NCBI GenBank assembly: GCA_964431415.1
Contig: CAYSJS010000005.1
Span: 7,132 to 71,131 of the forward strand
Source of the DNA: an uncultured Candidatus Saccharibacteria bacterium
GTDB lineage: Bacteria > Patescibacteriota > Saccharimonadia > Saccharimonadales > JACDBH01
Length of the DNA: 64,000 nucleotides
Direction: 5' to 3'
In this document: one piece after another, positions 1-64,000 of the stretch
Position numbering within the stretch: the first letter of the stretch is position 1
Layout of the letters: each line of letters starts with the position of its first letter
The notes under the pieces: generated by a model
Told to the model about the DNA's origin: nothing
The model's input: the letters and a program-made list of their open reading frames with translations, nothing else
The model's database searches: none
Made by a program: the position numbers and the translations under genes

Positions 1-966
1 CATTAACCACATCGAATCACCATATGTATACCGCAGGAAGTATATGTGTGTTACATAAATATCCAGCGTATACAAACCAAGGAACGCAAAGAATGGGTAC
101 AGTTTTTTCTGGAAAGGAAGGCTAAAGAACCAATACACAAAACCAATTCCCACAAAGGGTACGAGATACTTATAAAACAAGGTCACCCACTGGTTCACAT
201 GTATAGTTATGAGATTCCCAATTTCAAGCCGTGCCCAACCGTGGGCAATAAGCCGGGTTTCAAACCAATCCATATAGCCAGGCACATTTAGTCTGCGCCA
301 GCTTACTACGAGCAGAGGGAAAGCTACTACACTGAACGCAAGTGCCACTCTCCGGTAACGCATGAGGCGATCACGATATGCATAGATAAGATACCCAGCG
401 ACCACGAAAGGCAAATGCCAGCGCATGTGACCTATGCCATATTTTCCCGTAGGAATAATAAACAGGGCCAGCCAAACAAGAGGGTAGCTATATAAATGAA
501 GCCACTTTGTTAAATACTTCATGCACGCAAGGGCGCAGAAGTTCAGGAACAACACCCACAAAAACCAAAGCCCATAATCCGGCGCAACCACAATCCGCTT
601 TATGTGTGTAAATAGAGACATGTACCGGTAATTATCATTGAGGTAAAAGCTCAGCAGCCCCCAACTTATAAACGGAATAACCAGTGCGTAAAACTTCTTT
701 TTTATGAATTCAAAGTTCATTGGTTTTGAACTATACGTAGCCGCAGCACCACTCAAGAACATGAAAAGCGGCATGTGAAAAGAATAAATCACTCTAAAAA
801 TAACATTGCTGTCAAAGTCGCCATTTTGCGCATACGACTCTATGGAGTGCCCGAGTACTACCAGCAGTATCGCAACACCCCTTAATACATCAAGAAAAGG
901 ATTATAAGCGCTCTTTTTGACATCAAGCGACCGCTTTTTTCCCTTATTACCCTCGCTCTTCTTCAC
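1..966 (-). CDS. Acyltransferase family 3 membrane O-acyltransferase (partial; 3' end lies beyond position 1)
   Basis: Absent from the ORF track because no stop falls inside the window. Manual minus-strand translation from GTG at 966 gives VKKSEGNKGKKRSLDVKKSAYNPFLDVLRGVAILLVVLGHSIESYAQNG...FHMPLFMFLSGAAATYS. These are the N-terminal LDxLRGxA...H and HMPLFxxxSG motifs typical of acyltransferase_3 proteins. The frame stays open for all 322 codons to position 1 and the rest is hydrophobic and multi-TM. Confidence 0.7.
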   Translation of the reverse strand, partial: MKKSEGNKGKKRSLDVKKSAYNPFLDVLRGVAILLVVLGHSIESYAQNGDFDSNVIFRVIYSFHMPLFMFLSGAAATYSSKPMNFEFIKKKFYALVIPFISWGLLSFYLNDNYRYMSLFTHIKRIVVAPDYGLWFLWVLFLNFCALACMKYLTKWLHLYSYPLVWLALFIIPTGKYGIGHMRWHLPFVVAGYLIYAYRDRLMRYRRVALAFSVVAFPLLVVSWRRLNVPGYMDWFETRLIAHGWARLEIGNLITIHVNQWVTLFYKYLVPFVGIGFVYWFFSLPFQKKLYPFFAFLGLYTLDIYVTHIYFLRYTYGDSMWLM

Positions 967-1100
967 TCGTTCATAATATCAGGGAATTACACCTTAATCA
1001 TGGGAAAGAAACGAAAAAATACAAAATAACTACATTACGGCCAAGATAGGTCAGTTGGTTACGCGGCTAAGCATCTCCCCTAATAAGCTTATGGCTTTTG

Positions 1101-1109
1101 TGATATAAT
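1101..1109 (+). promoter_or_regulatory. Extended -10 promoter element (TGaTATAAT)
   Basis: tgatataat at 1101-1109 sits in the 150-nt gap upstream of the 1121/1202 reading frame. No convincing -35 was seen. Confidence 0.3.
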
Positions 1110-1201
1110 AAGTGTGTTAAAAGATAGGAATTACACTGAAGGGTCAAACTAAAAATCGTCGAAGCAAGCGTCGAAACCTATTTATAGGCCTCGCTATTCT
1201 T

Positions 1202-1681
1202 TTGCTCATAGCTGGTAGTGCATTTGCGTACGCCAAACTCAAAGACGATTCCCCAAAGAGCAATCCTTCTCCCACGGATACGCCAAACTCTGTTAATCTT
1301 GCTCCGCCGACCAAAGAAGAAAAGCAAGAAACACAAAAAGAAAAGGAAGAAAAAAACCAGTCGCAACCAACGCCAACCACCACTACCACAGATGGCCGCA
1401 AAGCGGTTACGCCGCTTATCTCCTATGCAGATGCTTCTACGGTTAGCGCATACGTCCCTGGTATTTTTGAAGAAGGCGGTGCGTGCACGGCCACATTTAC
1501 GTATCAAGACAACAAAATTACACAGACCAGCAAAGGGTTTCAGAATTCAAATTACACCAGCTGTGAGCCGCTCACCCTGCAAAGTCCACTCAACATAAAG
1601 GGCGAATGGGAAGTAACCGTTTCATACTCGTCAACACGTTCCGCCGGCACATCGGCAGTGACTAAAATAAAGGTAAACTAA
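1202..1681 (+). CDS. Small secreted or membrane-anchored protein of unknown function
   Basis: 159-aa ORF with a TTG start in the track. The same frame is open back to 1121, and that extension encodes KNRRSKRRNLFIGLAILLLIAGSAFAYA, a basic stretch plus hydrophobic anchor. The real start is therefore probably upstream. The protein has a Pro/Thr/Lys/Glu-rich linker and a Cys-containing C-terminal domain. Its stop lies 1 nt before the next gene. Confidence 0.5.
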   Translation: MLIAGSAFAYAKLKDDSPKSNPSPTDTPNSVNLAPPTKEEKQETQKEKEEKNQSQPTPTTTTTDGRKAVTPLISYADASTVSAYVPGIFEEGGACTATFTYQDNKITQTSKGFQNSNYTSCEPLTLQSPLNIKGEWEVTVSYSSTRSAGTSAVTKIKVN

Positions 1682-1682
1682 T

Positions 1683-3656
1683 ATGAATAAGTACGTATCA
1701 CGCACATTCTTTATCGCTGCCACGACCTTATTTTTATTTTCCGTATTTACGTCCAGCTTTTTACCTACAAAAAAAGCCAGCGCCCTCGCTAATAGCGATT
1801 TCAACGCGGCACGAATCATAGACGACTCCGTTTTCTTTAATCCGCACACCATGAGCTCGGTGGATATTCAGAACTTCTTAAACAGCAAGGTTCCTGTCTG
1901 CGACACATACCACGCGAGCGGGTACGGGTTTAATCCGCCATTTATATGTTTGAAAGATTATTCTATGACCACACCTTCTGTTGCAGCCGACGCTTTTTGT
2001 GGAGCGATTGGCGGTGGCTCGAAATCTGCAGCGACTATTATTAAAGAGGTTTCCGTTGCCTGCAACATTAACCCTCAGGTCATTCTCGTGCTGCTTCAAA
2101 AAGAACAGATACTGATTACCGACGACTGGCCGCTTCCAACCCAGTACACAAAGGCAACCGGTTTCGGCTGCCCCGACTCCGATCTTCCGGCAGATGTCGA
2201 TGCCAACAACAACAATTGTTACGACGAGTTTGAAGGCTTCTTTTACCAGGTGTATTACGGTGCGCGCCAATACCAGAAATATGCAAAGCAACCGCAACTT
2301 TTTAACTTTAGAGCGGGTCAAACAACAAACATCCAGTACAATCCAGACCCCGGCTGCGGCGGAAGCACGGTTACCATTCAAAACCAGGCGACGGCCGGCC
2401 TCTATAACTACACACCATATCAGCCAAACCCCGCCGTACTCGCTGCACCCCATGGCCAAACTGTAACCTGCGGTGCATATGGCAACATCAACTTCTGGTG
2501 GCAGTTCTGGCAATGGTTTGGCAATCCTATCGGCTCTCCGTATGCATGGCTCATCGACAACTTTTCATATTCTGGCGGCGACAACATACTCACCAAAGGC
2601 TACTCCGAAACACTCACGCTTAAAGCCAAAAACGTAGGCCGAAACCCATGGTATAATGGAGGCCTGAACCCTGTGCGGCTTGGCTCATGGCAGCCCGCAG
2701 ATCACGCAAGCCCGCTACTTAACGGCGGGATACGCTATGCCACATTACAAGAAAGTGTGGTCCAGCCAAACGAAGTAGGAACCTTTACCTTCACCATAAC
2801 GCCAGGCACAGCCGGCACATTTGTTGAGGCCATGAACTTAGTGGTAGAAAACAGCCAGTGGATGTCATGGCCCGGATTTAGCCCTACCGTAGTGGTCGCA
2901 CCAAGCCCGTACCAGTACAGTGTAGAAAACATTATATACAGCAACGGCTCGGGCGTAATGGAGCCGGGCGTACCGCAAGATATGACGGTTGTCGTACGGA
3001 ACACCGGCAACATTACCTGGAGCAAAGTCTCCGGCCCGCCGATATGGCTTGGCACATGGGAGCCAGGCAAGCCTAGCCAAGTAGCTTATCCAGATCCCGG
3101 CAAATGGCCGAGCAATATACGCATAACCCAAATGAACGAGACTACGGTTGCGCCGGGTCAAACAGCCGGTTTTCAGTTTAAGGTTTCGGTACCGGCATCA
3201 GGAAACTTCTTTGAAAAAATCAGCCTCGTTGCAGAGGGTCAGGAATGGATGAGCGGCACACCGCCGACACTTTGGCTAAGCGGTGGCAGCTACGCCTGGG
3301 AGCCTCTGTGGGTCTCTCATAGCACCAATACTGCGAACATTCCTCACGGTCAAAGTTTGCGCTTGACCGTGAAGGCCAAGAACACCGGCAACATCACCTG
3401 GAGAAGCAATATGCGGCTTGCTACCGTTGCACCACTGAATCGTAATTCGGCTTTTTACAGCGACTACTGGCTGTCGGGAGCTCGTCCGGTAAGCCTCCTC
3501 GAAACAAGCGTCCCTCCGGGCGGAACCGGCACGTTCACCTTCATCGCCAACTCTCCAGCCATACCAGGCAGCTACCATGAAAGATTTAGTCTCGTCGCAG
3601 AAGGTCAGGCATGGTTAAACGACCCAGGCTTTAATATCTATATTAATTCTCAGTAG
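1683..3656 (+). CDS. Secreted protein: N-terminal Cys-rich domain (possible glycan or cell-wall hydrolase-like) plus three tandem ~105-120-aa Ig-like repeats
   Basis: 657 aa with an N-terminal signal-like segment (FFIAATTLFLFSVFTSSFLPTKKASA). Three repeats share K(A)KNxGxxxW ... G(T/Q)xxxFxFxxxxPxxxGxxxExxxLVxExxxWM, at roughly 2536-2900, 2901-3283 and 3284-3653. The fold assignment is inference. Confidence 0.7.
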   Translation: MNKYVSRTFFIAATTLFLFSVFTSSFLPTKKASALANSDFNAARIIDDSVFFNPHTMSSVDIQNFLNSKVPVCDTYHASGYGFNPPFICLKDYSMTTPSVAADAFCGAIGGGSKSAATIIKEVSVACNINPQVILVLLQKEQILITDDWPLPTQYTKATGFGCPDSDLPADVDANNNNCYDEFEGFFYQVYYGARQYQKYAKQPQLFNFRAGQTTNIQYNPDPGCGGSTVTIQNQATAGLYNYTPYQPNPAVLAAPHGQTVTCGAYGNINFWWQFWQWFGNPIGSPYAWLIDNFSYSGGDNILTKGYSETLTLKAKNVGRNPWYNGGLNPVRLGSWQPADHASPLLNGGIRYATLQESVVQPNEVGTFTFTITPGTAGTFVEAMNLVVENSQWMSWPGFSPTVVVAPSPYQYSVENIIYSNGSGVMEPGVPQDMTVVVRNTGNITWSKVSGPPIWLGTWEPGKPSQVAYPDPGKWPSNIRITQMNETTVAPGQTAGFQFKVSVPASGNFFEKISLVAEGQEWMSGTPPTLWLSGGSYAWEPLWVSHSTNTANIPHGQSLRLTVKAKNTGNITWRSNMRLATVAPLNRNSAFYSDYWLSGARPVSLLETSVPPGGTGTFTFIANSPAIPGSYHERFSLVAEGQAWLNDPGFNIYINSQ

Positions 3657-5362
3657 CTTGCCAGCCAGTTTCGAATGTCATTCCTGACACGCGCATCAAC
3701 AGGCGCAGGATACTCATGGAGTGGGTGAGTTACGGCATCTTCAATAATACGCACAAGCTCTTCTTCGTCTGCTATTTTCTGAAGATGCATGTTTTTTACG
3801 TCAAAATACCAAACCATACTTATAGGCACATCTTCAGGGTAAGTCATAACCTTCAGTTTGCCATCTACCACTTTCACTTCACCTCTTTTTACGCGGCCCG
3901 GAGATAAAGAAATGCCCCGGATACTCTTTACATTACTGTGTACGCGCAAAAAATTACCCCAGTCGAGTACTTCGTCACTAAAGATCGTTTCGTTATTAAA
4001 GTTTTTGTTTGTATAGGTAGGAACTTCGGCCAAGACCACCATCGCATCTTGGTTTGCTTTATTAACTTGCGGAATTACCTGAGACTTAATGTCCGACTGT
4101 ATTTTTGCGCCCGCAATATAGTTGTTCCTCTGAATTACAAAAGAAAGGATGTACCCCGCGCCGAACAGTACAAATAAAGCCGTTATGTATTTCTTTTTGC
4201 CAATAAATGCCTGCCCGAGTAGCGCCATAGACAGCGAGACCGCCAGCGATATCCCGACAACTCCGCGGTTATTGTAGCCAACTGACGTTGGCGGCGAAAC
4301 GGCAACAAAATGCAGCACACTCACACCAAGCAGTATCAGAACAATCGCAAAAAACAGCACTGCGCTTTTATTAAACTTGATCTTTTTTACTGTTTTGGTA
4401 AGGCCGCTAAGTGCAAGCGCACGAGCGACAAACCAAACACAAACCACAGCTCCTAGAATATATTCCCAACCTAAATTTTTCAGCCGCACAAATGCTGCAA
4501 GCACAAGCATGCTCGTACTCACGATAAATACATACCCGGTGTTAAACAGAACGCGCAGTACGAAATCGAATAGATGCCCGTTCATACTCGAAAAGCGTAC
4601 TTTAGAGATATAGTCATAATATTGCTGAACATAAAAGTGCTGGTAACATACTAAAATCAGCAGAACGATAGCTACCGGCAGCAGGTATTTTTTTACATAA
4701 TCACGAAAGAATGCTGCTTTATTTTTCCCAGGCCTAAGGACATATAGCGGCCAGATCACACTAAGCGCAAAAAGCGGCAAACTCGATTCATATAGAGCCA
4801 AACTGGCGAGCATAAAAACGTACCCAAAGATAAACCGCGACTTCGCTCGCGCATCAACATATTTATTTAACATATAGAACGAGAGGCTCCACATAAGAAA
4901 TGCAATCGCCCCGACACCCTGCATAGCCGGAGAAAAGATTACCGTCGTAGAAACGCTTGGCACGGCCGCGAATATAAAAAATATTGTCGCAAAACGGATC
5001 CCGATACGCTGTTTAAAGATGTTAAAAAGGATACTCACTCCAGTAATCCAAGCGGCAACTGTCACCAGGATATACCCGCCCGCCCACCCACCAAATAGGT
5101 TGGACATAACCGAATAATACAATGCGGCGAGCGGACGATCTGGGTATCCAGGCCAGAAACAAGAGATAGAATGCGCCAGCCCCTCACAGTCTCTACTTAA
5201 CTTGGCAACTGCCCAATCGTCATATATGAGGCCGCCTTGAAAGAGATAGGGGATATATAATATGGCACAATAAAGACCCAAGACTGTGTATAGCGTCCTT
5301 AGTTTAGTGCCAAAGAAAAAACTTTTTATACTTCTTAATGCTCTACCAAGACTTAAAAACAT
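3650..5362 (-). CDS. Polytopic membrane protein, possible GT-C-fold glycosyltransferase
   Basis: 570 aa with more than 10 hydrophobic segments and an acidic YDDW motif just after the first TM (GGLIYDDWAVAKL), as in the first-loop motifs of GT-C enzymes. The C-terminal part is soluble. The start overlaps the upstream gene by 20 nt. Confidence 0.55.
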   Translation of the reverse strand: MFLSLGRALRSIKSFFFGTKLRTLYTVLGLYCAILYIPYLFQGGLIYDDWAVAKLSRDCEGLAHSISCFWPGYPDRPLAALYYSVMSNLFGGWAGGYILVTVAAWITGVSILFNIFKQRIGIRFATIFFIFAAVPSVSTTVIFSPAMQGVGAIAFLMWSLSFYMLNKYVDARAKSRFIFGYVFMLASLALYESSLPLFALSVIWPLYVLRPGKNKAAFFRDYVKKYLLPVAIVLLILVCYQHFYVQQYYDYISKVRFSSMNGHLFDFVLRVLFNTGYVFIVSTSMLVLAAFVRLKNLGWEYILGAVVCVWFVARALALSGLTKTVKKIKFNKSAVLFFAIVLILLGVSVLHFVAVSPPTSVGYNNRGVVGISLAVSLSMALLGQAFIGKKKYITALFVLFGAGYILSFVIQRNNYIAGAKIQSDIKSQVIPQVNKANQDAMVVLAEVPTYTNKNFNNETIFSDEVLDWGNFLRVHSNVKSIRGISLSPGRVKRGEVKVVDGKLKVMTYPEDVPISMVWYFDVKNMHLQKIADEEELVRIIEDAVTHPLHEYPAPVDARVRNDIRNWLASY

Positions 5363-6692
5363 GACGCCTCCTCTTTAGCTTTGCTTGAAGTTCTTGAGCT
5401 ATAACCACATACGCTTGAGGCAAAAATGGCAGATAGAATATTATCGAATTTATGTGCGTGTGTATAAAGCTATGTCCATATCCTACGACCAGCCAGCTAA
5501 AGCCGCCAACAAGCGCAATTAATGTAGAGAAAAGTAATGGTTCCTTATATGCAAATTTCTTTCTGAACTTTCTATAGCGCGCTATACATATAGACGCAAT
5601 AACAACCATAAAGGTGCCTGTACTCGCAAAAATGACATTGTAGGGAAAGGCAAATGCTACCGGGGTAGTGATGGCCGGAGCGGCAATATATTGATATAAA
5701 ACTACCGCATTCTGCCAGACTCTGTCTGTTTTGCTGGCGCTAATATGATTCGTCAGATGCAGGTTCCACTCAAAGAACTCGTAGTCTAACGGCTTAAGTA
5801 ATTTAAGCTGATTCATGATTCCGGCGCCTATATTCGGGTCAACTGCAGCATATGTTCTAAGTTTAGCCCTTTCGTATATCACTCTATATCCTTTTCCTAA
5901 ACCACCGGTCTCATGCGCAGCCTGGGCGAGGTTTATCGAAAAAGCACACAAAAAACCAACAGCCGCAGACACAAGCACCAATGCGCATCGCCTCACAATA
6001 TCTCGCCACTTTCTTTTTTTATGTAGCTCATGCCACACGACCGGCGAAAGAGTGCCTATAGCAAGGGTCGAGGCATACTCATAGCCCGCTAGAAACTTGA
6101 CCATAAATAGCAGTCCCAAAACAACAAAAAATACAGCAGGTTTAAGCCGCAGCTTGTCATACCACGTCCAGGCAAACCAAAGCGGTGTAAGAAGCAGCGG
6201 CAGCAGCCAAAACAAGTTAACGGAAAAAACCACGAGCCACGGAGATAACGCCAATAGTACATACACCAAAAGCTCGTATTTCTTTTCCAGCTTACCCATC
6301 ATCTTTCGGCACATGGAAATAAGCATTACTGCCGATATTATGGCTAGCGAGGTTTTAATGAGCTGCACATAGGCGCGTTGCAGCCCATGGGACGCAGGAT
6401 ATAAAAGCCCCATAAGCCAATAAGGACCACCCGACTGCGAAAAATATGGCACCATGCCTGTGCCGCATCCTTCTCCGGCATGAATAATGAGTAATCCTGA
6501 GTGTGACCCCGCGCCTCGAGCATTTTGACAATCAAAAGCGTTGCGAACCAGCTGCTCGGAATCTGCTTGGAAGGCACTAAAGTTGTAAACGCTTACAGTT
6601 GACAGTATGTTTACTGAAAAAGAAAGAACCACAATAAGACCCGCAAAAAACCGCCAGGTACTAAAATGCAGTTTTTCACTGAACCACTTCAT
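5343..6692 (-). CDS. Polytopic membrane protein of unknown function in the glycan locus
   Basis: 449 aa with multiple TM segments. Its ATG directly abuts the stop of the upstream flavoenzyme gene (TAAATG), which suggests co-translation in one operon. Confidence 0.55.
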   Translation of the reverse strand: MKWFSEKLHFSTWRFFAGLIVVLSFSVNILSTVSVYNFSAFQADSEQLVRNAFDCQNARGAGSHSGLLIIHAGEGCGTGMVPYFSQSGGPYWLMGLLYPASHGLQRAYVQLIKTSLAIISAVMLISMCRKMMGKLEKKYELLVYVLLALSPWLVVFSVNLFWLLPLLLTPLWFAWTWYDKLRLKPAVFFVVLGLLFMVKFLAGYEYASTLAIGTLSPVVWHELHKKRKWRDIVRRCALVLVSAAVGFLCAFSINLAQAAHETGGLGKGYRVIYERAKLRTYAAVDPNIGAGIMNQLKLLKPLDYEFFEWNLHLTNHISASKTDRVWQNAVVLYQYIAAPAITTPVAFAFPYNVIFASTGTFMVVIASICIARYRKFRKKFAYKEPLLFSTLIALVGGFSWLVVGYGHSFIHTHINSIIFYLPFLPQAYVVIAQELQAKLKRRRHVFKSW

Positions 6693-8129
6693 TTATTTGT
6701 CGACAAGGCCAGAAGCCGTAATGGTTGAAGATTCTTGGTACTCATAGTCGCTATTGATATTCCAAAGGTCATGACCGGCTTTATCGACAATATTTTCTGC
6801 TGCCATAATGCCCATTAATATACTGTGATCCTGGTTATTGTATTTAAACGCACCATACCGACCAATAATTTGTAGCTTTTTATATTGCCTAAGGAATTTC
6901 TCGACTTTTTTAAGAGGGCGCTTATAGCCGCTTCTATAGACAGGGTAACATTTCGGAACGCGTACAACTTTTCCGTCCAGTATTTGTTTTGGTTTAATTA
7001 ACCCTGTTTTTACAATCTCTTCTTTTGCAAGCGCCACATACTGTGCGTCGGTCCAATGCCAGAAGTCATCTTCGTCAAAACACCAATATTCAAGGGCTAG
7101 GATGGCTTCTTTTTTGCCGTTATTTATACTGGGAACCCAGTTTTTAAAGTTTGTGATTCTTCCGGTTCTTAGTTCGCTGCTGTGTACATAGATCCAGTTA
7201 TCCGGAAAAATGTTCTGCGCCCGCACCTGCAGGTACACAATTACCGTATTTCTGAATTTCAGGCTCTTATTTGCTTTTTCCACATCCTTTGGTACGTTTT
7301 TTAGCCGTGAGACAAGTAGAGTAAGCGGCATAGAAGATACTACTTCATCGTAGTTTCGCACTTCACCCGATTCTAGCTTGATGCCGCGAACGGTTTTACC
7401 GCTCGTCACAAGCTCGGCCACTGGTGTACGTAGGTAGACTTTTCCGCCGTTCTTTTTTACGTAGTCCCGCATGCGGTTATATACTTCACCGGTTCCGTTA
7501 AGCGGGTATGCAAATTGGTCCACTAGAGTTTTGTGTTTTTCTCCGCCGCCGCCTAAAAACGCACTTTTTACAGCTTCCCACAAAGAAAGTTTTTTAATAC
7601 GCTGAGTGGCAAACTCTGAGTCGAGTTCGGTCGCCGGGATACCCCAGAGTTTTTCGGTATAGGTTTTAAAAAAGTGATTATACAAACGTTTGCCAAAACG
7701 AGCCGATACCCAGGACTCGAAGGTAGTGCCCAAGTCTTCTTTGCCCGGCTTTAGTCTTTGCACTCCATAGCTCAGCATACATAGCGTCGCTTCCCATACT
7801 CCTAAGTTCTTTAGCGCGTCGAATGCCTTAATAGGGTAGTGATAAAACTTATTCCTAAAAAATATACGCGTTAGCCGGTCAACCATTTTGTAATCTTTAC
7901 CGATAACATCGAGCCAGAGTTTGTTAACTCGCGTGTCACTGCTAAAGAAACGATGCGGACCGATATCTACTGTTTGCCCCCACATTTCTATTGATCGTGC
8001 CATACCGCCAACGTGCGGCGAAGCTTCATACAGATGTACCTCTACGCCTTTTTTAGCCAGTGCATATGCCGCCGTCGCTCCTGCCGGTCCTGCACCTATA
8101 ACCGCAACTACTTTTTTAGATCTTGCCAC
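6693..8129 (-). CDS. FAD-dependent oxidoreductase, UDP-galactopyranose-mutase-like superfamily
   Basis: 478 aa. Dinucleotide-binding motif VAVIGAGPAGATAAYALAKKGVEVHLYEASPHVGG, then DIGPHRFFS and FFKTYTEKLWG, which resemble Glf-type signatures. GTG start with GGAGGG 8 nt upstream. Confidence 0.8.
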   Translation of the reverse strand: MARSKKVVAVIGAGPAGATAAYALAKKGVEVHLYEASPHVGGMARSIEMWGQTVDIGPHRFFSSDTRVNKLWLDVIGKDYKMVDRLTRIFFRNKFYHYPIKAFDALKNLGVWEATLCMLSYGVQRLKPGKEDLGTTFESWVSARFGKRLYNHFFKTYTEKLWGIPATELDSEFATQRIKKLSLWEAVKSAFLGGGGEKHKTLVDQFAYPLNGTGEVYNRMRDYVKKNGGKVYLRTPVAELVTSGKTVRGIKLESGEVRNYDEVVSSMPLTLLVSRLKNVPKDVEKANKSLKFRNTVIVYLQVRAQNIFPDNWIYVHSSELRTGRITNFKNWVPSINNGKKEAILALEYWCFDEDDFWHWTDAQYVALAKEEIVKTGLIKPKQILDGKVVRVPKCYPVYRSGYKRPLKKVEKFLRQYKKLQIIGRYGAFKYNNQDHSILMGIMAAENIVDKAGHDLWNINSDYEYQESSTITASGLVDK

Positions 8130-8164
8130 TACTGGTACCCTCCTTGAAACGCAAGCTGTATATC

Positions 8165-8605
8165 TTAGTATAGTATTTTCTTACGAGCTATGAAATTCCA
8201 GAAGAAAACAGCCACCGTAGCAAAAAGTTTTGCTAACCGATAATCTACCCGAAGTTGCTCAACTAACAAGCTTATTATAATTAGGTTTAAAACTAATCCA
8301 ATGGTACAAATAACAACAAATAAGATAAATTCTATCTTTGCCGAAATAAACTTACGGTTAGTAAACACCCAGAACACACTCAGAAAATAATTAACCGTAA
8401 CCCCCACCGTAAAACCGACGGTTGCTGCCAGTAGATAGTTGATTCCGGCTTTTTCTTTCAGCAACACCATGGTTGAAAAGTCGAACACCAGCGCAACCAC
8501 AGACACGACAAGACTGCGTACAAGCTGAACATATGTATTTGGGTGCGGCTCCTTGCCGGCTACCGTCTTGCCCGCATGAACCAGTTTCACGATTTTTTCT
8601 TTCAC
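8165..8605 (-). CDS. GtrA family membrane protein (polyprenyl-phosphate-sugar handling family)
   Basis: 146 aa with four TM segments. It shows the typical GtrA pattern (VRSLVVSVVALVFDFSTMVLL ... VGFTVGVTVNYFLSVFWVF ... FWNFIARKKILY). Confidence 0.8.
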   Translation of the reverse strand: MKEKIVKLVHAGKTVAGKEPHPNTYVQLVRSLVVSVVALVFDFSTMVLLKEKAGINYLLAATVGFTVGVTVNYFLSVFWVFTNRKFISAKIEFILFVVICTIGLVLNLIIISLLVEQLRVDYRLAKLFATVAVFFWNFIARKKILY

Positions 8606-8686
8606 CTAAACCCCATTTCTTTCCAGTTCAGTATACACCCTCTGGCGCTCCCTCTGGCCCGAAATAAAGTAATGATTTATCGCTCG

Positions 8687-8695
8687 TGCTATACT
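8687..8695 (+). promoter_or_regulatory. Extended -10 element (TGcTATACT) upstream of fcl
   Basis: tgctatact at 8687-8695 lies 25 nt upstream of the fcl ATG, with an AGAGG RBS in between. Confidence 0.3.
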
Positions 8696-8719
8696 GACTT
8701 CTGCTAAAATAGAGGTTAT

Positions 8720-9793
8720 ATGGACAAGACAAGCAGGATCTACATTGCTGGACACAAGGGTCTCGTGGGCAGCGCAATACACAGAGGGCTCTTGGCGTTA
8801 GGGTATACAAACATCATTGTTCGGTCATCCGACGAGCTCGATCTTACCGACACGGCGGCAACCGAAAAATTTTTCGAGGCAGAAAAGCCAGAATATGTAT
8901 TTCTCGCAGCCGCAAAAGTCGGCGGCATCATGGCCAACAATACATACCGGGCAGATTTCATTTATGACAACCTGCGCATTCAAAACAATGTCATCGGCGC
9001 AAGCTATACATATAAAGTCAAAAAGCTCCTGTTCCTTGGCAGCAGCTGCATTTACCCAAAGCTCGCGCCACAGCCGCTCCGCGAAGACAGTCTCCTCACC
9101 AGTGAACTCGAATACACAAACGAACCTTACGCCGTCGCAAAGATCGCCGGCATAAAGCTCACCGAGAGCTTCAATATTCAGTACGGCACAAACTTCCTAT
9201 CGGTTATGCCTACCAACTTATATGGCACAAACGACAACTTTGACCTAGAAAAGTCACACGTGCTTCCTGCTTTGATACGAAAGATATATTTGTGCACCCT
9301 GCTCGAAGAAGGCGACTACGCCGGCGTTGCAAAAAACTTGGGTCTTTCTTTTGAATCAAAAGAGCAAGTCTTAGAAACCGTGGCAAAATACGGCATAGAG
9401 CAATCCGAGGAGTCGGTCACATTGAAGGTGTGGGGCACCGGTACACCGTACCGCGAGTTCATGCATGTTGACGATATGGCCGATGCCTGCATTTTTGTCA
9501 TGAACAATATCAACTTTGGCGATCTCACCAAAGGAATGACCGAAATCCGCAATACTCACCTGAACGTCAGCACCGGCAGCGACATAACCATCAAAGAAAT
9601 TACCGAAATCATAAAAGAGCTTCTTGGGTTTAAAGGCACAATTGCGTTCGACCCAACAAAACCGGATGGTACGCCAAGAAAGCTCATGAGCCCCGAAAAG
9701 CTGGCTGCTCTTGGTTGGACGTATAAGATCGAACTGCGCGAAGGCCTCCAAAAAACCATAGACTGGTACAAAGAAAAGGTGGCGCATGCGTAG
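8720..9793 (+). CDS. fcl: GDP-L-fucose synthase (GDP-4-keto-6-deoxy-D-mannose 3,5-epimerase/4-reductase)
   Basis: 357 aa. IYIAGHKGLVGSAI ... AAAKVGGI ... LLFLGSSCIYPK ... EPYAVAKIAG ... MPTNLYG, which are the hallmark Fcl/WcaG motifs including the S...YxxxK catalytic set. Confidence 0.9.
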   Translation: MDKTSRIYIAGHKGLVGSAIHRGLLALGYTNIIVRSSDELDLTDTAATEKFFEAEKPEYVFLAAAKVGGIMANNTYRADFIYDNLRIQNNVIGASYTYKVKKLLFLGSSCIYPKLAPQPLREDSLLTSELEYTNEPYAVAKIAGIKLTESFNIQYGTNFLSVMPTNLYGTNDNFDLEKSHVLPALIRKIYLCTLLEEGDYAGVAKNLGLSFESKEQVLETVAKYGIEQSEESVTLKVWGTGTPYREFMHVDDMADACIFVMNNINFGDLTKGMTEIRNTHLNVSTGSDITIKEITEIIKELLGFKGTIAFDPTKPDGTPRKLMSPEKLAALGWTYKIELREGLQKTIDWYKEKVAHA

Positions 9794-10619
9794 TGTTACC
9801 CAGGATATTTATATTGAGGCAAATAAACGACAGAGCCTTAGTGTCAGGGAATTGTGGCTGTACCGCGAACTATTCTTCTTTTTTGCTTGGCGCGATATAA
9901 AAGTACGCTACAAGCAGACCGCCCTAGGAGCAAGCTGGGCCATACTGCAGCCGTTTTTAGCGACCGGAGTATTCACCTTATTCTTTAATAGAGTAGCCGG
10001 AATTCAGTCCGGCAATCAAGCTATACCTTACGCTGTTTTTGCCTATTTAGGTCTCATGTACTGGAACTGTTTCAACTCTTGTATAAACACCGTGGCAAAC
10101 TCACTCGTTGCCAGCCAGGGAGTGATCACAAAGATTTATTTCCCTCGCCTTATTCCGTGTCTTGCAGCCGCCGCCTTAAGCGTCGTCGACTTTTTCTTTG
10201 CCGCTTCCATATTCTTTGTCTTCCTGCTGGTATATCGTATTCCACCCGAAATAGAAGGTCTGCTTTTATTCATACCAGCCCTTCTGCTACTCGTATTTTC
10301 AGCACTAGGAATTGGCATATTCTTTGCTGCCCTTAACGTAAAATATCGTGATGTTCGCTCAGCGCTGCCATTCATTACTCAACTTCTTTTGTTTGTAACA
10401 CCGGTTATTTATCCGATCACTTCAATTCCCGAAAAATATCGTTTACTAGCTTTCTTTAATCCTGCTGCAGGTGCTATCAGTGGCATTCGGGCAGCTATGT
10501 TTGGAGATGTAATCAACTGGAAAGGTATAGGACTTTCGTGCATCAGCACGGTCTTAGCACTCTGTATTGGGATTTGGTATTTCAAGAAAACTGAAAAGAA
10601 TTTTGCGGACATCATATGA
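9786..10619 (+). CDS. wzm: ABC-2 type polysaccharide export permease
   Basis: 277 aa with six TM segments and an N-terminal WRDIKVRYKQTALGASWAILQPF signature typical of Wzm/TagG permeases. Its stop overlaps the ATG of the ATPase gene (ATGA). Confidence 0.85.
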   Translation: MRSVTQDIYIEANKRQSLSVRELWLYRELFFFFAWRDIKVRYKQTALGASWAILQPFLATGVFTLFFNRVAGIQSGNQAIPYAVFAYLGLMYWNCFNSCINTVANSLVASQGVITKIYFPRLIPCLAAAALSVVDFFFAASIFFVFLLVYRIPPEIEGLLLFIPALLLLVFSALGIGIFFAALNVKYRDVRSALPFITQLLLFVTPVIYPITSIPEKYRLLAFFNPAAGAISGIRAAMFGDVINWKGIGLSCISTVLALCIGIWYFKKTEKNFADII

Positions 10620-11875
10620 ACAAAGAACCAGTCATTAAAGTCGAAAATATCAGCAAGAGCTATCACATTAGCCATCAAACAAAGCCGGGTTACGGTACCA
10701 TTAAAGACAGTTTTAGTAACTTTATAAAAAAACCAATCCTTGGTTCCGGCAAAAAAGACGACGAAAGAAACGAGACATTCTGGGCGCTTAAAGATATAAA
10801 TTTTGAAGTATATCAGGGCGAGGTTTTTGGGATTGTCGGCAAGAACGGTTCAGGTAAATCTACTATGCTCAAGATACTATCCCGCATAGTCGATCCAGAC
10901 ACGGGAAGCATTCGTATGCACGGACGCGTCGCCAGCATGCTCGAAGTAGGTACTGGTTTTCATCCAGAGCTTACGGGTAGGGAAAACATTTATTTTAATG
11001 GTTCGATGATCGGTATGAGCCGTCAGGAAATCCGATCTAAGTTTGACGACATCGTTGCGTTTTCCGAAATCGAAAAGTTCCTCGACACTCCGGTTAAATT
11101 TTACTCATCCGGAATGTATGTTCGTCTTGCCTTCGCCGTTGCAGCGCACCTCGACCCAGACATTCTCATAATCGATGAGGTTCTGGCGGTCGGAGATGCA
11201 CAGTTCCAGAAAAAGTGTCTGGACAGAATTTTGTCCGGAGCAAAAAGAGGCCAAACTATTTTATTTGTTAGTCACAGCATGACTATCGTCAAACAAGTAT
11301 GCAACCGTGCGATGTACCTCGAAAAAGGCCGAGCAAAATATATTGGCGAAACAGAGTTCGCAACCGAGAAATATCTGGAAAAAAATATGCCCGCTGTGGT
11401 TGAGATGCATTTTGAAGAAAGCCCAAAGAAAAATGCTCAGTTTGTCGATATAAAGATAGAGAATGAACAAGGTGAGAAGATAGAAGCTCTCGATCTAGAC
11501 GAGTCGTGGCAGCTACGCCTTAAGTATCGTATTAAAGAGGCGTGCGAAAGAACCATTGTAGCCGTAGAGCTGCTTAATAACGACGGACAACCTATATACC
11601 TTACATCCGACACCGATCATCTGAAACGCATGAAAACGCTAGAGCCCGGAAAGTACGAGACTCTCATTAAGTTCGACGACTTCCATTTAGTACCCGGCGT
11701 TTACTACCTTCGATGCTCAATCCAGTCACCAGGGAAGGTGGCTCATGATGTGCGCGAAAACATTCCGCTTCGGGTTAGGCAAAATGATAACGACGTAAGA
11801 AGCAAATACTTTGATAAAAAGTACATGGGTTACATTTCCGACAAAATTGAATGGAATATAGAGAGAAGGGACTAA
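10616..11875 (+). CDS. wzt: Polysaccharide ABC exporter ATP-binding protein with a C-terminal extension
   Basis: 419 aa. Walker A GKNGSGKST, signature YSSGM, Walker B ILIIDE. About 170 aa extend beyond the NBD, in the position of the glycan-terminus-binding Wzt C-domain. Confidence 0.9.
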   Translation: MNKEPVIKVENISKSYHISHQTKPGYGTIKDSFSNFIKKPILGSGKKDDERNETFWALKDINFEVYQGEVFGIVGKNGSGKSTMLKILSRIVDPDTGSIRMHGRVASMLEVGTGFHPELTGRENIYFNGSMIGMSRQEIRSKFDDIVAFSEIEKFLDTPVKFYSSGMYVRLAFAVAAHLDPDILIIDEVLAVGDAQFQKKCLDRILSGAKRGQTILFVSHSMTIVKQVCNRAMYLEKGRAKYIGETEFATEKYLEKNMPAVVEMHFEESPKKNAQFVDIKIENEQGEKIEALDLDESWQLRLKYRIKEACERTIVAVELLNNDGQPIYLTSDTDHLKRMKTLEPGKYETLIKFDDFHLVPGVYYLRCSIQSPGKVAHDVRENIPLRVRQNDNDVRSKYFDKKYMGYISDKIEWNIERRD

Positions 11876-12861
11876 TGCAAAAAAAATTTATAGTAATAAC
11901 TTCAATTTTTCCACCTACAGAGGCGGTGAAAAAGTTCTCGCAAATAAGCGATTGGAATCTTGTCGTCGTAGGAGACAAGAAATCTCCTGCCGATTGGAGG
12001 TTTCCAAATGTTACATATCTGGGGCCGGAAGACCAAGAGAGCTTAGGTTACGACACACTAAAGCTACTGCCCTGGAATCATTACTGCCGAAAGATGGTTG
12101 GTTATTTATATGCCATCGAACAAGGCGCAGACTTAATTGCTGATTCCGATGACGATAATATTCCTTACGACTCTTGGCCCGAACTTCCAGAAGACGGAAC
12201 AAAGCTACGTCTTCTGTCAGGTTGCAAGTTTGTTAATATCTATAGATACTTCACTAAAGAAACTGTTTGGCCGCGCGGATATCCCTTAAACCGAATTCTG
12301 GAAACCGAGCAGCCAAGCGAAACCGATACCCAAGCTCCGGTAGGCATATGGCAGTCACTTGCAGATGAAGATCCTGATGTTGATGCGATATATAGGCTTA
12401 CGAATAATAAACCTATATTTTTTTCGAAAGAAAGACATCTGGCTTTAGACAAAGGAGTTGTATCGCCGTTCAACTCACAGAATACGATTTTTGCGAAAGA
12501 GCTGTTCCCCTTGCTCTATCTCCCCTCTTTCGTGACATTTCGTTTTACCGATATCTTACGAGGACTCGTGGCTCAACCCCTCATGTGGAATAGCGGGCTT
12601 CATTTAGGAATAGGCCCTGCAACCGTCGTGCAAAAAAGAAATCCCCATAATTACTTACGGGATTTTGAATCAGAAATACCAGTTTTTCTGCATTCAGAAA
12701 AGGTCATTGATACGCTTTGTTCGGTTGACTTATCGCAAAAAGACTTAGGCAGCGCACTAATAATTGCATACGAAGAATTATTGAAACAAAACATTGTAGA
12801 AGCAAATGAAGTTGAATTGCTTAAGTTATGGGTTGGTGACGTAAAAAAACTCTCTAAATAA
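11851..12861 (+). CDS. Putative glycosyltransferase, STELLO/DUF288-like
   Basis: 336 aa. FIVITSIFPPTEAVKKF...WNLVVVGDKKSPADW resembles the DUF288 N-terminus. An alternative start at ATG 11875 (a TAATG overlap with the wzt stop) is equally plausible. Confidence 0.5.
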   Translation: MEYREKGLMQKKFIVITSIFPPTEAVKKFSQISDWNLVVVGDKKSPADWRFPNVTYLGPEDQESLGYDTLKLLPWNHYCRKMVGYLYAIEQGADLIADSDDDNIPYDSWPELPEDGTKLRLLSGCKFVNIYRYFTKETVWPRGYPLNRILETEQPSETDTQAPVGIWQSLADEDPDVDAIYRLTNNKPIFFSKERHLALDKGVVSPFNSQNTIFAKELFPLLYLPSFVTFRFTDILRGLVAQPLMWNSGLHLGIGPATVVQKRNPHNYLRDFESEIPVFLHSEKVIDTLCSVDLSQKDLGSALIIAYEELLKQNIVEANEVELLKLWVGDVKKLSK

Positions 12862-12863
12862 CC

Positions 12864-14033
12864 ATGAAAATAGCTATGCTCGTAAACAATCTGGAGGTGA
12901 GCGGAGGGTATCAAAAGCTCGTTATACGTCTAGCAGAAACACTTATGAATATGAAGCATGATGTTGTCGTATACTCGCCGGTCGTTGACAAAAAGAAATG
13001 CTATCCGGAAAGTATAAACAACCTCCCGATTGTCACTATCGAGAACGGCAGTAACAAATCTCTGGTTGTTCGTTTTAAGGAGCTTGTTTCGAAGATTGAT
13101 CCAAATACCGAGGGGCTTATTATTCACGACGAGTTGAGTCTAATCGGAGTCGCAGCACTGCCTAAAACAAACATAAAGAAAATAGTCTGGATGTTGAACA
13201 ACCAACTTCCTGATAATCTGGGCAGCTATAAACGCGAACTCCTGCCAATATTACAAACAAAATATAGTTCTAAAAAAGACAAGCGTACCGACGTTCGCAA
13301 TAATGCCTTAAGGGTACGCTTAATGAGGAAAGGGCTAAAAAAAGTATCGAACTTTGCCGTATATGATCATATAAACGGAGATCTGGTCAAGAAGAACTTA
13401 GGACGTAAGGCAGATTTTGTGGCCGCAGGTGCAGATCTGGAACAATTTACACCCCTTTCGGCTAATAGAAATTACAGACACAATAAAGCGTACTCTGTTC
13501 TTTCTGTAGGCGTGCTTTTTCCTCATCGAAGATATGAAGATCTTATACATGCTGTGGCAATTGCAAGAAAAGACGGTTCACCCCTTACCGCAACCATCGT
13601 TGGCAGGCAAGATCTCTCGCCCGACTATTATCAAATGCTCGTGGCTCTTGCTAAAAGTCTAAAGGTCGAAAAATATATTAGGTTCATAAATTATGTCAGC
13701 GACTCTGAGATGCTAAATCTCTACTCAAAAAGTGACGCATTCATTTTTATTAATGATGGTTTTACGTGGGGAATCTCGGTCTTTGAGGCTATAGCTGCAG
13801 GACTCCCTGTAGTTATAACCAGCAATATAGGTGCGGCGGATATCATAAAAAACCGCGAGACTGGATGGATTGTTAACCCCCAAAAGCCAGCTGAAGTCGC
13901 TAAGGCAATTAAGGAAATTGTAGACAATCCACAAGCAACTAAGAAGATTGCGCTCACGGCCCAAAAAGAGCTTTCTGAATTTGTGTCTTGGCCGGCGTAT
14001 ACTAAAAGAATGCTATCCTTATTATCTTCATAG
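12864..14033 (+). CDS. Glycosyltransferase family 4 (GT-B)
   Basis: 389 aa with the C-terminal GT1/GT4 motif WGISVFEAIAAGLPVVITSNIGAADII. Confidence 0.8.
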   Translation: MKIAMLVNNLEVSGGYQKLVIRLAETLMNMKHDVVVYSPVVDKKKCYPESINNLPIVTIENGSNKSLVVRFKELVSKIDPNTEGLIIHDELSLIGVAALPKTNIKKIVWMLNNQLPDNLGSYKRELLPILQTKYSSKKDKRTDVRNNALRVRLMRKGLKKVSNFAVYDHINGDLVKKNLGRKADFVAAGADLEQFTPLSANRNYRHNKAYSVLSVGVLFPHRRYEDLIHAVAIARKDGSPLTATIVGRQDLSPDYYQMLVALAKSLKVEKYIRFINYVSDSEMLNLYSKSDAFIFINDGFTWGISVFEAIAAGLPVVITSNIGAADIIKNRETGWIVNPQKPAEVAKAIKEIVDNPQATKKIALTAQKELSEFVSWPAYTKRMLSLLSS

Positions 14034-14045
14034 GAGAGGAGTTTT

Positions 14046-14894
14046 ATGAGCACTATTTTCAAGTGGGACAAAAACAACATGGACGCGCTACTTGCAACCT
14101 GCGAGACCGACGGCGTCTTGCCTTACATACAGAAGTATATGCCCGCACCTTCCCGAGTGCTGGAATCTGGCTGCGGCGCCGGTCGCTACGTAAAATATTT
14201 ACATGACCGCGGATGGGATGTTATCGGACTAGAATGGGATCAAGAAACGGTCGACATGGTAAAAGCGCATTGGCCTGAAGTAAATGCCGTGCAAGGCGAC
14301 AGCGCCAACTCGCCGTTTAAAGAAAACTATTTCGACGGAATCATTTCCTTAGGGGTAATCGAGCACTGGATCGACGGACCCGAGGCGCCACTTAAAGACA
14401 TATACAGAACTCTTAAGCCAGGGGCATACGCAATTATAACCGCCCCATGCTTAAATACTGTCAGAAAACTAAAAAAACTGACATGGTGGAATGAGTTTGT
14501 AACCGAAAAAGAAGCAACCAAAAACTGGCGAAAGAACGGCGGCACGCCACCAAATCGTACATTAAAAAAATATAAATATTGGCCTTATCCTACCTATGGA
14601 GAATTCTTCGAGTATCGCTTCACAAAAAAAGAATTTATCAACAACATTAAAAAGCAGGGTTTTGAAGTAGTGGAGCATAATCCAATCGCCGTTATTGATG
14701 GTGTGTACCACGAACTCAATCCTAAACATAAGTTTGTAAAATACGAGAATCTTCAGTTCAAACCAACGTTCTTTGGTTCTTTTATGCAAAACACCTTTTC
14801 ATTAATTCCTTTTTTTCATCCACATCACCAAGTTGCAATCGTTAGAAAGCCGGTAAGGTCGGGCAAAAGAAGTGCAAGCCAGAAAAAGAAGTAG
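14046..14894 (+). CDS. Class I SAM-dependent methyltransferase
   Basis: 282 aa with SAM motif I VLESGCGAGRY followed by DVIGLE and FDGIISLGVIEH. Confidence 0.8.
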   Translation: MSTIFKWDKNNMDALLATCETDGVLPYIQKYMPAPSRVLESGCGAGRYVKYLHDRGWDVIGLEWDQETVDMVKAHWPEVNAVQGDSANSPFKENYFDGIISLGVIEHWIDGPEAPLKDIYRTLKPGAYAIITAPCLNTVRKLKKLTWWNEFVTEKEATKNWRKNGGTPPNRTLKKYKYWPYPTYGEFFEYRFTKKEFINNIKKQGFEVVEHNPIAVIDGVYHELNPKHKFVKYENLQFKPTFFGSFMQNTFSLIPFFHPHHQVAIVRKPVRSGKRSASQKKK

Positions 14895-16029
14895 ATACTC
14901 GGTGTCTAGCCAGGCCGGACAGACTATCATACGCAATTATGATAAATATCTGCCGCGCCTGTCTCTTAAAAAGCCTAGACACGCCCTGCTTTCTTACCTT
15001 ACAGAGCCCGTAGTAAGTGATCTTCGAGGCGAAAAACTAGTTCGTTTTAGCAACCACGGCCTTGCGGTCGGCTGGGCTAAAACACTAAACAAACTTGGAT
15101 ATATCGTTGATATTATTGATTGGGACAATAAGTCTTATTCTTCTGCAAAAGACTACGACCTTGTCATTTTTCATGGGGGGAAGAACTTCAGTAATATAAT
15201 GCCCGCTCTAAAAAACCATCCTAAAATCATACACTGGCTTACCGGTAGTTACTGGAAATTCAACAACTCCCAGGAAGATAAGCGATTGAAGGATTTCGCT
15301 AGGCGCCATGGCGTAACTGTCGCACGAGACAGATATATATACGAATCCGAAGACGAAGTAAACGAAGCCGCGGAAGCAATAATCGTACTTGGCGACCCAA
15401 CCATGAAAGAAACCTATCCATCAAAATATAAAAAGGTTTTGACGGTTAACAACGCCAGCTATCCAGACGACCATTTTGACACCCACAAAAAGAACTATGG
15501 CCAGGCAAAGAATAATTTTTTGTTTTTTGCAGGCAGCGGCAACATCCACAAAGGTCTTGATCTCCTTATAGATAGTTTTAAGGACCTTGATGAGCACCTG
15601 TACATTGTTGCGCATACCGACAAAGATGTACTAAGGGTCTTTAAAAAGGAACTGGAGCGGCCAAATATTCATTTGTTTGGCGAGGTAGGCATGCGAACTG
15701 ATCCTTTTTATGAGGTGATGAATACATGTGCATTTGTTATCCTACCTTCTTGCAGCGAAGGACAGGCAGGTTCAGTAATAGAGGCCATGAACCAGGGACT
15801 CATACCTATAGTGTCCAAAGAAACCCGACTAGACACAAAAAATTATGGCTTCACATTATTAAAATCTTCAATCCAAGAAATTAGACAAACCGTGCTACAA
15901 GCAGCTTCTATGTCCGCCGACGAAGTAAGAGCTCTGTCTAGAAGAACAAGACGCGTAGCTCTTAAGGATCACTCGTCTAAGAGTTTTGAAAACCAACTCA
16001 AAAAGGCTATTTTAGTAGCGCTCCGATAG
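14872..16029 (+). CDS. Glycosyltransferase (GT-B, GT4-like)
   Basis: 385 aa with GTG start. C-terminal FVILPSCSEGQAGSVIEAMNQGLIPIVS matches the E(x7)E region of GT4 enzymes. The 3' end overlaps the convergent gene by 18 nt. Confidence 0.65.
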   Translation: MQARKRSRYSVSSQAGQTIIRNYDKYLPRLSLKKPRHALLSYLTEPVVSDLRGEKLVRFSNHGLAVGWAKTLNKLGYIVDIIDWDNKSYSSAKDYDLVIFHGGKNFSNIMPALKNHPKIIHWLTGSYWKFNNSQEDKRLKDFARRHGVTVARDRYIYESEDEVNEAAEAIIVLGDPTMKETYPSKYKKVLTVNNASYPDDHFDTHKKNYGQAKNNFLFFAGSGNIHKGLDLLIDSFKDLDEHLYIVAHTDKDVLRVFKKELERPNIHLFGEVGMRTDPFYEVMNTCAFVILPSCSEGQAGSVIEAMNQGLIPIVSKETRLDTKNYGFTLLKSSIQEIRQTVLQAASMSADEVRALSRRTRRVALKDHSSKSFENQLKKAILVALR

Positions 16030-17562
16030 TGATCTTTTGAATAAAATTGCCCTGCCTACCGTAGTCACTTCTTCATATTCCTCAAGATACCCAGGAACCC
16101 TCCAAGTACTGTCTGTTTCGGTAATCAACACGAAATCGGCTTTCTTGTCCTTTAGTTGAACCTTGTTTTCGTGAACAGTATTATTTGGATTGATCACTCC
16201 TAAGCAGTGCAGGCGTAGATAGTAACAGTGTTTTATGGCATCAAAGTTATCGGCTGCCAAACGCGCATCTTTAGGTAGGTATGGCTTGATCACCATAGAC
16301 TGGTAATACTGTGGGATGTGCTTGTTCCGTTGGTAGTAAAGCTGTGTTAGCGGTGTTACAACAATCGATAATACGGCTAAAAGATACAGGCTGCGGGCTA
16401 CGGATTTTTTATATTTTGCCACACGTACGTCGTTAAGCATAAGACAGAAAAGGATAGTCAGCGACGCAAAGATTGGCCAGAAGTAACGATACTCCGCCAA
16501 TAAAACGAGATATCCCAGTACATATGTCATGCCTGCGCTCATATACAGGAAGAGGTAACTCCGTGCTTTACGGCCTTTCTGTACAAGTACCAGCAGTGCA
16601 AAAACCCAAAAAGCCATACTAAATGCCGAGAACTCAAAGAGTGCCGCACCCACTCTCTTGCCATTATCAAACACCGTTCTCACCATCGCAGCTATGTTTG
16701 TTTTTGAAGAAAATGGATTCCATGAAGCACGCGGTATGTACGACGGATCCTCCCAAGCAGAAAGTGCAGAATCCGTGAACGGTGCCGTCAAGCCTATGTA
16801 ATTAAGCGGGTGACCTGGTTTTGCGGGATTAAGTAAAGAAAAATTATATGCTCCGCTCGTAGAATACGTAATCTCACCATACTTAGCACTTATCATACCA
16901 ACCCATGGTAATACGAAAATACACAAAGCAATGATCGATACAGACCAATACCGTATCTCGCGTACGCCCGTACGCTCAAACTTTATACGATACAACACCA
17001 TACATATAGAATGCGCAACAAAGAAAGGGAGAAAGTAGGCTTTTGAAAAGTACCCGATAGCGCCAACACCTCCAAGCAGCACCGCATTCATATATGACGG
17101 TTTTCGGTTTTGTAGCGATAAGTAAGCAAGATAGAGAGACAGGACAAGTAGATCTGGCGTAATCGGTCCGGCGGCGGACCAAAAAACTAGCACCGGCACC
17201 AAACTAAAAAGTAACGCTGCTTCAATACTTGCTTTGACTTTCCATTTTTTTGCAATTTGCACACAAAGAAATAGCGTAATAACCCCAGAACCCATAAATA
17301 TAAGTCTTGCTGCTATCTGAGCATCCTTATGAAGCCATATAAAGGGCGCGAGCAACCAAGAAAGTAGCGGCCCCCAATACCCATTAATAGCCTCGCTAAA
17401 ATTACCGCTAGCATATTTTTGTGCGATTGAAATATAGGATACGCCATCAGGATTTATAGCGTACCTATACCAATGAAGTGCGACAACACACCCGGCAACA
17501 TAGAGAAGAGCGGCCCAGATGAAGTATTTATACATCTGCATGTATTTTCTAAATTGGCTCAT
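16012..17562 (-). CDS. Polytopic membrane protein, GT-C-like (ArnT/PMT-type) putative glycosyltransferase
   Basis: 516 aa with about 12 TM segments followed by a soluble C-terminal domain. The first loop, INPDGVSYISIAQKY, carries the acidic residue expected of GT39/GT83-type enzymes. Confidence 0.6.
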   Translation of the reverse strand: MSQFRKYMQMYKYFIWAALLYVAGCVVALHWYRYAINPDGVSYISIAQKYASGNFSEAINGYWGPLLSWLLAPFIWLHKDAQIAARLIFMGSGVITLFLCVQIAKKWKVKASIEAALLFSLVPVLVFWSAAGPITPDLLVLSLYLAYLSLQNRKPSYMNAVLLGGVGAIGYFSKAYFLPFFVAHSICMVLYRIKFERTGVREIRYWSVSIIALCIFVLPWVGMISAKYGEITYSTSGAYNFSLLNPAKPGHPLNYIGLTAPFTDSALSAWEDPSYIPRASWNPFSSKTNIAAMVRTVFDNGKRVGAALFEFSAFSMAFWVFALLVLVQKGRKARSYLFLYMSAGMTYVLGYLVLLAEYRYFWPIFASLTILFCLMLNDVRVAKYKKSVARSLYLLAVLSIVVTPLTQLYYQRNKHIPQYYQSMVIKPYLPKDARLAADNFDAIKHCYYLRLHCLGVINPNNTVHENKVQLKDKKADFVLITETDSTWRVPGYLEEYEEVTTVGRAILFKRSLSERY

Positions 17563-17667
17563 TTGGAATCATTGTACAGGAAGCGTTCGTTTTTATATCA
17601 TCATTCGAAGATGTAATAATTACCCTTTCACTACTTTTGCGCTAAGCTTTAGGATAAAATAAGAGAT

Positions 17668-18468
17668 ATGTCTGACATAACCGTATCGGTCGTCATCGGG
17701 AGTTATAATCGTCTCCCATTTTTGCAGGCTACTATTGATACCGTCCGAAAAGAGCTTAAAAAAACCATCAATGAAATCATAGTTGTAGATGGTGGTTCGA
17801 ATGATGGAACTATTGAGTGGCTTGTCGGCCAAAAGGATATCATTTCCGTCATTCAGCACAACCGCGGTGAATGGCATGGCAAAAAGATCGAGCGAAAGAG
17901 TTGGGGCTACTTTATGAACCTCGGTTTTCGCGCTGCGTCGGGCAAATATATCTGTATGCTCAGCGATGACTGTCTTGTCATCCCCGGAGCGATCACAAAA
18001 GGCATACAGCACAGCGAAAAGATGGCCAAAAAAGGGGAAAGAGTAGGCGCCACGGCTTTCTACTGGAGAAACTGGCCCGAGCAAAAAGATTACTGGGTTG
18101 GCGTGGCGTGGGGAGAAAGATTATTTGTAAATCATGGTCTATACCTGAGAGAAGCCCTACAGAAAGTAAACTTCATTGATGATACAAATTTCTTTTTTTA
18201 TCATGCAGACGGAGACCTGAGCCTACGAATATGGGAGGCCGGTTACACCTGCATAGACTCGCCAGACTCATACGTAGAGCACTATTCGGATGCCAACACA
18301 GAAGTGCGCGCCTCGAATCAGACAAGACAAAAGGAAGATTGGGGTGTTTACGAAAGTCGCTGGCAACATCTGCGCATGCCTAAAGAAGATTGGGTAGTGA
18401 AGTCTTTCAAAGACAAGCATAAAACGGCCGACAGGTATTGGTCACGAATTAATACAGTAAAGGAGTAG
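17668..18468 (+). CDS. Glycosyltransferase family 2
   Basis: 266 aa. VSVVIGSYNR...IIVVDGGSNDGT...MLSDDC is the GT-A DxD-type pattern. Confidence 0.8.
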   Translation: MSDITVSVVIGSYNRLPFLQATIDTVRKELKKTINEIIVVDGGSNDGTIEWLVGQKDIISVIQHNRGEWHGKKIERKSWGYFMNLGFRAASGKYICMLSDDCLVIPGAITKGIQHSEKMAKKGERVGATAFYWRNWPEQKDYWVGVAWGERLFVNHGLYLREALQKVNFIDDTNFFFYHADGDLSLRIWEAGYTCIDSPDSYVEHYSDANTEVRASNQTRQKEDWGVYESRWQHLRMPKEDWVVKSFKDKHKTADRYWSRINTVKE

Positions 18469-18474
18469 CGAATA

Positions 18475-19125
18475 ATGAAACTGCATTTAGGTTGCGGACA
18501 AGTTTATTTAGAGGGCTATATAAATATAGATTATCCGTTGGACAAACATACCGTACAAGAAAAAAGCGTTGCCGACGAATTTCACGACCTTACTAAGTTA
18601 CGGTACAAGGCAAAGACCATAGACGAAGTTCGACTCCATCATGTGTACGAGCATTTTCCGCGTAACGTTGCACTCGCTCTGCTCGCCTCGTGGCATACCT
18701 GGCTTAAAAAGGGCGGCAAAATTCATATTGAAGTTCCGGATTTTGACGAAAGTGCAAAACTTGTACTTGACCCGAAAGCACCGGATCGCGACAGAAAAGT
18801 GGCTCTTCGGCACATTTTTGGATCAAATGAAGCGCCTTGGGCAACCCATTATGAAGGCTGGTCAGCCGATCGATTAACTGAAGTATTACGGCTTTTTGGT
18901 TTTAAGAATATCAAAATCGAACAAACCGCATATCTGGCTACCAGAAATGTTATCGTTACAGCCAAAAAAGGTCTCCGCGAAATTGACGCCAAAAAGGCAC
19001 GCGAACTCACAAAAAAATACCTACACAACTTCACGCTGAATGAAAGCGAATTTGAAACCTCCTTGCTTGAAATATGGCTTAAAGAATTCGACAAACAGTA
19101 CAAGGTGTGTGCCGCGAAAAAATGA
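18475..19125 (+). CDS. Putative SAM-dependent methyltransferase
   Basis: 216 aa. The N-terminal MKLHLGCG...GYINID is a glycine-rich motif I-like segment, followed by LHHVYEHF. The assignment is weaker than for 14046. Confidence 0.55.
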   Translation: MKLHLGCGQVYLEGYINIDYPLDKHTVQEKSVADEFHDLTKLRYKAKTIDEVRLHHVYEHFPRNVALALLASWHTWLKKGGKIHIEVPDFDESAKLVLDPKAPDRDRKVALRHIFGSNEAPWATHYEGWSADRLTEVLRLFGFKNIKIEQTAYLATRNVIVTAKKGLREIDAKKARELTKKYLHNFTLNESEFETSLLEIWLKEFDKQYKVCAAKK

Positions 19126-20882
19126 AGCAACTTATAAGCGTCATCATCCCGACATATAACCGGGCAGACTATCTGCCGCTTGCGATAAATAGCGTTCTGA
19201 ACCAGCGGCTGCCCAAGAACTTTCGCCTAGAGGTCATTGTTGTCGATGACGGCTCGGAAGACGATACCGATACAGTAATGTCCCGTTTTTCCAAAAAAGT
19301 AACATACAAAAAAATTCCTCATAGCGGCAAGCCCGCCACACCACGGAACGAAGCCCTAAAGATCGCTCAGGGCGATATTATTGCCTTCCAAGATTCAGAC
19401 GATCTTTGGGCAGAAGATAAGCTCCTGCACCAGCTTCCGGTCTTTGAAGATAAGCGTATTGTTATGTCTTTCGGCAACACAGAGACTATGGATCGTGATG
19501 GTAAAAAATCAGATAAACAAACCCTGAAAACGGAAGACTTAATTAATGCTGAAAGTTTTGAAGGTTTATTAAGTCAAAACACTGTTTCTACATTAACGGT
19601 CATGATCAGATCAAATATACTTAAGAAAACTGGTTTCTTTAACGAGACAGACGGTCTGCGTGCAGTTGAAGATTATGAATTATGGCTTCGGATTGCAGCC
19701 TCCTATCCTAAAGGATTAAAGCATGTACCGGACACACTAGCCTATTACAGAGTTCATGACCAAAACATCAGCAAGACAAACGACCTTACTGCGGTCGAAC
19801 GCCTCTGTACCGTACAAGAAACTCTATTAGATTACGCAGGCTTAAGCACAGAACACAGATCAATGACAGAAGCTATGCTAGCGAACATGCAAGAAAACTG
19901 GTCGCGGCTATGTAACGAGCTTTCACCAAAAACACGTCCAAAAATTTCGGTAGTAATGAGTGTATATAACGGCGAAAAACACCTAAAGAAGGCGATCGAG
20001 GGGATACTAGGACAAACCTACAAAGACTTTGAGTTTGTCATTGTTAACGACGGCAGCACCGACGGTACGGCCAACATACTCGCATCGTATAAGGACCCGC
20101 GTATGCGTGTTATTAATCAGGCTAATCACGGACTGGTATATTCTCTCAATAAAGGCGTACGGCTCGCGCGTGGAAGCTATATTGCTCGGCAAGATGCCGA
20201 TGACATTTCTTTGCCAGACCGCTTCAAAGAAGAGGTGCGACTCCTTGATAAAAATAGCCACTTAGGCTTGGTCGGAACTTTTTTCACCTATATAGATGAA
20301 GATAGCGAAGAGCCCGGAATAACAATTTGTATGCCAACTAAGAGCATAGATATAAAACGTGCTTTATATATAACTAACCCAATCGGCCACGGCACTGCTA
20401 TGTACAGAAAATCAATATTTAGCAGAACCGGATACTATACAAATGCATATGGACCCACTGAAGATTTTGAACTTTGGCGCCGCGTGGCAGACAGCTGGGA
20501 GATCGAGATTATCCCAAAAAGTATGTATCTCTATCGCATTAATAAAAACAGTATTTCTCATACCAAAACCGAGGTGCAGCACGCTAACACGGCAAAGATA
20601 ATTTCTGAGCAATGGGCAAAGCCTTTCTATGGCAAATCGCCTGCTGCGATTGTCGCAGACGGGAGGTATTATAAAAATCTAAAATCACCCTTTGCTTCAC
20701 TCGTCTTTGATCAATATGCCGCGCACCAAATAGATATTGCTAAAGCACTCCTAAACACCGGCGCAGTCAAACCGGGACTGCTCACTGCATATGCAGCTAT
20801 ACGACTTAAGCCACGTTCATATACACTATTTATTAAACCGATATTAGTTGGAATACTTAAATTTACAAGGATCAAACTATGA
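19122..20882 (+). CDS. Bifunctional glycosyltransferase with two GT2 (GT-A) domains
   Basis: Two complete modules are present: ISVIIPTYNR...VVDDGSEDDT...FQDSDD and ISVVMSVYNGEKHL...VIVNDGSTDGT...RQDADD. I prefer ATG 19122 (an ATGA overlap with the previous stop) over the track start at 19107. Confidence 0.8.
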   Translation: MKQLISVIIPTYNRADYLPLAINSVLNQRLPKNFRLEVIVVDDGSEDDTDTVMSRFSKKVTYKKIPHSGKPATPRNEALKIAQGDIIAFQDSDDLWAEDKLLHQLPVFEDKRIVMSFGNTETMDRDGKKSDKQTLKTEDLINAESFEGLLSQNTVSTLTVMIRSNILKKTGFFNETDGLRAVEDYELWLRIAASYPKGLKHVPDTLAYYRVHDQNISKTNDLTAVERLCTVQETLLDYAGLSTEHRSMTEAMLANMQENWSRLCNELSPKTRPKISVVMSVYNGEKHLKKAIEGILGQTYKDFEFVIVNDGSTDGTANILASYKDPRMRVINQANHGLVYSLNKGVRLARGSYIARQDADDISLPDRFKEEVRLLDKNSHLGLVGTFFTYIDEDSEEPGITICMPTKSIDIKRALYITNPIGHGTAMYRKSIFSRTGYYTNAYGPTEDFELWRRVADSWEIEIIPKSMYLYRINKNSISHTKTEVQHANTAKIISEQWAKPFYGKSPAAIVADGRYYKNLKSPFASLVFDQYAAHQIDIAKALLNTGAVKPGLLTAYAAIRLKPRSYTLFIKPILVGILKFTRIKL

Positions 20883-22072
20883 AAATACTACACACAGTCG
20901 AGTTCTACTATCCGTCGCGCGGCGGAGCGCAAGAGGTGGTACGACATTTAAGCGAACGTATGGTAAAAGCTGGGCACGACGTCACTGTAGCAACTTCAAG
21001 ACTTCCGGAACGCGAGTCGCTGATGCACAATGGTGTAAAAATTGTTGAGTTTGCGGTTAGCGGCAACACCGTGCGAGGAATTAAGGGTGAAAAGAAAAAG
21101 TACCAGGACTTTTTGCGAGCAAACAAGTTTGATGTTGTCATGAATTATGCAGCACAGCAGTGGACGGTTGACGCATTCAACGAAATCATCGACGAAATCA
21201 GTGCAGTAAAGGTGCTAGTGCCCTGTGGCTATTCGGCACTCTATGATCCCGCCTACGGCACCTACTTCGAGCATATGCCAGACATCCTTAATAAATATGA
21301 CGTAAGCGTCTATTTATCCGACAATTATCGAGACATTAATTTTGCTCGTGAACATAAAATAACTAACACAATTCTTATCCCTAACGGTGCCGATGAGAAT
21401 GAGTTTATGGATATCATGAGCGAAGAAGACAAGCGCTTATTCAGGAATCTGTTTGGAATCGGCGGCCTGACACTTGTTACCGTGGGAAATTATACTGGCG
21501 AAAAAGGACACCGCGAACTTCTTGAGGTATTTCGTAAATTGCCCGTATCAAAAGCAACTCTTGTCTCTGCAGGAACACTGAAACAGCACGATGGATATTT
21601 TGACGAGTTCGCACGCCAGGCATGGAAGATCAACCATAGCCGTAAACATCTTGGCAAGCGTGTCGTAATGATTGACGGCACAGACCGACCGACAATCGTA
21701 AAAGCCATGAAGTCGGCAGACATCTTTGTGTTCCTGTCTAATATTGAGGCAAGCCCGGTAGTCATGTTTGAAGCAGCTGCGTCCTGTCTGCCTTTTGTGG
21801 CAACAGCTGCCGGCAATAATGAAGAAATCGGCAGCTGGCTGAAGAATGGCGTCATCGTAAAAACCAAGCCGATGCCAAACGGGCGCGTTGCCGGAGATAT
21901 TAACAGTGCAATTTGGCATATTACAAAAATGGCAAGAAACCCAGAACGGCGCAGGGCGCTTGGGCTAATGGGCAGAAAGATGTGGGAAAAGAAATACACC
22001 TGGGAAAAACTCGCGAACGATTATATTAAGCTTTACGAAAAATTGCTGAAACAAAAGGGAGCAAAAAAGTGA
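20879..22072 (+). CDS. Glycosyltransferase family 4
   Basis: 397 aa. MKILHTVEFYYPSRGGAQEVV is a GT4 N-terminus and SNIEASPVVMFEAAASCLPFVAT is the C-terminal motif. Confidence 0.8.
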   Translation: MKILHTVEFYYPSRGGAQEVVRHLSERMVKAGHDVTVATSRLPERESLMHNGVKIVEFAVSGNTVRGIKGEKKKYQDFLRANKFDVVMNYAAQQWTVDAFNEIIDEISAVKVLVPCGYSALYDPAYGTYFEHMPDILNKYDVSVYLSDNYRDINFAREHKITNTILIPNGADENEFMDIMSEEDKRLFRNLFGIGGLTLVTVGNYTGEKGHRELLEVFRKLPVSKATLVSAGTLKQHDGYFDEFARQAWKINHSRKHLGKRVVMIDGTDRPTIVKAMKSADIFVFLSNIEASPVVMFEAAASCLPFVATAAGNNEEIGSWLKNGVIVKTKPMPNGRVAGDINSAIWHITKMARNPERRRALGLMGRKMWEKKYTWEKLANDYIKLYEKLLKQKGAKK

Positions 22073-22953
22073 TCATCGCTAAACTCCAGGGCGGCCACAG
22101 TAACCAGCTTTTTCAGTACGCAGTTGCACGTCGGCTTGCCATTGAACGCAGAACTACGGTTGGACTCGACATCGACTGGTTTAAAGATGTGCCGCAAGTT
22201 GATTCAATCCGAGAGTATGAGCTAGGCTGTTATCCCTTGGAAGCAAAGATAGTTAATCCAAAAAAACTCTCGATTGTCGACCCAAGACACCCCCACAGCA
22301 GAAAAGATGTGCTCTTCAAAAAAGTCAGACTTTCTAAAAAAATATGGGTGCACCACGAGGAGGGTCAAGGGTTTCATCAAGACTTCCTCCGAATTCCCGA
22401 CAACACTATGATGGTTGGATTCTGGCAGTCCGAAAAGTATTTCTCGGATATCCGCGATATTCTTATAAAAGAACTTGAACCAACCACCCCTCTAACCGAG
22501 AAAAACAAAGCATACTTAAAAGATATTACTTCTCATGACTCAATTGCGATCCACGTTCGAAGAGGCGATTATGTAACCAACAAGAATGCAAACGCTTTCC
22601 ATGGTATTCTTCCGATCAGTTATTACAAAAAGGGAGTGGAATACATAAGCAAAAAGCTACGCAAAAAAGATCTAAAAATCTTTGTATTCTCAAATGACAT
22701 TTCGTGGTGCAAGAAGAACATATCCTTTGATATTCCTGTCGTATATGTGGAAGGCAATACGCATGGTTCAGATGATATGCGACTCATGAAACATTGTAAA
22801 CATTTCGTTATGGCGAATAGCACTTTTAGCTGGTGGGGTGCGTGGCTTGCGACAAACGAAGACAAGATTGTGGTGGCGCCAAAGAAATGGTTTCAAGATA
22901 AAGCTGCAGATAATGCGATCGATATTGTCCCGGATAATTGGGTAAGGCTATAA
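22069..22953 (+). CDS. Alpha-1,2-fucosyltransferase (GT11)
   Basis: 294 aa with the GT11 signatures GGHSNQLFQYA, IHVRRGDY and NSTFSWWGAWL. Confidence 0.85.
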   Translation: MIIAKLQGGHSNQLFQYAVARRLAIERRTTVGLDIDWFKDVPQVDSIREYELGCYPLEAKIVNPKKLSIVDPRHPHSRKDVLFKKVRLSKKIWVHHEEGQGFHQDFLRIPDNTMMVGFWQSEKYFSDIRDILIKELEPTTPLTEKNKAYLKDITSHDSIAIHVRRGDYVTNKNANAFHGILPISYYKKGVEYISKKLRKKDLKIFVFSNDISWCKKNISFDIPVVYVEGNTHGSDDMRLMKHCKHFVMANSTFSWWGAWLATNEDKIVVAPKKWFQDKAADNAIDIVPDNWVRL

Positions 22954-22958
22954 ATATC

Positions 22959-23888
22959 ATGGGAGCGCGCTCACCTAAGATTAGCGTTATTATGAGCGTA
23001 TACAACGGCGCGCCGTATGTGGGCGCTGCTATCGAAAGCATTCTTGCCCAGACATATGCCGATTTTGAACTTATAATTATTAACGACGGCAGCACCGACG
23101 AATCATCGGCAATAATTAAGTCCTACTCCGATCCTCGTATTCGTCTTTTTGAACAAGCAAACAGGGGACTTGTTCCCTCTTTAAATCGTGCACTTTCCGC
23201 TGCTAAGGGTGTATATCTAGCACGACACGATGCCGATGATATTTCACACCCGGATAGATTCATGAAGCAAATAGAGTACTTGGAAAGCAACCCGAGAATT
23301 GCTATTGTAGGCAGTTCTATACAGGTCATGAACACGCAAGGTACTATACTGCACGAACATCACGTTCTGCTAAATAACGCCGAACTTAAACATGAGTTAC
23401 TTATACGCTCACCGTTTGCCCATGGCTCAGTCATGATTCGTGCCGAAGCACTCAAACGAACAGGTAGCTATGATTCTCATTATTGGCCTGCCGAAGACTA
23501 TGAGCTCTGGATACGTCTTGGCAGCGTCGGAAAGTTTCATAATTTAGATGAATGCCTATACAGATACCGAGAACACGAGGGCAGCATTTCTGCAAAAAAT
23601 CGCGCACTACAGAAAGACGCTTTACAGCGATGCCAAGAAAGAGCATGGGCAAAACGGAACGATTTTGTGAAGCGTGAAGCTTTTAGGCTCAAGGACTACG
23701 CAAATCTTCCTGACGGCAAACGTCAAGTTGACAGAATGATCGCCAATATCAAAACGATCATTAAAGAATCGCTTCAGGATAAAGATATTCGTTTTGCACT
23801 GAAGAACACCAGACTTTTAGCCAAGAATCCTCTCCTGTATCGTAAAATTGCTGGTACTATTAAACGTAAGGTGAGTGGCAAGAAATGA
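22959..23888 (+). CDS. Glycosyltransferase family 2
   Basis: ISVIMSVYNGAPYV...IIINDGSTDES...RHDADD. I prefer ATG 22959 over the TTG at 22938 given in the track. Confidence 0.8.
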   Translation: MGARSPKISVIMSVYNGAPYVGAAIESILAQTYADFELIIINDGSTDESSAIIKSYSDPRIRLFEQANRGLVPSLNRALSAAKGVYLARHDADDISHPDRFMKQIEYLESNPRIAIVGSSIQVMNTQGTILHEHHVLLNNAELKHELLIRSPFAHGSVMIRAEALKRTGSYDSHYWPAEDYELWIRLGSVGKFHNLDECLYRYREHEGSISAKNRALQKDALQRCQERAWAKRNDFVKREAFRLKDYANLPDGKRQVDRMIANIKTIIKESLQDKDIRFALKNTRLLAKNPLLYRKIAGTIKRKVSGKK

Positions 23889-24799
23889 TAAACGATACAA
23901 AGCAGCCAGATATTAGCGTCGCAATCCCTACTTTAAATAGAGGCGAGATTCTTCTGGACACTATTCGTGACGTACTGAAGCAGTCTCATAAAAATCTCGA
24001 GCTCATTGTTGCGGACCAGACAAAAAAACCATCCGCGGATTTTATCTCCAAACTCTCGCAGATCCGTGATCCGCGTCTTCGTTATTACAGAACCGGCCCA
24101 GCTTCACTCCCGGCGGCCAGGAACTTTATTCTGCATCACGCAGCTTCTAAAATAGTACTTTTTTTGGATGATGACGTAGAGCTCAAAAAGGACATGGTGA
24201 AAGCACATCTACAAGCGTTTGCAGAACACCCAGAAGTAAGTGCAGTAGGCGGAAGAGTTATGCAAAAGGATTTCCCAGTAAAAAAAGACGTGCTTACATT
24301 TGATGAATTTGCAATATCCCACGGCGTCTTTACCGCCACTGAAGCAGGCTACACTAATGCCTTCCCGGGCGGCAACCACGCCATCCGCGTAGACGACGCG
24401 TTGGATGCAGGTGGATACGACACAAGATTCTACGGAAATGCCTTTAGGGAAGAGAGCGACATGTCCATAAGACTTAGCAGAAGAGGAAAAAAGATATATT
24501 ACGAACCTAAAGCTGAGCTTCTTCACCTCGCCGCACATTTCGGTGGAGTGGAGTCGCGTGTAAAAGGGCACATATATGACAACCGACTGTTTTATCGTAA
24601 CGAGCTTTTTTTTACCATTCGAAATGTACGTCTTGGTTTGCTGCCGCGTGCACTACGAAAAAAATACCGTGAATACTGCCAGGTGCCTGGCAAAAAAGTG
24701 CGCCTCAAGCGCAGCTACTACTTTATGGAGGGGCTCTGCGCCGCATTTCTCAGACAAATGTTTGGTAAACAAATTCACATGAAAGAGTTATCGAAATAG
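23885..24799 (+). CDS. Glycosyltransferase family 2
   Basis: 304 aa. ISVAIPTLNRGEIL...LIVADQT...FLDDDV. ATGA overlap with the previous gene. Confidence 0.8.
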   Translation: MINDTKQPDISVAIPTLNRGEILLDTIRDVLKQSHKNLELIVADQTKKPSADFISKLSQIRDPRLRYYRTGPASLPAARNFILHHAASKIVLFLDDDVELKKDMVKAHLQAFAEHPEVSAVGGRVMQKDFPVKKDVLTFDEFAISHGVFTATEAGYTNAFPGGNHAIRVDDALDAGGYDTRFYGNAFREESDMSIRLSRRGKKIYYEPKAELLHLAAHFGGVESRVKGHIYDNRLFYRNELFFTIRNVRLGLLPRALRKKYREYCQVPGKKVRLKRSYYFMEGLCAAFLRQMFGKQIHMKELSK

Positions 24800-24800
24800 C

Positions 24801-26012
24801 ATGAAGATAGGCATTGATTTACGCTCACTCGAAGATGGTGCTCAACATCGAGGAATCGGCCGTTACGCGTCAGACCTTATTCACGCCTTAAGTGAAATTG
24901 ATACAAAAAACGAATATGTTTTTTTTCTTTCACATCCAAAAGTAAAAACTCCCGCACTTGCATTAGTAAAAAACTTTTCCGCTACCTACGCCCATGGTAA
25001 GGGCCAGGGTCTGCGCGGTGTTAAATATATACGGATTATATTTATCACCCCACGCGAACTTAAAGTCGATACATATGGAGTAGACGTGTTTTTGCATATT
25101 GACACCTCCTACCCCATACGAGCAAAGACCACTCCGGTTGTCAGTGTAGTATATGACCTTATACCGTATATCTATAAGCAGCAGTATCAGCATGTACATC
25201 TTGGCGGATACACACCCGGTCATCTCATTGGCTACAGTCGCATGCGGCTCAAGTGGATCGTCCTAGAAAGGTGGTTGCAGCGATATGCAAAGTCTGCAAA
25301 AGTAATAAGTATCTCAGAACACAGCAAGCGAGATCTGCTGTCATTTGTACCTAGACTAAACGCAGACAATGTCGTTGCTATACCTTTGGCCGCAGGAAAA
25401 CTGCCGCCAGTAAGCGCCCTGATCGCTTCTAAAATGAAGCAAGAGCACTTTAAAAACTTCTTTTTTTATGTAGGCGGCGCAGATCCACGGAAAGGACTTG
25501 TTAGCCTGGTTGAATCTTTTGAGGAAGTCTGGAAGAAAGAGCCTTCGGCCGAGCTCATCCTGGCCGGCAAAGAGGTTACTGATGTGCGCGTTCCCGAAAC
25601 AGTAAAACTCCATGCCGCACGAGCGAAGTCTTCTCATCCAGAAAAAATTCACTTGCTCGGTTTTGTGACCGACGAAGAGTTGGCATGGTTATACAAAAAC
25701 GCCGTAGCATTCTTATTTCCGAGTCGTTATGAAGGCTTTGGACTTCCTTTGCTTGAAGCAATGCAGGCCGGCTGTCCCGTCATCACGTATGACAATTCAT
25801 CTCTGCCGGAAGTGGCGTCGAAAGCGGCGATCGTACTCAAAGACGGCAGTTCAATGGCAGCTTCTATTTGTAAGTTATTATCCGACAAAAAGTTACGCAA
25901 CGAACTAAGATTAAAGGGCAAGAAGCAAGCGGCACAATTTAACTGGAAGAGTACCGCTTCTCAGACGCTGGCCGTACTTGAATCAGTTGCTATAGACAGG
26001 AGAAAAACATGA
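24801..26012 (+). CDS. Glycosyltransferase family 4 (mannosyltransferase-like)
   Basis: 403 aa. MKIGIDLRSL... N-terminus and FPSRYEGFGLPLLEAMQAGCPVITYDNSSLPEV. Confidence 0.85.
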   Translation: MKIGIDLRSLEDGAQHRGIGRYASDLIHALSEIDTKNEYVFFLSHPKVKTPALALVKNFSATYAHGKGQGLRGVKYIRIIFITPRELKVDTYGVDVFLHIDTSYPIRAKTTPVVSVVYDLIPYIYKQQYQHVHLGGYTPGHLIGYSRMRLKWIVLERWLQRYAKSAKVISISEHSKRDLLSFVPRLNADNVVAIPLAAGKLPPVSALIASKMKQEHFKNFFFYVGGADPRKGLVSLVESFEEVWKKEPSAELILAGKEVTDVRVPETVKLHAARAKSSHPEKIHLLGFVTDEELAWLYKNAVAFLFPSRYEGFGLPLLEAMQAGCPVITYDNSSLPEVASKAAIVLKDGSSMAASICKLLSDKKLRNELRLKGKKQAAQFNWKSTASQTLAVLESVAIDRRKT

Positions 26013-27199
26013 GGATCGGTATTGATCTGCGCCCATTGCAAGGAGAAACACAGTTTCGGGGTATTGGTAAATCTTTGGAATTTTTCTTAGAAACAATAAG
26101 TGAAATGAAAAATTCGAAGCACTCGTACGTATTGTATGTAGATGAAACACTCGCGGTCCCGCCCATAACTAAACTATTCCCTGAATCTAAAATAATACGC
26201 GTCAAGGGTTCGCCGCTTGGCAGAATGCGCTACGTTCGATCAGTATTACCTTCATACACCCCCATTCGTCCATCGCACAAAGACATAGACATTCTCCTTC
26301 AGTATGACGCCTCCCTCGGAGTACCCCGAAACATTCCAACCTTCGTTGTTTTTCACGATTTAATTCCTTATTTGTTTCGCGGAAAAGAAAAAAAGATACC
26401 AGCAGCAGGACTACGTAAGTACAAAAACAAGCTTGCCGGAGCAATGTACTGGAAAAAGTACCTGCGCGTGCTAAATACATATAAAAACGCCGCACATATT
26501 GTTGCGATTTCAGAAGCGTCCAAGCGCGACCTAATTAAGTATGTGCGTGGCGTCAAAGCATCAAAAATAAGCGTGATACCGCATGGCGTAAGAGCATTAG
26601 AAAGCAAGGGCAGTGCTTCTGTGCTGGTAAAAAAAATTGTTGATTCGCCGTATCTTTTATATGTGGGCGGCATAGATCTCAGGAAGAATATCATAGAGCT
26701 CCTCCGAACTTTTTTTGCACTTAAGCCAAATCATCCCGAGTTAAAACTCGTGACTGTCGGGAAAGAGTTTGAACTCACCAGTCAACTTGAAGATCTGGGC
26801 TGGACAGAACTACTAAGAAGCCACCCAGACTATGCAACTGACGTTATCAGACCTGGTTTCTTGTCAGAGAATGACCTTGCATATATTTACAATCACGCAA
26901 GCGCTTTTGTTTTTCCTAGTCACTATGAGGGCTTTGGTATGCCTATTTTAGAAGCAATGTCAGCCGGATGTCCGGTAGTTGCATATGCAAACTCGTCCAT
27001 ACCCGAAGTGGCAGGCGATGCCGCCATTTTACTTAAAAACAAAGATTCTTTTGCAGACGCAGTAGAGCAACTGCTAAACAATAAACCCCTCCGAGAAAAG
27101 TTAGCAAAGGCGGGCAAAAAGCAGGCAAAACTATTTACCTGGCAAAAAACTGCCGAGCGTATTTTGCTTACGCTCGAGAACCACACTAACTCTAAATAA
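26009..27199 (+). CDS. Glycosyltransferase family 4, tandem paralog of 24801..26012
   Basis: 396 aa. [10 protein letters not shown]... and [37 protein letters not shown] overlap with the upstream paralog. Confidence 0.85.
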
Positions 27200-28214
27200 C
27201 TTCGCGAACTTCTCTTACCTTGCCGCTCATCTCTTCTTCAAGCTCTTTCATATCGGCATCCACCATAAGCTCAGCAAGTTCTTTAAATGTTGTTTTTGGC
27301 TCCCATCCAAGCTGCTTTTTCGCCTTCGCCGGATCGCCTATGAGCAAATCTACTTCTGCTGGGCGGAAGTAGCGCTGATCAATCTCTACGTAATCTTCCC
27401 ATTTCAAGCCAACATGACCAAAAGCTGCTTCCAGAAATTCGCGAATGGTGTGAGTTTCGTTTGTCGCAATGACGTAATCATCGGGTTTATCTTGCTGCAA
27501 CATGAGCCACATAGCTTCAACGTATTCTTTGGCATAGCCCCAGTCGCGCTTCGAATCAATATTGCCCAAGTACAACTTGTCTTGCATGCCAGCCTTAATG
27601 CGCGCCACAGCACGGGTGATTTTACGGGTCACAAACGTCTCACCGCGACGTGGACTTTCGTGGTTAAAAAGAATACCACTGCACGCAAACATACCGTAAC
27701 TTTCGCGGTAATTTGTGGTAATCCAGTGGGCATACAGTTTTGCCACCGCGTATGGTGAACGAGGATAGAAGGGTGTCGTTTCCGTCTGAGGAACAGCTTG
27801 CACTTTACCAAACATTTCACTAGAGGACGCTTGGTAATAACGAGACTTAAGACCAAGCCGGTGAACCGCTTCAAGGATACGAGTAGCGCCCAAGCCTACC
27901 ACATCACCCGTGTATTCCGGAACGTCAAACGACACCCGCACATGGCTCTGTGCAGCCAGATTATAGATTTCGTCCGGTTCGACATCGCGCAAGATGTTGC
28001 TTATAGAACTTGAGTCGCTCAGATCTCCGTAAATAAGATGAAGGCGTGCGCCTTTTTCGTGCGGATCCTGATAAATATGGTCAAGGCGATGTGTGTTAAA
28101 AGAGCTTGCGCGTCTGATAATACCGTATACATCGTAGCCTTTTTCAAGAAGCAGTTCGGCCAAATAGCTCCCGTCCTGACCTGTAATACCGGTGATAAGT
28201 GCTTTTTTTCCCAT
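27192..28214 (-). CDS. gmd: GDP-mannose 4,6-dehydratase
   Basis: [39 protein letters not shown]...[11 protein letters not shown]...[13 protein letters not shown] prefer ATG 28214, which is preceded by AAGAGGAGA, over the track start at 28238. Confidence 0.95.
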
Positions 28215-28257
28215 AATTCTCCTCTTATTCTGCTGCATTATATCTTATCATGTAGAC

Positions 28258-29415
28258 ATGAAAGATAAAAAAATTACCGTACTATTCGATGCAAACCCCT
28301 TGATTGCTAATGCTAAGTCGGGCGTAGGATATTACACAAAGGGCGTTATAGAAGCCCTAGCAAACACCTACCCAACCGAGATAAAGCTTGTAGGGCACTA
28401 CTTTAATTTTCTGGGCAGAAAAAGATTCTCCGACCTTCCCTCGGCTAAAAATATTAGTTATACAAGCTCAAAACTTATTCATCCTAAATTTCTCTCATTA
28501 CTTCGTAGATTCGGACTGCAAATTCCCTTTGACTTGCTCATAAAAAGAAGGGGGGAGGTGGCATTTTTCCCTAACTTCGTTACACTACCCGTACTTCAAA
28601 AGCTAAAAAAAGTTGTGGTCATTCACGATCTCTGCTACAAAGAATTTCCTCAGTATGTTCAGCCGGCAAACCGACATTTTTTAGAAAAGTTCGTACCCCC
28701 ATCCGTTAAGCACACAGATGCCGTTGTTACTATTTCTGGTAGTACCCGAAACGCAATTAATAAGTGTTACAACGTACCCGCCAACCATATCGTTGTCACC
28801 CCAATACCCCCGGTACTTGAAAAGAGCGCCGATCATTCGCAGCCTTTTGGAGATAAAAAATATATCTTATTTATGGGTACACTCGAACCAAGAAAAAATT
28901 TCATATCTCTAGCTCGGGCGTATGTTCATTTACCGGAGTATCTAAAACAAGATTACACACTCGTCCTTGCGGGAGGGACGGGCTGGAATAGCGACAGCGA
29001 ACTCGCAGAAATAAAAAAGTATCAAGAAGAAAATGAACAGATCGTACTCACAGGATATGTGAGCGACGCCATGCGCCAGTCACTGTATGCCCATGCGAGT
29101 TTATTTGTGTTGCCGTCTTTTTATGAAGGTTTTGGGATGCCGCTTCTTGAGGCCATGGCATTCGATGTGCCGGTTATTGCAAGCAATATTGAGGTGTTTC
29201 ACGAAGTGTGTGGAAACGCTGCCGCATATGTAGACCCAAAAGATACCAAGAATATGACAAACACCATTACCGAGCTGCTTACCAAAAAGGAATTACGCAA
29301 CTCGCTTATCCGTCGCGGAAACCGCCAAGTCAAAAGCTACTCTTGGGATTCTGTTGCCAGAAAGCTATATGACCTCTTCAAAAGTTCCGGCGGCGGCGAC
29401 CATCCCAACTCGTAA
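28258..29415 (+). CDS. Glycosyltransferase family 4
   Basis: MKDKKITVLFDANPL... and LPSFYEGFGMPLLEAMAFDVPVIASNIEVFHEV. I chose ATG 28258. The track start at 28192 would overlap gmd head-to-head. Confidence 0.85.
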   Translation: MKDKKITVLFDANPLIANAKSGVGYYTKGVIEALANTYPTEIKLVGHYFNFLGRKRFSDLPSAKNISYTSSKLIHPKFLSLLRRFGLQIPFDLLIKRRGEVAFFPNFVTLPVLQKLKKVVVIHDLCYKEFPQYVQPANRHFLEKFVPPSVKHTDAVVTISGSTRNAINKCYNVPANHIVVTPIPPVLEKSADHSQPFGDKKYILFMGTLEPRKNFISLARAYVHLPEYLKQDYTLVLAGGTGWNSDSELAEIKKYQEENEQIVLTGYVSDAMRQSLYAHASLFVLPSFYEGFGMPLLEAMAFDVPVIASNIEVFHEVCGNAAAYVDPKDTKNMTNTITELLTKKELRNSLIRRGNRQVKSYSWDSVARKLYDLFKSSGGGDHPNS

Positions 29416-29580
29416 GCGCCTTTGAAAGTACGCAATATTTGGATCCAGCTCTTGATCGGTCCTAATTTCGTTTGTCTCTTGCGGCGATACGACTTGTTCT
29501 GTGGGTTGATTTGGAAGTGCGCCTTCCATATGTAATACCTCCGTATTTTTATGGTTTTAGGATAACAGACGCGGTATGAT

Positions 29581-30681
29581 ATGCATATGGCAAAAATTCT
29601 GATTGATGCGCGGGAGTCGGGGACGAGCACAGGCAGGTATATTGATAAACTTGTCGAGTATCTGCACAAAATACCAACCGATCATGACATTCAGATTCTG
29701 ACAAAAAAACATCGCGTTGGGTTCATGCACGAGATTGCACCCACATTTACGGTGACCGAAACGCCTTATGCAGAATTTAGTTTTGGCGAACAGCTCGGCC
29801 TAAAAAAGCAAATTGAATCTTTAAAGCCCGACTTAGTTCATTTCGGCATGGTGCAGCAGCCCGTTCTGTATCGTGGCAAGGTAGTAACCACTATGCACGA
29901 TCTCACAACAATTCGCTTCAGAAACCCCAGTAAAAACGCCGTTATTTTTACCGTAAAACAACTGGTGTATAAATGGGTAAACAAACGCGTTGCGCATAAA
30001 AGCAGGGTAGTTATCACCCCCACTAATTTTGTTAAGCGTGATGTCGTCCATTACTGTCACATTCCCGCCGAAAAGGTCGTCGTAACACTTGAATCTGCCG
30101 ACAAAATACAAGAAGAGCCTAAGGCCATAAAAGAACTCGAGAACAAGCAGTTTATTATGTATGTCGGCCGCCCAACACCACACAAAAATCTCCCCCGTCT
30201 TATTGAAGCTTTTACTGAGCTTCAAAAAGATTACCCGAAACTGTACTTGGTGTTGGCCGGAAAGAAAGATGCGCTATATGAAGCGCACGAACGATCAATT
30301 ACCGAAAAAGGCATGAAAAATGTTATGTTCACCGGTTTTGTAACCGACGGTCAACTGCGGTGGCTGTACGAACATACCGCATGCTATGCATTTCCAAGTC
30401 TGAGTGAAGGGTTTGGGCTTCCTGGGCTAGAGGCAATGACTCATGGCGCCCCTGTTGCAAGCAGTAACGCCACCTGTTTACCAGAGGTATATGGTGAAGC
30501 TGCAATCTACTTTGACCCAAAGGATAGCAGGGGAATGGCTGACGCTATACGTAGCATTCTTTCCGACACAGAATTAAAAAAAGAATGTATTAAACGCGGA
30601 CATACACAAGTTGCAAAATTCTCATGGGAACACATGGCCAATCAGACATTTGACATTTATAACGGTGTGTTGAAAAAATAG
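29581..30681 (+). CDS. Glycosyltransferase family 4
   Basis: 366 aa. FPSLSEGFGLPGLEAMTHGAPVASSNATCLPEV. An alternative ATG lies at 29587. Confidence 0.85.
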   Translation: MHMAKILIDARESGTSTGRYIDKLVEYLHKIPTDHDIQILTKKHRVGFMHEIAPTFTVTETPYAEFSFGEQLGLKKQIESLKPDLVHFGMVQQPVLYRGKVVTTMHDLTTIRFRNPSKNAVIFTVKQLVYKWVNKRVAHKSRVVITPTNFVKRDVVHYCHIPAEKVVVTLESADKIQEEPKAIKELENKQFIMYVGRPTPHKNLPRLIEAFTELQKDYPKLYLVLAGKKDALYEAHERSITEKGMKNVMFTGFVTDGQLRWLYEHTACYAFPSLSEGFGLPGLEAMTHGAPVASSNATCLPEVYGEAAIYFDPKDSRGMADAIRSILSDTELKKECIKRGHTQVAKFSWEHMANQTFDIYNGVLKK

Positions 30682-30779
30682 TTTTTTTACTCAAGTTATC
30701 CCCAGCTGAACAAAATACGAACTAACGGGGGAGTTGCAATATTTGCTTTTTTGTTGTTTTTGTTATAAATATATATTTT

Positions 30780-31259
30780 TTATTTTTCTGTACTTTCAAT
30801 GTCCTTTGAGTCACCAATCCTCAGCACCACATGCCGCTCCCTCCCCTCTCCTACTGATGTGGTGATGAGACCCGCTTCATCGGCCACCTTATGTACCACT
30901 CTCCGATCGGCTGCATTCATAGGGGCCAGAGCCAGCTCTTTACCACTTTCCTTCACTTGCTTGATCCAAGCTTCTGCTTTTTCGGCAAGCTGATGTGCGC
31001 GCTGCTTTTTGTAATCTGCAATATCTACGTTCACTCGAGTATATTCGTAGCCATTATTTTTTAGGGCATTGCTCACAATAAACTGCAGCGACCTCATGGT
31101 GTCTCCGTGCTGCCCTATCAAAAAACCATTGAGACGCGTCGACGGCACACTTAACTCAATCATGTCTTCATCATTCGTGGCATATACATCGGTATTAAGT
31201 CCAAAAAAAGACAGCAGGTCCTCTAGATATTTTTTTGCATATAAAATTGCTTCTTCCAC
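30780..31259 (-). CDS. jag: Jag/KhpB-type RNA-binding protein (KH + R3H domains)
   Basis: 159 aa. The KH-like segment is LIGQHGDTMRSLQFIV and the R3H-like segment is MNAADRRVVHKVADEAGLITTSVGEGRERHVVL. It sits immediately downstream of yidC, as in many bacteria. Confidence 0.85.
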   Translation of the reverse strand: MEEAILYAKKYLEDLLSFFGLNTDVYATNDEDMIELSVPSTRLNGFLIGQHGDTMRSLQFIVSNALKNNGYEYTRVNVDIADYKKQRAHQLAEKAEAWIKQVKESGKELALAPMNAADRRVVHKVADEAGLITTSVGEGRERHVVLRIGDSKDIESTEK

Positions 31260-32225
31260 TTAGCGCCTCCTCTTCTTATTTTTCTTGGCGCGTGACTTTT
31301 TTGACGGTTGTGTTTGTTTTGGCTTCTCTACCACTTCGCCCTCGACAATTGTCCGGACAGTGGTTTTGGTTGTCGATTTTTTACTGTGTAGGCTCGATTC
31401 AATTTCTGATTCGTCCCGCCCAAGTACGCGGTTCTGCTGAATCAGGGCGACAATACCGCTCACTAACCAGTACAGGCTAAGCGCAGAGGCAATATTCACG
31501 GTGAAGAAAAATATCATAACAGGAATAAAGAACCGCGTACTTCGTCCAACAGCGGCGCTCACTTCAGACTGGTCGGCCTGTTCGCCCTTCCCTGCACTCT
31601 TTAAGATGTCACGGAGCTTGCGAGCATCTTTGTCATTTGGCATAAGTTGCTTACTTTGATAATACTGGCTTACGGCACTACCGATCACCAGGATCATAGC
31701 CGGCCAATAGATACCGCCGGTTTTTTCTATTGCACTACGGGTAAGATCAACCACACCAAATAATGTGTGGTCAAACTTCGTAATGTCACCCGCCAGCTCC
31801 TTCATCCAGTTGAAGTTCTGGATAAACGGGTAACTAAAGTCAATTATATTGCGCGGATTGCTGATGATTCTTTGAATGCCCGAGTAGAGCCCGAGGAGAA
31901 TTGGCAGCTGCAAAAGAACAATACCAAACGAACTAAACGGATTAACTCCGCGTTCTTTGTAGAGTTCCATTACCATAAGTGACTCTTTTTGCCTGTCCCC
32001 TGCCGCCGCTTTTTTAATACGCCGAAGCTCAGGCTGTAACTCCCTCATCGCTTTGGCATTGTGCAGCTGCTTTTTAACGAGCGGCCACATAAGCAAGCGC
32101 ACTACTATAGTAAAGAGAATAATTGCGAGGCCAAAATTATGGCCAGGCAAAAGATTATAAATAAGAACCAAAAGGTTAAAAATAGGTCGAACAATCAGTG
32201 TCGTAAACATACGATGTAACGTCAA
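31260..32225 (-). CDS. yidC: Membrane protein insertase YidC (short, Gram-positive type)
   Basis: 321 aa. LLMWPLVKKQLHNAKAMRELQPELRRIKK...ELYKERGVNPFSSFGIVLLQLPILLGLY, with a basic C-terminal tail. Confidence 0.9.
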   Translation of the reverse strand: MTLHRMFTTLIVRPIFNLLVLIYNLLPGHNFGLAIILFTIVVRLLMWPLVKKQLHNAKAMRELQPELRRIKKAAAGDRQKESLMVMELYKERGVNPFSSFGIVLLQLPILLGLYSGIQRIISNPRNIIDFSYPFIQNFNWMKELAGDITKFDHTLFGVVDLTRSAIEKTGGIYWPAMILVIGSAVSQYYQSKQLMPNDKDARKLRDILKSAGKGEQADQSEVSAAVGRSTRFFIPVMIFFFTVNIASALSLYWLVSGIVALIQQNRVLGRDESEIESSLHSKKSTTKTTVRTIVEGEVVEKPKQTQPSKKSRAKKNKKRRR

Positions 32226-32286
32226 ACTCCCTTAGTTGATAGATCTACTATACCATATATAGACGATCAAGACCTCTTCTGTCTGT

Positions 32287-32628
32287 CTATAGCTTTGCTC
32301 TACGTAGTAAGGACTGTATCTGTTCGTTTAATTCTTCGCTCGATATAAAGGCGGTTTCAGGGGCATACACGGTAACAACCAGTTCTACCGGCTCCTGTAC
32401 GCCAGGGAGGTACATGCGAACCACTTCATAAATACGGCGCCTGATACGGTTTCTGAGTACGGCAGATTTGTGCACTTTTTTACTAACCACCACCGCAACT
32501 TTGGTGGTGTTAATGCGTCTACCGCGCACCACATGAAGCGAACAAGCTCCGCCGCGGATTGTTACCCCCTGTCGGTACGCTTGACGTACTGCGGTATGAC
32601 CATGAAAACGCTGGTTTTTTGCAAGCAT
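32287..32628 (-). CDS. rnpA: Ribonuclease P protein component
   Basis: 113 aa. VVVSKKVHKSAVLRNRIRRRIYEVVR is the RNR motif. The gene lies between rpmH and yidC. Confidence 0.85.
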   Translation of the reverse strand: MLAKNQRFHGHTAVRQAYRQGVTIRGGACSLHVVRGRRINTTKVAVVVSKKVHKSAVLRNRIRRRIYEVVRMYLPGVQEPVELVVTVYAPETAFISSEELNEQIQSLLRRAKL

Positions 32629-32717
32629 ATACTTTTAGTTTAAAGTAAAAAGTTCATAAAGCGAAAAGCTATTACCTTTCCCTTTAAGAACTTTACATAC
32701 CTTTTACTATGCAGCTT

Positions 32718-32855
32718 TTAGACTGTTAGCTTCTTGCGACCCTTAGCGCGGCGGCGCGCAAGCACCGTCCTGCCAGTGCGATTTGCCATACGCTTCAAAA
32801 AGCCATGCTCTTTTGCACGGGTGCGCTTTTTTGGTTGAAATGTTCGTTTTGGCAT
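32718..32855 (-). CDS. rpmH: 50S ribosomal protein L34
   Basis: Not in the ORF track because it is under 60 aa. Manual minus-strand translation gives [45 protein letters not shown] (45 aa plus TAA), a canonical L34 sequence. Confidence 0.9.
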
Positions 32856-33142
32856 TCTGCTCTTTCCTATTTATGTACGAGACTACTTAAGTATACATGT
32901 TGTTATGTATACAGTAATACTCTTGTTAAATTGACAATAATTACTGCTATATCTTAACAGGTTTTCCACTCTTTTCAAAACCTTATCCCCAGATTTATTA
33001 GATACGGCACCTAGGTGTGTATAACTCCTCTCTTTAGTTGCAAAAAAATGGGTATCGTTAAAATTACATCTGAAAACTTGTGGAAAAGTCTTTGTTCTTT
33101 GCTATAGTACGTAGTACGAACTAAAACCGGAGGGGAAAGAAA
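32856..33142. promoter_or_regulatory. rpmH-dnaA divergent control region with DnaA-box-like 9-mers and a putative dnaA promoter (candidate oriC part)
   Basis: TTTTCCACT at 32962-32970. TTATCCCCA at 32983-32991. TTTTCCACA on the minus strand at 33079-33087. Extended -10 TGcTATAGT at 33100-33108, about 35 nt before the dnaA ATG. GGAGGGG RBS. GTATACA repeated at 32891 and 32907. Confidence 0.5.
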
Positions 33143-34522
33143 ATGCAGGACGATCGACTGTGGCAAGCAGTACTGGGCGAGATCGAACTGAGCATTTCCC
33201 ACGGAAATTATGTAACCTGGTTTAAGAATACTCGCCTGCTGAAGTTTAAGGACAACATACTCACCATTGGTGTCCCTAATGTTTTCGTAAAACAGCAACT
33301 AGAACGCAAGTACAATGACCTTATTAGTGAACTCCTTGCAAAAAATCACGTATCACCCGACCGTATCGAATACAAGATACACACGGACTTATCCAAAGCC
33401 GTCCCCACAGAAGAAACCATAACCCTAAACCCCAGCACACACACCCCCTCGTTTCAGCAGCCCGTAAGCTATGCGACCAGCACCAGCTCACTCAGTCATT
33501 CATACCGACAGGGTCTTAACGAACGTTATACCTTTGAAAATTTCATTGTTGGATCTGGCAATGAACTTGCATATGCGGCCTGTCAGGCGATCGCCGCGAA
33601 CCCCGGAACAAAATATAATCCTCTGTTTATTTATGGCGGAGTCGGAATCGGCAAAACCCATCTTATTCAAGCCGTAGGAAATGCCGTAATTGCCCACAAA
33701 CCAGATGCTAAGGTGGTATATGTAACAAGCGAACAGTTCGTGCAGGAGTTTGTTGACGCTCTGCGTTTTAAAAAAGCTAGCGATTTTGCCGGACACTACC
33801 GAACGACCGATGTACTTATTATCGACGATGTGCAGTTTATCGCCGGCAAAGAGAAAATGCAGGAAGAGTTCTTTCATACCTTTAACGCTCTTCATCAAGC
33901 AAATAAGCAAATTATCATCAGCAGCGACAAACCCCCAAAAGACATCCCTACTCTCGAAGAGCGCCTGAGAAGTCGCTTTGCCTGGGGGATGTCCATTGAT
34001 ATGCAGAACCCTGACTTTGAAACGCGTTGCGCCATTATTCAGTCTAAGGCTGAGATTAAAGGCATGGTTCTGCCTGCAGACGTCGTGGAATACCTTGCCA
34101 ATCACGTCCAGACCAACATCCGTGAACTCGAGGGCGCACTCAATCAACTCATTGCGTTTTGTGAAATGCGAGGCCTTGACCCCGATGCTACGGTGGTCGC
34201 AAATCTACTCAGCGCCAACAAATCAAGACCAAAGCACTTGAGCGCAAGACAAGTGATCGAAAAAATATCTAAGCACTTCCAGATTCCTATGGATGATTTA
34301 TTGGGACCCAAGAGAGATAAAGATATAGTCGTTCCCCGCCAGGTAGCAATGTACCTCCTTCGTAGTGAGCTCCATTTAAGTTTCCCTAAGATAGCTCGCG
34401 AACTGGGACGCAAAGATCACACCACCGCAATTCATTCCGTAGAAAAAATCGAACAAGAGCTCGCCTTCGATTCGTTGATGCGTCAGCACATATCCGAAAT
34501 AAAGGAGCGTTTATATGCGTAG
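33143..34522 (+). CDS. dnaA: Chromosomal replication initiator protein DnaA
   Basis: 459 aa. AAA+ Walker A GGVGIGKTHL, Walker B LIIDDVQF, and the C-terminal DNA-binding domain motif DHTTAIHSVEKI. Confidence 0.97.
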   Translation: MQDDRLWQAVLGEIELSISHGNYVTWFKNTRLLKFKDNILTIGVPNVFVKQQLERKYNDLISELLAKNHVSPDRIEYKIHTDLSKAVPTEETITLNPSTHTPSFQQPVSYATSTSSLSHSYRQGLNERYTFENFIVGSGNELAYAACQAIAANPGTKYNPLFIYGGVGIGKTHLIQAVGNAVIAHKPDAKVVYVTSEQFVQEFVDALRFKKASDFAGHYRTTDVLIIDDVQFIAGKEKMQEEFFHTFNALHQANKQIIISSDKPPKDIPTLEERLRSRFAWGMSIDMQNPDFETRCAIIQSKAEIKGMVLPADVVEYLANHVQTNIRELEGALNQLIAFCEMRGLDPDATVVANLLSANKSRPKHLSARQVIEKISKHFQIPMDDLLGPKRDKDIVVPRQVAMYLLRSELHLSFPKIARELGRKDHTTAIHSVEKIEQELAFDSLMRQHISEIKERLYA

Positions 34523-34813
34523 TTCAGGTATGTCAAAAACCTGTGCAAAACCTGTTTATGCACCCACGTATAAGCGGCGAATAAGAGTTAGCTTTTCCCA
34601 CACCAACCCCGCCTTTGGCGTACACATGGAGCACAAAACCCTCACTTATCCCACTATGGTGCGTTTTTTGCCCATTGCTTCAACCACTTTTTGTGCGCAG
34701 CTTTTTGAGCACATTAACAGATCATTTTATCGACTTATACCCATCTTCCACAGGCCCTATAAGAACAAGGATTTTTTAAATATATATAATTCTATTATAG
34801 AAAGGCAGGCCGT
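34523..34813. promoter_or_regulatory. Long dnaA-dnaN spacer: DnaA-box-like motifs plus an AT-rich tract (candidate oriC/DUE)
   Basis: TTTTCCCAC at 34593-34601, TTATCCCAC at 34646-34654 and TCTTCCACA at 34744-34752. AAAACCTGT is directly repeated at 34536 and 34547. A 30-nt tract that is almost entirely A/T lies at 34771-34800 (attttttaaatatatataattctattatag). Confidence 0.5.
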
Positions 34814-35905
34814 ATGAAACTTCAGGTAACCCAGGAAAATCTTTCTAAAGCACTAAGTACGGTAGCTCGTATAGCAAACACCAGAAACACCCTACCTATT
34901 CTAGGTAACGTACTGCTAAAAACTGTCGATAATCGGCTAAGTGTGGCAGCTACTAATCTCGACATTGCCATTACTCACTACATAGGCTCAAAAGTATCCG
35001 AAGAAGGAGCGATAACCGTACCTGCTCGTCTCATGCAGGACTTTGTCAGCAGTCTCCCGAGTGGAGTAATTGACCTAGAACTAGACGAAAATAAACTACA
35101 TATCGCAACCGATCAATATAAATCAACCATAAACGGCGTATCGGCAGAAGATTTTCCGGTTATGCCGGCTATTGCGGACGGTGTTTCATGGAACATTCCT
35201 TCGAATGTGTTTAAAAAAGGTTTACAACAAGTTGTTTTGGCTGCCTCGAGCGATGAAGCTCGCCCGATTCTGACTGGCGTGTATCTACACACATACGAAG
35301 GAAAGCTATATATGGTTGCAACCGACAGTTATCGCCTGGCCGAGCGAGAGTTGCAAAAAAATAATGCCGAGGTGTCTTTGCTTGTTCCTGGTTCTGCTCT
35401 TCAGGATATGCTTCGTATTCTTGGCGACGGCGATGATATTGTTACAATTACCCACGACGATCAACAGGTGTTGTTCCAGGTGGGAGAGGTGGAACTTGTA
35501 AGCCGCCTCATAGAAGGGTCTTATCCTGACTATCGAAAACTTATACCTAACTCGTTTGAAGTGTCTGCGACACTAAGCCGTAGCGACTTTACCAACATAA
35601 CCAAGGTATCCTCGTTGTTTGCACGAGAAAGCGCCGGTAGTGTAACGATTAAAGTTGATGAAGTTTCTAAACAAGTAAGTATACGTTCGGTCGCTTCACA
35701 GCTTGGCGAAAACACGGCGAGCGCAGCTGCAGAAGTTACCGGCAGTGGCGAGGTAACTCTAAACTCTCGCTATCTGCTCGACGCTTTGCACGTCTTTCCC
35801 GGTAATTCGATTACCTTTAGTTTTAACGGAAAACTAGACCCGTGTTTACTCAGCGACGCTTCGTCTAAGGAATACAAGCATATTATTATGCCGCTTCGGA
35901 GTTAG
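34814..35905 (+). CDS. dnaN: DNA polymerase III beta sliding clamp
   Basis: 363 aa. MKLQVTQENLSKALSTVARIANTRNTLPILGNVLL... is a typical DnaN N-terminus, and the gene has the conserved position after dnaA. Confidence 0.95.
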   Translation: MKLQVTQENLSKALSTVARIANTRNTLPILGNVLLKTVDNRLSVAATNLDIAITHYIGSKVSEEGAITVPARLMQDFVSSLPSGVIDLELDENKLHIATDQYKSTINGVSAEDFPVMPAIADGVSWNIPSNVFKKGLQQVVLAASSDEARPILTGVYLHTYEGKLYMVATDSYRLAERELQKNNAEVSLLVPGSALQDMLRILGDGDDIVTITHDDQQVLFQVGEVELVSRLIEGSYPDYRKLIPNSFEVSATLSRSDFTNITKVSSLFARESAGSVTIKVDEVSKQVSIRSVASQLGENTASAAAEVTGSGEVTLNSRYLLDALHVFPGNSITFSFNGKLDPCLLSDASSKEYKHIIMPLRS

Positions 35906-35942
35906 GCTTGCTGATAACGGCATAGTTCACTACCCTTAGATC

Positions 35943-36998
35943 ATGCTTATAGACATACAACTAAAGCAGTTTCGCTCGTATGAAGACAGTTCATTTGAGT
36001 TTTCTGATGGCGTCAATATAATTATTGGACCCAATGCGAGCGGAAAATCAAACCTACTCGAAGCGATACTGGTATTGGCGCGCGGAAGTTCATACCGAGC
36101 TTCGGACGGTGATCTTATGCAGTTTAATAAAACATGGGCGCGGCTAGATGGACTTATGAAGGATGGTTCGACCAGGACCATAAAATATAAAACCACAAAC
36201 AGTAAACTGGTTAAAACATATGAATTTAACGAAAAAACATATGTACGACTTACTCATCAACACACCATCCCGGTTGTTCTGTTTGAGCCCAACAATATGT
36301 TTCTTTTGATAGGACAGCCTGAAGCGAGACGAGCCTATCTAGACGATCTTCTTGAGCAGCTAGAACCAAGCTTTGCTTCCCTGCGTCTCCATTACCGCCG
36401 CGTCCTAAGTCAGCGAAATGCTCTATTGAAGCGTCAGCCGCGGGACATCACCCAACAGATGTTTGTTTGGAATGTAAGGTTGAGTGAACTTGGTGGTCAC
36501 ATCGCTCGGTCACGCACGCAGCTCGTTGGACAGCTTCAGGAGGTGCTTGGAGGACTCTACAAGAGCATAGCCGGCTCAGTAACGGATGTGGGTGCGGAAT
36601 ATGTATCAGGCTTACCGCTCAACACGTACGAATCAACTCTTTTAAAGCAATTAGAAAATTCTTTAGAGAAAGACCTGATACGTGGCTTCACTTCGATCGG
36701 GCCACACAGAGACGACCTAGTGCTCCGGTTTAACGGGGTGCCCGCGGCAGAAACGGCTTCACGGGGCGAAACACGCACCGCCCTGCTCGCCCTTAAACTC
36801 TTTGAACTTACGATGCTCGAAAAAGTCCGAGGTATGAAGCCGCTCTTACTACTAGATGACGTGTTTAGTGAGCTAGACGGCAAACGCCGGCATGCGCTAA
36901 CGGACTATCTACAAAATTATCAAACATTTATAACCACCACCGATGCAGACGTGGTTGGTAAAAAGTTTTCCCAGCGCGCCCACACTATCACTTTCTAG
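35943..36998 (+). CDS. recF: DNA replication and repair protein RecF
   Basis: 351 aa. Walker A GPNASGKSNLLEAI, signature-like region, Walker B LLLLDDVFSELD. Confidence 0.95.
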   Translation: MLIDIQLKQFRSYEDSSFEFSDGVNIIIGPNASGKSNLLEAILVLARGSSYRASDGDLMQFNKTWARLDGLMKDGSTRTIKYKTTNSKLVKTYEFNEKTYVRLTHQHTIPVVLFEPNNMFLLIGQPEARRAYLDDLLEQLEPSFASLRLHYRRVLSQRNALLKRQPRDITQQMFVWNVRLSELGGHIARSRTQLVGQLQEVLGGLYKSIAGSVTDVGAEYVSGLPLNTYESTLLKQLENSLEKDLIRGFTSIGPHRDDLVLRFNGVPAAETASRGETRTALLALKLFELTMLEKVRGMKPLLLLDDVFSELDGKRRHALTDYLQNYQTFITTTDADVVGKKFSQRAHTITF

Positions 36999-37687
36999 TC
37001 TAGATCGGGAAATGTTCGTGTGCCCGAACTTCGAGTCACTAAATAAGTGTAACGAATATTTTTTAGTGAAGACTCCTTAAGACTGTTCATTAAGTAGTTT
37101 TCGGCAAGCGATTTTGTGTTTGCAGAGCCGTCATATGAAGTGATTAGAAAAGTATCAGAATTAGTTTGATAATCAATGCTGTAACCGTCCTTCTCGAGCG
37201 GAAGAGTGCCTATAAACTGATTCCGGACCGAATTAGAAGAAAGCTCGCCGTCGATGTTTTGTTTTGTTTTCGTGTCGGTTATAGAAATCTTGATTCTTTC
37301 TTTTTTCAACAAAGTAACCTCTACGGTAATGGTGTTCTTTAGTGCGCCATACCTACCCTTAAAACGAATTATTTTTTCTGATTTCTGAGGAGTTGATTCA
37401 AGCTTGAAGCCGACAGAAGACCCCTTGTTCTGATACGCTGGATAGTTCTTTTTGGCAAAATTGAATAGATCGCTTGCCATAAATTCATGAGCCTTAAGGC
37501 TCTCCATTTGTTTCATGAGCTCTTCTCCGCCGGTTATAATCGCTTGCGAACTGTAGTTGTTAGACGTCGGTTCGTCCGGAAGCTGGTCTATTGAGTTTTT
37601 TCTAGGAAATAACAGAATTACCAGAATAAGAATTGTTATTCCCGCTACTGCTATGAATATGTTTTTTCTCTTTTGTTTTGCTTGCAT
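36995..37687 (-). CDS. Bitopic membrane-anchored protein, last gene of the T4SS-like operon (VirB8-like size and topology, unproven)
   Basis: 230 aa with a short basic N-terminus, one TM (IFIAVAGITILILVILLF) and a ~190-aa extracytoplasmic domain. A 2-nt gap separates it from the upstream gene. No motif was recognised. Confidence 0.5.
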   Translation of the reverse strand: MQAKQKRKNIFIAVAGITILILVILLFPRKNSIDQLPDEPTSNNYSSQAIITGGEELMKQMESLKAHEFMASDLFNFAKKNYPAYQNKGSSVGFKLESTPQKSEKIIRFKGRYGALKNTITVEVTLLKKERIKISITDTKTKQNIDGELSSNSVRNQFIGTLPLEKDGYSIDYQTNSDTFLITSYDGSANTKSLAENYLMNSLKESSLKNIRYTYLVTRSSGTRTFPDLD

Positions 37688-37689
37688 AG

Positions 37690-39597
37690 TTACCTCGGCA
37701 AAGATTCGTATAGTCTACTTAAGAAAGGTATAAACGCAGGATCACGGCAGTCATCCGAGCCGCCGCGTTGAGGTATCATGACGCCATTTGGACCAGGCAA
37801 ACTACATCCGCGATCAATATGTAGATGTGGACCACCTCCCCAACATCTAGAAGTGTAGTTTCGTGCATCGGCAACCTTGCCTAGTACAGTGCCGGCAGCT
37901 ATATGCACGTTTTCTGCGACTACTACATCTTTCATGTGGCCGTACCAATAGTAAAAGCCGTCATCGGCCTTAAACTGGATACTAGAACAACCCTGTTGTC
38001 CCCCTAGACTGGTGTTTATTGTTACTGGAGTACCACTATATAACGCATAAACCGTGGCGCTATCGGTACTAAACAGGTCGAAAGCAGGCGTACGGTCGTG
38101 GTGGGTTGTAGTTGTTTGTCCAATTGTAATACCGCCCACCGCTTGTGTTTGCGGAGCAATTGGAAAAGAGTAGCCTTCTATGCTTACCGCCCCCCCGTTT
38201 GCACCTCCGGTCAGATTTGATGTGCAAAGTGCTGTGGCGGGTCCGTTAGCTGGACCAAACGCTAAACCACGCGTAACCTCATCTATAGTGGTGTAAAGAA
38301 GGTTTACGTAAGAACCTTCATCGTTCCCGGCAGCACTTCCGGGGGCGTAATGGCTGATATATGTTGCGAAATCATGTGATTCATACATGCTTCCATGGTT
38401 GAGATATTTTCTGCGTATTGCCGCAAAGAAGTCCTCGCGTGTGTTTGCTATCGTAGAGTCTAGACTGCCTTCCCATGACGGCCATATAAGTACTTTGTAG
38501 TCTCGATCACTTGCATGATAAATCGCGTACGGTTGTTGGCTGGTCGTAGCGCCAAAAGCGTTATAAGTAGGCGGAGTCAGGGTGTGCCATCCTCGTGCGG
38601 CGGTAGCAAAACCATTTTCTTGCCTCAAATGGCCGACCGCTAAAAAGGGATTCACATTGCTTCTTTTTCCGCCAGAAATGAAGTATTTTCCCAGACCTAC
38701 AAACGGGCTGCTGGGCCAACCTGCGCGTATATAATCATCGATTGCATTAGCCGCAGCAACTTCATCGGATATTCTTGGGTAAGTAAGTATGTGTTGTGGG
38801 TTCCCGTCTTCTGGTATGTCGTTTAGGCTTTCGTCTACGCCCGTCGGCGCACTTGTTGCGCCTGTCTGGAGACCTGCAACGATTGTGTCGGCAAATTGTT
38901 TTTCGCCGTTTGCGGTTGGGTGTGTCCCATCTGTTCCCAGTTCGATTCCTGCATTCACCGTGTCTATGATTACATAATTGGATTTTGAGGGCGCTGCCTG
39001 GTCGGTAATGATAGTGTTTCGTGCGGACGGACCGCCGTCTTTAGTGTAAAAAAGATTCACCCAATAAATAGGCACGCCTGGTTTTGCTGTTCGAATCTTA
39101 CTAACAAGTGCCGGAATTTGTACGTTCAAATCCTCTACACCACTATTTGTACCTAGGGCTACCACAACAACATCAGATTGTTGTATGGAGTTTACATCTG
39201 TCTCGGCGGCTGCTATACCGCTAGATCCCGGAGGTGATGTATCGGTGAGTATTGCCCTGCCTGAGTCGGCGTTTATTTTTGTTATCACAAATCCCGCCTC
39301 GGTAAAGGCGTTTTGTATCTCGGTTTGTGAGTTTACTGTGAGCGAATCTCCTATCATATAAATTTTTGAGCCAGACGCTACTCCCACTACGTTTACTCCG
39401 TCTCCTCGCCCCGTAGCGCAGATAGGTTCCTTGGCGGTTTTATCGTAAAAGGCCCAGGTGTTTAGGACGTCATTTAAGTCCTTACTGGTGATCGCATAGA
39501 GATGCTGGCTACCTAAGGCGAATATAAAACAGAGCATCAGTACGGCGGCTGCAAGTCTCCTGGAAGATTTGCCAAACCAAGCAACAGTGTTTTTCAT
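37690..39597 (-). CDS. Secreted multi-domain cell-wall hydrolase: SGNH hydrolase + glucosaminidase-like + M23-like peptidase
   Basis: 635 aa with a signal anchor. SGNH blocks are IYMIGDSLT, ALGTNSG and DGTHPT. The middle segment is LAVGHLRQENGFATAA...YNAFGA (glucosaminidase/muramidase-like). The C-terminus has HHDRTPAFDL ... GPHLHIDRG (M23-like HxH). Confidence 0.75.
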   Translation of the reverse strand: MKNTVAWFGKSSRRLAAAVLMLCFIFALGSQHLYAITSKDLNDVLNTWAFYDKTAKEPICATGRGDGVNVVGVASGSKIYMIGDSLTVNSQTEIQNAFTEAGFVITKINADSGRAILTDTSPPGSSGIAAAETDVNSIQQSDVVVVALGTNSGVEDLNVQIPALVSKIRTAKPGVPIYWVNLFYTKDGGPSARNTIITDQAAPSKSNYVIIDTVNAGIELGTDGTHPTANGEKQFADTIVAGLQTGATSAPTGVDESLNDIPEDGNPQHILTYPRISDEVAAANAIDDYIRAGWPSSPFVGLGKYFISGGKRSNVNPFLAVGHLRQENGFATAARGWHTLTPPTYNAFGATTSQQPYAIYHASDRDYKVLIWPSWEGSLDSTIANTREDFFAAIRRKYLNHGSMYESHDFATYISHYAPGSAAGNDEGSYVNLLYTTIDEVTRGLAFGPANGPATALCTSNLTGGANGGAVSIEGYSFPIAPQTQAVGGITIGQTTTTHHDRTPAFDLFSTDSATVYALYSGTPVTINTSLGGQQGCSSIQFKADDGFYYWYGHMKDVVVAENVHIAAGTVLGKVADARNYTSRCWGGGPHLHIDRGCSLPGPNGVMIPQRGGSDDCRDPAFIPFLSRLYESLPR

Positions 39598-39602
39598 ATC
39601 CT

Positions 39603-42266
39603 TTAATTTACCTCGTTATCGGGGTTTTGTAACTCACGAAAATGGTCGTACACATTGTTATTGCGTTTGGATAAGCGCCACCTAAAAACTAGGTCGCCAT
39701 AGCCATCGTTATTTTGAATTCCGAGTTTTGTAGGTGAGCAGTCGCCCTTATCTACGATGACCTGTCCTTCTGCTTCGCGCTGTATGTTTCCTTTTGCTAA
39801 CATAGTTCCCATCGAATCTTCATAGCAGTGTTTATATTTATTTTCAATCTCATCTTTTTTCCCGCTTGCGTCCAAGATAAGTTCGTTAGCCATCGGTTGG
39901 TAATCGGCATTGTTTAGAATGATCGCCTCTTCTTCTTCAGACCACACCCATTGCACAATATTATAATCTCCGGCGCCGCTGACTGTGTTGCTCGCGGCAA
40001 ACAATTTCCTAGGAGAGACTACTTTGTAAAAAGCGTTTGAAAGTGCGCTGAGAGAATCTGACAGATTCCCGAAAATTCTTGCCGCAAGCGTGTCCGGCTT
40101 AGACATAAACGAACTAATGCTCATGCCGACTCTCGATACAAAAGAAGACGGGTTGCTTACAGCAAAATACCTTTCAGAAAAACTTTTACGGCTGTTTAGT
40201 TCTTGTATGTATGCAACATCCTTGTCTTTGGATGCCTGAACCTCAGGTGTTGTTAACGGGCGACCATAAAGAAGTTGTTGGCCATAGTCGCGGTTGAGGA
40301 GGTTGCCCCCCATATCCGCCTGATTGGCGAAGGTAGCATCCATAGAGAGTCCGTCGTTAGCTGCTTTCACGTGCTTTAATACTGCCATTTTGGCGAGCTC
40401 GGTCAACCCTAGGGTTGCTCCAACCGTCAATCCTGTCTTTACTAAAAACTTTCCTAGTGTATTTTTGAACGCAAATACAACTCCTTTTTCTTCGATCATA
40501 GCTCTTGTCTTTGCGAATGTGATGCGCTTTACAAAGTTTTGCATAGCAAGTTTAACGCCGGTTGCGGCGGCTTCTTCGCTCGCCGCCGAACCTCCTCCAG
40601 TGAACAAACTGGCGGCGAATTCAAGAACCGCTACCGTAATCCCCACCTTAAGATCCGTGATGAACCCACACCCTTTGTCAGCGACCTTGTTCATTGCGTC
40701 AACAGCGGCACCGTCTCCCAGGGCAACATTAATAAGACTGTAACTGCCCGTAGAGGAAGACTCCGGCAGCTCAAGAGCGTTCATCTGCGTTGAAGGGTCA
40801 ACAATCTTGTTTGAAGCACGAAGTTGTGGAACCGAATCACTAATATCGCCGATCTTACCCGTAAACGCACCGACCGCTTCAGCTATACTCTCGCCCGCTT
40901 TTTGCTGATCGGCAGCTGTAACAACACTAAAGTACTGCTTTTGAAGTGCGAGCTCGTTTTGATCGATAATGTCTGCCGAGTTCTCAATAGAACCTTCATA
41001 TATGAGGCAAAGTGGCACGGCGACTGCATATACAACAGATGCGGCTTCAAGAGCCCTTGTAACCCCTGTTGCTTTTACGGATCCATCAAGTGTTCTAGCA
41101 CGAGTCTCGTTCACTTTATTTTCTACACTGCGTGCACCGCCGCCGTTTTCGTCGTCGACCGCATCTTTGAGCGCTTTCTTAGTTGCATCTTCGGTTTCTT
41201 TAGCCGCGTCGCAAACCGACTGAACAATCCGGCATGAACTATCCTCGCCCTTCAACGCATTATATTCGTCTTGCTGAGCTAGCCTTTCGGCGGCCTGTTG
41301 CTTCAGGTCCTTGTACTTGTTGCCGTATTTTTCCCACCACCGTAACTTTATGCCTTTATCGGCAAGGATTTTTTTTAGCACTGATCCGCGCACGTATGTT
41401 TTGTAGCCCTGTAAATCTTTTTCTATCACTGCGGCGGTTTCGGCGGCGAAGCGCACTCTTTCGGCGCTATTTTGAAATACTCTAAAGAACTTTGAATTAC
41501 TCTTCTCTATGAATGTAACAGTACCGTCAGTCGATGTATAGTTATAGCCGGCAAACACCTTTTTTGGTTTTCCGAAGATTGTTTGCCCTTCGGTAACATA
41601 AACAGGCTCGAAACCGCGGTTCAGGTTTTGAAAGACTTTGCTGGGCCTGAGTGCATTAAATTTATCTATAGCGACGCCAACTTTTGTGGCAGAAAAACGA
41701 TCTCTAAGAGTTATATAACGCGAGTCGGTCATCGTTTCGCTGGCGATATTCTCTTCCAAGATCTGTGCTTGGCTGAGTCGCAAAGATCTGGAGCTTCGCG
41801 CTAAATTCCATACCGTAATGTTCTCTGCCAGCTGTATGATTTTTAGTGAACTAAAATACATGGAAATAAAAATGATTGCTACAGCAAAAATACCAAGAAA
41901 ACCAACAAAAAAAAGTGTGGTTTTTCGCTTCAGTTTTTTCTTGACACCCTTTCTTATTTCCAGTCTTCTCTTCTTCGGTTCGCGGGTGTATGTGAACGGG
42001 GTATCATCTTGAGTTGGCTCGTCTGTGTCTGTTGTTGATTCGTCCTCGCCATCTCCATCCTCGTCATCGTCCGAATATATATCCTCAGGCTCTTCGCTAG
42101 AGTTGTCTACAGAATCTAAGCCAGATCGTTCCGGGTTTTCTTCCTTGTTTCTAAGCTCTTTATCGTAGCGTTCAAGCTTATCAAGTGCGTTGGCTCGTTC
42201 CTCTGCTGCACGTTCTCGTTCTCGGAGACTCGTGTCGTCGGGGTCATATATAGGTTTAGGTGCCAT
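39603..42266 (-). CDS. Large T4SS-associated membrane protein of unknown function
   Basis: 887 aa. About 100 aa at the N-terminus are hyper-acidic (EEPEDIYSDDDEDGDGEDESTTDTDEPTQDD). These are followed by a basic patch (KKRRLEIRKGVKKKLKRK) and a TM, with further hydrophobic segments mid-protein. No Walker A motif is present. Confidence 0.6.
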   Translation of the reverse strand: MAPKPIYDPDDTSLRERERAAEERANALDKLERYDKELRNKEENPERSGLDSVDNSSEEPEDIYSDDDEDGDGEDESTTDTDEPTQDDTPFTYTREPKKRRLEIRKGVKKKLKRKTTLFFVGFLGIFAVAIIFISMYFSSLKIIQLAENITVWNLARSSRSLRLSQAQILEENIASETMTDSRYITLRDRFSATKVGVAIDKFNALRPSKVFQNLNRGFEPVYVTEGQTIFGKPKKVFAGYNYTSTDGTVTFIEKSNSKFFRVFQNSAERVRFAAETAAVIEKDLQGYKTYVRGSVLKKILADKGIKLRWWEKYGNKYKDLKQQAAERLAQQDEYNALKGEDSSCRIVQSVCDAAKETEDATKKALKDAVDDENGGGARSVENKVNETRARTLDGSVKATGVTRALEAASVVYAVAVPLCLIYEGSIENSADIIDQNELALQKQYFSVVTAADQQKAGESIAEAVGAFTGKIGDISDSVPQLRASNKIVDPSTQMNALELPESSSTGSYSLINVALGDGAAVDAMNKVADKGCGFITDLKVGITVAVLEFAASLFTGGGSAASEEAAATGVKLAMQNFVKRITFAKTRAMIEEKGVVFAFKNTLGKFLVKTGLTVGATLGLTELAKMAVLKHVKAANDGLSMDATFANQADMGGNLLNRDYGQQLLYGRPLTTPEVQASKDKDVAYIQELNSRKSFSERYFAVSNPSSFVSRVGMSISSFMSKPDTLAARIFGNLSDSLSALSNAFYKVVSPRKLFAASNTVSGAGDYNIVQWVWSEEEEAIILNNADYQPMANELILDASGKKDEIENKYKHCYEDSMGTMLAKGNIQREAEGQVIVDKGDCSPTKLGIQNNDGYGDLVFRWRLSKRNNNVYDHFRELQNPDNEVN

Positions 42267-42270
42267 AAAA

Positions 42271-44181
42271 CTACATTCCTGGAGTTAATCGGTTGCTGAG
42301 GTCGATCGTTCCTTGCGGTTGATTGAGGTCTCCCTGCGCCATCGCCTGTACCTGACCTGGGTTGGTTGTGATGAGCCCGGTTTCGGTGCCGCTGGCAATA
42401 ATCTGGATATGTACATGGTTTTGACCTGCAAAAAAGAGGCCTTGTCCGACCGGGAACTGAGCGAGTCGTTTTTTCTCTTCGCTGGTGAGTTTAAATACGT
42501 CGCTGAGCACATCCACCGCAGAGGCGGACTGTTTAAGTAGTAGTTGCATGCTGGCGTTGGCAACAATTGCTCGCCCCATACGTGAACCCATAAAATCTTC
42601 AACGTCTTGCGTGATTGTGGTGATGCCAAGGTTATATTTGCGGGCGCGCTTGGCAAGACTAAACAAGAAGTTAGCAGAATCTTCATACTTCATCAGTTGC
42701 CACGCCTCGTCTACGATGAGGATACGTCGTTTCTGGTCACTCTTCGTTTTGTTCCATATGTAGTTGAGGACAATATACATAGCTACCGGGCGAAGTTCAT
42801 CTTCAAGATCTCGAATATTAAACACCACCATCGGGTTATTGATATTTATGTTGCTTTGCTGACTAAAAATACCGGCAAATGTCCCTGTTGTGTACTTGCG
42901 AAGCCTTTGGGCGAGTTGCGGCCCGGTTCCGCCCATGTGAAGCAAAGTATCGTAGAGTTCATTGATGGTTGGCGGTGGGGACTGATGAGTGAGTGGGTCG
43001 TTAGTTATACCTGCGCGGGCGTAGGTTTCTATTAAAGCGGCGTCAAGATCCGACTCCTCTACTGGGCTCAGTGCAGGAGCGGCTACCATCGCGCCTTGGG
43101 TGCTTTGTATTTGTGACTGCGCGCCGCCCATCATCAAACGCAGCAGGCCATGCAAGGTTATCAGGTTGCTCCTCAGGGCGTTGTCAGATTCTTCGGCATC
43201 AATAACTCGCGGAAGGTCGAAGGGGTTAATTCGTGTCTGCGAATTAAGGCTGAGCCGTACATATGCCCCACCCACCGCGTCGCACATACGCTGGTATTCG
43301 TTTTCTGGGTCGATAATAAATATTTCCGTGCCAAACATGAGTGAGCGAAGTGCTTCAAGCTTCACGGAGAAGCTCTTACCTGCACCAGATTTCGCAAACA
43401 CGACTGAGTTGCCGTTTTCTAGACTAAAGCGGTCAAAAATCACGAGTCCTGAGTTATGCATGTTAATGCCGTACAAGATACCGTTGTCTTGGCTTAGGTC
43501 TGCAGAAGTAAATGGGAAACTTGTGCTTAAAGCGCCGGTGTTCATGTTGCGTCTAATCTGCAACTGGTCGGTGAACTGCGGCAAAGTACTGTTAAGCCCC
43601 TGTTCTTGCTGTGCGCTGGCAGCTTTTGAATATATGAGCTGTTGGCCGAGCATGGATTCTACTTTATGACTCACAAACTCCAGCTCCTCAAGGCTGTTGC
43701 CGTATACCGTAAAGTAAAGCCCAAAGCGGAAGAAGCGCTCTTCGCCCACCTGGAGCTTATCGCGCATTTCTTCGGCGTCCATAATGCTGGCTTGTTTGCC
43801 TGGATCACGCACCCTGCCCTTTTCGGCATCTATCTGGATGCCCGCTTCAAGTTGTGACACTTTTTTGCGCAAGTTCTCAAGCACCACCTGGCTTTCTACC
43901 GGATAAATGAACATACTCAGGTCGATTACTTCGTCTAGGTTCACCATGCTGCTGAGCCAGCCGGTAAAGATCTTTCTTGGGTAGCCGTACACATAAAATG
44001 TGCGTGCATAGCGGGTGCCTATACGGAAGTAGCCGCTCTGGAATTCGATAGAACTTGGAGCAATAAAGTCCCGCAGCGCGGTAACGCCCTTTTGAAAGGC
44101 GGCATGCACCTCTTGTTCTTCACGTATCTTCTGAGCCTGTGCAAGTGCAACGGGGTCGTTTTGAACCTTATTCTTTTTCAT
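42271..44181 (-). CDS. virB4: VirB4/TrsE-family type IV secretion ATPase
   Basis: 636 aa. Walker A FAKSGAGKSF and Walker B RRILIVDEAWQLM. The N-terminal domain (YARTFYVYGYPRKIFTGWLSSMVNLDEVIDLSMFIYP) is typical of VirB4-type proteins. Confidence 0.9.
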   Translation of the reverse strand: MKKNKVQNDPVALAQAQKIREEQEVHAAFQKGVTALRDFIAPSSIEFQSGYFRIGTRYARTFYVYGYPRKIFTGWLSSMVNLDEVIDLSMFIYPVESQVVLENLRKKVSQLEAGIQIDAEKGRVRDPGKQASIMDAEEMRDKLQVGEERFFRFGLYFTVYGNSLEELEFVSHKVESMLGQQLIYSKAASAQQEQGLNSTLPQFTDQLQIRRNMNTGALSTSFPFTSADLSQDNGILYGINMHNSGLVIFDRFSLENGNSVVFAKSGAGKSFSVKLEALRSLMFGTEIFIIDPENEYQRMCDAVGGAYVRLSLNSQTRINPFDLPRVIDAEESDNALRSNLITLHGLLRLMMGGAQSQIQSTQGAMVAAPALSPVEESDLDAALIETYARAGITNDPLTHQSPPPTINELYDTLLHMGGTGPQLAQRLRKYTTGTFAGIFSQQSNININNPMVVFNIRDLEDELRPVAMYIVLNYIWNKTKSDQKRRILIVDEAWQLMKYEDSANFLFSLAKRARKYNLGITTITQDVEDFMGSRMGRAIVANASMQLLLKQSASAVDVLSDVFKLTSEEKKRLAQFPVGQGLFFAGQNHVHIQIIASGTETGLITTNPGQVQAMAQGDLNQPQGTIDLSNRLTPGM

Positions 44182-45110
44182 CCTAGTTCCTTCTCGAGGT
44201 TGGGTTGCGGAGCGTACCCATCGCCCTTTGTGATAACCGGGGCGGTTAGGTCGTTAAAATTCTTGAGCTGTTGGCGGGTCGCAGTGTCGGGATTGTAGGC
44301 GTCGTAGTAGAGTTCAATCAGCTCCTGGGTGTCAAGGGGTAAGCCCTGGATGCCGCACTGTAGCAGGCCGCCAAGCGCTGCCTGGACACGGTTTCGAAGC
44401 TCTGTCTTAGCCGCCTCGAGTTCGGCCTCGTTAATGGTGACATGCTGTTCTTTTTTGGAGAACACGCCAAAGAGTGAACCGATGAAGTTTTTGCCAGCCT
44501 CAACGGCTTTTTGGGCGTCGATAACCGGAATATAAGGGATAACCACATAAAACTTTTTATCCATAATGTTTGTCTGCGTGGCAAGGTCACTCATGAAATC
44601 AATATAATCTTCCATCAGGAGTGCGAGTAGCATGTTGTCGTGCTCGGTGCGGATTTTGTCCAGCTTTTCGATATAAGGCCTCAAGTCCACTTTTTGAGAA
44701 CGCGTAAATATCTGAACTGGGAAATAAAGGGAGTTTAAAAAGCCCTGATAACTATACTCTACCGCTTCTCTTTCCTGCGGACTCATAAGGTCAAAGTTAA
44801 TGCTTTTGACCATAATAACGGAGCGAAAACTGCCGTCGTTCATAATCACTATGCCGTCGCGTATTTCGGCAATCTGTAAGGAGTTTTGGGTGCTGTTGGG
44901 ATTGCTCTGCACCGGCTGTACGGTTGGGGCGGCAGGCTGACCGTTCATGGCCGGCATAACACCCGGCGTATATTGCATTGCGCCGTAGCCCATGGGGGCA
45001 TTTTGGGTGAGAAGTGGATTCGTTACTTGAGGTTGGGGTGTGATGACAGGAGCAGCTGGTTGGTTCGGGATATTTGGCAACTGATTTGGTTGTATGCTGT
45101 TTGGATCCAT
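44178..45110 (-). CDS. T4SS-associated protein: Pro/Gln-rich N-terminus plus a globular domain of unknown function
   Basis: 310 aa. Its stop overlaps the virB4 start (ATGA). The globular part (IRDGIVIMNDGSFRSVIMVKSINFDLMSPQEREAVEYSYQGFLNSLYFPVQIF) resembles the N-terminal region of VirB4-like proteins but has no P-loop. Confidence 0.55.
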   Translation of the reverse strand: MDPNSIQPNQLPNIPNQPAAPVITPQPQVTNPLLTQNAPMGYGAMQYTPGVMPAMNGQPAAPTVQPVQSNPNSTQNSLQIAEIRDGIVIMNDGSFRSVIMVKSINFDLMSPQEREAVEYSYQGFLNSLYFPVQIFTRSQKVDLRPYIEKLDKIRTEHDNMLLALLMEDYIDFMSDLATQTNIMDKKFYVVIPYIPVIDAQKAVEAGKNFIGSLFGVFSKKEQHVTINEAELEAAKTELRNRVQAALGGLLQCGIQGLPLDTQELIELYYDAYNPDTATRQQLKNFNDLTAPVITKGDGYAPQPNLEKELG

Positions 45111-45154
45111 AAATATTTATTCCACCCCCTCCGGTGTGCCCTGCTGGCTACTGT

Positions 45155-46303
45155 TTAACGTAGCGAAATCGTCACCTCACCGTCTGACTCGCTTATTTGC
45201 TGAGCTTGTCGGGCGATTGTTGCCACGTTTAAGTCGTCATTATTCGCAAGACTAAGTATAGCAGGATTAGGGGTCGTGGTGCTAGTTGGAGTAGTGTTGT
45301 TTTGCACTGGAATGCTTGCGGGTGGCGGCATTGGAACAGGTGTGGGCGTGGGTGTGGCAGTCGTTGGCTGTTGTGGGGCGCTCGTGCCTTGCACGGAAAG
45401 CGGCTGAATAGTTTTTAAGTGGGACGTATAGGTTGGGTCATCGGCTTTGTCCGCCTCAATTTTTTTAATCAACCGTTGTTCTTCGGCGGTCGGTTCTGGG
45501 GTAGCAATGTTAGAGCCAGGACTAACCACAGTAGAGCCCGTAAAGGTTGCCATACCGGGTGGAGTTTGGGGCGGACTTGCTGGCTGATTTAAGAACCAAT
45601 AATCTGCTGGGGGTGCCGTAGGCCCTGCTGGGGTTGGGTTTTGTACGCTTGCCATCACTTGTTGTAAATGCGCGGCAGTTGATGCCTGAACCATTTGGTC
45701 GAGGTGTTGTGCCGTTGGGTTATTGGTTGCGTCCAGCATGTCATCGGCGGCGCGAATATCCCCTGCCTGTTCCGTTATGGGTAGATTGCTTGGTGCGACG
45801 AGTCGGTCGGATCCGTCCGCTGTCGAGAGATAGCCTGGTTGTGCGAATAAGTTTACGTCCACGTTCTTAACGGCCCAGCCGCGGCTATCTAGCGTGCTCG
45901 CAAGAGCACTTAACCGGCTCTTGACCTCGTTTTGGCTCAATCCGTCGCTATACACATGCTCAACTTTTCTCGGTGCCGTAATAGTTACAAGTTGACTGAT
46001 GCCGTCCTGATTCCATATACGTACGTGAGGTTTCACTAAAAAACGGAGTCTTGCAAGTAACCACACGTCATTAGGTTGATCCCTGCTGATAGGAGCAGCT
46101 AAAAATCCAAACACCACCATAGGAATAAGTAACACAACAACAATAGGCCACCTAACAACGCTCAGTGCGGTAGTGGTAGCCAGTTTAAACTCAATAAATC
46201 CAATCAGCACAAAAATAATAGCAAAAATAAATTGCTTAAACGTCAGCGGCCCAAGAAGCTTGTCCTCGGCCTCAATATCCTGCAAAACCTTATACGTCGC
46301 CAT
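45155..46303 (-). CDS. PrgI/VirB3-like membrane protein with a long Pro/Thr-rich C-terminal extension
   Basis: 382 aa. The N-terminus MATYKVLQDIEAEDKLLGPLTFKQFIFAIIFVLIGF plus a second TM matches the PrgI-family pattern. The C-terminal ~200 aa are low-complexity P/T/Q/A. Confidence 0.65.
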   Translation of the reverse strand: MATYKVLQDIEAEDKLLGPLTFKQFIFAIIFVLIGFIEFKLATTTALSVVRWPIVVVLLIPMVVFGFLAAPISRDQPNDVWLLARLRFLVKPHVRIWNQDGISQLVTITAPRKVEHVYSDGLSQNEVKSRLSALASTLDSRGWAVKNVDVNLFAQPGYLSTADGSDRLVAPSNLPITEQAGDIRAADDMLDATNNPTAQHLDQMVQASTAAHLQQVMASVQNPTPAGPTAPPADYWFLNQPASPPQTPPGMATFTGSTVVSPGSNIATPEPTAEEQRLIKKIEADKADDPTYTSHLKTIQPLSVQGTSAPQQPTTATPTPTPVPMPPPASIPVQNNTTPTSTTTPNPAILSLANNDDLNVATIARQAQQISESDGEVTISLR

Positions 46304-46355
46304 TACTTATTTAAGTATCGGCGAATACGACAATTATCGCAAGTATACTTAGTGC

Positions 46356-47228
46356 CTAAAAGTGAACGATCTGTCCAGGCTGAACAATGGTAGTGCTTCG
46401 TGCGGCCCGTTTTTGCTGGTGTCTAACCGCTGCGCTGTCCGCCCTCTGTTGCCACTTTTGAGTTTTTCTTTCTAAACGACGGTATTTTCGGCTTAGCGGC
46501 CTCAGTGAACCTATTGTTTCTTTACGAAGATCCTTTTCTGCTACACGAACATTTTTAGCCATTTTTTTCTGGTATGGCCGGGGTTTAAACTGCGAGGGCT
46601 TGGGCTTAGCAAGCGAGTTGTTTAGTGCTTTGTTTCGGCGTTCTAAAGTAATACGACCTTTATCATAGTCACGACGAATCTGTCTCTGAGCTTGCCGGGT
46701 TTTGTGTTTCGAGAGTTTCATGCCGGCGCTTGGGTTGGTGTATGCACCAGAGTTTTGTCGCTCTAAGTTCGCGGTTGTTTTTGCAAGTATGAGGTTCTTC
46801 TGTTTCTCGGCTACTCGCAGCTCAATAGCTCGTTCTTTTCTGTTCCGTGCATGCGGATGTTCTAGAGATCCTGTTGTTGGGTTTATTTCTACTACCGAAC
46901 TTGTTCCGGTTGTGGCAATTGCGCCGATGTGCCTATAGAAGTTAAGTCGATGACCAGCCGTCTCTGCTCTTTTTGAAGCTCTGGATGCTTTTCTTTCTGC
47001 TAATACAGAAAACAAACCCTTGGTTGCAATAGTACCACCAGGAGATGGGGGTGGAGTGACTATATTTGGGTTTGGGGCCACATTTACTGCAGGGGTTAAA
47101 TTAGGGTTTAGCGCCGCTGGGCCAGTAGGAGGCTGCGCGAAAGGGTTAGTATGAGTATTGGGTGTCGGGGGTGCGAGGGGCGGCCCTGTTGGTGGTGGAA
47201 AGTTCACGTTTTGGTTTGGGTTTGTCAT
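46356..47228 (-). CDS. Highly basic soluble protein of unknown function (Pro-rich N-terminus, Lys/Arg-rich remainder)
   Basis: 290 aa with no TM segment. Dense K/R runs include KHKTRQAQRQIRRDYDKGR and RKYRRLERKTQKWQQR. It lies inside the T4SS-like operon. Confidence 0.55.
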   Translation of the reverse strand: MTNPNQNVNFPPPTGPPLAPPTPNTHTNPFAQPPTGPAALNPNLTPAVNVAPNPNIVTPPPSPGGTIATKGLFSVLAERKASRASKRAETAGHRLNFYRHIGAIATTGTSSVVEINPTTGSLEHPHARNRKERAIELRVAEKQKNLILAKTTANLERQNSGAYTNPSAGMKLSKHKTRQAQRQIRRDYDKGRITLERRNKALNNSLAKPKPSQFKPRPYQKKMAKNVRVAEKDLRKETIGSLRPLSRKYRRLERKTQKWQQRADSAAVRHQQKRAARSTTIVQPGQIVHF

Positions 47229-47280
47229 AATTAAACATTAGCATAACTATGATAAAATGTCAATTATATTGATCTAATAT

Positions 47281-50200
47281 TTATGGAATATTGTTAGGAT
47301 CTACTGGTTGGTAGGTTCTTGATTTGGCACGGGCGATATCACCATTAGTTTCTGCAACCTGCTCTGCCCTCCAGCCACGCGCTTGCTCCTGAGGGGTCCA
47401 AGTGGCTAGATGCGCCGCGTTTGTAGCGTCAAAGTTGACACGCCTTTCAACGGTGGCCTGGCGCATAACAGGGTTGCCCGTAGCGGGATCTATAACCGGT
47501 GTATTGGTGAGAGGATCGATCTCCTGCACCATTCTTCCGGAAGCTTGGTTGCTGTAGTTTGCAACACCACGGCCACGGAGTATCTCCATCTGCTTGTCGA
47601 TTTCGTCTGCCACCGCCCCGGTAGCATTAGGTCGCATAGCCTGCATTTCTTGGTAGATTACGGCAGCCTTATCCATTTGGTCTCCTGTCAAAGGACCGAC
47701 AGTCGGGATAGTGGCGGCCATGGCTTCAATAGATTGTTTCTTGGAGTTTGCAAGCTGGTACAGACTAGCCTTACCAAGGCCGGTCTCTGGGCTATATCCA
47801 GCCCCGTGATTGATTCCGGCAAGATCGAAGCGACCCGCGTTCTTCAGGTGATACTGCGCTTCGTCCATGGCGGCAGCATATGCGCCCTCGTCGTTTCCGA
47901 CGATACTTCTCATGACGCTGCTCAGCTCGTTGTAACCATCTTCGCCGGCGCTGAACTGGTAGCCTGTTTTAGCAAGTGCATTGGCGGCGGCAAGTCGGAC
48001 ACTGTCTTGTTTTCTGTCTGCGACTTGACGTGCTGCATTAAGACCTTTTCTGCGCGCATTGATGGACTGGGTGCGAGAAGTAACTTCGTCTTGAGCTTCT
48101 CGTCGCTCTTCCATGCTAAGGGTCATGTCAGCACTTCGCGCCATTGCGGCGTCGCGTCTTGCAATATCCTCGTTAAGTTTTCTTACTGCAAGCTGTTCGT
48201 CTGTAAGTGCAATCAGGAAGTTATCATCTTGTCCGTGAGCTTGCACCGTTGCGTCATTCTTTAGTATCTCTGCTCCATACGCTGCGCGACCGGTTTGACG
48301 TGCGGCAGTAATTCCCGCTCGGCCACGGATAATACTAGAAGGTTGTCTGCCCCATTTATTAGCCGCTCCGCCTACTGTGTTCAGGGCGTGGCCAATCCGA
48401 CTGCGATCGCTAAAGCGGCTGAAGTTTTTGAGCTTGTCCACGTTGGTTGCTTTTCTTGTGCTACGGAATTTCTTGTTACGATCAAAGAACCCTTTCCCGC
48501 GGTCATTAACCATGCCGCCTATTGACGCTACTGCTCCACCGGCTAGACGAAAGGCTGCAGGAAGCGCAAAGTACGGGCCGAAGTAAGAGAAGAATACTAT
48601 TACGTCCCGGAAAAGCGAGCTGCTGTTTTGAGCCGGGAGGTTACTGGTCAAAATTGCGAATACGCGCCCGATAGCAATAAATGCCGTTATTATAGGAAAT
48701 GCTAAAAGTGCCGCCTGGAAATTTGTCTTCCAAAAACCCCAGGCTTTTTGCGTGTTTGGCAGGATCCATAACACCAAAGCCAGCGGAGCTGTAATAACGA
48801 GTAAAATTATAAGAATATTTCGGAATGCCACTACTAAGAATGCGATCATTACTGCGGCAAGCCCAGTAAGCATAAAACTGAGCACTACTAGGTAGTCAAG
48901 CCCGCTAAAGAAGCCCACGATCGCAGCCACCGTACCAATGGACTGTCCCTGGGCTCCTATTGTTGGATTGGTGAGTCCTCCAAACGGAGAAGCAATGACC
49001 GACCCGACACCCTTTCCAAAGTCGTTGGATATGCCAATGAGGAGCTTACATAGTTGCCATGACAGGGTTATGAATATGACTGCGACAACAATTCTTGGCA
49101 GGACCTTCTTCACTGTGTATGAATCAAAAGGTCCGCTAGAGATTGCCTGCGAGATTACCATAACTAAAGCTATGACCACTAAAATAGCAAGAGCAATTGT
49201 CCTGAATGATGCCCACGCGGTATAGAGTGACTTTCCTCCTTTCACGTTGTTCTCGTCAAACGCGGAATCCTTACCAATTGGCACAGCAAGCTGATTATTA
49301 ATTTGTGAATCAAGCATATTAATGCCGCTTGACGCCATTTCTATAAGCGGACAGATAAAATACGAGAGCGGATTGATTATTGAAAAGTCACAGTTAAGGT
49401 CGATATCGGCATCGCTTACGCCGACTCCGTCTCCTCCGTCAGTTTCTGCGGCGACTGACTTTGCCTGGGCTACCCGCACCTTCTCGGACCCATTTTCGTC
49501 GCCGTATTTAACGTCTAGAGTGCCAGTACAGGTATCACAGTCAAATAATTTGAGTACCTGCTCTTGTGTAAGGCTGTTCCACGCCGTATCAAACAAAACT
49601 TTTCCCCCAGAAGACGGTTGGAAGAAGCGCTGAATTGTACCGGTGCTGTTGGCGGCGATAGAGTATGTCTCTTTGTCATCAACGCGAACTATGGTGTTAT
49701 TTTGAAAAGCATACCCTATCTTAATTGCTTCAGGATTTGTAAGCTTGGCAACTGGCGCCCTATAATCATCAGTTCCGATTACATCTTCATTGCTATCGAA
49801 AGTTGTTGTAATGCCAACCGAGCACGTGTGAGAATGCCACCCCATATTGCAGTCGCCATCATTAACTTCGTCAACAAAGAAAGAATATGCATCGGTTGCC
49901 AACGCACCGCTGTCGTCTAAGTATAGACGTAAGTAGAGGGTAACTTTTTGGGTGGCCCAAGCAGTGGTGTCGGTAGTCGAAGTATCGACAGTGGGTACAT
50001 CGGATTCAGTATATAGATAGCCGTTGGCGTAAAGTTTTGTCTCTCCCCAAGACTTAATAACTTTCTTAGGCAGCTCCCACTGGTCTTTAGAGTCGCCTAT
50101 ATCGGTATCGACATATACTCCGCTAAAAGCCTCCTTATATGTAACTGACCCCGTAGTTACGGACTTGAAGACGTTTTCATCTAAATTAATGTCAACATTA

Positions 50201-50391
50201 ATTCGAGCACGATTAATAACAGTAAAAGTCGATGCGTTAAGTAGTTTATCTCTGGCGGCGTCACCTCCGCCCATACTATTGAAGTCTGGAAGGTCGGTTG
50301 CTCCTGCTTTGGCGGGCATGGCTAAGCTAGCCAAGCTAAAAAGTACGGCAAATGCAGAAAGCCCCAACCCGATTCTTTTTAAATACTTCAT
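47281..50391 (-). CDS. VirB6/TrbL-like polytopic membrane protein with large extracellular N-domain and cytoplasmic C-domain
   Basis: Signal peptide MKYLKRIGLGLSAFAVLFSLASLAMPAKA from ATG 50391 (the track starts at GTG 50412). A ~380-aa Cys-containing exodomain is followed by 6-8 TM segments (aa ~400-640) and a ~400-aa soluble tail. The VirB6 assignment rests on architecture and context. Confidence 0.6.
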   Translation of the reverse strand: MKYLKRIGLGLSAFAVLFSLASLAMPAKAGATDLPDFNSMGGGDAARDKLLNASTFTVINRARINVDINLDENVFKSVTTGSVTYKEAFSGVYVDTDIGDSKDQWELPKKVIKSWGETKLYANGYLYTESDVPTVDTSTTDTTAWATQKVTLYLRLYLDDSGALATDAYSFFVDEVNDGDCNMGWHSHTCSVGITTTFDSNEDVIGTDDYRAPVAKLTNPEAIKIGYAFQNNTIVRVDDKETYSIAANSTGTIQRFFQPSSGGKVLFDTAWNSLTQEQVLKLFDCDTCTGTLDVKYGDENGSEKVRVAQAKSVAAETDGGDGVGVSDADIDLNCDFSIINPLSYFICPLIEMASSGINMLDSQINNQLAVPIGKDSAFDENNVKGGKSLYTAWASFRTIALAILVVIALVMVISQAISSGPFDSYTVKKVLPRIVVAVIFITLSWQLCKLLIGISNDFGKGVGSVIASPFGGLTNPTIGAQGQSIGTVAAIVGFFSGLDYLVVLSFMLTGLAAVMIAFLVVAFRNILIILLVITAPLALVLWILPNTQKAWGFWKTNFQAALLAFPIITAFIAIGRVFAILTSNLPAQNSSSLFRDVIVFFSYFGPYFALPAAFRLAGGAVASIGGMVNDRGKGFFDRNKKFRSTRKATNVDKLKNFSRFSDRSRIGHALNTVGGAANKWGRQPSSIIRGRAGITAARQTGRAAYGAEILKNDATVQAHGQDDNFLIALTDEQLAVRKLNEDIARRDAAMARSADMTLSMEERREAQDEVTSRTQSINARRKGLNAARQVADRKQDSVRLAAANALAKTGYQFSAGEDGYNELSSVMRSIVGNDEGAYAAAMDEAQYHLKNAGRFDLAGINHGAGYSPETGLGKASLYQLANSKKQSIEAMAATIPTVGPLTGDQMDKAAVIYQEMQAMRPNATGAVADEIDKQMEILRGRGVANYSNQASGRMVQEIDPLTNTPVIDPATGNPVMRQATVERRVNFDATNAAHLATWTPQEQARGWRAEQVAETNGDIARAKSRTYQPVDPNNIP

Positions 50392-50466
50392 TACTTTATA
50401 TAAATATACCACAAGAATCGTAGACGTATATCGTTATATATTGATAATAATGGGGGCAATACGCCT

Positions 50467-50496
50467 TTGACGCTCTGGTGCTATTTGCGGTAAGAT
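50467..50496 (+). promoter_or_regulatory. Putative sigma70-type promoter of the pilin operon
   Basis: TTGACG at 50467-50472, an 18-nt spacer, then TAAGAT at 50491-50496. The first pilin ATG (50504) lies only 7 nt downstream with no Shine-Dalgarno sequence, so the mRNA may be leaderless. Confidence 0.35.
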
Positions 50497-50503
50497 AACA
50501 GAA

Positions 50504-51028
50504 ATGAACTTGATTAAAAGTATATTAAGAAGCGCAGTAATTGCGGGCATCCCGATTTTTCTGCTTGCAGCAACTGTTTTTGCCCTGCCGTCTCCAAAGA
50601 CCTACGCCGCTGGAGTCACCGAAGAAACATGTGAGGCAGAAAATTCAGGTGGCGTATGGAAAGAAGAATACCTGGGGGGTGGGCAGCCGACCTATTCTTG
50701 TGAATGCCCCGCCGGAAAGACACTGGATTCAAACGGGTACTGCAACACAGGCAACTTTGTTGTGAATCCTGCTGGTGAGTGTGTTGCCTCGAACGGAGAC
50801 TGTATTAGTAACGATATCCAAACGGTCATAAATATACTGTCGGTCGTGGTTGGGATAGTTATCTTAGGTATGGTCGTATTTGGCGGTGTAAGGTACTCCC
50901 TTTCCCGGTCCAACCCCCAAGAGGTTCAGGCGGCGAAAGGTCATTTAACCAACGCCATTATTGCGCTCATTACATACATATTCATATACTCACTGCTTCA
51001 GTGGATTGTGCCAGGAGGAATATTCTAA
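50504..51028 (+). CDS. VirB2/TrbC-like pilin paralog 1 (divergent, 6-Cys tip)
   Basis: 174 aa. Signal peptide ending in YAAG, a 6-Cys variable region, then a two-helix hydrophobic hairpin VINILSVVVGIVILGMVVFGGVRYSLS...AKGHLTNAIIALITYIFIYSLL. Confidence 0.7.
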   Translation: MNLIKSILRSAVIAGIPIFLLAATVFALPSPKTYAAGVTEETCEAENSGGVWKEEYLGGGQPTYSCECPAGKTLDSNGYCNTGNFVVNPAGECVASNGDCISNDIQTVINILSVVVGIVILGMVVFGGVRYSLSRSNPQEVQAAKGHLTNAIIALITYIFIYSLLQWIVPGGIF

Positions 51029-51033
51029 AGTAT

Positions 51034-51585
51034 ATGAAACGGACACTTCTTTTTGTTGGTATACTTACGTCGATTGTGGGCTCGATATGGAGCTTGGGTG
51101 GTGTTCAAAAGGCGTATGCCGGCGAGACCACCTGCCCCGATGGCGCAGTAGTAACATGGACAACTGATAGCGAAGCTCAGCACGCCTGTGATACTCATAC
51201 GAGCTATTGTGAGCCGAAAAGTAACGTACTTGGGCTTCCGACGTGGTACAAGTATCTTCCGGGAAAGATAAACCCGAAGGGTGGATGCGATCCACAGTTA
51301 AACTGTGACCCCGCGAACGCCAATGACGCGTGTAATGTGCAGTCTGGGGTTGATGCATCTAAGCTGGCCCTAATTGGACTGGCTATAGTGGAGCTATTGC
51401 TTCGACTTGCCGGTCTCATTACAGTCGGTGTTGTAGTTGCAGGTGGATTTAAGTATATAACCAGTCAGGGGCAGCCGGATGCTACAAAATCTGCCCGGCA
51501 AACCATCATCAATGGGCTTATCGGTATGACTATAACTATAATTGCTACAATTAGTATTAACTTTGGAGCTAACTTACTACAATGA
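51034..51585 (+). CDS. VirB2/TrbC-like pilin paralog 2 (6-Cys tip)
   Basis: Start chosen at MKRTLLFVGILTSIVGSIWSLGGVQKAYA. A 6-Cys variable region is followed by GLITVGVVVAGGFKYITSQGQPDATKSARQTIINGLIGMTITIIA. Confidence 0.75.
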   Translation: MKRTLLFVGILTSIVGSIWSLGGVQKAYAGETTCPDGAVVTWTTDSEAQHACDTHTSYCEPKSNVLGLPTWYKYLPGKINPKGGCDPQLNCDPANANDACNVQSGVDASKLALIGLAIVELLLRLAGLITVGVVVAGGFKYITSQGQPDATKSARQTIINGLIGMTITIIATISINFGANLLQ

Positions 51586-51869
51586 TAACCTCACTCTATT
51601 CCCGTATGGCCGTTTCGGCAGAAAAACTACCACAAGCTTCGCTTGATCAGTCTGCGGTTCAGACAGTGCTGCAATTTATTTTTGGCATCGCAGGTGCTGT
51701 TGCGCTTATAATCATCGTCATTGCATCCTTTAAATACACCATATCGCGAGGCGATAGCAATGCAGTCAAGAATGCAAAGGAAACAATCATATACGCAATT
51801 GTCGGTCTTGTCTTAACTATGTCCGCCTATGCAATAACGCAGTTTGCCTTTAACGGAGTAAAGTCGTGA
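51582..51869 (+). CDS. VirB2/TrbC-like pilin paralog 3 (short; no signal peptide, no Cys)
   Basis: 95 aa with ATGA overlaps on both sides. IFGIAGAVALIIIVIASFKYTISRGDSNAVKNAKETIIYAIVGLVLTM. Confidence 0.65.
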   Translation: MITSLYSRMAVSAEKLPQASLDQSAVQTVLQFIFGIAGAVALIIIVIASFKYTISRGDSNAVKNAKETIIYAIVGLVLTMSAYAITQFAFNGVKS

Positions 51870-52279
51870 AACGCTATATTGCGGCTTTGTCCATCGGTTT
51901 TTTTGTGGGGCTTCTTGGTGCTGTTTCTGTGCCTCGCCCTGCATCGGCTGCCGTACTGCCATTCGACGGTGCGTGTTCCAGCTCTGCCGCTGCAAGCGAA
52001 TCGCCCATCTGTAAGGATAAAAACAACACCTCGCCGGATTTAAATCCATTTAGTGGGAGTGGTGGAGTATTAATGCGGGCAACCAAATTGCTTGTGTTTG
52101 TTGTGGGTGCGGCAAGCATACTGATCATAATATTTGGCGGTATTAAATATATTACCTCCGATGGAGATGCAAACTCTATAAGTAGCGCCAAGAGCACGGT
52201 CCTTTATGCATTCATTGGGCTTATAATTGCACTAATTGCACAAGCTATAATCGTATTCGTAATTAACATCATTAACTAA
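51866..52279 (+). CDS. VirB2/TrbC-like pilin paralog 4
   Basis: 137 aa with a signal peptide and a 2-Cys variable region. LLVFVVGAASILIIIFGGIKYITSDGDANSISSAKSTVLYAFIGLIIALIAQ. Confidence 0.8.
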   Translation: MKRYIAALSIGFFVGLLGAVSVPRPASAAVLPFDGACSSSAAASESPICKDKNNTSPDLNPFSGSGGVLMRATKLLVFVVGAASILIIIFGGIKYITSDGDANSISSAKSTVLYAFIGLIIALIAQAIIVFVINIIN

Positions 52280-52289
52280 AAGGAAGAGT

Positions 52290-52727
52290 ATGCAAAAGTT
52301 AAGACTAATAATTGCCGGGATAATACTACTCACAGGCTTCTTGGTCACGCCTCGTGTTTTTGCCGCAGATTCAACAAGTGGTTCGGTTTGTGAAGGTATT
52401 GGCTTGGCGTCAGGCGCAGATGGCGACTGCACGACCGAAGGAGATTCGCCGTCGGTAAATAAAATTATTACAACCGCAGTAACCATCCTCTCTTTTATAG
52501 CGGGTGCAGCGGGAGTTATTATGATAATCATTGGTTCATTTAAATACATTACTTCCGGAGGTGACAGCGGTAAGGTTGGGAATGCAAAAACAACCATACT
52601 CTATGCGCTGATTGGTCTCGTGATTGCCGTGTTGGCGCAGATGCTTGTACGTTTCGTTCTTCGCCAAGCAACAACTACGCCCACTCCTGCCCCTACTCCC
52701 CAGGTTGTGACGCCAGCTAACCACTAA
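52290..52727 (+). CDS. VirB2/TrbC-like pilin paralog 5 (with Thr/Pro tail)
   Basis: 145 aa with a signal peptide and 2 Cys. ILSFIAGAAGVIMIIIGSFKYITSGGDSGKVGNAKTTILYALIGLVIAVLAQ, followed by the C-terminal tail TTTPTPAPTPQVV. Confidence 0.8.
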   Translation: MQKLRLIIAGIILLTGFLVTPRVFAADSTSGSVCEGIGLASGADGDCTTEGDSPSVNKIITTAVTILSFIAGAAGVIMIIIGSFKYITSGGDSGKVGNAKTTILYALIGLVIAVLAQMLVRFVLRQATTTPTPAPTPQVVTPANH

Positions 52728-52835
52728 AATTGTTGCCTTCAGGAAGTCGTTTGATCAGTGAAAGAATGTCGCTTGTGTTGAGTATTATAAAAGTGGTATA
52801 AATAAACGTAAGTTATAAACAAGGAAATAAGCTCT

Positions 52836-53255
52836 ATGTTAAAGAAAATCAAAAACTTATCTGTGGCTCTTGCGTCTGCACTTATGATGCTTGCTCCTGT
52901 GGCTGTGCCGGTTACGGTTCACGCTTCAGTGCAGGATTCATTATGTGATGGTATTGTGACGGCAGAAGGTGGCACCCCAAGCGCGGGCGATGACGCATCT
53001 AACTGTCTTACTGAAACTTCTAACACGCCAAATTCCTTGATTAAGAAGATTGTTGACTTCTTCTCACTCATCGTCGGTGCAGTATCGATCATTATGATCA
53101 TCTACGGTGGATTCAAATACATTACCTCCGCGGGTAACGACAGCAATGTTGGCTCGGCCAAAAACACGATCTTATACGCACTAATCGGGCTTATAATTGT
53201 CGCGCTCGCGCAGGTAATCGTTCGCTTCGTTCTATCAAAAGCAACGACTGTATAA
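52836..53255 (+). CDS. VirB2/TrbC-like pilin paralog 6
   Basis: 139 aa with a signal peptide and 2 Cys. FFSLIVGAVSIIMIIYGGFKYITSAGNDSNVGSAKNTILYALIGLIIVALAQ. Confidence 0.8.
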   Translation: MLKKIKNLSVALASALMMLAPVAVPVTVHASVQDSLCDGIVTAEGGTPSAGDDASNCLTETSNTPNSLIKKIVDFFSLIVGAVSIIMIIYGGFKYITSAGNDSNVGSAKNTILYALIGLIIVALAQVIVRFVLSKATTV

Positions 53256-53265
53256 AGGGGGGTAT

Positions 53266-53670
53266 ATGCTACGCAGATTGTTGCTATCTATTTCACTGGT
53301 TCTTTCTCTTGCCTCGCCGGTCGTACTCACCGCAGGTGTGCATGCCGCCGAAGGCATTAAACAGAACTTGTGTGCCGGGGCAAACCTGGATGTTAATAGC
53401 GACTGTAACACTGGCGGCATAACCGACAAGCAGGCACAAGACAAGATAAACGACATCCTGCATACGATCATTAACTTCTTTTCACTGATCGTAGGTGTGG
53501 TTGCGGTTATTATGATTATCTACGGCGGGCTCAAGTATATTACGTCTGGTGGTGATTCAGGTAACGTGTCCGGGGCGAAGAATACGCTTATTTACGCAGT
53601 AATCGGTCTCGTAATCGTTGCTCTATCACAGTTTATGGTTCGATTCGTTCTGTCTAAAGTTACTCAATAG
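53266..53670 (+). CDS. VirB2/TrbC-like pilin paralog 7
   Basis: 134 aa with a signal peptide and 2 Cys. FFSLIVGVVAVIMIIYGGLKYITSGGDSGNVSGAKNTLIYAVIGLVIVALSQ. Confidence 0.8.
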   Translation: MLRRLLLSISLVLSLASPVVLTAGVHAAEGIKQNLCAGANLDVNSDCNTGGITDKQAQDKINDILHTIINFFSLIVGVVAVIMIIYGGLKYITSGGDSGNVSGAKNTLIYAVIGLVIVALSQFMVRFVLSKVTQ

Positions 53671-53689
53671 TAAAAGTTCAGGTCGTTAA

Positions 53690-53733
53690 AAAGACTCCCC
53701 TTGCGTTATTACATCGGGAGTCTTTCTTGTTTG
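53690..53733 (+). terminator. Hairpin after the pilin operon (possible intrinsic terminator)
   Basis: aaagactccc (53690-53699) pairs with gggagtcttt (53716-53725) across a 16-nt loop. A T-rich cttgtttg follows. Confidence 0.45.
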
Positions 53734-53800
53734 CTCTTGATGCTGTGTCTTGGGAAGGATTCGTTGTCGGGGCAAAAGCAATATATACGTTCCTCTAATA

Positions 53801-53832
53801 AATAACCACCCCTTCATTGGGGTGGTTATTTT
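53801..53832. terminator. Bidirectional intrinsic terminator between the pilin operon and hsp20
   Basis: Perfect 12-bp stem aataaccacccc / ggggtggttatt with the 6-nt loop ttcatt. T-runs flank the stem on both strands. Confidence 0.6.
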
Positions 53833-53853
53833 GCCTATTTACGAATAGACGCG

Positions 53854-54345
53854 CTATTGAATCTCGATCTTCTTGACTGTGTCTTGCTTTACTTTGGCGA
53901 ATGAAATGGTCAATACGCCATCCTTAAGCATCGCCTCAATCTCTTCTTCCTTAACAGGCACTGGCAGTGCAATGCTGCGGCTAAATTCACCCCAGTAACA
54001 TTCCTGCACGAAGTAGTTCTCTACTTCGTCTTCGTTCCCCGCACTGAGTGTGCCGCGAATGCTTAGCGTGTTATCGGAAATGCTTACATCAAGTTCGTTT
54101 TTGTTGACCCCTGCGGTGCGAGCCTTTACAACTAGTTTGTCTTTTGTTTCGTATACATCAACAGCCAACTGCCCCGGAACCGGATCGTCATCGTCCCAGT
54201 CTGAAGCGGTAGGTGCTGGACCCTGTTGATCGTCGGCCGGCAATGGACCACCCTGCATCTGCATTGTGCCGTCATCCTCTCCTAGAAAGGCAGCCGTAAG
54301 CTCGTCTTCCATCAAGAGGTCGTCATCCTGATCCCGTCGTGCCAT
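53854..54345 (-). CDS. hsp20: Hsp20/alpha-crystallin family small heat-shock protein
   Basis: 163 aa with an acidic N-terminus. The ACD reads LAVDVYETKDKLVVKARTAGVNKNELDVSISDNTLSIRG...GEFSRSIALPVPV...DGVLTISFAKV. Confidence 0.9.
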   Translation of the reverse strand: MARRDQDDDLLMEDELTAAFLGEDDGTMQMQGGPLPADDQQGPAPTASDWDDDDPVPGQLAVDVYETKDKLVVKARTAGVNKNELDVSISDNTLSIRGTLSAGNEDEVENYFVQECYWGEFSRSIALPVPVKEEEIEAMLKDGVLTISFAKVKQDTVKKIEIQ

Positions 54346-54478
54346 CTAATTCCTCCCTCACTTATAATTAGACAAAAAGTTGATTTTTTATCTTCCTCCT
54401 AGTATAGCTATAGTTGTTACAGCGTGCAACGGTTTTGCTTACTTATTTACAACATATTAAACACAACAGGTATACAAA

Positions 54479-55153
54479 GTGAAATTAATTGAACAAATTT
54501 TTCGTTTTATTGCCCCGGATGAATGTATCCTGTGCGGTATCGAAGGGTCTCTTATCTGTAAGGAGTGTGCATCAGTGGCTTATGCCTCCCCTCCGCCCCG
54601 TTGCTATCGTTGCTATCGTGAATCTCGGGCGTACATGACGTGCTCAAACTGTCGACGGCATACTATGCTCAGAAGTGTATTTGTGTGTTCACTTTACTCA
54701 ACTAATGCGCGTGAAGTTATTCATCGTCTTAAATTTGGCTACACAAAATCGGCAAGCGAGCACATTGCGCGTAAAATGGCGGAGATTTTGCCCGAACTGC
54801 CCAGTGACACAATTATCATACACATCCCTACAGCTTCGTCACATGTGCGGGAACGAGGTTTTGACCAGTCGGCCCTTATCGCTCGGGACCTTGCTTACCT
54901 TATTCATGCACCCCACATCCATACCCTTGCCCGTCTAGGACAGCAGCGACAAGTTGGTTCGAATAGAATGCTTAGGATGACCCAGATGAAAGACGCGTTC
55001 CGAATTGTTTCAAAGGAGTTCATTGGGTCACATGTTTTGCTGGTAGATGACGTGTTGACCACCGGGTCTACACTTGAGTCGGCGGCTTTAGTACTAAAGC
55101 GTAGCGGCGCAAAAAGTGTGTCAGCAGTTGTGTTTGCGCAAGCAAAGGGGTAG
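54479..55153 (+). CDS. comFC: ComF-family protein (ComFC-type phosphoribosyltransferase-fold competence protein)
   Basis: 224 aa with GTG start. Four N-terminal Cys pairs (CILCG..CKEC...CYRCYR..CSNC) are followed by the PRTase motif VLLVDDVLTTGSTLESAA. Confidence 0.85.
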   Translation: MKLIEQIFRFIAPDECILCGIEGSLICKECASVAYASPPPRCYRCYRESRAYMTCSNCRRHTMLRSVFVCSLYSTNAREVIHRLKFGYTKSASEHIARKMAEILPELPSDTIIIHIPTASSHVRERGFDQSALIARDLAYLIHAPHIHTLARLGQQRQVGSNRMLRMTQMKDAFRIVSKEFIGSHVLLVDDVLTTGSTLESAALVLKRSGAKSVSAVVFAQAKG

Positions 55154-55167
55154 CTGCCAACTAATAA

Positions 55168-55196
55168 TTGACAAATCATTTATTAGTTGCTATAGT
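55168..55196 (+). promoter_or_regulatory. Near-consensus sigma70 promoter (TTGACA-17 nt-TATAGT)
   Basis: TTGACA at 55168-55173, a 17-nt spacer, then TATAGT at 55191-55196. The element directly abuts ATG 55197, so the real start of the downstream gene may be later (for example GTG 55203) or the mRNA may be leaderless. Confidence 0.5.
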
Positions 55197-55643
55197 ATGA
55201 TCGTGAATTACGAAAAACAAACACCAAAAATACCCGGCTTAGCAGATGCTTATAGGAATGCGTTTAATAATCCCAGTGAAGAACAGATCATTAGAGATAG
55301 AGTTAAAATGGCAAGAAAAGTTGATGGTTATGAGGCGGTATTTGATCCCGATAAAGCCATTTCAGATTTGGGTAGGCGTGCAGTTCGGGAAGCCGAAGAT
55401 GCACTTCATCCACAGCACCAACCCGCATATGAGGAGTTAGAGGGTAGTCGTTTTGACTTTCTTGACGGGGTGTCGACTGGCCCGGACCATACGATACAAG
55501 AGGGTCGCACGGCAAGAGCGCAGGCAGAGGCAAGTATAACCACCCATGGAGATGGAACCCATACGCTTGGTTGGGAAATGCAGCGAGATGTAACAGTGAA
55601 TAGTGCTGGTCAGGTAATCCAAGATCACACAAAGTCTAGGTAG
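55197..55643 (+). CDS. Hypothetical protein
   Basis: The ORF is open from 55116 but overlaps comFC. The first ATG after the comFC stop is 55197 (MIVNYEKQTPKIPG...). No motif was recognised and the start is uncertain because of the abutting promoter. Confidence 0.4.
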   Translation: MIVNYEKQTPKIPGLADAYRNAFNNPSEEQIIRDRVKMARKVDGYEAVFDPDKAISDLGRRAVREAEDALHPQHQPAYEELEGSRFDFLDGVSTGPDHTIQEGRTARAQAEASITTHGDGTHTLGWEMQRDVTVNSAGQVIQDHTKSR

Positions 55644-55651
55644 CTGCTCGT

Positions 55652-55693
55652 CATAGCAAAAAGTCGTAATCTGTAGTACTACTTTTTGCTATG
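55652..55693 (+). terminator. Perfect 13-bp inverted repeat just after the stop of 55197..55643
   Basis: catagcaaaaagt (55652-55664) pairs with actttttgctatg (55681-55693) across a 16-nt spacer. There is no free U-tail, so it is a terminator or a protein-binding palindrome. Confidence 0.35.
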
Positions 55694-55885
55694 GCGGGAC
55701 ATTCGGGTCTGGAACTTTCCACCCCTTTTCTGTCCTCATACAGTCTATCGGAAAAATCTGGACATCCAAAGAATATTGTGTCTCATTATTCAAAAATTAA
55801 CAGTGGAGAATGGGACAAATGGAACGAGCGTCCCATTAAAAGAACTGTCTCATTTTTAGCCGAACAAATCTCGCACTTACTTCGC

Positions 55886-56341
55886 TTATGGTATGATGCC
55901 CTCTGGAATAGCCCGTGACATTCTTGCGAGAGACGGGCTATTTTGCTTTTCTAGACTTCTTAAAGAATCAATGGCCTTGATATCGAAGTATGTGGTTGAT
56001 CCAATGGTTTTACGCCACTTGCTAGGTGCTATAGATAAAGCAATGGAGCACCCAATTGTAGTATTCCTGGGTTTGCTTCGCTGTACTGCTTCGAAAGCAA
56101 CCCATGGCCTTCTACCAAACATCATCTGTTTATTGACTGATTGAATAAAAACATGCTCATCAGAACTTTTCAGCGGCGAAATTATCCAACTATCGACAAC
56201 TCGAGCGTTTCGCTCGCCTCTGACCATTTCTGTGTAACCAATTAAAATTCGGACAAAATCCGCGTCAGAAGTATTGTTTTTGATGAACATATGATAGCTA
56301 TCGTTTCCGATATAGTTCAGATAGACCGAGAAGTCTGTCAT
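55886..56341 (-). CDS. Hypothetical protein
   Basis: 151-aa ORF, divergent from the ParB-methylase gene. No motif was recognised. Confidence 0.45.
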   Translation of the reverse strand: MTDFSVYLNYIGNDSYHMFIKNNTSDADFVRILIGYTEMVRGERNARVVDSWIISPLKSSDEHVFIQSVNKQMMFGRRPWVAFEAVQRSKPRNTTIGCSIALSIAPSKWRKTIGSTTYFDIKAIDSLRSLEKQNSPSLARMSRAIPEGIIP

Positions 56342-56420
56342 AGCGCCTGCTACCTTAGCTTACGACCGAGTATTAGCAAAGCACGGATTTGACACCCCAA
56401 GAGCATAAGCGTAGGATGAA

Positions 56421-56438
56421 AATGTACAGCAATGTACA
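56421..56438. promoter_or_regulatory. Direct repeat AATGTACA x2 with 10-bp register; each copy contains the palindrome TGTACA (candidate operator)
   Basis: aatgtacagcaatgtaca lies in the divergent intergenic region between 55886..56341 (-) and 56667..57947 (+). Confidence 0.3.
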
Positions 56439-56514
56439 TCATTAACAATTCAAGAAACAACTACACAGTTCCGTTACGGGGTCAGAAGAAGGCCGTTTGC
56501 GAAAGCATAGAAAG

Positions 56515-56597
56515 AAGGCCGATCGTAAGGAATTGATTATAGCCGTACTTACTAAGAAGTACTGAAGCTATGATTAATTCTTTGTGATCGGCTTTTT
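56515..56597 (+). ncRNA. Long, strand-specific RNA hairpin (about 35 bp, G.U-rich) of unknown class
   Basis: Arm 56515-56543 pairs with arm 56567-56595 over 29 positions: 23 Watson-Crick and 6 G.U. All six non-WC positions are G.U only when read as plus-strand RNA. An apical 6-bp stem (gtactt/aagtac, 56545-56562) carries a 6-nt loop. The hairpin lies 70 nt upstream of the ParB-methylase ATG. Confidence 0.5.
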
Positions 56598-56666
56598 CAA
56601 TTTATAGAAAGCTTCATCACCAAGAGTTGGTGGTTAGTTCTTGCTAACTAACAAGGAGGTGAAGCT

Positions 56667-57947
56667 ATGGATGCTTCTTCAATACGTACAAACATAAAAA
56701 TCGAACAGGTGGATATAAAGCTACTGAAACCCAGCGCTTACAATCCACGAAAAATATCAGTCAAGGCTTTTGAGGACATCAAAGAAAGTCTGCGCCGCTA
56801 CGATTTGGTTGACCCCTTAATCGTAAATAACAACCCGAAGCGCAACGGGATCATCATTGGTGGCCACCAGAGATATCGGGCAGCCAAAGAGCTGGGATAT
56901 AAAACCGTGCCGGTGGTCTACATAAATCTAGATGAAGCTAGAGAAAAAGAGCTGAATTTGAGATTGAATCGCAATACGGGAGAATTTGACCTCGAACTTC
57001 TAAAGGCCTTTGACATAGATCTGCTATTGGACGTGGGGTTCGATGACACTGACCTCGCAGATATCTGGGACAACGCCCTGGAAACCGATGACGACGACTT
57101 CGACGAAGAAAAAGCAGTCAAGAAAGCAGCCGAAACCACTATAAAGCCGGGGCAGATGTTTCAGCTTGGCAGGCATAGACTGATCTGCGGCGATTCCAGC
57201 AATACAACTGTCATTAAACGCCTCGTTGGCGACAGCCAACCGAGCATCCTATATTGCGATCCACCCTTCAACATAGGGCTGGACTACAACAAAGGCGTTG
57301 GTCTCAAAGCTGGTTACGGTGGCAAGACAAGAGATAATAAGAGCGATGCTGAGTACAGGGCATTTCTTTCAAACATCTTGTCAGCAGCACTTTCAGTATT
57401 AACCACCGACTGTCATATCTTCATGTACTGCGACCAAAATTATATTGGTCTCTTGCAAAGCCTTATGGCTGAACACGGCCTCAAAAACCGACGGGTATGT
57501 TTGTGGATCAAGAATGGGTTCAATGTTGTGCCGCAAGTTGCGTTCAATAAGGCCTATGAGCCGTGCGTGTATGCTACCAGAGGTAATCCGTACCTGGCTG
57601 GCAAGAATAAGAATCTTATCGAGATTCTAAACAAGGATATAGCCGCCGGTAACCGCACCCTAGATGATATTGTCGACTTATTTGACATATGGCTGGCTAG
57701 GCGTGAACCAGGCCAGGAGTACCAGCACCCTACCCAAAAGCCAGTAACCTTGCATGAAAAACCACTGAAGCGCTGTACCAAAGTCGCAGACTATGTACTC
57801 GATGTTTTTGGCGGTTCAGGCAGCACCTTAGTTGCTTGTGAACAAATGAAGCGCACAGCGCTCCTTTGTGAGATCGAGCCAGTATTTTGTCAGGTCATCA
57901 TTGACCGCTATGAGGCTTTAACCGGCGAAAAGGCGGTACAACTATGA
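56667..57947 (+). CDS. ParB-like nuclease domain fused to a beta-class N6-adenine/N4-cytosine DNA methyltransferase
   Basis: 426 aa. The ParB N-domain reads YNPRKISVKAFEDIKESLRRYDLVDPLIVN...IIGGHQRYRAAKELG. MTase motif IV is ILYCDPPFNI and motif I is VLDVFGGSGSTLVACE. A strong RBS AAGGAGG precedes the ATG. Confidence 0.9.
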   Translation: MDASSIRTNIKIEQVDIKLLKPSAYNPRKISVKAFEDIKESLRRYDLVDPLIVNNNPKRNGIIIGGHQRYRAAKELGYKTVPVVYINLDEAREKELNLRLNRNTGEFDLELLKAFDIDLLLDVGFDDTDLADIWDNALETDDDDFDEEKAVKKAAETTIKPGQMFQLGRHRLICGDSSNTTVIKRLVGDSQPSILYCDPPFNIGLDYNKGVGLKAGYGGKTRDNKSDAEYRAFLSNILSAALSVLTTDCHIFMYCDQNYIGLLQSLMAEHGLKNRRVCLWIKNGFNVVPQVAFNKAYEPCVYATRGNPYLAGKNKNLIEILNKDIAAGNRTLDDIVDLFDIWLARREPGQEYQHPTQKPVTLHEKPLKRCTKVADYVLDVFGGSGSTLVACEQMKRTALLCEIEPVFCQVIIDRYEALTGEKAVQL

Positions 57948-58684
57948 AACCAGGACAAATAATCCAGTTGGGTCAACACAGGCTTGCTTGTGGTGACTCT
58001 AGTGATCCGGAACTTGTTAAACAGTTAATCGGAGAGAACAAGATTAGTGTAGTGCTAGTTGACCCGCCGTACGCCGTAGCAATCGTGGAGAGCAAACAAT
58101 GGCTGAAATCCAAGGATCGTCACAAGGCGATTGTAAACGATGGCTTGATGAGCGACGCTGCTTATCAAAAGTTTACTGAAGCCTGGGTCGGTGCTGTTAA
58201 GCCGCACCTGGCGTCTAAGAACAGCGTTTACATCTTCAATTCTGACAAGATGCTACTACCAACGGTACAGGCATTGAAAGCCAGCGGCGGGAAGTTTGCG
58301 CAGCTACTTATTTGGGCTAAAACTCAAGCTGTAGTGGGCCGCTTAGACTATCTACCCCAGCATGAACTCATAATCTACGGCTGGTTCGGCGCTCATAAGT
58401 TCCATAAGAGCAAAGATAAAAGCATTCTGGTGTACCCAAAGCCAAGCATCAGCAAGTTACACCCGACTATGAAGTCAGTAGGCTTGCTTCGCCGTCTCAT
58501 ACTGAATAGTTCAGACATTGACGACATAGTCTACGACTGTTTTGTAGGCAGTGGGAGCACACTACTCGCCCGTGAACAGACCAACCGGCGCTGTTTAGCC
58601 ATTGAACTAGATCCGGAGTACTGCCAAACCGTGATTGACCGATGGCAGAAATTAACTGGCCAGAAAGCTGAGGTGCTGTCATGA
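57944..58684 (+). CDS. Beta-class DNA methyltransferase (N6-A/N4-C), second copy
   Basis: 246 aa with motif IV VVLVDPPYAV and motif I VYDCFVGSGSTLLARE. ATGA overlaps on both sides. Confidence 0.9.
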   Translation: MKPGQIIQLGQHRLACGDSSDPELVKQLIGENKISVVLVDPPYAVAIVESKQWLKSKDRHKAIVNDGLMSDAAYQKFTEAWVGAVKPHLASKNSVYIFNSDKMLLPTVQALKASGGKFAQLLIWAKTQAVVGRLDYLPQHELIIYGWFGAHKFHKSKDKSILVYPKPSISKLHPTMKSVGLLRRLILNSSDIDDIVYDCFVGSGSTLLAREQTNRRCLAIELDPEYCQTVIDRWQKLTGQKAEVLS

Positions 58685-59112
58685 GCCGTAACCAGAAGAA
58701 GGACAAACAAAAACTCATAACTCAGCTACAAAAAATGCCAATCGTTGAAGTAGCTTGCAAGAATCTGAACCTACCAAGGGCTACTTACTATCGATGGCGG
58801 CAAGCTGATCCCCAGTTTGCCGCTCACTGCGATGAAGCGATTGAGCAAAGTTCAGGAATGGTCAGCGATATGGCGGAGAGCCAGTTAATCTCTGCAATTA
58901 AGGAACGTAACATGACCGCCATCATCTTTTGGCTCAAGCACCACCATCCAAAATACACCGCTAAGCTGCTACTTGAGGGTCGTATTCGTCACGAAGCTGA
59001 AGTGCTTTCTCCGGAACAGGAAGATCTAGTCATGCGGGCGCTGGTCATGGCTGGACTCCTGCCTAAGCAAACCACTAAACCGCCCGAAAAGGAGGACAAC
59101 CATGATACCTGA
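58681..59112 (+). CDS. HTH protein, phage terminase small-subunit-like
   Basis: 143 aa. The HTH-like segment is VEVACKNLNLPRATYYRWRQADPQFAAHCDEA, followed by NMTAIIFWLKHHHPKY, a pattern seen in TerS-type proteins. It lies directly upstream of TerL and overlaps it. Confidence 0.55.
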   Translation: MSRNQKKDKQKLITQLQKMPIVEVACKNLNLPRATYYRWRQADPQFAAHCDEAIEQSSGMVSDMAESQLISAIKERNMTAIIFWLKHHHPKYTAKLLLEGRIRHEAEVLSPEQEDLVMRALVMAGLLPKQTTKPPEKEDNHDT

Positions 59113-60649
59113 AGATAAGTTAAGCGATCTGGACTGGGAGCTGCTGCGCAAGCAGCGCTCCGTCCGGCTGAAGATTAGTGGTGAAAGCTTTTATTGGTTC
59201 TTTCACCTCTACTTTGGCCATTACATCAAGTATCCGACAGCTACTTTCCAGAAAGAGATCATTACCATGGCGAGTGATCCAGCAATTGAGCAGCTGGTCT
59301 TGGTTGCTTTCCGAGAAAGCGGCAAGTCAACCATCATCACTACAGCCTTGCCGCTTTGGGCGGTTACCGGACAACTACAGAAGAAATACATCGTCATCGT
59401 TTCTCAAACCCAGGCTCAGGCTCAACAACACCTGTCTAATATCAAGATGGAGCTGGAAAGCAATGATCTTATCCATAAGGACTTCTGGCCATACGATTAC
59501 GATACCAATGAGCTTGGCGTGACAGCTATAAACTTACCTAAATTTGGCGCAAGGATTATCGCCGTCTCCCGCGAGCAAGGCGTTCGTGGTTTACGGCATG
59601 GCCCACACCGCCCTGATCTCATCATTGCCGATGATGTCGAGGACAGCCGGACGGTGAAAAACAAAGAAAGTCGTGATCGTAACTTCGCCTGGTTTACTGG
59701 TGAGCTGTTACCGCTTGGCGGTGACAGCACTAAATACCTGATAGTTGGAAACCTGCTGCACGAAGATTCACTACTCATGCGCCTGAAAGCTGGTATTGAA
59801 CGTGGTGAACGTTCCGGCATCTACAAAGAATATCCGCTGGAACGTGACGGCAAAGCGTTATGGCCGGAGCGGTTTCCAGACCAAGACTCCATCAAGCGAC
59901 TAGAGCGTCGAATTGCTGATAGGATTCGCTTTGAGCGGGAGTACAGACTTCATCTTGTGCCAGACGATGAACAGATCATCACGTGGGATATGATCCGCTA
60001 CTATGACGTTCTGCCAGAATTATTACGGGGCGAAAGTCGCCAATTAGTCATTGGCGTCGATTTGGCCATTTCCGAGAAAGACGCCGCCGACTGTACCGCA
60101 CTAATAACCCTCGACATCCGTGGTTCAGATGATGACATGCGTTTTTATGTCTTACCAAACCCTATAAATACCAAGATCGGTTTTCCTGAGCAGCTGGACC
60201 TCATAAAAGAATTGAACATACAACTGAAAGGACCGAAGTTCTTCGTGGAGAGCACCGCCTACCAGGAGGCGCTAGTGCAATCCGCTAAGCGTGACACCAT
60301 AGACGTAACTGGCGTGAAACCGAGCCAGGATAAACGTACCCGGCTGAACATGATTGCTAACAAGATCCAACGAGGTATGATTCTCTTTCCGCAACACGGT
60401 TGCAAAGATTTGCTAACGCAGCTGGTGGGTTTTGGTATTGAAAAGCACGATGACCTAGTGGATGCCCTGACAATTGCCGTGATTGAAGCAGTGAGATCGG
60501 ATATTACGACTCCAAGAATGTGGATTGGTACACATAACTTCTGGAAAGATCCGGTATCCTTGACCACAAGTAGACAAAGACAAGGTCGAAGTTACTGGAG
60601 CCGCAGACTAGACGATTGGGAAGAAGCGACATCGGGTGAGTGGGATTAA
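59102..60649 (+). CDS. Phage terminase large subunit
   Basis: 515 aa. Walker A AFRESGKST and Walker B DLIIADDVED. The C-terminal RNase-H-like nuclease has VIGVDLAISEKDAADCTAL and KHDDLVDALTIAV. Confidence 0.85.
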   Translation: MIPEDKLSDLDWELLRKQRSVRLKISGESFYWFFHLYFGHYIKYPTATFQKEIITMASDPAIEQLVLVAFRESGKSTIITTALPLWAVTGQLQKKYIVIVSQTQAQAQQHLSNIKMELESNDLIHKDFWPYDYDTNELGVTAINLPKFGARIIAVSREQGVRGLRHGPHRPDLIIADDVEDSRTVKNKESRDRNFAWFTGELLPLGGDSTKYLIVGNLLHEDSLLMRLKAGIERGERSGIYKEYPLERDGKALWPERFPDQDSIKRLERRIADRIRFEREYRLHLVPDDEQIITWDMIRYYDVLPELLRGESRQLVIGVDLAISEKDAADCTALITLDIRGSDDDMRFYVLPNPINTKIGFPEQLDLIKELNIQLKGPKFFVESTAYQEALVQSAKRDTIDVTGVKPSQDKRTRLNMIANKIQRGMILFPQHGCKDLLTQLVGFGIEKHDDLVDALTIAVIEAVRSDITTPRMWIGTHNFWKDPVSLTTSRQRQGRSYWSRRLDDWEEATSGEWD

Positions 60650-60651
60650 GG

Positions 60652-61743
60652 CTAGTAGGTAGGTTTGTAATCTGTTACTTCTATTAGGTCTTCACCATAT
60701 TTTCTTAATAAATCGATAAGTGATGCGACTTCAGTGTCCGTACCTATAAGACCTTGTGGTATATGATCAGTACCTAGAGTTATACCAAGTAAATTACCGG
60801 TTATCGAACCTGTGCTGTCACTATCACCGTCATGATTCACGGCAAGCCTCAATGCATCCTCAACCGATAGGACTTTCTTGATGCCAAGCAAACTGCAGTA
60901 AATCGCAATAGCCAATGCCTCCTCAGCTACCCAACCTTGTCCGAGCTTGTGAAGATTTTCAACGCTTGGCGTTTCACTAGCTAACTGGATAGCCTTTTCA
61001 CATAGCTCCGCTAAATCTGGAGTGCCAAAATAATCCAAAGCTGTACGTATGGCTTTTTCTAGGGTCCCACCATGCAGTGCAAGGGCAATAATTACAGCAA
61101 GCAGCCCGCTCGCATGGTGGGCAGTTTGATGACCGTGTGTTATCGCTGCATCATGAGCGCCTTCGTCATACACTTTCTGCAACTCTTCTTTGCTAGTATC
61201 TTTTATAAGGTTACCGAAGAAAATGCCAACTGGAGCCACTCTCATAACTGTGCCACAACCTTTGCTATCATTTTCGGCAGGTTTGGCGGGTTTTGCCATA
61301 GCTTTCAATGCAGTAACACATGTAGTGCCGGGGCCTCTTTGCCTCTGAGCTTTTACCAATTCAAATAATTCTTTGCTGCCCCAGTCTAGATCGGTATAGT
61401 TTGGGTTGCTCTGGCCTTGTGTCTCTAGCCACTTGATATAACTCATGGCTGTATAGCTCCAATATTCCCCAAGAATGCCACGTTCAGCACCACGTCTATG
61501 AGCGCTAATTAAACCATCAGCTGCAAACAGCGACATTTGTGTGTCATCTGTAATCGCACCCTTCTTGCCGTACGCGACATTAAGCTGCTGGATGCCCTTT
61601 ATTTGGTTAGGCGTGTCACCGTACTTAGTTATGATTTCGCGATACTTCATGAATTCAACAGGTGCGCCGAATGCATCTCCAAGGGCGCCCAGGATTAAAC
61701 AAGCACGGGACTTGTCTATTCGGGAGTACTTATCAGAATTCAT
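60652..61743 (-). CDS. ADP-ribosylglycohydrolase family protein
   Basis: 363 aa. ILGALGDAFGAPVEF, ITDDTQMSLFAADGL and HDGDSDSTGSITGNLLG are the three hallmark ARH/DraG-family metal-binding motifs. Confidence 0.9.
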   Translation of the reverse strand: MNSDKYSRIDKSRACLILGALGDAFGAPVEFMKYREIITKYGDTPNQIKGIQQLNVAYGKKGAITDDTQMSLFAADGLISAHRRGAERGILGEYWSYTAMSYIKWLETQGQSNPNYTDLDWGSKELFELVKAQRQRGPGTTCVTALKAMAKPAKPAENDSKGCGTVMRVAPVGIFFGNLIKDTSKEELQKVYDEGAHDAAITHGHQTAHHASGLLAVIIALALHGGTLEKAIRTALDYFGTPDLAELCEKAIQLASETPSVENLHKLGQGWVAEEALAIAIYCSLLGIKKVLSVEDALRLAVNHDGDSDSTGSITGNLLGITLGTDHIPQGLIGTDTEVASLIDLLRKYGEDLIEVTDYKPTY

Positions 61744-62732
61744 ACCTCGTTACCTAGCTTTTCTGGGTGCAGCGCTGCATGATCACCCGCGGCTTTTAGA
61801 TCATCGAGGGCTGCTTGAAATTCTTCAACGGTTTTTGCGGTGTTCACGCCAACCCTACTTTCCGACTTTCCGAACATGTGAAGTGGATTAGATGAAAATG
61901 AAAATACTTCACCCGTATTTTTTAGTACAACGATTGGTCCATTACCAATCGTCATTTTCGAGTCATTTTTTGTGTCTAAGTATTCTCTGGGCTGGGTATC
62001 AATATAAAATGCGAAGCCACGATCTTCGATTCTGTCTGAACCGTCGACCTCATTAAACTTATTTTGGACGAATTCTTTAACTTGGTCTTCAGAAATACTT
62101 GAATTTACACCGCCAAATTTATTCTCGTCTGATCTTTTACCCTCTTTGTAGGCATTAATGAGATCCTCGGGCGAAATAGTACCAGTCATGTTAGAAAACA
62201 AAACTCCGCCATCATTGCCAACAACTATTGATCCACCCCCTCTGACTTCTTGCCAGACAAGATAACCAATTTCATCAACTTTCTTTATGCCAAACGTGCC
62301 AGTGTAGTTTGGGTCAGTTCTCAACAGCAATACTTTCGCCTTGTCTAAAGCTTTTTCTTCCGATAAAGTTGAGCCTGAATCATCACCAAACGGTTTGTCG
62401 TATTTTAGTTGGTATGCTTCACCTATAGTTCTTTCACCTTCATTCATTGTAGTTTCAACGGTTTCGCCAGTATCAATAAGCCAAAATTGGCGACCGTCTA
62501 GAGTCATTATCTGACCTTCAATAACATATGACCAAGCGTTATGGCCATTAATTTGATCTTCCTTTTGTATTTTTACGGGCGTGTTTGACGCAATATAATC
62601 TGCAGACTCCAGTAATCCTTGTTTTGCTTCACCAGACGCTTCCTCCGCTAGGGCTCTATATGTCTTTATAAGCTGTTGTCTTATTTCTGTATCAATAAAA
62701 TGAACTGCTTCTTCCTGGGTGTTGATTTGCAT
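61740..62732 (-). CDS. Hypothetical protein with an internally repeated beta-hairpin-like motif (immunity-protein-like)
   Basis: 330 aa. Its stop overlaps the ARH start (ATGA). The recurring motif appears as FWLIDTGETV, GGGSIVVGNDGGVLF and IGNGPIVVLKNTGEVFSF. The last copy resembles the GNGP...TGEV pattern I associate with YrhB/Imm-type immunity proteins. Confidence 0.55.
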   Translation of the reverse strand: MQINTQEEAVHFIDTEIRQQLIKTYRALAEEASGEAKQGLLESADYIASNTPVKIQKEDQINGHNAWSYVIEGQIMTLDGRQFWLIDTGETVETTMNEGERTIGEAYQLKYDKPFGDDSGSTLSEEKALDKAKVLLLRTDPNYTGTFGIKKVDEIGYLVWQEVRGGGSIVVGNDGGVLFSNMTGTISPEDLINAYKEGKRSDENKFGGVNSSISEDQVKEFVQNKFNEVDGSDRIEDRGFAFYIDTQPREYLDTKNDSKMTIGNGPIVVLKNTGEVFSFSSNPLHMFGKSESRVGVNTAKTVEEFQAALDDLKAAGDHAALHPEKLGNEV

Positions 62733-62773
62733 AATTTATAAGTGTCCCTTCCTAGGACTATTATAACTAACAA

Positions 62774-63970
62774 CTATCTCATCCTAAAGCGCTGTTCGTA
62801 ATCAGGGACCAGTTTCCTTACATCCATGCCAAGCGATTTGGCAACTTCTGAGAACGGCAAGCGGCTAAAATCATTGGGTTCAAGCATTTTGCCTTGTTTA
62901 GTACCGAGCACTGCTCGCAAATAGTTCCAGGTGTCGCCACCATTTCCTACAACTGCCGCTACTGTATCCGGGTATCTACTGCCTTCAGGGACGCGACTCG
63001 CTACACCAACCAATTCCTTGGTAAGAAAAGCTGTAAGGAGAGGTGTTTTTTTAAGATCAAATTTGCCGACGAAATTTTCTTTAGCAAACCTTACTCGTTC
63101 GCGGCTGTCGTCAGGTACTTTGGCAAGCATTTCAGATTCTGGAATGCCACTTTCAGGATCTTGCTTCTGCTCATTCGAGTTACTTAACTCAGTGTTACTA
63201 TCTTCTGATTGAGTGTAGGCCTGCTCAACAGCGTTTCTCGCAGAAGACTCATCTTCTTGCTTCTGCTCAGCTTGTTTTTGTTCTTTAGTAACCCATACTG
63301 TCATATCGCCACGCTTCTCAGGTATCCAGCGACCGTTCGCACCGTGTTCTTCGCCAAACGTGTCTTTATTGGGATTAACTTTGATACGGTCTTTATGATA
63401 AGTATGTACGTCAGAGTGTACTGTAAAAGCATCAATGTCATCACCTATATATTCGAGGTCTGCTCTTTGGTCGAAAAAGCTTGCGAACCTCTCCCCTATA
63501 CCCGCAATTGCGTTTGTTTCTTCAACAAATGAAGGATCATTAAGAATCGAGTCTGTATTTATCTTATCTGTATGGGCGGTGGCTGTTTCGGCTGCCCACG
63601 ACAGATCATCAAACGTAATGTTATCGCCAGGCTTTGCAGCCTCCATAAGCTTTTGGAGCGTCATTTGCATACTTCCAACAAAGGCTTTGTTAAATAGAGC
63701 TTGCTGGCTACCGTCATCTTCGCCGTATTGACTGGCAACCTGTTGCAGAAGCTCTCGCATTTTGTCTAGCGGAAGAGGAGTCATGGTAAGCTTTTCAACA
63801 TAGTCTGGTTCATCTTCCATTTTTTCAAAGGTGTCAACGACTTCTGGCTGAGGATTTACACGAAGTGCTTCTTTGTCACCCGCAAAATTGCTCTGAATTT
63901 CTTCAGGTGTCATACGGTAGATATCTGGTTCGCGTTCGAAGTTATTTGGTTGTGGATTTTCTGCTGACAT
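62774..63970 (-). CDS. Hypothetical acidic protein, first gene of the ARH operon
   Basis: 398-aa ORF with an ATG 30 nt from the window end. A Glu/Gln/Ser-rich linker sits mid-protein. No motif was recognised. Confidence 0.5.
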   Translation of the reverse strand: MSAENPQPNNFEREPDIYRMTPEEIQSNFAGDKEALRVNPQPEVVDTFEKMEDEPDYVEKLTMTPLPLDKMRELLQQVASQYGEDDGSQQALFNKAFVGSMQMTLQKLMEAAKPGDNITFDDLSWAAETATAHTDKINTDSILNDPSFVEETNAIAGIGERFASFFDQRADLEYIGDDIDAFTVHSDVHTYHKDRIKVNPNKDTFGEEHGANGRWIPEKRGDMTVWVTKEQKQAEQKQEDESSARNAVEQAYTQSEDSNTELSNSNEQKQDPESGIPESEMLAKVPDDSRERVRFAKENFVGKFDLKKTPLLTAFLTKELVGVASRVPEGSRYPDTVAAVVGNGGDTWNYLRAVLGTKQGKMLEPNDFSRLPFSEVAKSLGMDVRKLVPDYEQRFRMR

Positions 63971-64000
63971 ATTTGTTTTGACTTAATATCAACATTGTAG

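Follow-up and report, generated by a model that had tools for sequence, protein, structure and literature searches.

A three-domain SGNH-GH73-M23 protein in a Saccharibacteria type IV secretion operon is a candidate wall-opening enzyme with exchangeable modules

The window analysed here, a stretch of 64,000 nucleotides from an uncultured Candidatus Saccharibacteria bacterium (contig CAYSJS010000005.1), carries an operon for a type IV secretion system (T4SS) that adjoins dnaA-dnaN-recF, which is the published layout of the T4SS in Saccharibacteria (Table 1). One open reading frame of this operon encodes a 635-aa hydrolase, with an AGGA ribosome-binding site ahead of its ATG start codon. The stop codon of the upstream 887-aa protein lies 5 nt ahead of this ATG, and the 230-aa protein, which was detected at 9 of 23 related loci as a neighbour of the hydrolase, begins 2 nt past the hydrolase stop codon. 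A location within a T4SS-like operon, as proposed in the initial annotation, is supported by the VirB4-like ATPase, the PrgI-family protein, the pilin array and conserved synteny. The seven pilins have the C-terminal motif ...GG.KYITS.GD...AK.T..YA.IGL in common and their array fits those described previously (PMC10633639, PMC12102498). In addition, the 1043-aa protein is equivalent, by published annotation, to SEML1_0011 of Southlakia (PMC10633639). Scans of the window for tRNAs and Rfam families were empty. Two features of the VirB1-like class of monoderm T4SS, a gene inside the operon and a product in which an N-terminal helix is followed by hydrolase domains of extracellular type, are both found at this locus.

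Table 1. Features of the T4SS operon and of its hydrolase, in window coordinates; residues are numbered on the 635-aa product.
Feature	Coordinates	Strand	Basis
230-aa exported protein, no Pfam match, possible accessory factor	36995..37687	-	translation, Pfam
Hydrolase, 635 aa	37690-39597	-	
Hydrolase: M23 (LytM/lysostaphin-type) zinc endopeptidase domain, residues 471-635	37693..38187	-	Pfam, profile, Foldseek
Hydrolase: divergent GH73 endo-beta-N-acetylglucosaminidase-like domain, residues 262-450	38248..38814	-	profile, AF2 model, Foldseek
Hydrolase: SGNH/GDSL esterase domain, OatA-C-like, residues 72-248	38854..39384	-	profile, Foldseek, residue conservation
Hydrolase: low-confidence linker or tether, residues 37-71	39385..39489	-	pLDDT <50 for residues 30-71
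Hydrolase: signal peptide or signal-anchor, residues 1-36	39490..39597	-	read from translation
887-aa membrane or extracellular protein, no Pfam match, fast-diverging	39603..42266	-	translation, Pfam
VirB4-like ATPase	42271..44181	-	Pfam TraG P-loop 2.2e-27, AAA_10
310-aa conserved T4SS protein, PrgI/VirB3-family protein and 290-aa protein	44178..47228	-	Pfam, synteny
PrgI/VirB3-family protein	45155-46303	-	Pfam PrgI 2e-9
1043-aa polytopic membrane protein, VirB6-like by position	47281..50412	-	translation; conserved in related loci
Seven VirB2-like pilin paralogs, 95-194 aa, divergently transcribed	50504..53670	+	translations

From its N-terminus, the hydrolase consists of a helix, a linker and the SGNH, GH73 and M23 domains. 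The reading frame and all of the motifs on which the initial annotation was built were recovered at the expected positions and strand (GDS 83-85, GTN 149-151, DGTHP 223-227, QENGF 326-330, NAFGA 346-350 and HLH 591-593). Residues 1-36 comprise a basic n-region and the hydrophobic stretch LAAAVLMLCFIFALG, with possible cleavage after LYA, and residues 2-29 form a helix in the AlphaFold2 (AF2) model; no lipobox was found in residues 1-36. The protein had been described as secreted, and the hydrophobic helix indeed points to export, with the helix serving either as a cleaved signal peptide or as a retained membrane anchor. The linker that follows holds a YD...C motif conserved in the family alignment. 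Assignment of the domains depended on family profiles and domain models: an NCBIfam scan of the hydrolase gave no match, a search of PDB sequences with the single hydrolase sequence returned only noise, and Foldseek with the full-length, medium-confidence model left the middle domain unmatched in the top 50, the fold match of this domain coming from a separate model built on a deeper alignment.

The C-terminal domain exceeds the Pfam gathering score for M23 (36.2 versus 28.7 bits), and its profile matches the lytic endopeptidase 8s3m (2.9e-9), LytM (8.7e-9) and lysostaphin (3.2e-6) in the PDB. Foldseek likewise returned Csd1/2, LytM and lysostaphin at probability 1.0, with target-normalised TM-scores up to 0.63. 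Residues D507, H554, H591 and H593 are invariant in all 23 M23 sequences, and H591-L-H593 and H554 align with the PHVH and YMH motifs of LytM. Thus, the M23-like metallopeptidase of the initial annotation stands as to fold and HxH motif, with a first zinc-binding motif that is non-canonical: aligned to FHPGVD of 8s3m, the His position of HxxxD is occupied by T503. An invariant His (H499) is located upstream of D507 at a spacing of H-x7-D in the hydrolase and x6-x8 among its relatives, and is a putative displaced first zinc ligand. Longer His-Asp spacings occur in other lysostaphin-like metallopeptidases (LAS enzymes) and in M23A enzymes. We also considered a degenerate M23 domain like the LytM domain of PrgK and rejected it as the default, since canonical, invariant residues occupy four of the five catalytic positions and a fifth His, also invariant, lies nearby. 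Of the four Cys residues in the domain (537, 585, 598 and 617), three are invariant and the fourth is mostly conserved, which would fit disulfide bonds and hence an extracytoplasmic location.

The middle domain is recognized less directly. The hydrolase alone gives only a weak match to the Pfam Glucosaminidase family PF01832 (E=0.09, 13.9 bits, the gathering score being 30.2), but the corresponding domain at locus L001 is above this threshold (34.9 bits) and 43 of 83 representatives of the middle-domain family match PF01832 at E<1e-3. A profile made from 35 sequences matches nine distinct solved GH73 enzymes, among them AtlE (7.7e-7), Acp (5.5e-6), Atl (9.3e-6), FlgJ, LytB and Auto. The putative catalytic general acid, E327, lines up with the active-site Glu in AtlE, Acp and Atl (ETGNG) and is invariant both in the 83 representatives and in the 35-sequence set, and within the YNAFG motif (residues 345-349) N346, F348 and G349 are nearly invariant. 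The AlphaFold2 model of the domain has a pLDDT of 92.9, and PDB matches 1-18 by Foldseek are all GH73 enzymes. AtlE, Atl-GL, LytB, Acp, FlgJ and Auto share the fold, the Glu of the E-x-G motif and YN.FG with the middle domain, which is a divergent subfamily relative to them. A muramidase or lytic transglycosylase was rejected because every significant match is GH73; goose-type lysozyme and SLT matched only at E>0.04. Of the earlier designation "glucosaminidase/muramidase-like", only the first half is therefore retained.

The esterase region proposed from its sequence blocks is borne out as an SGNH fold. With the hydrolase alone, Pfam Lipase_GDSL_2 (PF13472) scores 21.6 bits against a gathering score of 32.9 while covering profile positions 2-176 of 178, and the relatives at L001 (33.3), L002 (33.2) and L022 (41.9) are above the gathering score. 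The SGNH family profile matches the C-terminal domain of Staphylococcus aureus OatA over its full length (1.7e-7), carbohydrate acetyl-esterases outrank lipases and thioesterases in the same PDB search, and Foldseek ranks OatA-C at the top, followed by CE3, Cj0610c and PatB. OatA-C, an SGNH fold specific for peptidoglycan glycan, is thus the best match in both sequence and structure (S. aureus 6wn9/6vjp; S. pneumoniae 5ufy), with GDS, G-R, LGTN and DG.H aligned. The catalytic set (S85, G113, N151, D223 and H226) is well conserved among the 17 SGNH family sequences: Block I (G83-D84-S85) and Block III (G149-T150-N151) are invariant, and Block II G113, Block V D223 and H226 occur in 14, 15 and 16 of them, respectively. 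Taken together with the M23 and GH73 results, all three regions are catalytic folds with conserved catalytic residues, apart from the displaced first His of M23. Profile and Foldseek assignments support each fold beyond its motifs, and neither the catalytic Glu nor the metal ligands are missing, E327, D507, H554, H591 and H593 being invariant.

We conclude, with a probability of about 0.7, that the protein is a dedicated wall-opening enzyme of the Saccharibacteria T4SS that does the job of VirB1 for a machine of monoderm type, with its activities predicted from fold and residues. Its gene has the position of the essential SEML1_0006 gene of Southlakia. In the proposed mechanism, Sec would export the protein and the N-terminal helix and flexible linker of ~35 residues would keep it tethered to, or near, the machine. 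The OatA-like SGNH domain would strip O-acetyl groups off the glycan strands of peptidoglycan, GH73 would cleave GlcNAc-beta-1,4-MurNAc bonds and M23 would cleave peptide cross-links, so that the combined cuts would open the wall locally and let the T4SS channel and its VirB2-like pilus through. We infer both the order of these steps and the physical association with the machine. The opening could be in the cell's own wall, in that of the host or in both.

To compare the locus with its relatives, loci from 23 Saccharibacteria species were gathered with a 9-sequence alignment. VirB4 is 68-93% identical to that of the window in the related loci that carry it, and the order prgI - p310 - virB4 - large protein - hydrolase - recF - dnaN - dnaA is found at 19 of the 23 loci, counting the full order or whichever portion each contig holds. 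Within this constant setting, the hydrolase combines a constant M23 domain with changing SGNH, GH73, SLT, phage lysozyme or amidase modules. Even where VirB4 is 86-93% identical, at least five hydrolase architectures are present (SGNH+GH73+M23, GH73+M23, Phage_lysozyme2+M23, SGNH+other lysozyme-like+M23 and Amidase_2+SGNH+?+M23), and SLT+M23 occurs at more distant loci. At L001, for example, the SGNH domain is 27% identical to that of the window despite identities of 93% for VirB4 and 71% for M23, which argues for replacement of the module rather than gradual drift. At another locus (L016), M23 is found at the C-terminus of the large T4SS protein (the homologue of the 887-aa protein), indicating that the hydrolase is functionally tied to the apparatus. 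The hydrolase slot thus behaves like a cassette in which modules are swapped while VirB4 stays constant; no other part of this otherwise highly conserved machine is as plastic, and in several lineages it has gained an acetyl-esterase of peptidoglycan type.

Such plasticity bears on the question of which wall is the target. It is possible, if short of an even chance, that the enzyme acts mainly on the host wall at the contact site, removing O-acetyl groups before cutting glycan and peptide so that the pilus or channel reaches the host membrane, with modules tuned to the chemistry of host peptidoglycan. In favor of this are the number of architectures next to nearly constant VirB4 and the divergence of the L001 SGNH domain. 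The wider GH73 subfamily (596 clusters at 50% identity in an exhaustive search of representatives) pairs with M23, C39, CHAP, NlpC/P60, amidases and SLT. Moreover, the closest multi-domain viral analogues, GH73+M23 proteins of virions and ejectosomes, attack from outside, and growth on the host requires the T4SS (PMC10633639). Nevertheless, Gram-positive conjugation hydrolases of similar modularity target the donor's own wall (PMC12857230), the peptidoglycan of Saccharibacteria themselves must also be crossed by the machine, and pressure from phages or immunity, for instance, may also drive fast evolution of exposed proteins. Module shuffling therefore fits breaching of the host wall without proving that the host wall is the target.

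The role assigned to the SGNH domain within the wall-opening enzyme also has a competitor. OatA-C transfers acetyl groups supplied by an AT3 membrane domain to which it is fused, and OatA transferases carry a (V/I)(G/S)(R/V) motif in Block II in which Val/Ile is invariant; exchanging this Val for Gly or Ala raises hydrolysis and lowers transfer to 10-21% (PMC5697884). In the hydrolase the motif reads S112-G113-R114 and so departs from that of OatA, and the position of the invariant Val/Ile is occupied in the family of 17 by Ser (8), Gly (5), Pro (2), Ala (1) or Ile (1). Given the mutational data for OatA, the Ser or other small residue predicts hydrolysis, and we infer that the domain probably removes acetyl groups rather than transferring them. 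No AT3 or MBOAT match was found in the hydrolase, in the T4SS operon and origin genes or in 10 other window genes sampled. It seems improbable that the domain is something other than a peptidoglycan de-O-acetylase, that is, an acetyltransferase like OatA or PatB, an esterase for another substrate (wall polysaccharide, teichoic acid, mycolate or membrane lipid of an actinobacterial host) or simply a glycan-binding module. Three observations point that way nonetheless: OatA-C and PatB, its nearest neighbours of solved structure, are transferases; SGNH domains of phage tail proteins, which are among the structural matches, deacetylate surface polysaccharides; and beyond the family the sequences most like it are stand-alone "lysophospholipase L1-like" GDSL proteins. 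Against a transferase stand the lack of an acetyl donor domain in the genes covered here and the small residues in place of the transfer-promoting Val/Ile, and against a pure binding role the conservation of the full catalytic set. Carbohydrate acetyl-esterases also have the higher rank in the PDB profile search, and the domain is fused to two peptidoglycan hydrolase domains. The single-sequence SGNH search recovered only stand-alone GDSL proteins, AT3-fused relatives of OatA being absent, and as such is uninformative on where the domain came from.

Finally, it is very unlikely that the protein is a housekeeping autolysin for growth and division that lies next to the T4SS by chance and has no role in the machine: GH73 and M23 enzymes are common as division autolysins (AtlE, LytB, LytM) and small genomes have few hydrolases, but the gene is packed into the operon with gaps of 2-5 nt, keeps its position in 19 of 23 species and has its M23 module fused to the adjacent T4SS protein at L016, and a constant self wall would not predict such free swapping of modules.

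The hydrolase slot could be a hot-swappable "can-opener" cassette that is matched to host wall chemistry and helps to set host range, the SGNH module countering O-acetylation by the host. As part of the same tentative and, in our view, rather doubtful proposal, SGNH would be an OatA-type domain put to a new use, erasing acetyl groups where it once wrote them, and would license GH73 and M23 to act on a foreign wall in the manner of phage ejectosome lysins. Few systems have been shown to be essential to the life of the ultra-small Saccharibacteria as epibiotic parasites, and the T4SS is one of them; comparing module content with the wall chemistry of hosts offers a concrete experimental handle. 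Should action on the host wall prove true, the enzyme would be a determinant of host range as well as a source of lytic enzymes that carry their own de-O-acetylating activity; should the enzyme act on its own wall only, it would be an ordinary VirB1 analogue of odd composition.

Comparison with known T4SS hydrolases alters one premise of the initial annotation, namely that such enzymes normally carry a single lytic activity. This is true only for Gram-negative VirB1, and the T4SS of the window is of monoderm type, in which multi-domain hydrolases are the rule (e.g., PrgK with LytM, MUR and CHAP, and TraG with SLT and CHAP; PMC12857230, PMC12102498). PrgK (pCF10), TraG (pIP501) and Orf14 (Tn916) are likewise encoded inside a PrgI/VirB4-type (MPF-FATA-like) operon and have several extracellular peptidoglycan-hydrolase domains behind an N-terminal membrane helix, and PrgK shares the number of three domains, a LytM/M23 fold among them. 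The repertoire of these proteins includes SLT or muramidase, CHAP and degenerate LytM domains, and SGNH esterases are not listed. In PrgK the middle domain alone matters for catalysis, with LytM and CHAP in regulatory roles (PMC12857230); with only one active domain out of three, PrgK illustrates that a domain may be present without being active. Unlike the regulatory LytM of PrgK, the M23 domain of the window keeps the His and Asp residues predicted to be catalytic. The VirB1-like classes ALPHA, BETA and DELTA are defined by SLT or muramidase domains with or without CHAP and by homology to TrsG, CD419 or VirB1 (PMC12857230). Because no Pfam match to SLT or CHAP was found in the hydrolase, and its glycosidase is GH73 and its peptidase M23, it appears by domain content to be a functional analogue rather than a homologue of these families. 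The machines differ as well, the T4SS of Saccharibacteria having pilins and lacking the relaxase and coupling protein (PMC10633639) of conjugative systems.

Outside the T4SS, GH73-like and M23 domains are combined in one long protein in the pre-ejectosome of cyanophage A4 (9k2v) and in a GH73-domain protein of Synechococcus phage S-SRP01. Phage virion lysins and ejectosome proteins attack a foreign wall from outside, but they are structural proteins of viruses outside any T4SS setting, and their likeness to the hydrolase is confined to domains and folds.

The closest known counterpart is SEML1_0006 of Candidatus Southlakia epibionticum ML1, annotated as two lysozyme-like domains and a Cys proteinase and found to be essential by Tn-seq, as is the whole T4SS cluster for epibiotic growth (Wang et al. 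2023, PMC10633639). It comes from the same phylum and the same chromosomal slot, in which dnaA-dnaN-recF is followed by one or more small exported proteins, the hydrolase, a large protein, VirB4, a further protein and PrgI, and it is of the same size (~640 aa). Like the hydrolase of the window, it has three extracytoplasmic wall-hydrolase modules, one of which is PF01832/GH73. The other two differ: SEML1_0006 joins its GH73-like lysozyme fold to a phage-tail lysozyme (PF18013) and a cysteine peptidase and has neither SGNH nor M23, and its large neighbour, SEML1_0007, ends in a metallopeptidase-like domain (DD-peptidase). These comparisons follow the published annotation (PMC10633639) rather than sequence, and essentiality is known only for SEML1_0006, which has the same position and a different domain set. 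We found no description in the literature of an SGNH or M23 hydrolase in a Saccharibacteria T4SS. A multi-domain hydrolase in this slot was thus already known; what is new is the SGNH module, the cassette-like behaviour of the slot and a set of domains, SGNH+GH73+M23, that lies outside the published repertoire of T4SS hydrolases (CHAP, SLT, MUR and LytM).

The gene for the hydrolase, read by translation from an ATG behind an AGGA ribosome-binding site, is part of a compact minus-strand operon that converges on dnaA, dnaN and recF. The VirB4 and PrgI/VirB3 neighbours, together with intergenic gaps of 5 nt and 2 nt, bear out the placement of the gene in a T4SS-like operon by the initial annotation. 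Upstream of the hydrolase gene, the 887-aa protein lacked a Pfam match; its N-terminus is acidic and probably disordered, with a transmembrane helix around residue 120. No gene of the cluster diverges faster: at loci whose VirB4 is 81-93% identical, its own identity is 23-30% or it goes undetected. Seven small paralogs all carry a signal peptide as well as the C-terminal motif ...GG.KYITS.GD...AK.T..YA.IGL and look like VirB2-like pilins, and this array agrees with those reported in Ca. Southlakia epibionticum and other Patescibacteria.

Features of the hydrolase and the window, and domain orders at related loci (L handles, other Saccharibacteria genomes)
Feature	Position	Strand	Remarks
Cell-surface polysaccharide cluster	8720-30681		NAD-dependent epimerase, GT2 and GT4 glycosyltransferases, Wzt-type ABC transporter ATPase with Wzt_C domain
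YidC	31260-32225		upstream of dnaA
dnaA	33143-34522	+	
dnaN, recF	in window with dnaA	+	
230-aa exported protein	operon	-	last, after hydrolase
Hydrolase	37690-39597	-	635 aa
SGNH domain	~residues 72-248		N-terminal of three; Pfam, profile, Foldseek
GH73 domain	~residues 262-450		middle; profile, model, Foldseek
M23 domain	~residues 471-635; 37693-38187	-	Pfam, profile, Foldseek
887-aa protein	39603-42266	-	between VirB4 and hydrolase
VirB4-like ATPase	operon	-	TraG P-loop, 2.2e-27
310-aa protein	operon	-	between PrgI/VirB3-family protein and VirB4
PrgI/VirB3-family protein	operon	-	next after 290-aa protein
290-aa protein	operon	-	next after 1043-aa protein
1043-aa polytopic membrane protein	operon	-	VirB6-like by position
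Seven paralogs, 95-194 aa	50504-53670	+	divergent from T4SS operon, upstream
ORF	53854-54345	-	resembles small heat-shock protein (Hsp20/alpha-crystallin) by eye
ORF	54479-55153	+	resembles ComF-type phosphoribosyltransferase by eye; N-terminal Cys pairs, VLLVDDVLTTGSTL
SGNH+GH73+M23	window, L001, L002, L003, L006		
SGNH+different lysozyme-like domain+M23	L007		
SGNH+middle region without family assignment+M23	L019		
Amidase_2+SGNH+?+M23	L022 9152-11893	+	four modules, 913 aa
GH73-like+M23 without SGNH	eight loci		
Phage_lysozyme2+M23	L011, L017		
SLT+M23	L018, L021		
M23 at C-terminus of 887-aa-protein homologue	L016 7178-10546	+	one 1122-aa ORF; Saccharimonadales MAG

All motifs quoted in the initial annotation were located in the hydrolase (GDS 83-85, GTN 149-151, DGTHP 223-227, QENGF 326-330, NAFGA 346-350 and HLH 591-593), and its three enzyme-like regions proved to be SGNH, GH73 and M23 domains, each backed by profile and Foldseek matches. 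An identical copy of the protein is present on six public metagenome contigs, annotated there as Peptidase_M23 only. At the N-terminus, a basic stretch precedes a hydrophobic helix of 15 residues; LYA may form a cleavage site there, and a linker of ~35 residues modeled with low confidence follows. This segment would act as a signal peptide or else as a signal-anchor, and the hydrolase is probably exported.

Pfam Lipase_GDSL_2 aligned over its whole length to the hydrolase at 21.6 bits, below the gathering score of 32.9, and relatives at three loci (L001, L002 and L022) score above the cutoff. A 17-sequence SGNH profile matched the C-terminal catalytic domain of S. aureus OatA over its full length (E=1.7e-7), aligning the GDS, G-R, LGTN and DG.H blocks. 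Foldseek also ranked this domain first, ahead of a CE3 esterase, Cj0610c and PatB, which act on carbohydrate or peptidoglycan acetyl groups. S85 and G149-T150-N151 are invariant, while H226 and D223 are kept in 16 and 15 of the 17 sequences, respectively. In OatA-type transferases, position 5 of Block II is always Val or Ile, and replacing this residue by Gly or Ala raises hydrolysis and lowers transfer to 10-21% (PMC5697884). Because this position is Ser in the hydrolase (S/G/P/A in 16/17 relatives), a Pfam scan of the hydrolase found no AT3 acetyl-donating domain, and the module shares one chain with two peptidoglycan hydrolase domains, the SGNH domain is probably an esterase rather than a transferase.

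The middle sequence alone matched Pfam Glucosaminidase weakly (E=0.09). Its family comprises 596 clusters at 50% identity by exhaustive profile search, and 43 of 83 sampled members matched PF01832 (best E 1.5e-14); a word-indexed search with the middle-domain alignment missed even its own members in the database, so that an empty result from it does not mean absence. Solved structures matched by a 35-sequence profile were AtlE (7.7e-7), Acp (5.5e-6) and the Atl glucosaminidase (9.3e-6), as well as FlgJ, LytB and Auto. The AF2 model is confident (pLDDT 92.9, pTM 0.89), its top 18 PDB matches are GH73 enzymes, and the GH73 catalytic Glu aligns with E327, invariant in all sampled members. Of the glucosaminidase/muramidase-like label proposed initially, the glucosaminidase part holds.

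The M23 domain exceeds its Pfam gathering score (36.2 versus 28.7 bits). Its profile matched the lytic endopeptidase 8s3m (2.9e-9), LytM (8.7e-9) and lysostaphin (3.2e-6), and Foldseek returned Csd1/2, LytM and lysostaphin. Across 23 sequences, D507, H554, H591 and H593 never vary. The domain departs from the canonical HxxxD by having T503 where the His is expected; H499, 8 residues ahead of D507 and likewise invariant as His (x6-x8 spacing in relatives), is a candidate zinc ligand. Cysteines 537, 598 and 617 are invariant and 585 is mostly conserved, a pattern that suggests disulfide bonds, which would place the domain outside the cytoplasm. An alignment of the family (A5) displays an unusual signature: an upstream GY.FP..PQ, an H-x6-8-D motif replacing HxxxD, HLHIDRGC, a PQ.GG..CRDP tail, and conserved cysteines. 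These domains look like a distinct Saccharibacteria M23 subfamily.

Among 23 related loci from species-representative genomes, all from Candidatus Saccharibacteria/Saccharimonadales, 19 keep the hydrolase position between virB4 (plus the large protein) and recF-dnaN-dnaA. Identity to the window copies is 68-93% for VirB4, in loci having it, but only 29-58% for the hydrolase, and the slot is modular (see table). At L001, SGNH identity is only 27% despite 93% for VirB4 and 71% for M23, which suggests that the N-terminal modules were exchanged for distant homologues rather than having diverged in place. The GH73 domain of L001 is of another subtype than the window's. The peptidase can also leave the slot: it is fused to the large protein at L016, and the adjacent large protein of Southlakia, SEML1_0007, carries a C-terminal DD-peptidase fold (PMC10633639). 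The peptidase module therefore shifts between two neighboring T4SS genes, and these two cases link its function to the T4SS machinery.

On the reading with the best support, the hydrolase would be the enzyme with which the T4SS opens the wall, and thereby the functional analogue of VirB1 for a machine of the monoderm type, its three domains presumably cooperating. That the wall opened would be the host's, as initially proposed, is possible but on balance doubtful. Cassette-like shuffling of modules on a conserved machine, the fact that growth on the host requires the T4SS (PMC10633639) and the structural likeness of the GH73+M23 pair to phage ejectosome/virion lysins acting from outside argue for it; similarly modular hydrolases of Gram-positive conjugation, however, are believed to act on the wall of the donor itself (PMC12857230).

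The initial observation stood and its interpretation did so only in part, as the premise that T4SS hydrolases carry a single activity fails for the monoderm class: three domains lie outside the cell in PrgK (LytM, MUR and CHAP) and two in TraG (PMC12857230), and SEML1_0006, at the same position in Southlakia, is a three-domain enzyme already reported essential (PMC10633639). Only the middle domain of PrgK is active (PMC12857230), which urges caution in reading domains as active. In the literature searched, we found no T4SS hydrolase described with an esterase module of the SGNH or OatA-like type, and no account of systematic module swapping at the Saccharibacteria slot. A survey of Patescibacteria T4SSs did place "peptidase and lysozyme homologues" downstream of virB4 and also noted M23 or LysM domains added to VirB1 homologues (PMC12102498). 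Phage tail fibers, including those of Actinobacteria phages (Clavibacter, Gordonia), repeatedly carry SGNH domains. The nearest multi-domain structural analogues are phage proteins combining GH73-like and M23 domains, namely the cyanophage pre-ejectosome (PDB 9k2v) and internal and other virion-associated proteins (BFVD matches). The hydrolase offers a solid, testable lead to what an essential CPR secretion system does, without representing a new kind of system. The operon layout is that published for the essential Southlakia T4SS (SEML1_0006-0019, adjoining dnaA-dnaN-recF; PMC10633639), and Patescibacteria T4SSs, which share homology with monoderm conjugation machinery, generally have the same layout (PMC12102498).

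Follow-up and report, generated by a model that had tools for sequence, protein, structure and literature searches.

The locus studied here raises the question of what a long, G·U-rich hairpin does in the 325-bp gap between two diverging genes, directly in front of a short run of phage-type genes. The window, i.e., the whole stretch of 64,000 nt that was analysed, contains only four such genes, which encode a ParB-like methylase (ParB-methylase), a second methylase, a TerS-like protein and the large terminase TerL (Table 1), because a convergent ADP-ribosylglycohydrolase gene follows directly after the TerL gene. The initial annotation of this DNA had placed the hairpin at the left edge of a phage-derived module and had considered a processed leader, an antitoxin-type RNA and a packaging RNA among its possible roles. 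Our results support a leader with a regulatory role, about 245 nt long, that borders the cassette on its left and includes the hairpin; no evidence was found in favour of an antitoxin-type or a packaging RNA. In particular, the combination of a small toxin ORF and a complementary RNA that marks type I toxin-antitoxin or antisense systems was absent.

Table 1. Genes and leader elements in the window; functions of leader elements are predictions. SD, Shine-Dalgarno sequence.
Feature	Positions	Strand	Remarks
151-aa ORF, left neighbour	55886-56341	−	No family match
Sigma70-like promoter	56389-56417	+	TTGACA 56389-94, 17-nt spacer, TAGGAT 56412-17
5′-terminal hairpin GUACA-gcaa-UGUAC	56424-56437	+	Full-leader fold; covaries
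Box A, boxA-like	56436-56452	+	Core UUAACAAUUC at 56442-51
Box B, ACUACACAGUUC + UUACGG	56460-56479	+	5′ strand of candidate antiterminator
Upstream copy of AAGAAGGCCG	56486-56495	+	Direct repeat of 56512-56521
Long hairpin	56513-56597	+	Predicted terminator stem; 31-bp lower + 6-bp apical stem
Anti-SD segment AGCUUCAUCACC	56610-56621	+	Inverted repeat with SD; full-leader fold
SD AGGAGGUG + AUG at 56667	56654-56669	+	Start of ParB_N/N6_N4 methyltransferase gene
ParB_N + N6_N4 methyltransferase gene (ParB-methylase)	56667-57947	+	Pfam/PHROG matches
Second methyltransferase gene	57944-58684	+	Pfam/PHROG matches
TerS-like HTH protein gene	58681-59112	+	Pfam/PHROG matches
TerL (large terminase) gene	59102-60649	+	phrog_38, E = 3e-74

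On the plus strand, the hairpin forms a single continuous fold, a rod with a total of 37 bp. A repeat finder recovered the two arms that had been described before (56515-56543 and 56567-56595), which pair at 29 of 29 positions (23 Watson-Crick and 6 G·T pairs; 79% Watson-Crick). Two extra basal pairs lengthen these arms to a lower stem of 31 bp (56513-56543/56567-56597) with 7 G·U pairs and zero mismatches, the GC-rich base of which reads GGCCGAUC/GAUCGGC; the U-run UUUUU occupies positions 56593-97. A 1 × 4 asymmetric internal loop separates this lower stem from the 6-bp apical stem (56545-50/56557-62; loop ACUAAG), which had also been recognized before and is present in the plus-strand fold. 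RNAfold predicted a minimum free energy (MFE) of −45 kcal/mol for the plus strand (z = −8.3; 0 of 200 dinucleotide shuffles as low), compared with just −26.6 kcal/mol (z = −5.0) for the reverse complement, in which the seven wobble pairs of the lower stem become A·C mismatches. This agrees with the earlier observation that the wobbles fit the plus strand only. If the hairpin were a DNA palindrome in decay, its wobbles being transition mismatches without strand preference, all seven would fall on one strand with a probability of about 2 × (1/2)^7 = 0.016 by our calculation. Among 12,782 overlapping 100-nt segments from both strands of the 64 kb, the hairpin ranks third-lowest in MFE, and near the top of this ranking it is the sole uninterrupted single hairpin; it is also AT-rich. 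The window contains no second copy of it.

Homologous leaders were found in eight other metagenomic loci (L168, L157-160, L161, L167, L102, L169-172, L175 and L176), so that about five lineages are represented when the window is included. The position of the leader is invariant, immediately upstream of the ParB-methylase start of the same cassette; there are no dispersed copies, as would be expected of a repeated extragenic palindrome or MITE, and the other loci carry the element at the homologous position only. The relatives of the ParB-methylase in GTDB species genomes and JGI metagenomes reached at most 75% identity, and a BLAST search with the intergenic region against the 153 GTDB/JGI loci gave L102 as the sole match. 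Intermediates at 92%, 85%, 84% and lower identity were obtained from a large protein database, followed by look-ups of the respective contigs. BLAST searches with the nine leaders against all 177 loci collected by then identified no further ones. A search of Rfam 15, which the initial annotation had proposed as a check, was run with the window and the eight leader loci and returned no match at gathering score; a permissive search produced chance-level matches to miRNA families only (E ≥ 0.7). Comparison with 50,697 phage records revealed no useful DNA similarity, exact-pattern scans of viral contigs did not find the leader boxes, and the seven relatives of the ParB-methylase in viral contigs are all distant and have no leader. 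Literature on the cassette or the leader in Saccharibacteria yielded nothing useful.

The order of the parts is common to all nine leaders. A promoter of the form TTGAC(A/G/T), 17-18 nt, TAnnnT is present in 9/9, at equal distance to the leader elements; in the window it has 10/12 matches to the consensus in a consensus scan, with the transcription start predicted at about 56423-56424. The small 5′ hairpin begins about 7 nt past the −10 element and has different stems in different loci (GUACA/UGUAC in the window, GCACA/UGUGC in L168, GCAC/GUGC in L157, GCACC/GGGUGC in L161 and AGUAC/GUACU in L102). Two conserved single-stranded boxes follow, box A with the consensus UUAACAAUU(C/U), kept in the window, L168, L157, L161, L167 and L102, and box B with the consensus CACA(G/A)UUC. 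Within the large hairpin, sequence conservation is seen in the middle helix (GAAUUG(G/A)U(C/U)A with UGAUUAAUUC); its basal and apical helices have wholly different sequences in different lineages and are still paired, as exemplified by the basal helices GCCGAUC/GAUCGGC, CUGCGCC/GGCGCAG, GAGCGCC/GGUGCUU, AAUCACC/GGUGAUU and GCGUCGA/UCGGCGC. The hairpins of the window, L168, L169 and L175 are of the rod type, whereas an additional arm of ~45 nt in those of L157, L161, L167 and L102 creates a three-way junction with conserved nucleotides. The stem is uninterrupted in the window and L168 and contains internal loops and the three-way junction in the other lineages.

Between the hairpin and the AUG, 70 nt downstream of the hairpin end, the leaders contain a segment complementary to the SD. 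The pairs are AGCUUCAUCACC with GGAGGUGAAGCU in the window, CUUCGCCUUC with GGAGGUGAAG in L157 and CCUCCA with UGGAGG in L169. Partition-function folding puts the probability of an unpaired SD at 0.21 for the window, with a range of 0-0.24 over the nine leaders. Two small hairpins had been noted in this part of the window, and both were confirmed, CACCAA/TTGGTG at 56618-56632 as well as GTTAGTT/AACTAAC at 56633-56652. The latter drops two of its seven pairs in the close relative L168 and for this reason is probably incidental rather than selected.

To count base pairs across homologues, we used six leaders in a register-fixed alignment with apical inserts masked with N. MAFFT alone misaligned rod-type versus junction-type hairpins, and the register was fixed by N-padded sequences, for which the conserved middle helix served as a manually set anchor; this set covers 3-4 independent lineages, compared with about five among all leaders. 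Over the 37 pairs of the window, 88.7% of the cells are paired, and in 14/37 pairs both sides have changed, which was matched by 0/500 column shuffles. The covariation score was 0.474 vs 0.20 for the shuffles (0/500 reached it) and 0.04-0.20 for slid controls, and sliding the partners by 1-3 columns lowered the pairing to 36-52%. The apical stem provides an example, with GUACUU/AAGUAC replaced by GCUC/GGGC in L168 and the loop ACUAAG kept. Each hairpin of the nine homologues has 2-8 G·U pairs, with one A·C mismatch in total, and in five of the nine (window, L168, L102, L169 and L175) the plus strand is more stable by 10-20 kcal/mol. Moreover, the leaders of the window and L168 are 90-91% identical, whereas the adjacent ParB-methylase coding sequences share only 61-77% identity, the opposite of what would be expected of an unconstrained spacer. 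The structure of the hairpin is real, exists at the RNA level and is conserved. The proposal of the initial annotation that selection acts on the plus-strand RNA and not on a DNA palindrome is upheld by the G·U bias over the nine homologues together with the covariation, and the conservation among homologous loci on which it had made its reading depend was found in the eight other leaders, with paired changes in the alignment of six.

Regarding function, the leaders bear the hallmark of an intrinsic terminator, namely a helix of freely changing sequence that always closes immediately ahead of a U-run, with a conserved promoter further upstream. The basal helix is directly followed by UUUUU(U) in 6/9 leaders (window, L168, L102, L169, L175 and L176) and by U(A/G)UGUUUAUUUU in the remaining 3/9 (L157, L161 and L167), a lineage with an interruption in the proximal U-tract. 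The initial annotation had argued against a classical intrinsic terminator on two grounds. The comparison does not support this view, as every homologous leader has a basal helix of entirely different sequence with a U-run, or at least a tail rich in U, directly behind it. The first ground was that the T-run at 56593-56597 is itself paired. This pairing, with AGAAG, does occur; it is specific to the lineage of the window and L168, in which the stem happens to have an A-rich stretch in front of it, and is no feature of the family. The other lineages lack that stretch. The second ground, that no plus-strand gene lies upstream, is true and irrelevant, as a conserved promoter is located about 95 nt upstream of the hairpin, so that the terminated transcript would be the leader itself. 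A GC-rich stable stem and an immediate 3′ U-tract are thus present. The compact geometry is not, as the stem of 37 bp plus the asymmetric internal loop lies outside it; usual intrinsic terminators have a stem of ~5-14 bp and a loop of 3-8 nt. A consensus terminator scan did not flag the hairpin. Given a stem length far beyond that of usual terminators and the failure of this built-in scan to call the hairpin, we go no further than to regard termination as strongly suggested.

The hairpin sits between the promoter-like site and the first gene of the operon, and no conserved promoter was seen in the 55-60 nt or so between the U-run and the SD, which are occupied by the anti-SD helix. The operon mRNA would therefore have to originate from read-through, which would make the element an attenuator. 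Taken together, we consider it probable that the hairpin serves as the terminator stem of a cis-regulatory, default-off 5′ leader of the ParB-methylase/methylase/TerS/TerL operon. Transcription would start at the conserved sigma70-type promoter (56389-56417), and the nascent RNA would fold into the small 5′ hairpin, leave the two boxes single-stranded and then form the 37-bp hairpin. At its GC-rich base and the UUUUU, most polymerases would halt, around 56597-56600, and set free the default product, a leader RNA of ~175 nt. In transcripts that read through, the SD would still be paired with the upstream anti-SD segment, i.e., the cassette would be locked twice, by the terminator and by SD sequestration, and its expression would require a factor that overcomes the terminator. 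Translation of a leader peptide was considered as well and dismissed, as the 34-aa ORF at 56432-56536 lacks both conservation and an SD. The small ORFs found are just non-conserved frames of 22-36 aa without SD, and the frame across the boxes differs in L157.

How such a switch might be turned on can be inferred from the upstream half of the leader, which suggests two candidate routes to read-through. In the first, box B (CAGUUCC..UUACGG) would be stabilised in a competing helix with the central part of the 5′ arm (UCGUAA-GGAAUUG); in this lineage, the 3′ arm, left without its partner, could then take up the anti-SD segment, so that the ribosome-binding site becomes accessible. When the nascent window RNA was folded up to the apical loop, CAGUUCC-G-UUACGG (56466-56479) indeed paired with UCGUAA-GGAAUUG (56523-56535). 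The conserved core of this helix is the complementarity of the CA(G/A)UUC box to GAAUUG of the 5′ arm; beyond the invariant 6-bp core, the extensions vary by lineage and stay complementary (UUACGG/UCGUAA, UG/CG, CGG/CCG and UCGA/UCGA). The best duplex with the 5′ arm of the terminator also includes the direct repeat at 56486-95, the GGCC of which is complementary to the GGCC of the terminator base. The duplex of box B with the 5′ arm reaches −21.2 kcal/mol in the window, a value attained by 3/300 shuffles, and it is significant also in L168 (0/300), L102 (8/300) and L176 (14/300); in 5/9 leaders (L157, L161, L167, L169 and L175) it is no better than shuffles. When the 5′ arm is unavailable, the stretch around the anti-SD (~56606-56631) can alternatively pair with the 3′ arm of the terminator. 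With the box B helix enforced, the ON conformer of the window has −68.3 kcal/mol vs −81.7 kcal/mol for the OFF conformer, and the SD is freed in the ON conformer in the window, L168 and L102 only. The resulting relay of four segments with mutually exclusive helices (0:1/1:2/2:3/3:4) is, as a model, reminiscent of classical attenuators.

The second route would be processive antitermination by Nus factors or an N-like protein, nucleated on the boxA-like element. As consensus sequences for boxA we used UGCUCUUUA (rrn) and CGCUCUUA (lambda). The box A of L161 and L167, UGCGCUUUAACAAUUCA, is identical at 15/17 positions to the boxA plus spacer of the E. coli rrn operons, UGCUCUUUAACAAUUUA (PMC2724277). 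Allowing up to two mismatches, the boxA-like 17-mer had three matches in the 2.7 Mb searched, two of which are the leaders of L161 and L167. The L157 element nearly meets the boxA consensus. The degenerate box A of the window, ACAUCAUUAACAAUUCA, agrees at 12/17 positions with the E. coli sequence and lacks the 5′ UGC, which makes the boxA lead weaker for the window. Box B, for its part, resembles the spacer of lambda nutR, CACAUUCCA.

Other readings of the conserved hairpin have to be weighed against a terminator. Uninterrupted duplexes of more than 20 bp are classical substrates of RNase III, and the rods of the window and L168 exceed the required length of ~20 bp of continuous double-stranded RNA with 31 uninterrupted base pairs. 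The hairpin could accordingly be a processing or stability element within a long 5′ UTR that does not terminate transcription, with cleavage of the 31-bp duplex leading to maturation or destabilisation of the mRNA. We regard this as quite unlikely, given that the stems of the other lineages are broken by internal loops and the three-way junction and that the conserved U-run straight after the covarying basal helix would have no explanation; RNase III cleavage is possible as an added property, compatible with termination. The same promoter and terminator could also delimit an independent sRNA gene, whose transcript of ~175 nt (56424 to about 56600) would act in trans, with the hairpin as its terminator or stability module and the operon expressed from elsewhere. 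The conserved single-stranded boxes within this discrete unit are in line with such a function, as is the leader being more conserved than the neighbouring coding sequence. It would, however, leave the fixed distance to the ParB-methylase start unexplained, no conserved promoter was seen between the U-run and the SD that could serve the operon, no complementarity to a target was found, and the conserved anti-SD/SD helix ties the leader to the ParB-methylase gene. An sRNA gene therefore appears distinctly improbable.

A ligand-binding riboswitch, in which the hairpin together with the extra arm of the relatives would be an aptamer that chooses between terminator and antiterminator, would account for the mutually exclusive helices, which resemble an expression platform, and for the three-way junction with conserved nucleotides in L157, L161, L167 and L102. 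The arm with the conserved junction is, however, missing from the window, L168, L169 and L175, the window itself having just a rod and no junction resembling a pocket; Rfam gave no match, and the genes under control lack a metabolic logic, which renders a riboswitch very improbable. Finally, the location at the edge of a phage-derived cassette beside terminase genes and the sequence-conserved half-sites GAATTG...AATTC might point to an element that functions as DNA, such as an operator or cruciform, a pac or cos site, a recombination site or the end of a mobile element. The strand bias speaks against this, with all 6-7 non-Watson-Crick positions being G·T on the plus and A·C on the other strand, and so do the half-site spacing, which ranges from 29 to about 90-120 bp, the covariation of the helices through G·U intermediates, and the lack of another copy in the window and of a match in the phage database; the probability of a DNA-level element is close to negligible. 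An Frpo-like single-stranded-DNA promoter, as in the leading region of conjugative elements, was rejected on account of the syntenic position of the cassette in the chromosome and of the wobble pairs, which favour the coding-sense and not the template strand.

Read as an attenuator, the leader can be compared with several well-studied systems. It resembles the PL-nutL-tL1, PR-nutR-tR1 and PR′-tR′ units of phage lambda in having a constitutive-looking promoter, a short leader with a boxA-like element and a hairpin, and a (here predicted) intrinsic terminator that has to be overcome before phage genes, here those for the methylases and the terminase, can be expressed. The predicted terminated RNA of ~175 nt parallels the 6S RNA from PR′-tR′. 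Lambda 6S RNA is ~194 nt long. Unlike in lambda, no homologue of N or Q was found here, the loop of the 5′ hairpin is not conserved and so does not look like an N-binding boxB, the boxA of the window is degenerate, the terminator has 37 bp, a translational lock sequesters the SD, and the cassette resides in the chromosome without the remaining phage. The hairpin-then-boxA order, together with the L161/L167 box A and its near match to the E. coli sequence, is shared with the antiterminator of rrn leaders (boxB hairpin, boxA and boxC; NusB-NusE/NusA). In rrn operons, antitermination mainly counters Rho-dependent termination, and no strong intrinsic terminator follows. The predicted pairing of an upstream segment with the 5′ half of the terminator recalls segments 1-4 of the trp leader and the RAT elements of BglG/SacY. 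The leader differs from the former in having no conserved leader peptide and from the latter in that no gene for a CAT/PRD-type or other antiterminator protein lies nearby; in contrast to classical attenuators, its terminator dominates thermodynamically by ~13 kcal/mol. The GC-rich helix right before the U-run, conserved across lineages, is a feature of ordinary Rho-independent terminators, from which the element departs by its 37 bp, its location in a 5′ leader after its own promoter instead of at the 3′ end of a gene, and the optional three-way junction of some relatives. The element is best described as a 5′ leader built around a predicted terminator, set apart by the exceptional length of its stem, by a three-way junction in some members and by a further, putative lock on translation; it matches no Rfam family.

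The controlled genes form a widespread unit. The order ParB-methylase/methylase/TerS/TerL is repeated in more than 100 loci, mostly from metagenome-assembled genomes of Saccharibacteria and other Patescibacteria, which makes a Saccharimonadales genome the very likely origin of the window. In the lineage of the window, the cassette is found by itself, without the rest of a phage, at a chromosomal position that is syntenic and adjoins a variable slot of defence genes. PADLOC and NCBIfam gave generic methyltransferase matches only for the cassette and were blank for its 151-aa and 175-aa neighbours, and assignment to a known defence system was dismissed. No gene for a regulator or trans-acting factor is consistently adjacent, as the genes upstream of the leader vary by genome. 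The 175-aa ORF at 55116-55643 was discarded as such a factor; it is not homologous to the gene of 170-175 aa that precedes leader-less cassettes, a homologue of which is absent from the window.

To our knowledge, very few cis-regulatory RNAs have been described for Saccharibacteria or other bacteria of the candidate phyla radiation (CPR). The leader offers a concrete case of gene control in the hard-to-culture Saccharibacteria, with a promoter, a nut-like box, a long predicted terminator and a putative lock on the ribosome-binding site, and it draws attention to the cassette, the purpose of which would be told by how it gets switched on. In an extended and, in our estimation, unlikely scenario, the leader would represent a new class of phage-responsive switch. 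The long terminator and the SD lock would silence the stand-alone, chromosomal Saccharibacteria cassette until an N- or Q-like antitermination activity from an infecting phage acted on its leader with the nut-like boxA and hairpin. At the right moment, packaging would thus be hijacked or sabotaged by the cassette, be it one of the host or of a satellite, and the rod and three-way-junction forms would constitute one new RNA family specific to the CPR (Patescibacteria). The leader would be of greater interest if it did act as such a switch for a stand-alone CPR terminase cassette. One point against the attenuator reading is that, after L157 and L161, the closest cassettes by protein identity (83-84%) are devoid of the leader. 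In its favour, a co-directional gene abuts the cassette in place of the leader in leader-less loci, which fits the leader being an autonomous, gated source of promoter activity.

The gene order ParB-methylase, methylase, TerS and TerL was kept in more than 100 Patescibacteria loci among the compared loci L001-L177. The surroundings 3′ of TerL differed: a co-directional, portal-sized ORF followed in 12 of the 33 non-redundant loci and a convergent gene in another 12, the latter being the arrangement of the window. Therefore, in the lineage of the window, these four genes stand alone at a chromosomal site, which is syntenic and runs from T4SS pilin, HSP20 and ComF-like genes to an ADP-ribosylglycohydrolase gene. 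Among the candidate roles, the cassette may be satellite-like, act in defence or mediate gene transfer.

Two mutually exclusive kinds of front end precede the cassette. One, present in the window, is the structured leader carrying its own promoter. The other (L162-L166, L173) is a co-directional gene for a protein of 170-175 aa with the C-terminus RRAKEKSSR, which abuts the ParB-methylase gene, the two being separated by ~80 nt of intergenic sequence; no homologue of this gene was found in the window.

Within the leader, the promoter spacer AGCATAAGCG was kept in five of nine leaders despite divergence elsewhere, and a second -10-like hexamer (GAAAAT or TAAAAT) follows immediately after the -10 element. 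The conserved spacer and this hexamer could be where a regulator binds, or else act as a promoter-proximal pause element. An ORF of 34 aa extends from the 5′ hairpin across both boxes; its stop codon is the UGA within GAAUUGA of the putative terminator arm. Because it has no Shine-Dalgarno sequence and its reading frame is not kept in the homologous leader of L157, it is probably not translated.

The type of leader, rod or three-way junction, was out of step with the identity of the ParB-methylase protein (window 56374-57947 compared with L168). A relative with 92% ParB-methylase identity has a leader of the junction type, whereas the rod leader of another relative, at only 67% protein identity, is 91% identical to that of the window. 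The leader and the 5′ end of the gene seem to recombine as one module. Gene content also varies between genomes in the slot immediately left of the leader, where the genes are mostly divergent and defence-like. Across genomes, these encode, among others, SMODS and SLATT (CBASS-like), a DEAD/ResIII helicase or a PIN protein; DUF2779 with FtsK and the type I restriction-modification subunits HsdS/HsdM occur there as well. The window has a gene for a 151-aa protein without annotation.

Features of the cassette front end and loci carrying upstream elements
Feature	Locus	Position	Strand
Promoter spacer and second -10-like hexamer	window	56395-56423	
34-aa ORF	window	56432-56536	+
Left-of-leader slot	window	55886-56341	
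Left-of-leader slot	L157	1-2509	
Left-of-leader slot	L161	1-2627	
Left-of-leader slot	L170	1259-1648	
Left-of-leader slot	L175	1-2240	
Left-of-leader slot	L176	1-2206	
Nested element	L016-L021, L031, L039, L041, L048, L050-L052, L059, L063, L092		
TTATCCACA	L007, L022, L024, L027, L029, L041, L050, L086, L088, L107 and others		

In the more distant (phage-type) loci, a nested element often lies 5′ of the ParB-methylase gene: an outer inverted repeat (-30 to -50 kcal/mol) encloses a shorter inner terminator made up of A-tract, hairpin and T-tract. Of the 118 unique loci, 28 had strong terminator-like hairpins on the plus strand and 14 had them on the minus strand. Among the 118 unique regions of 200 nt upstream of ParB-methylase, 16 carried the DnaA-box-like motif TTATCCACA with at most one mismatch (shuffled sequences: 6.8 expected, maximum 12); the match was exact in L022 and L024.
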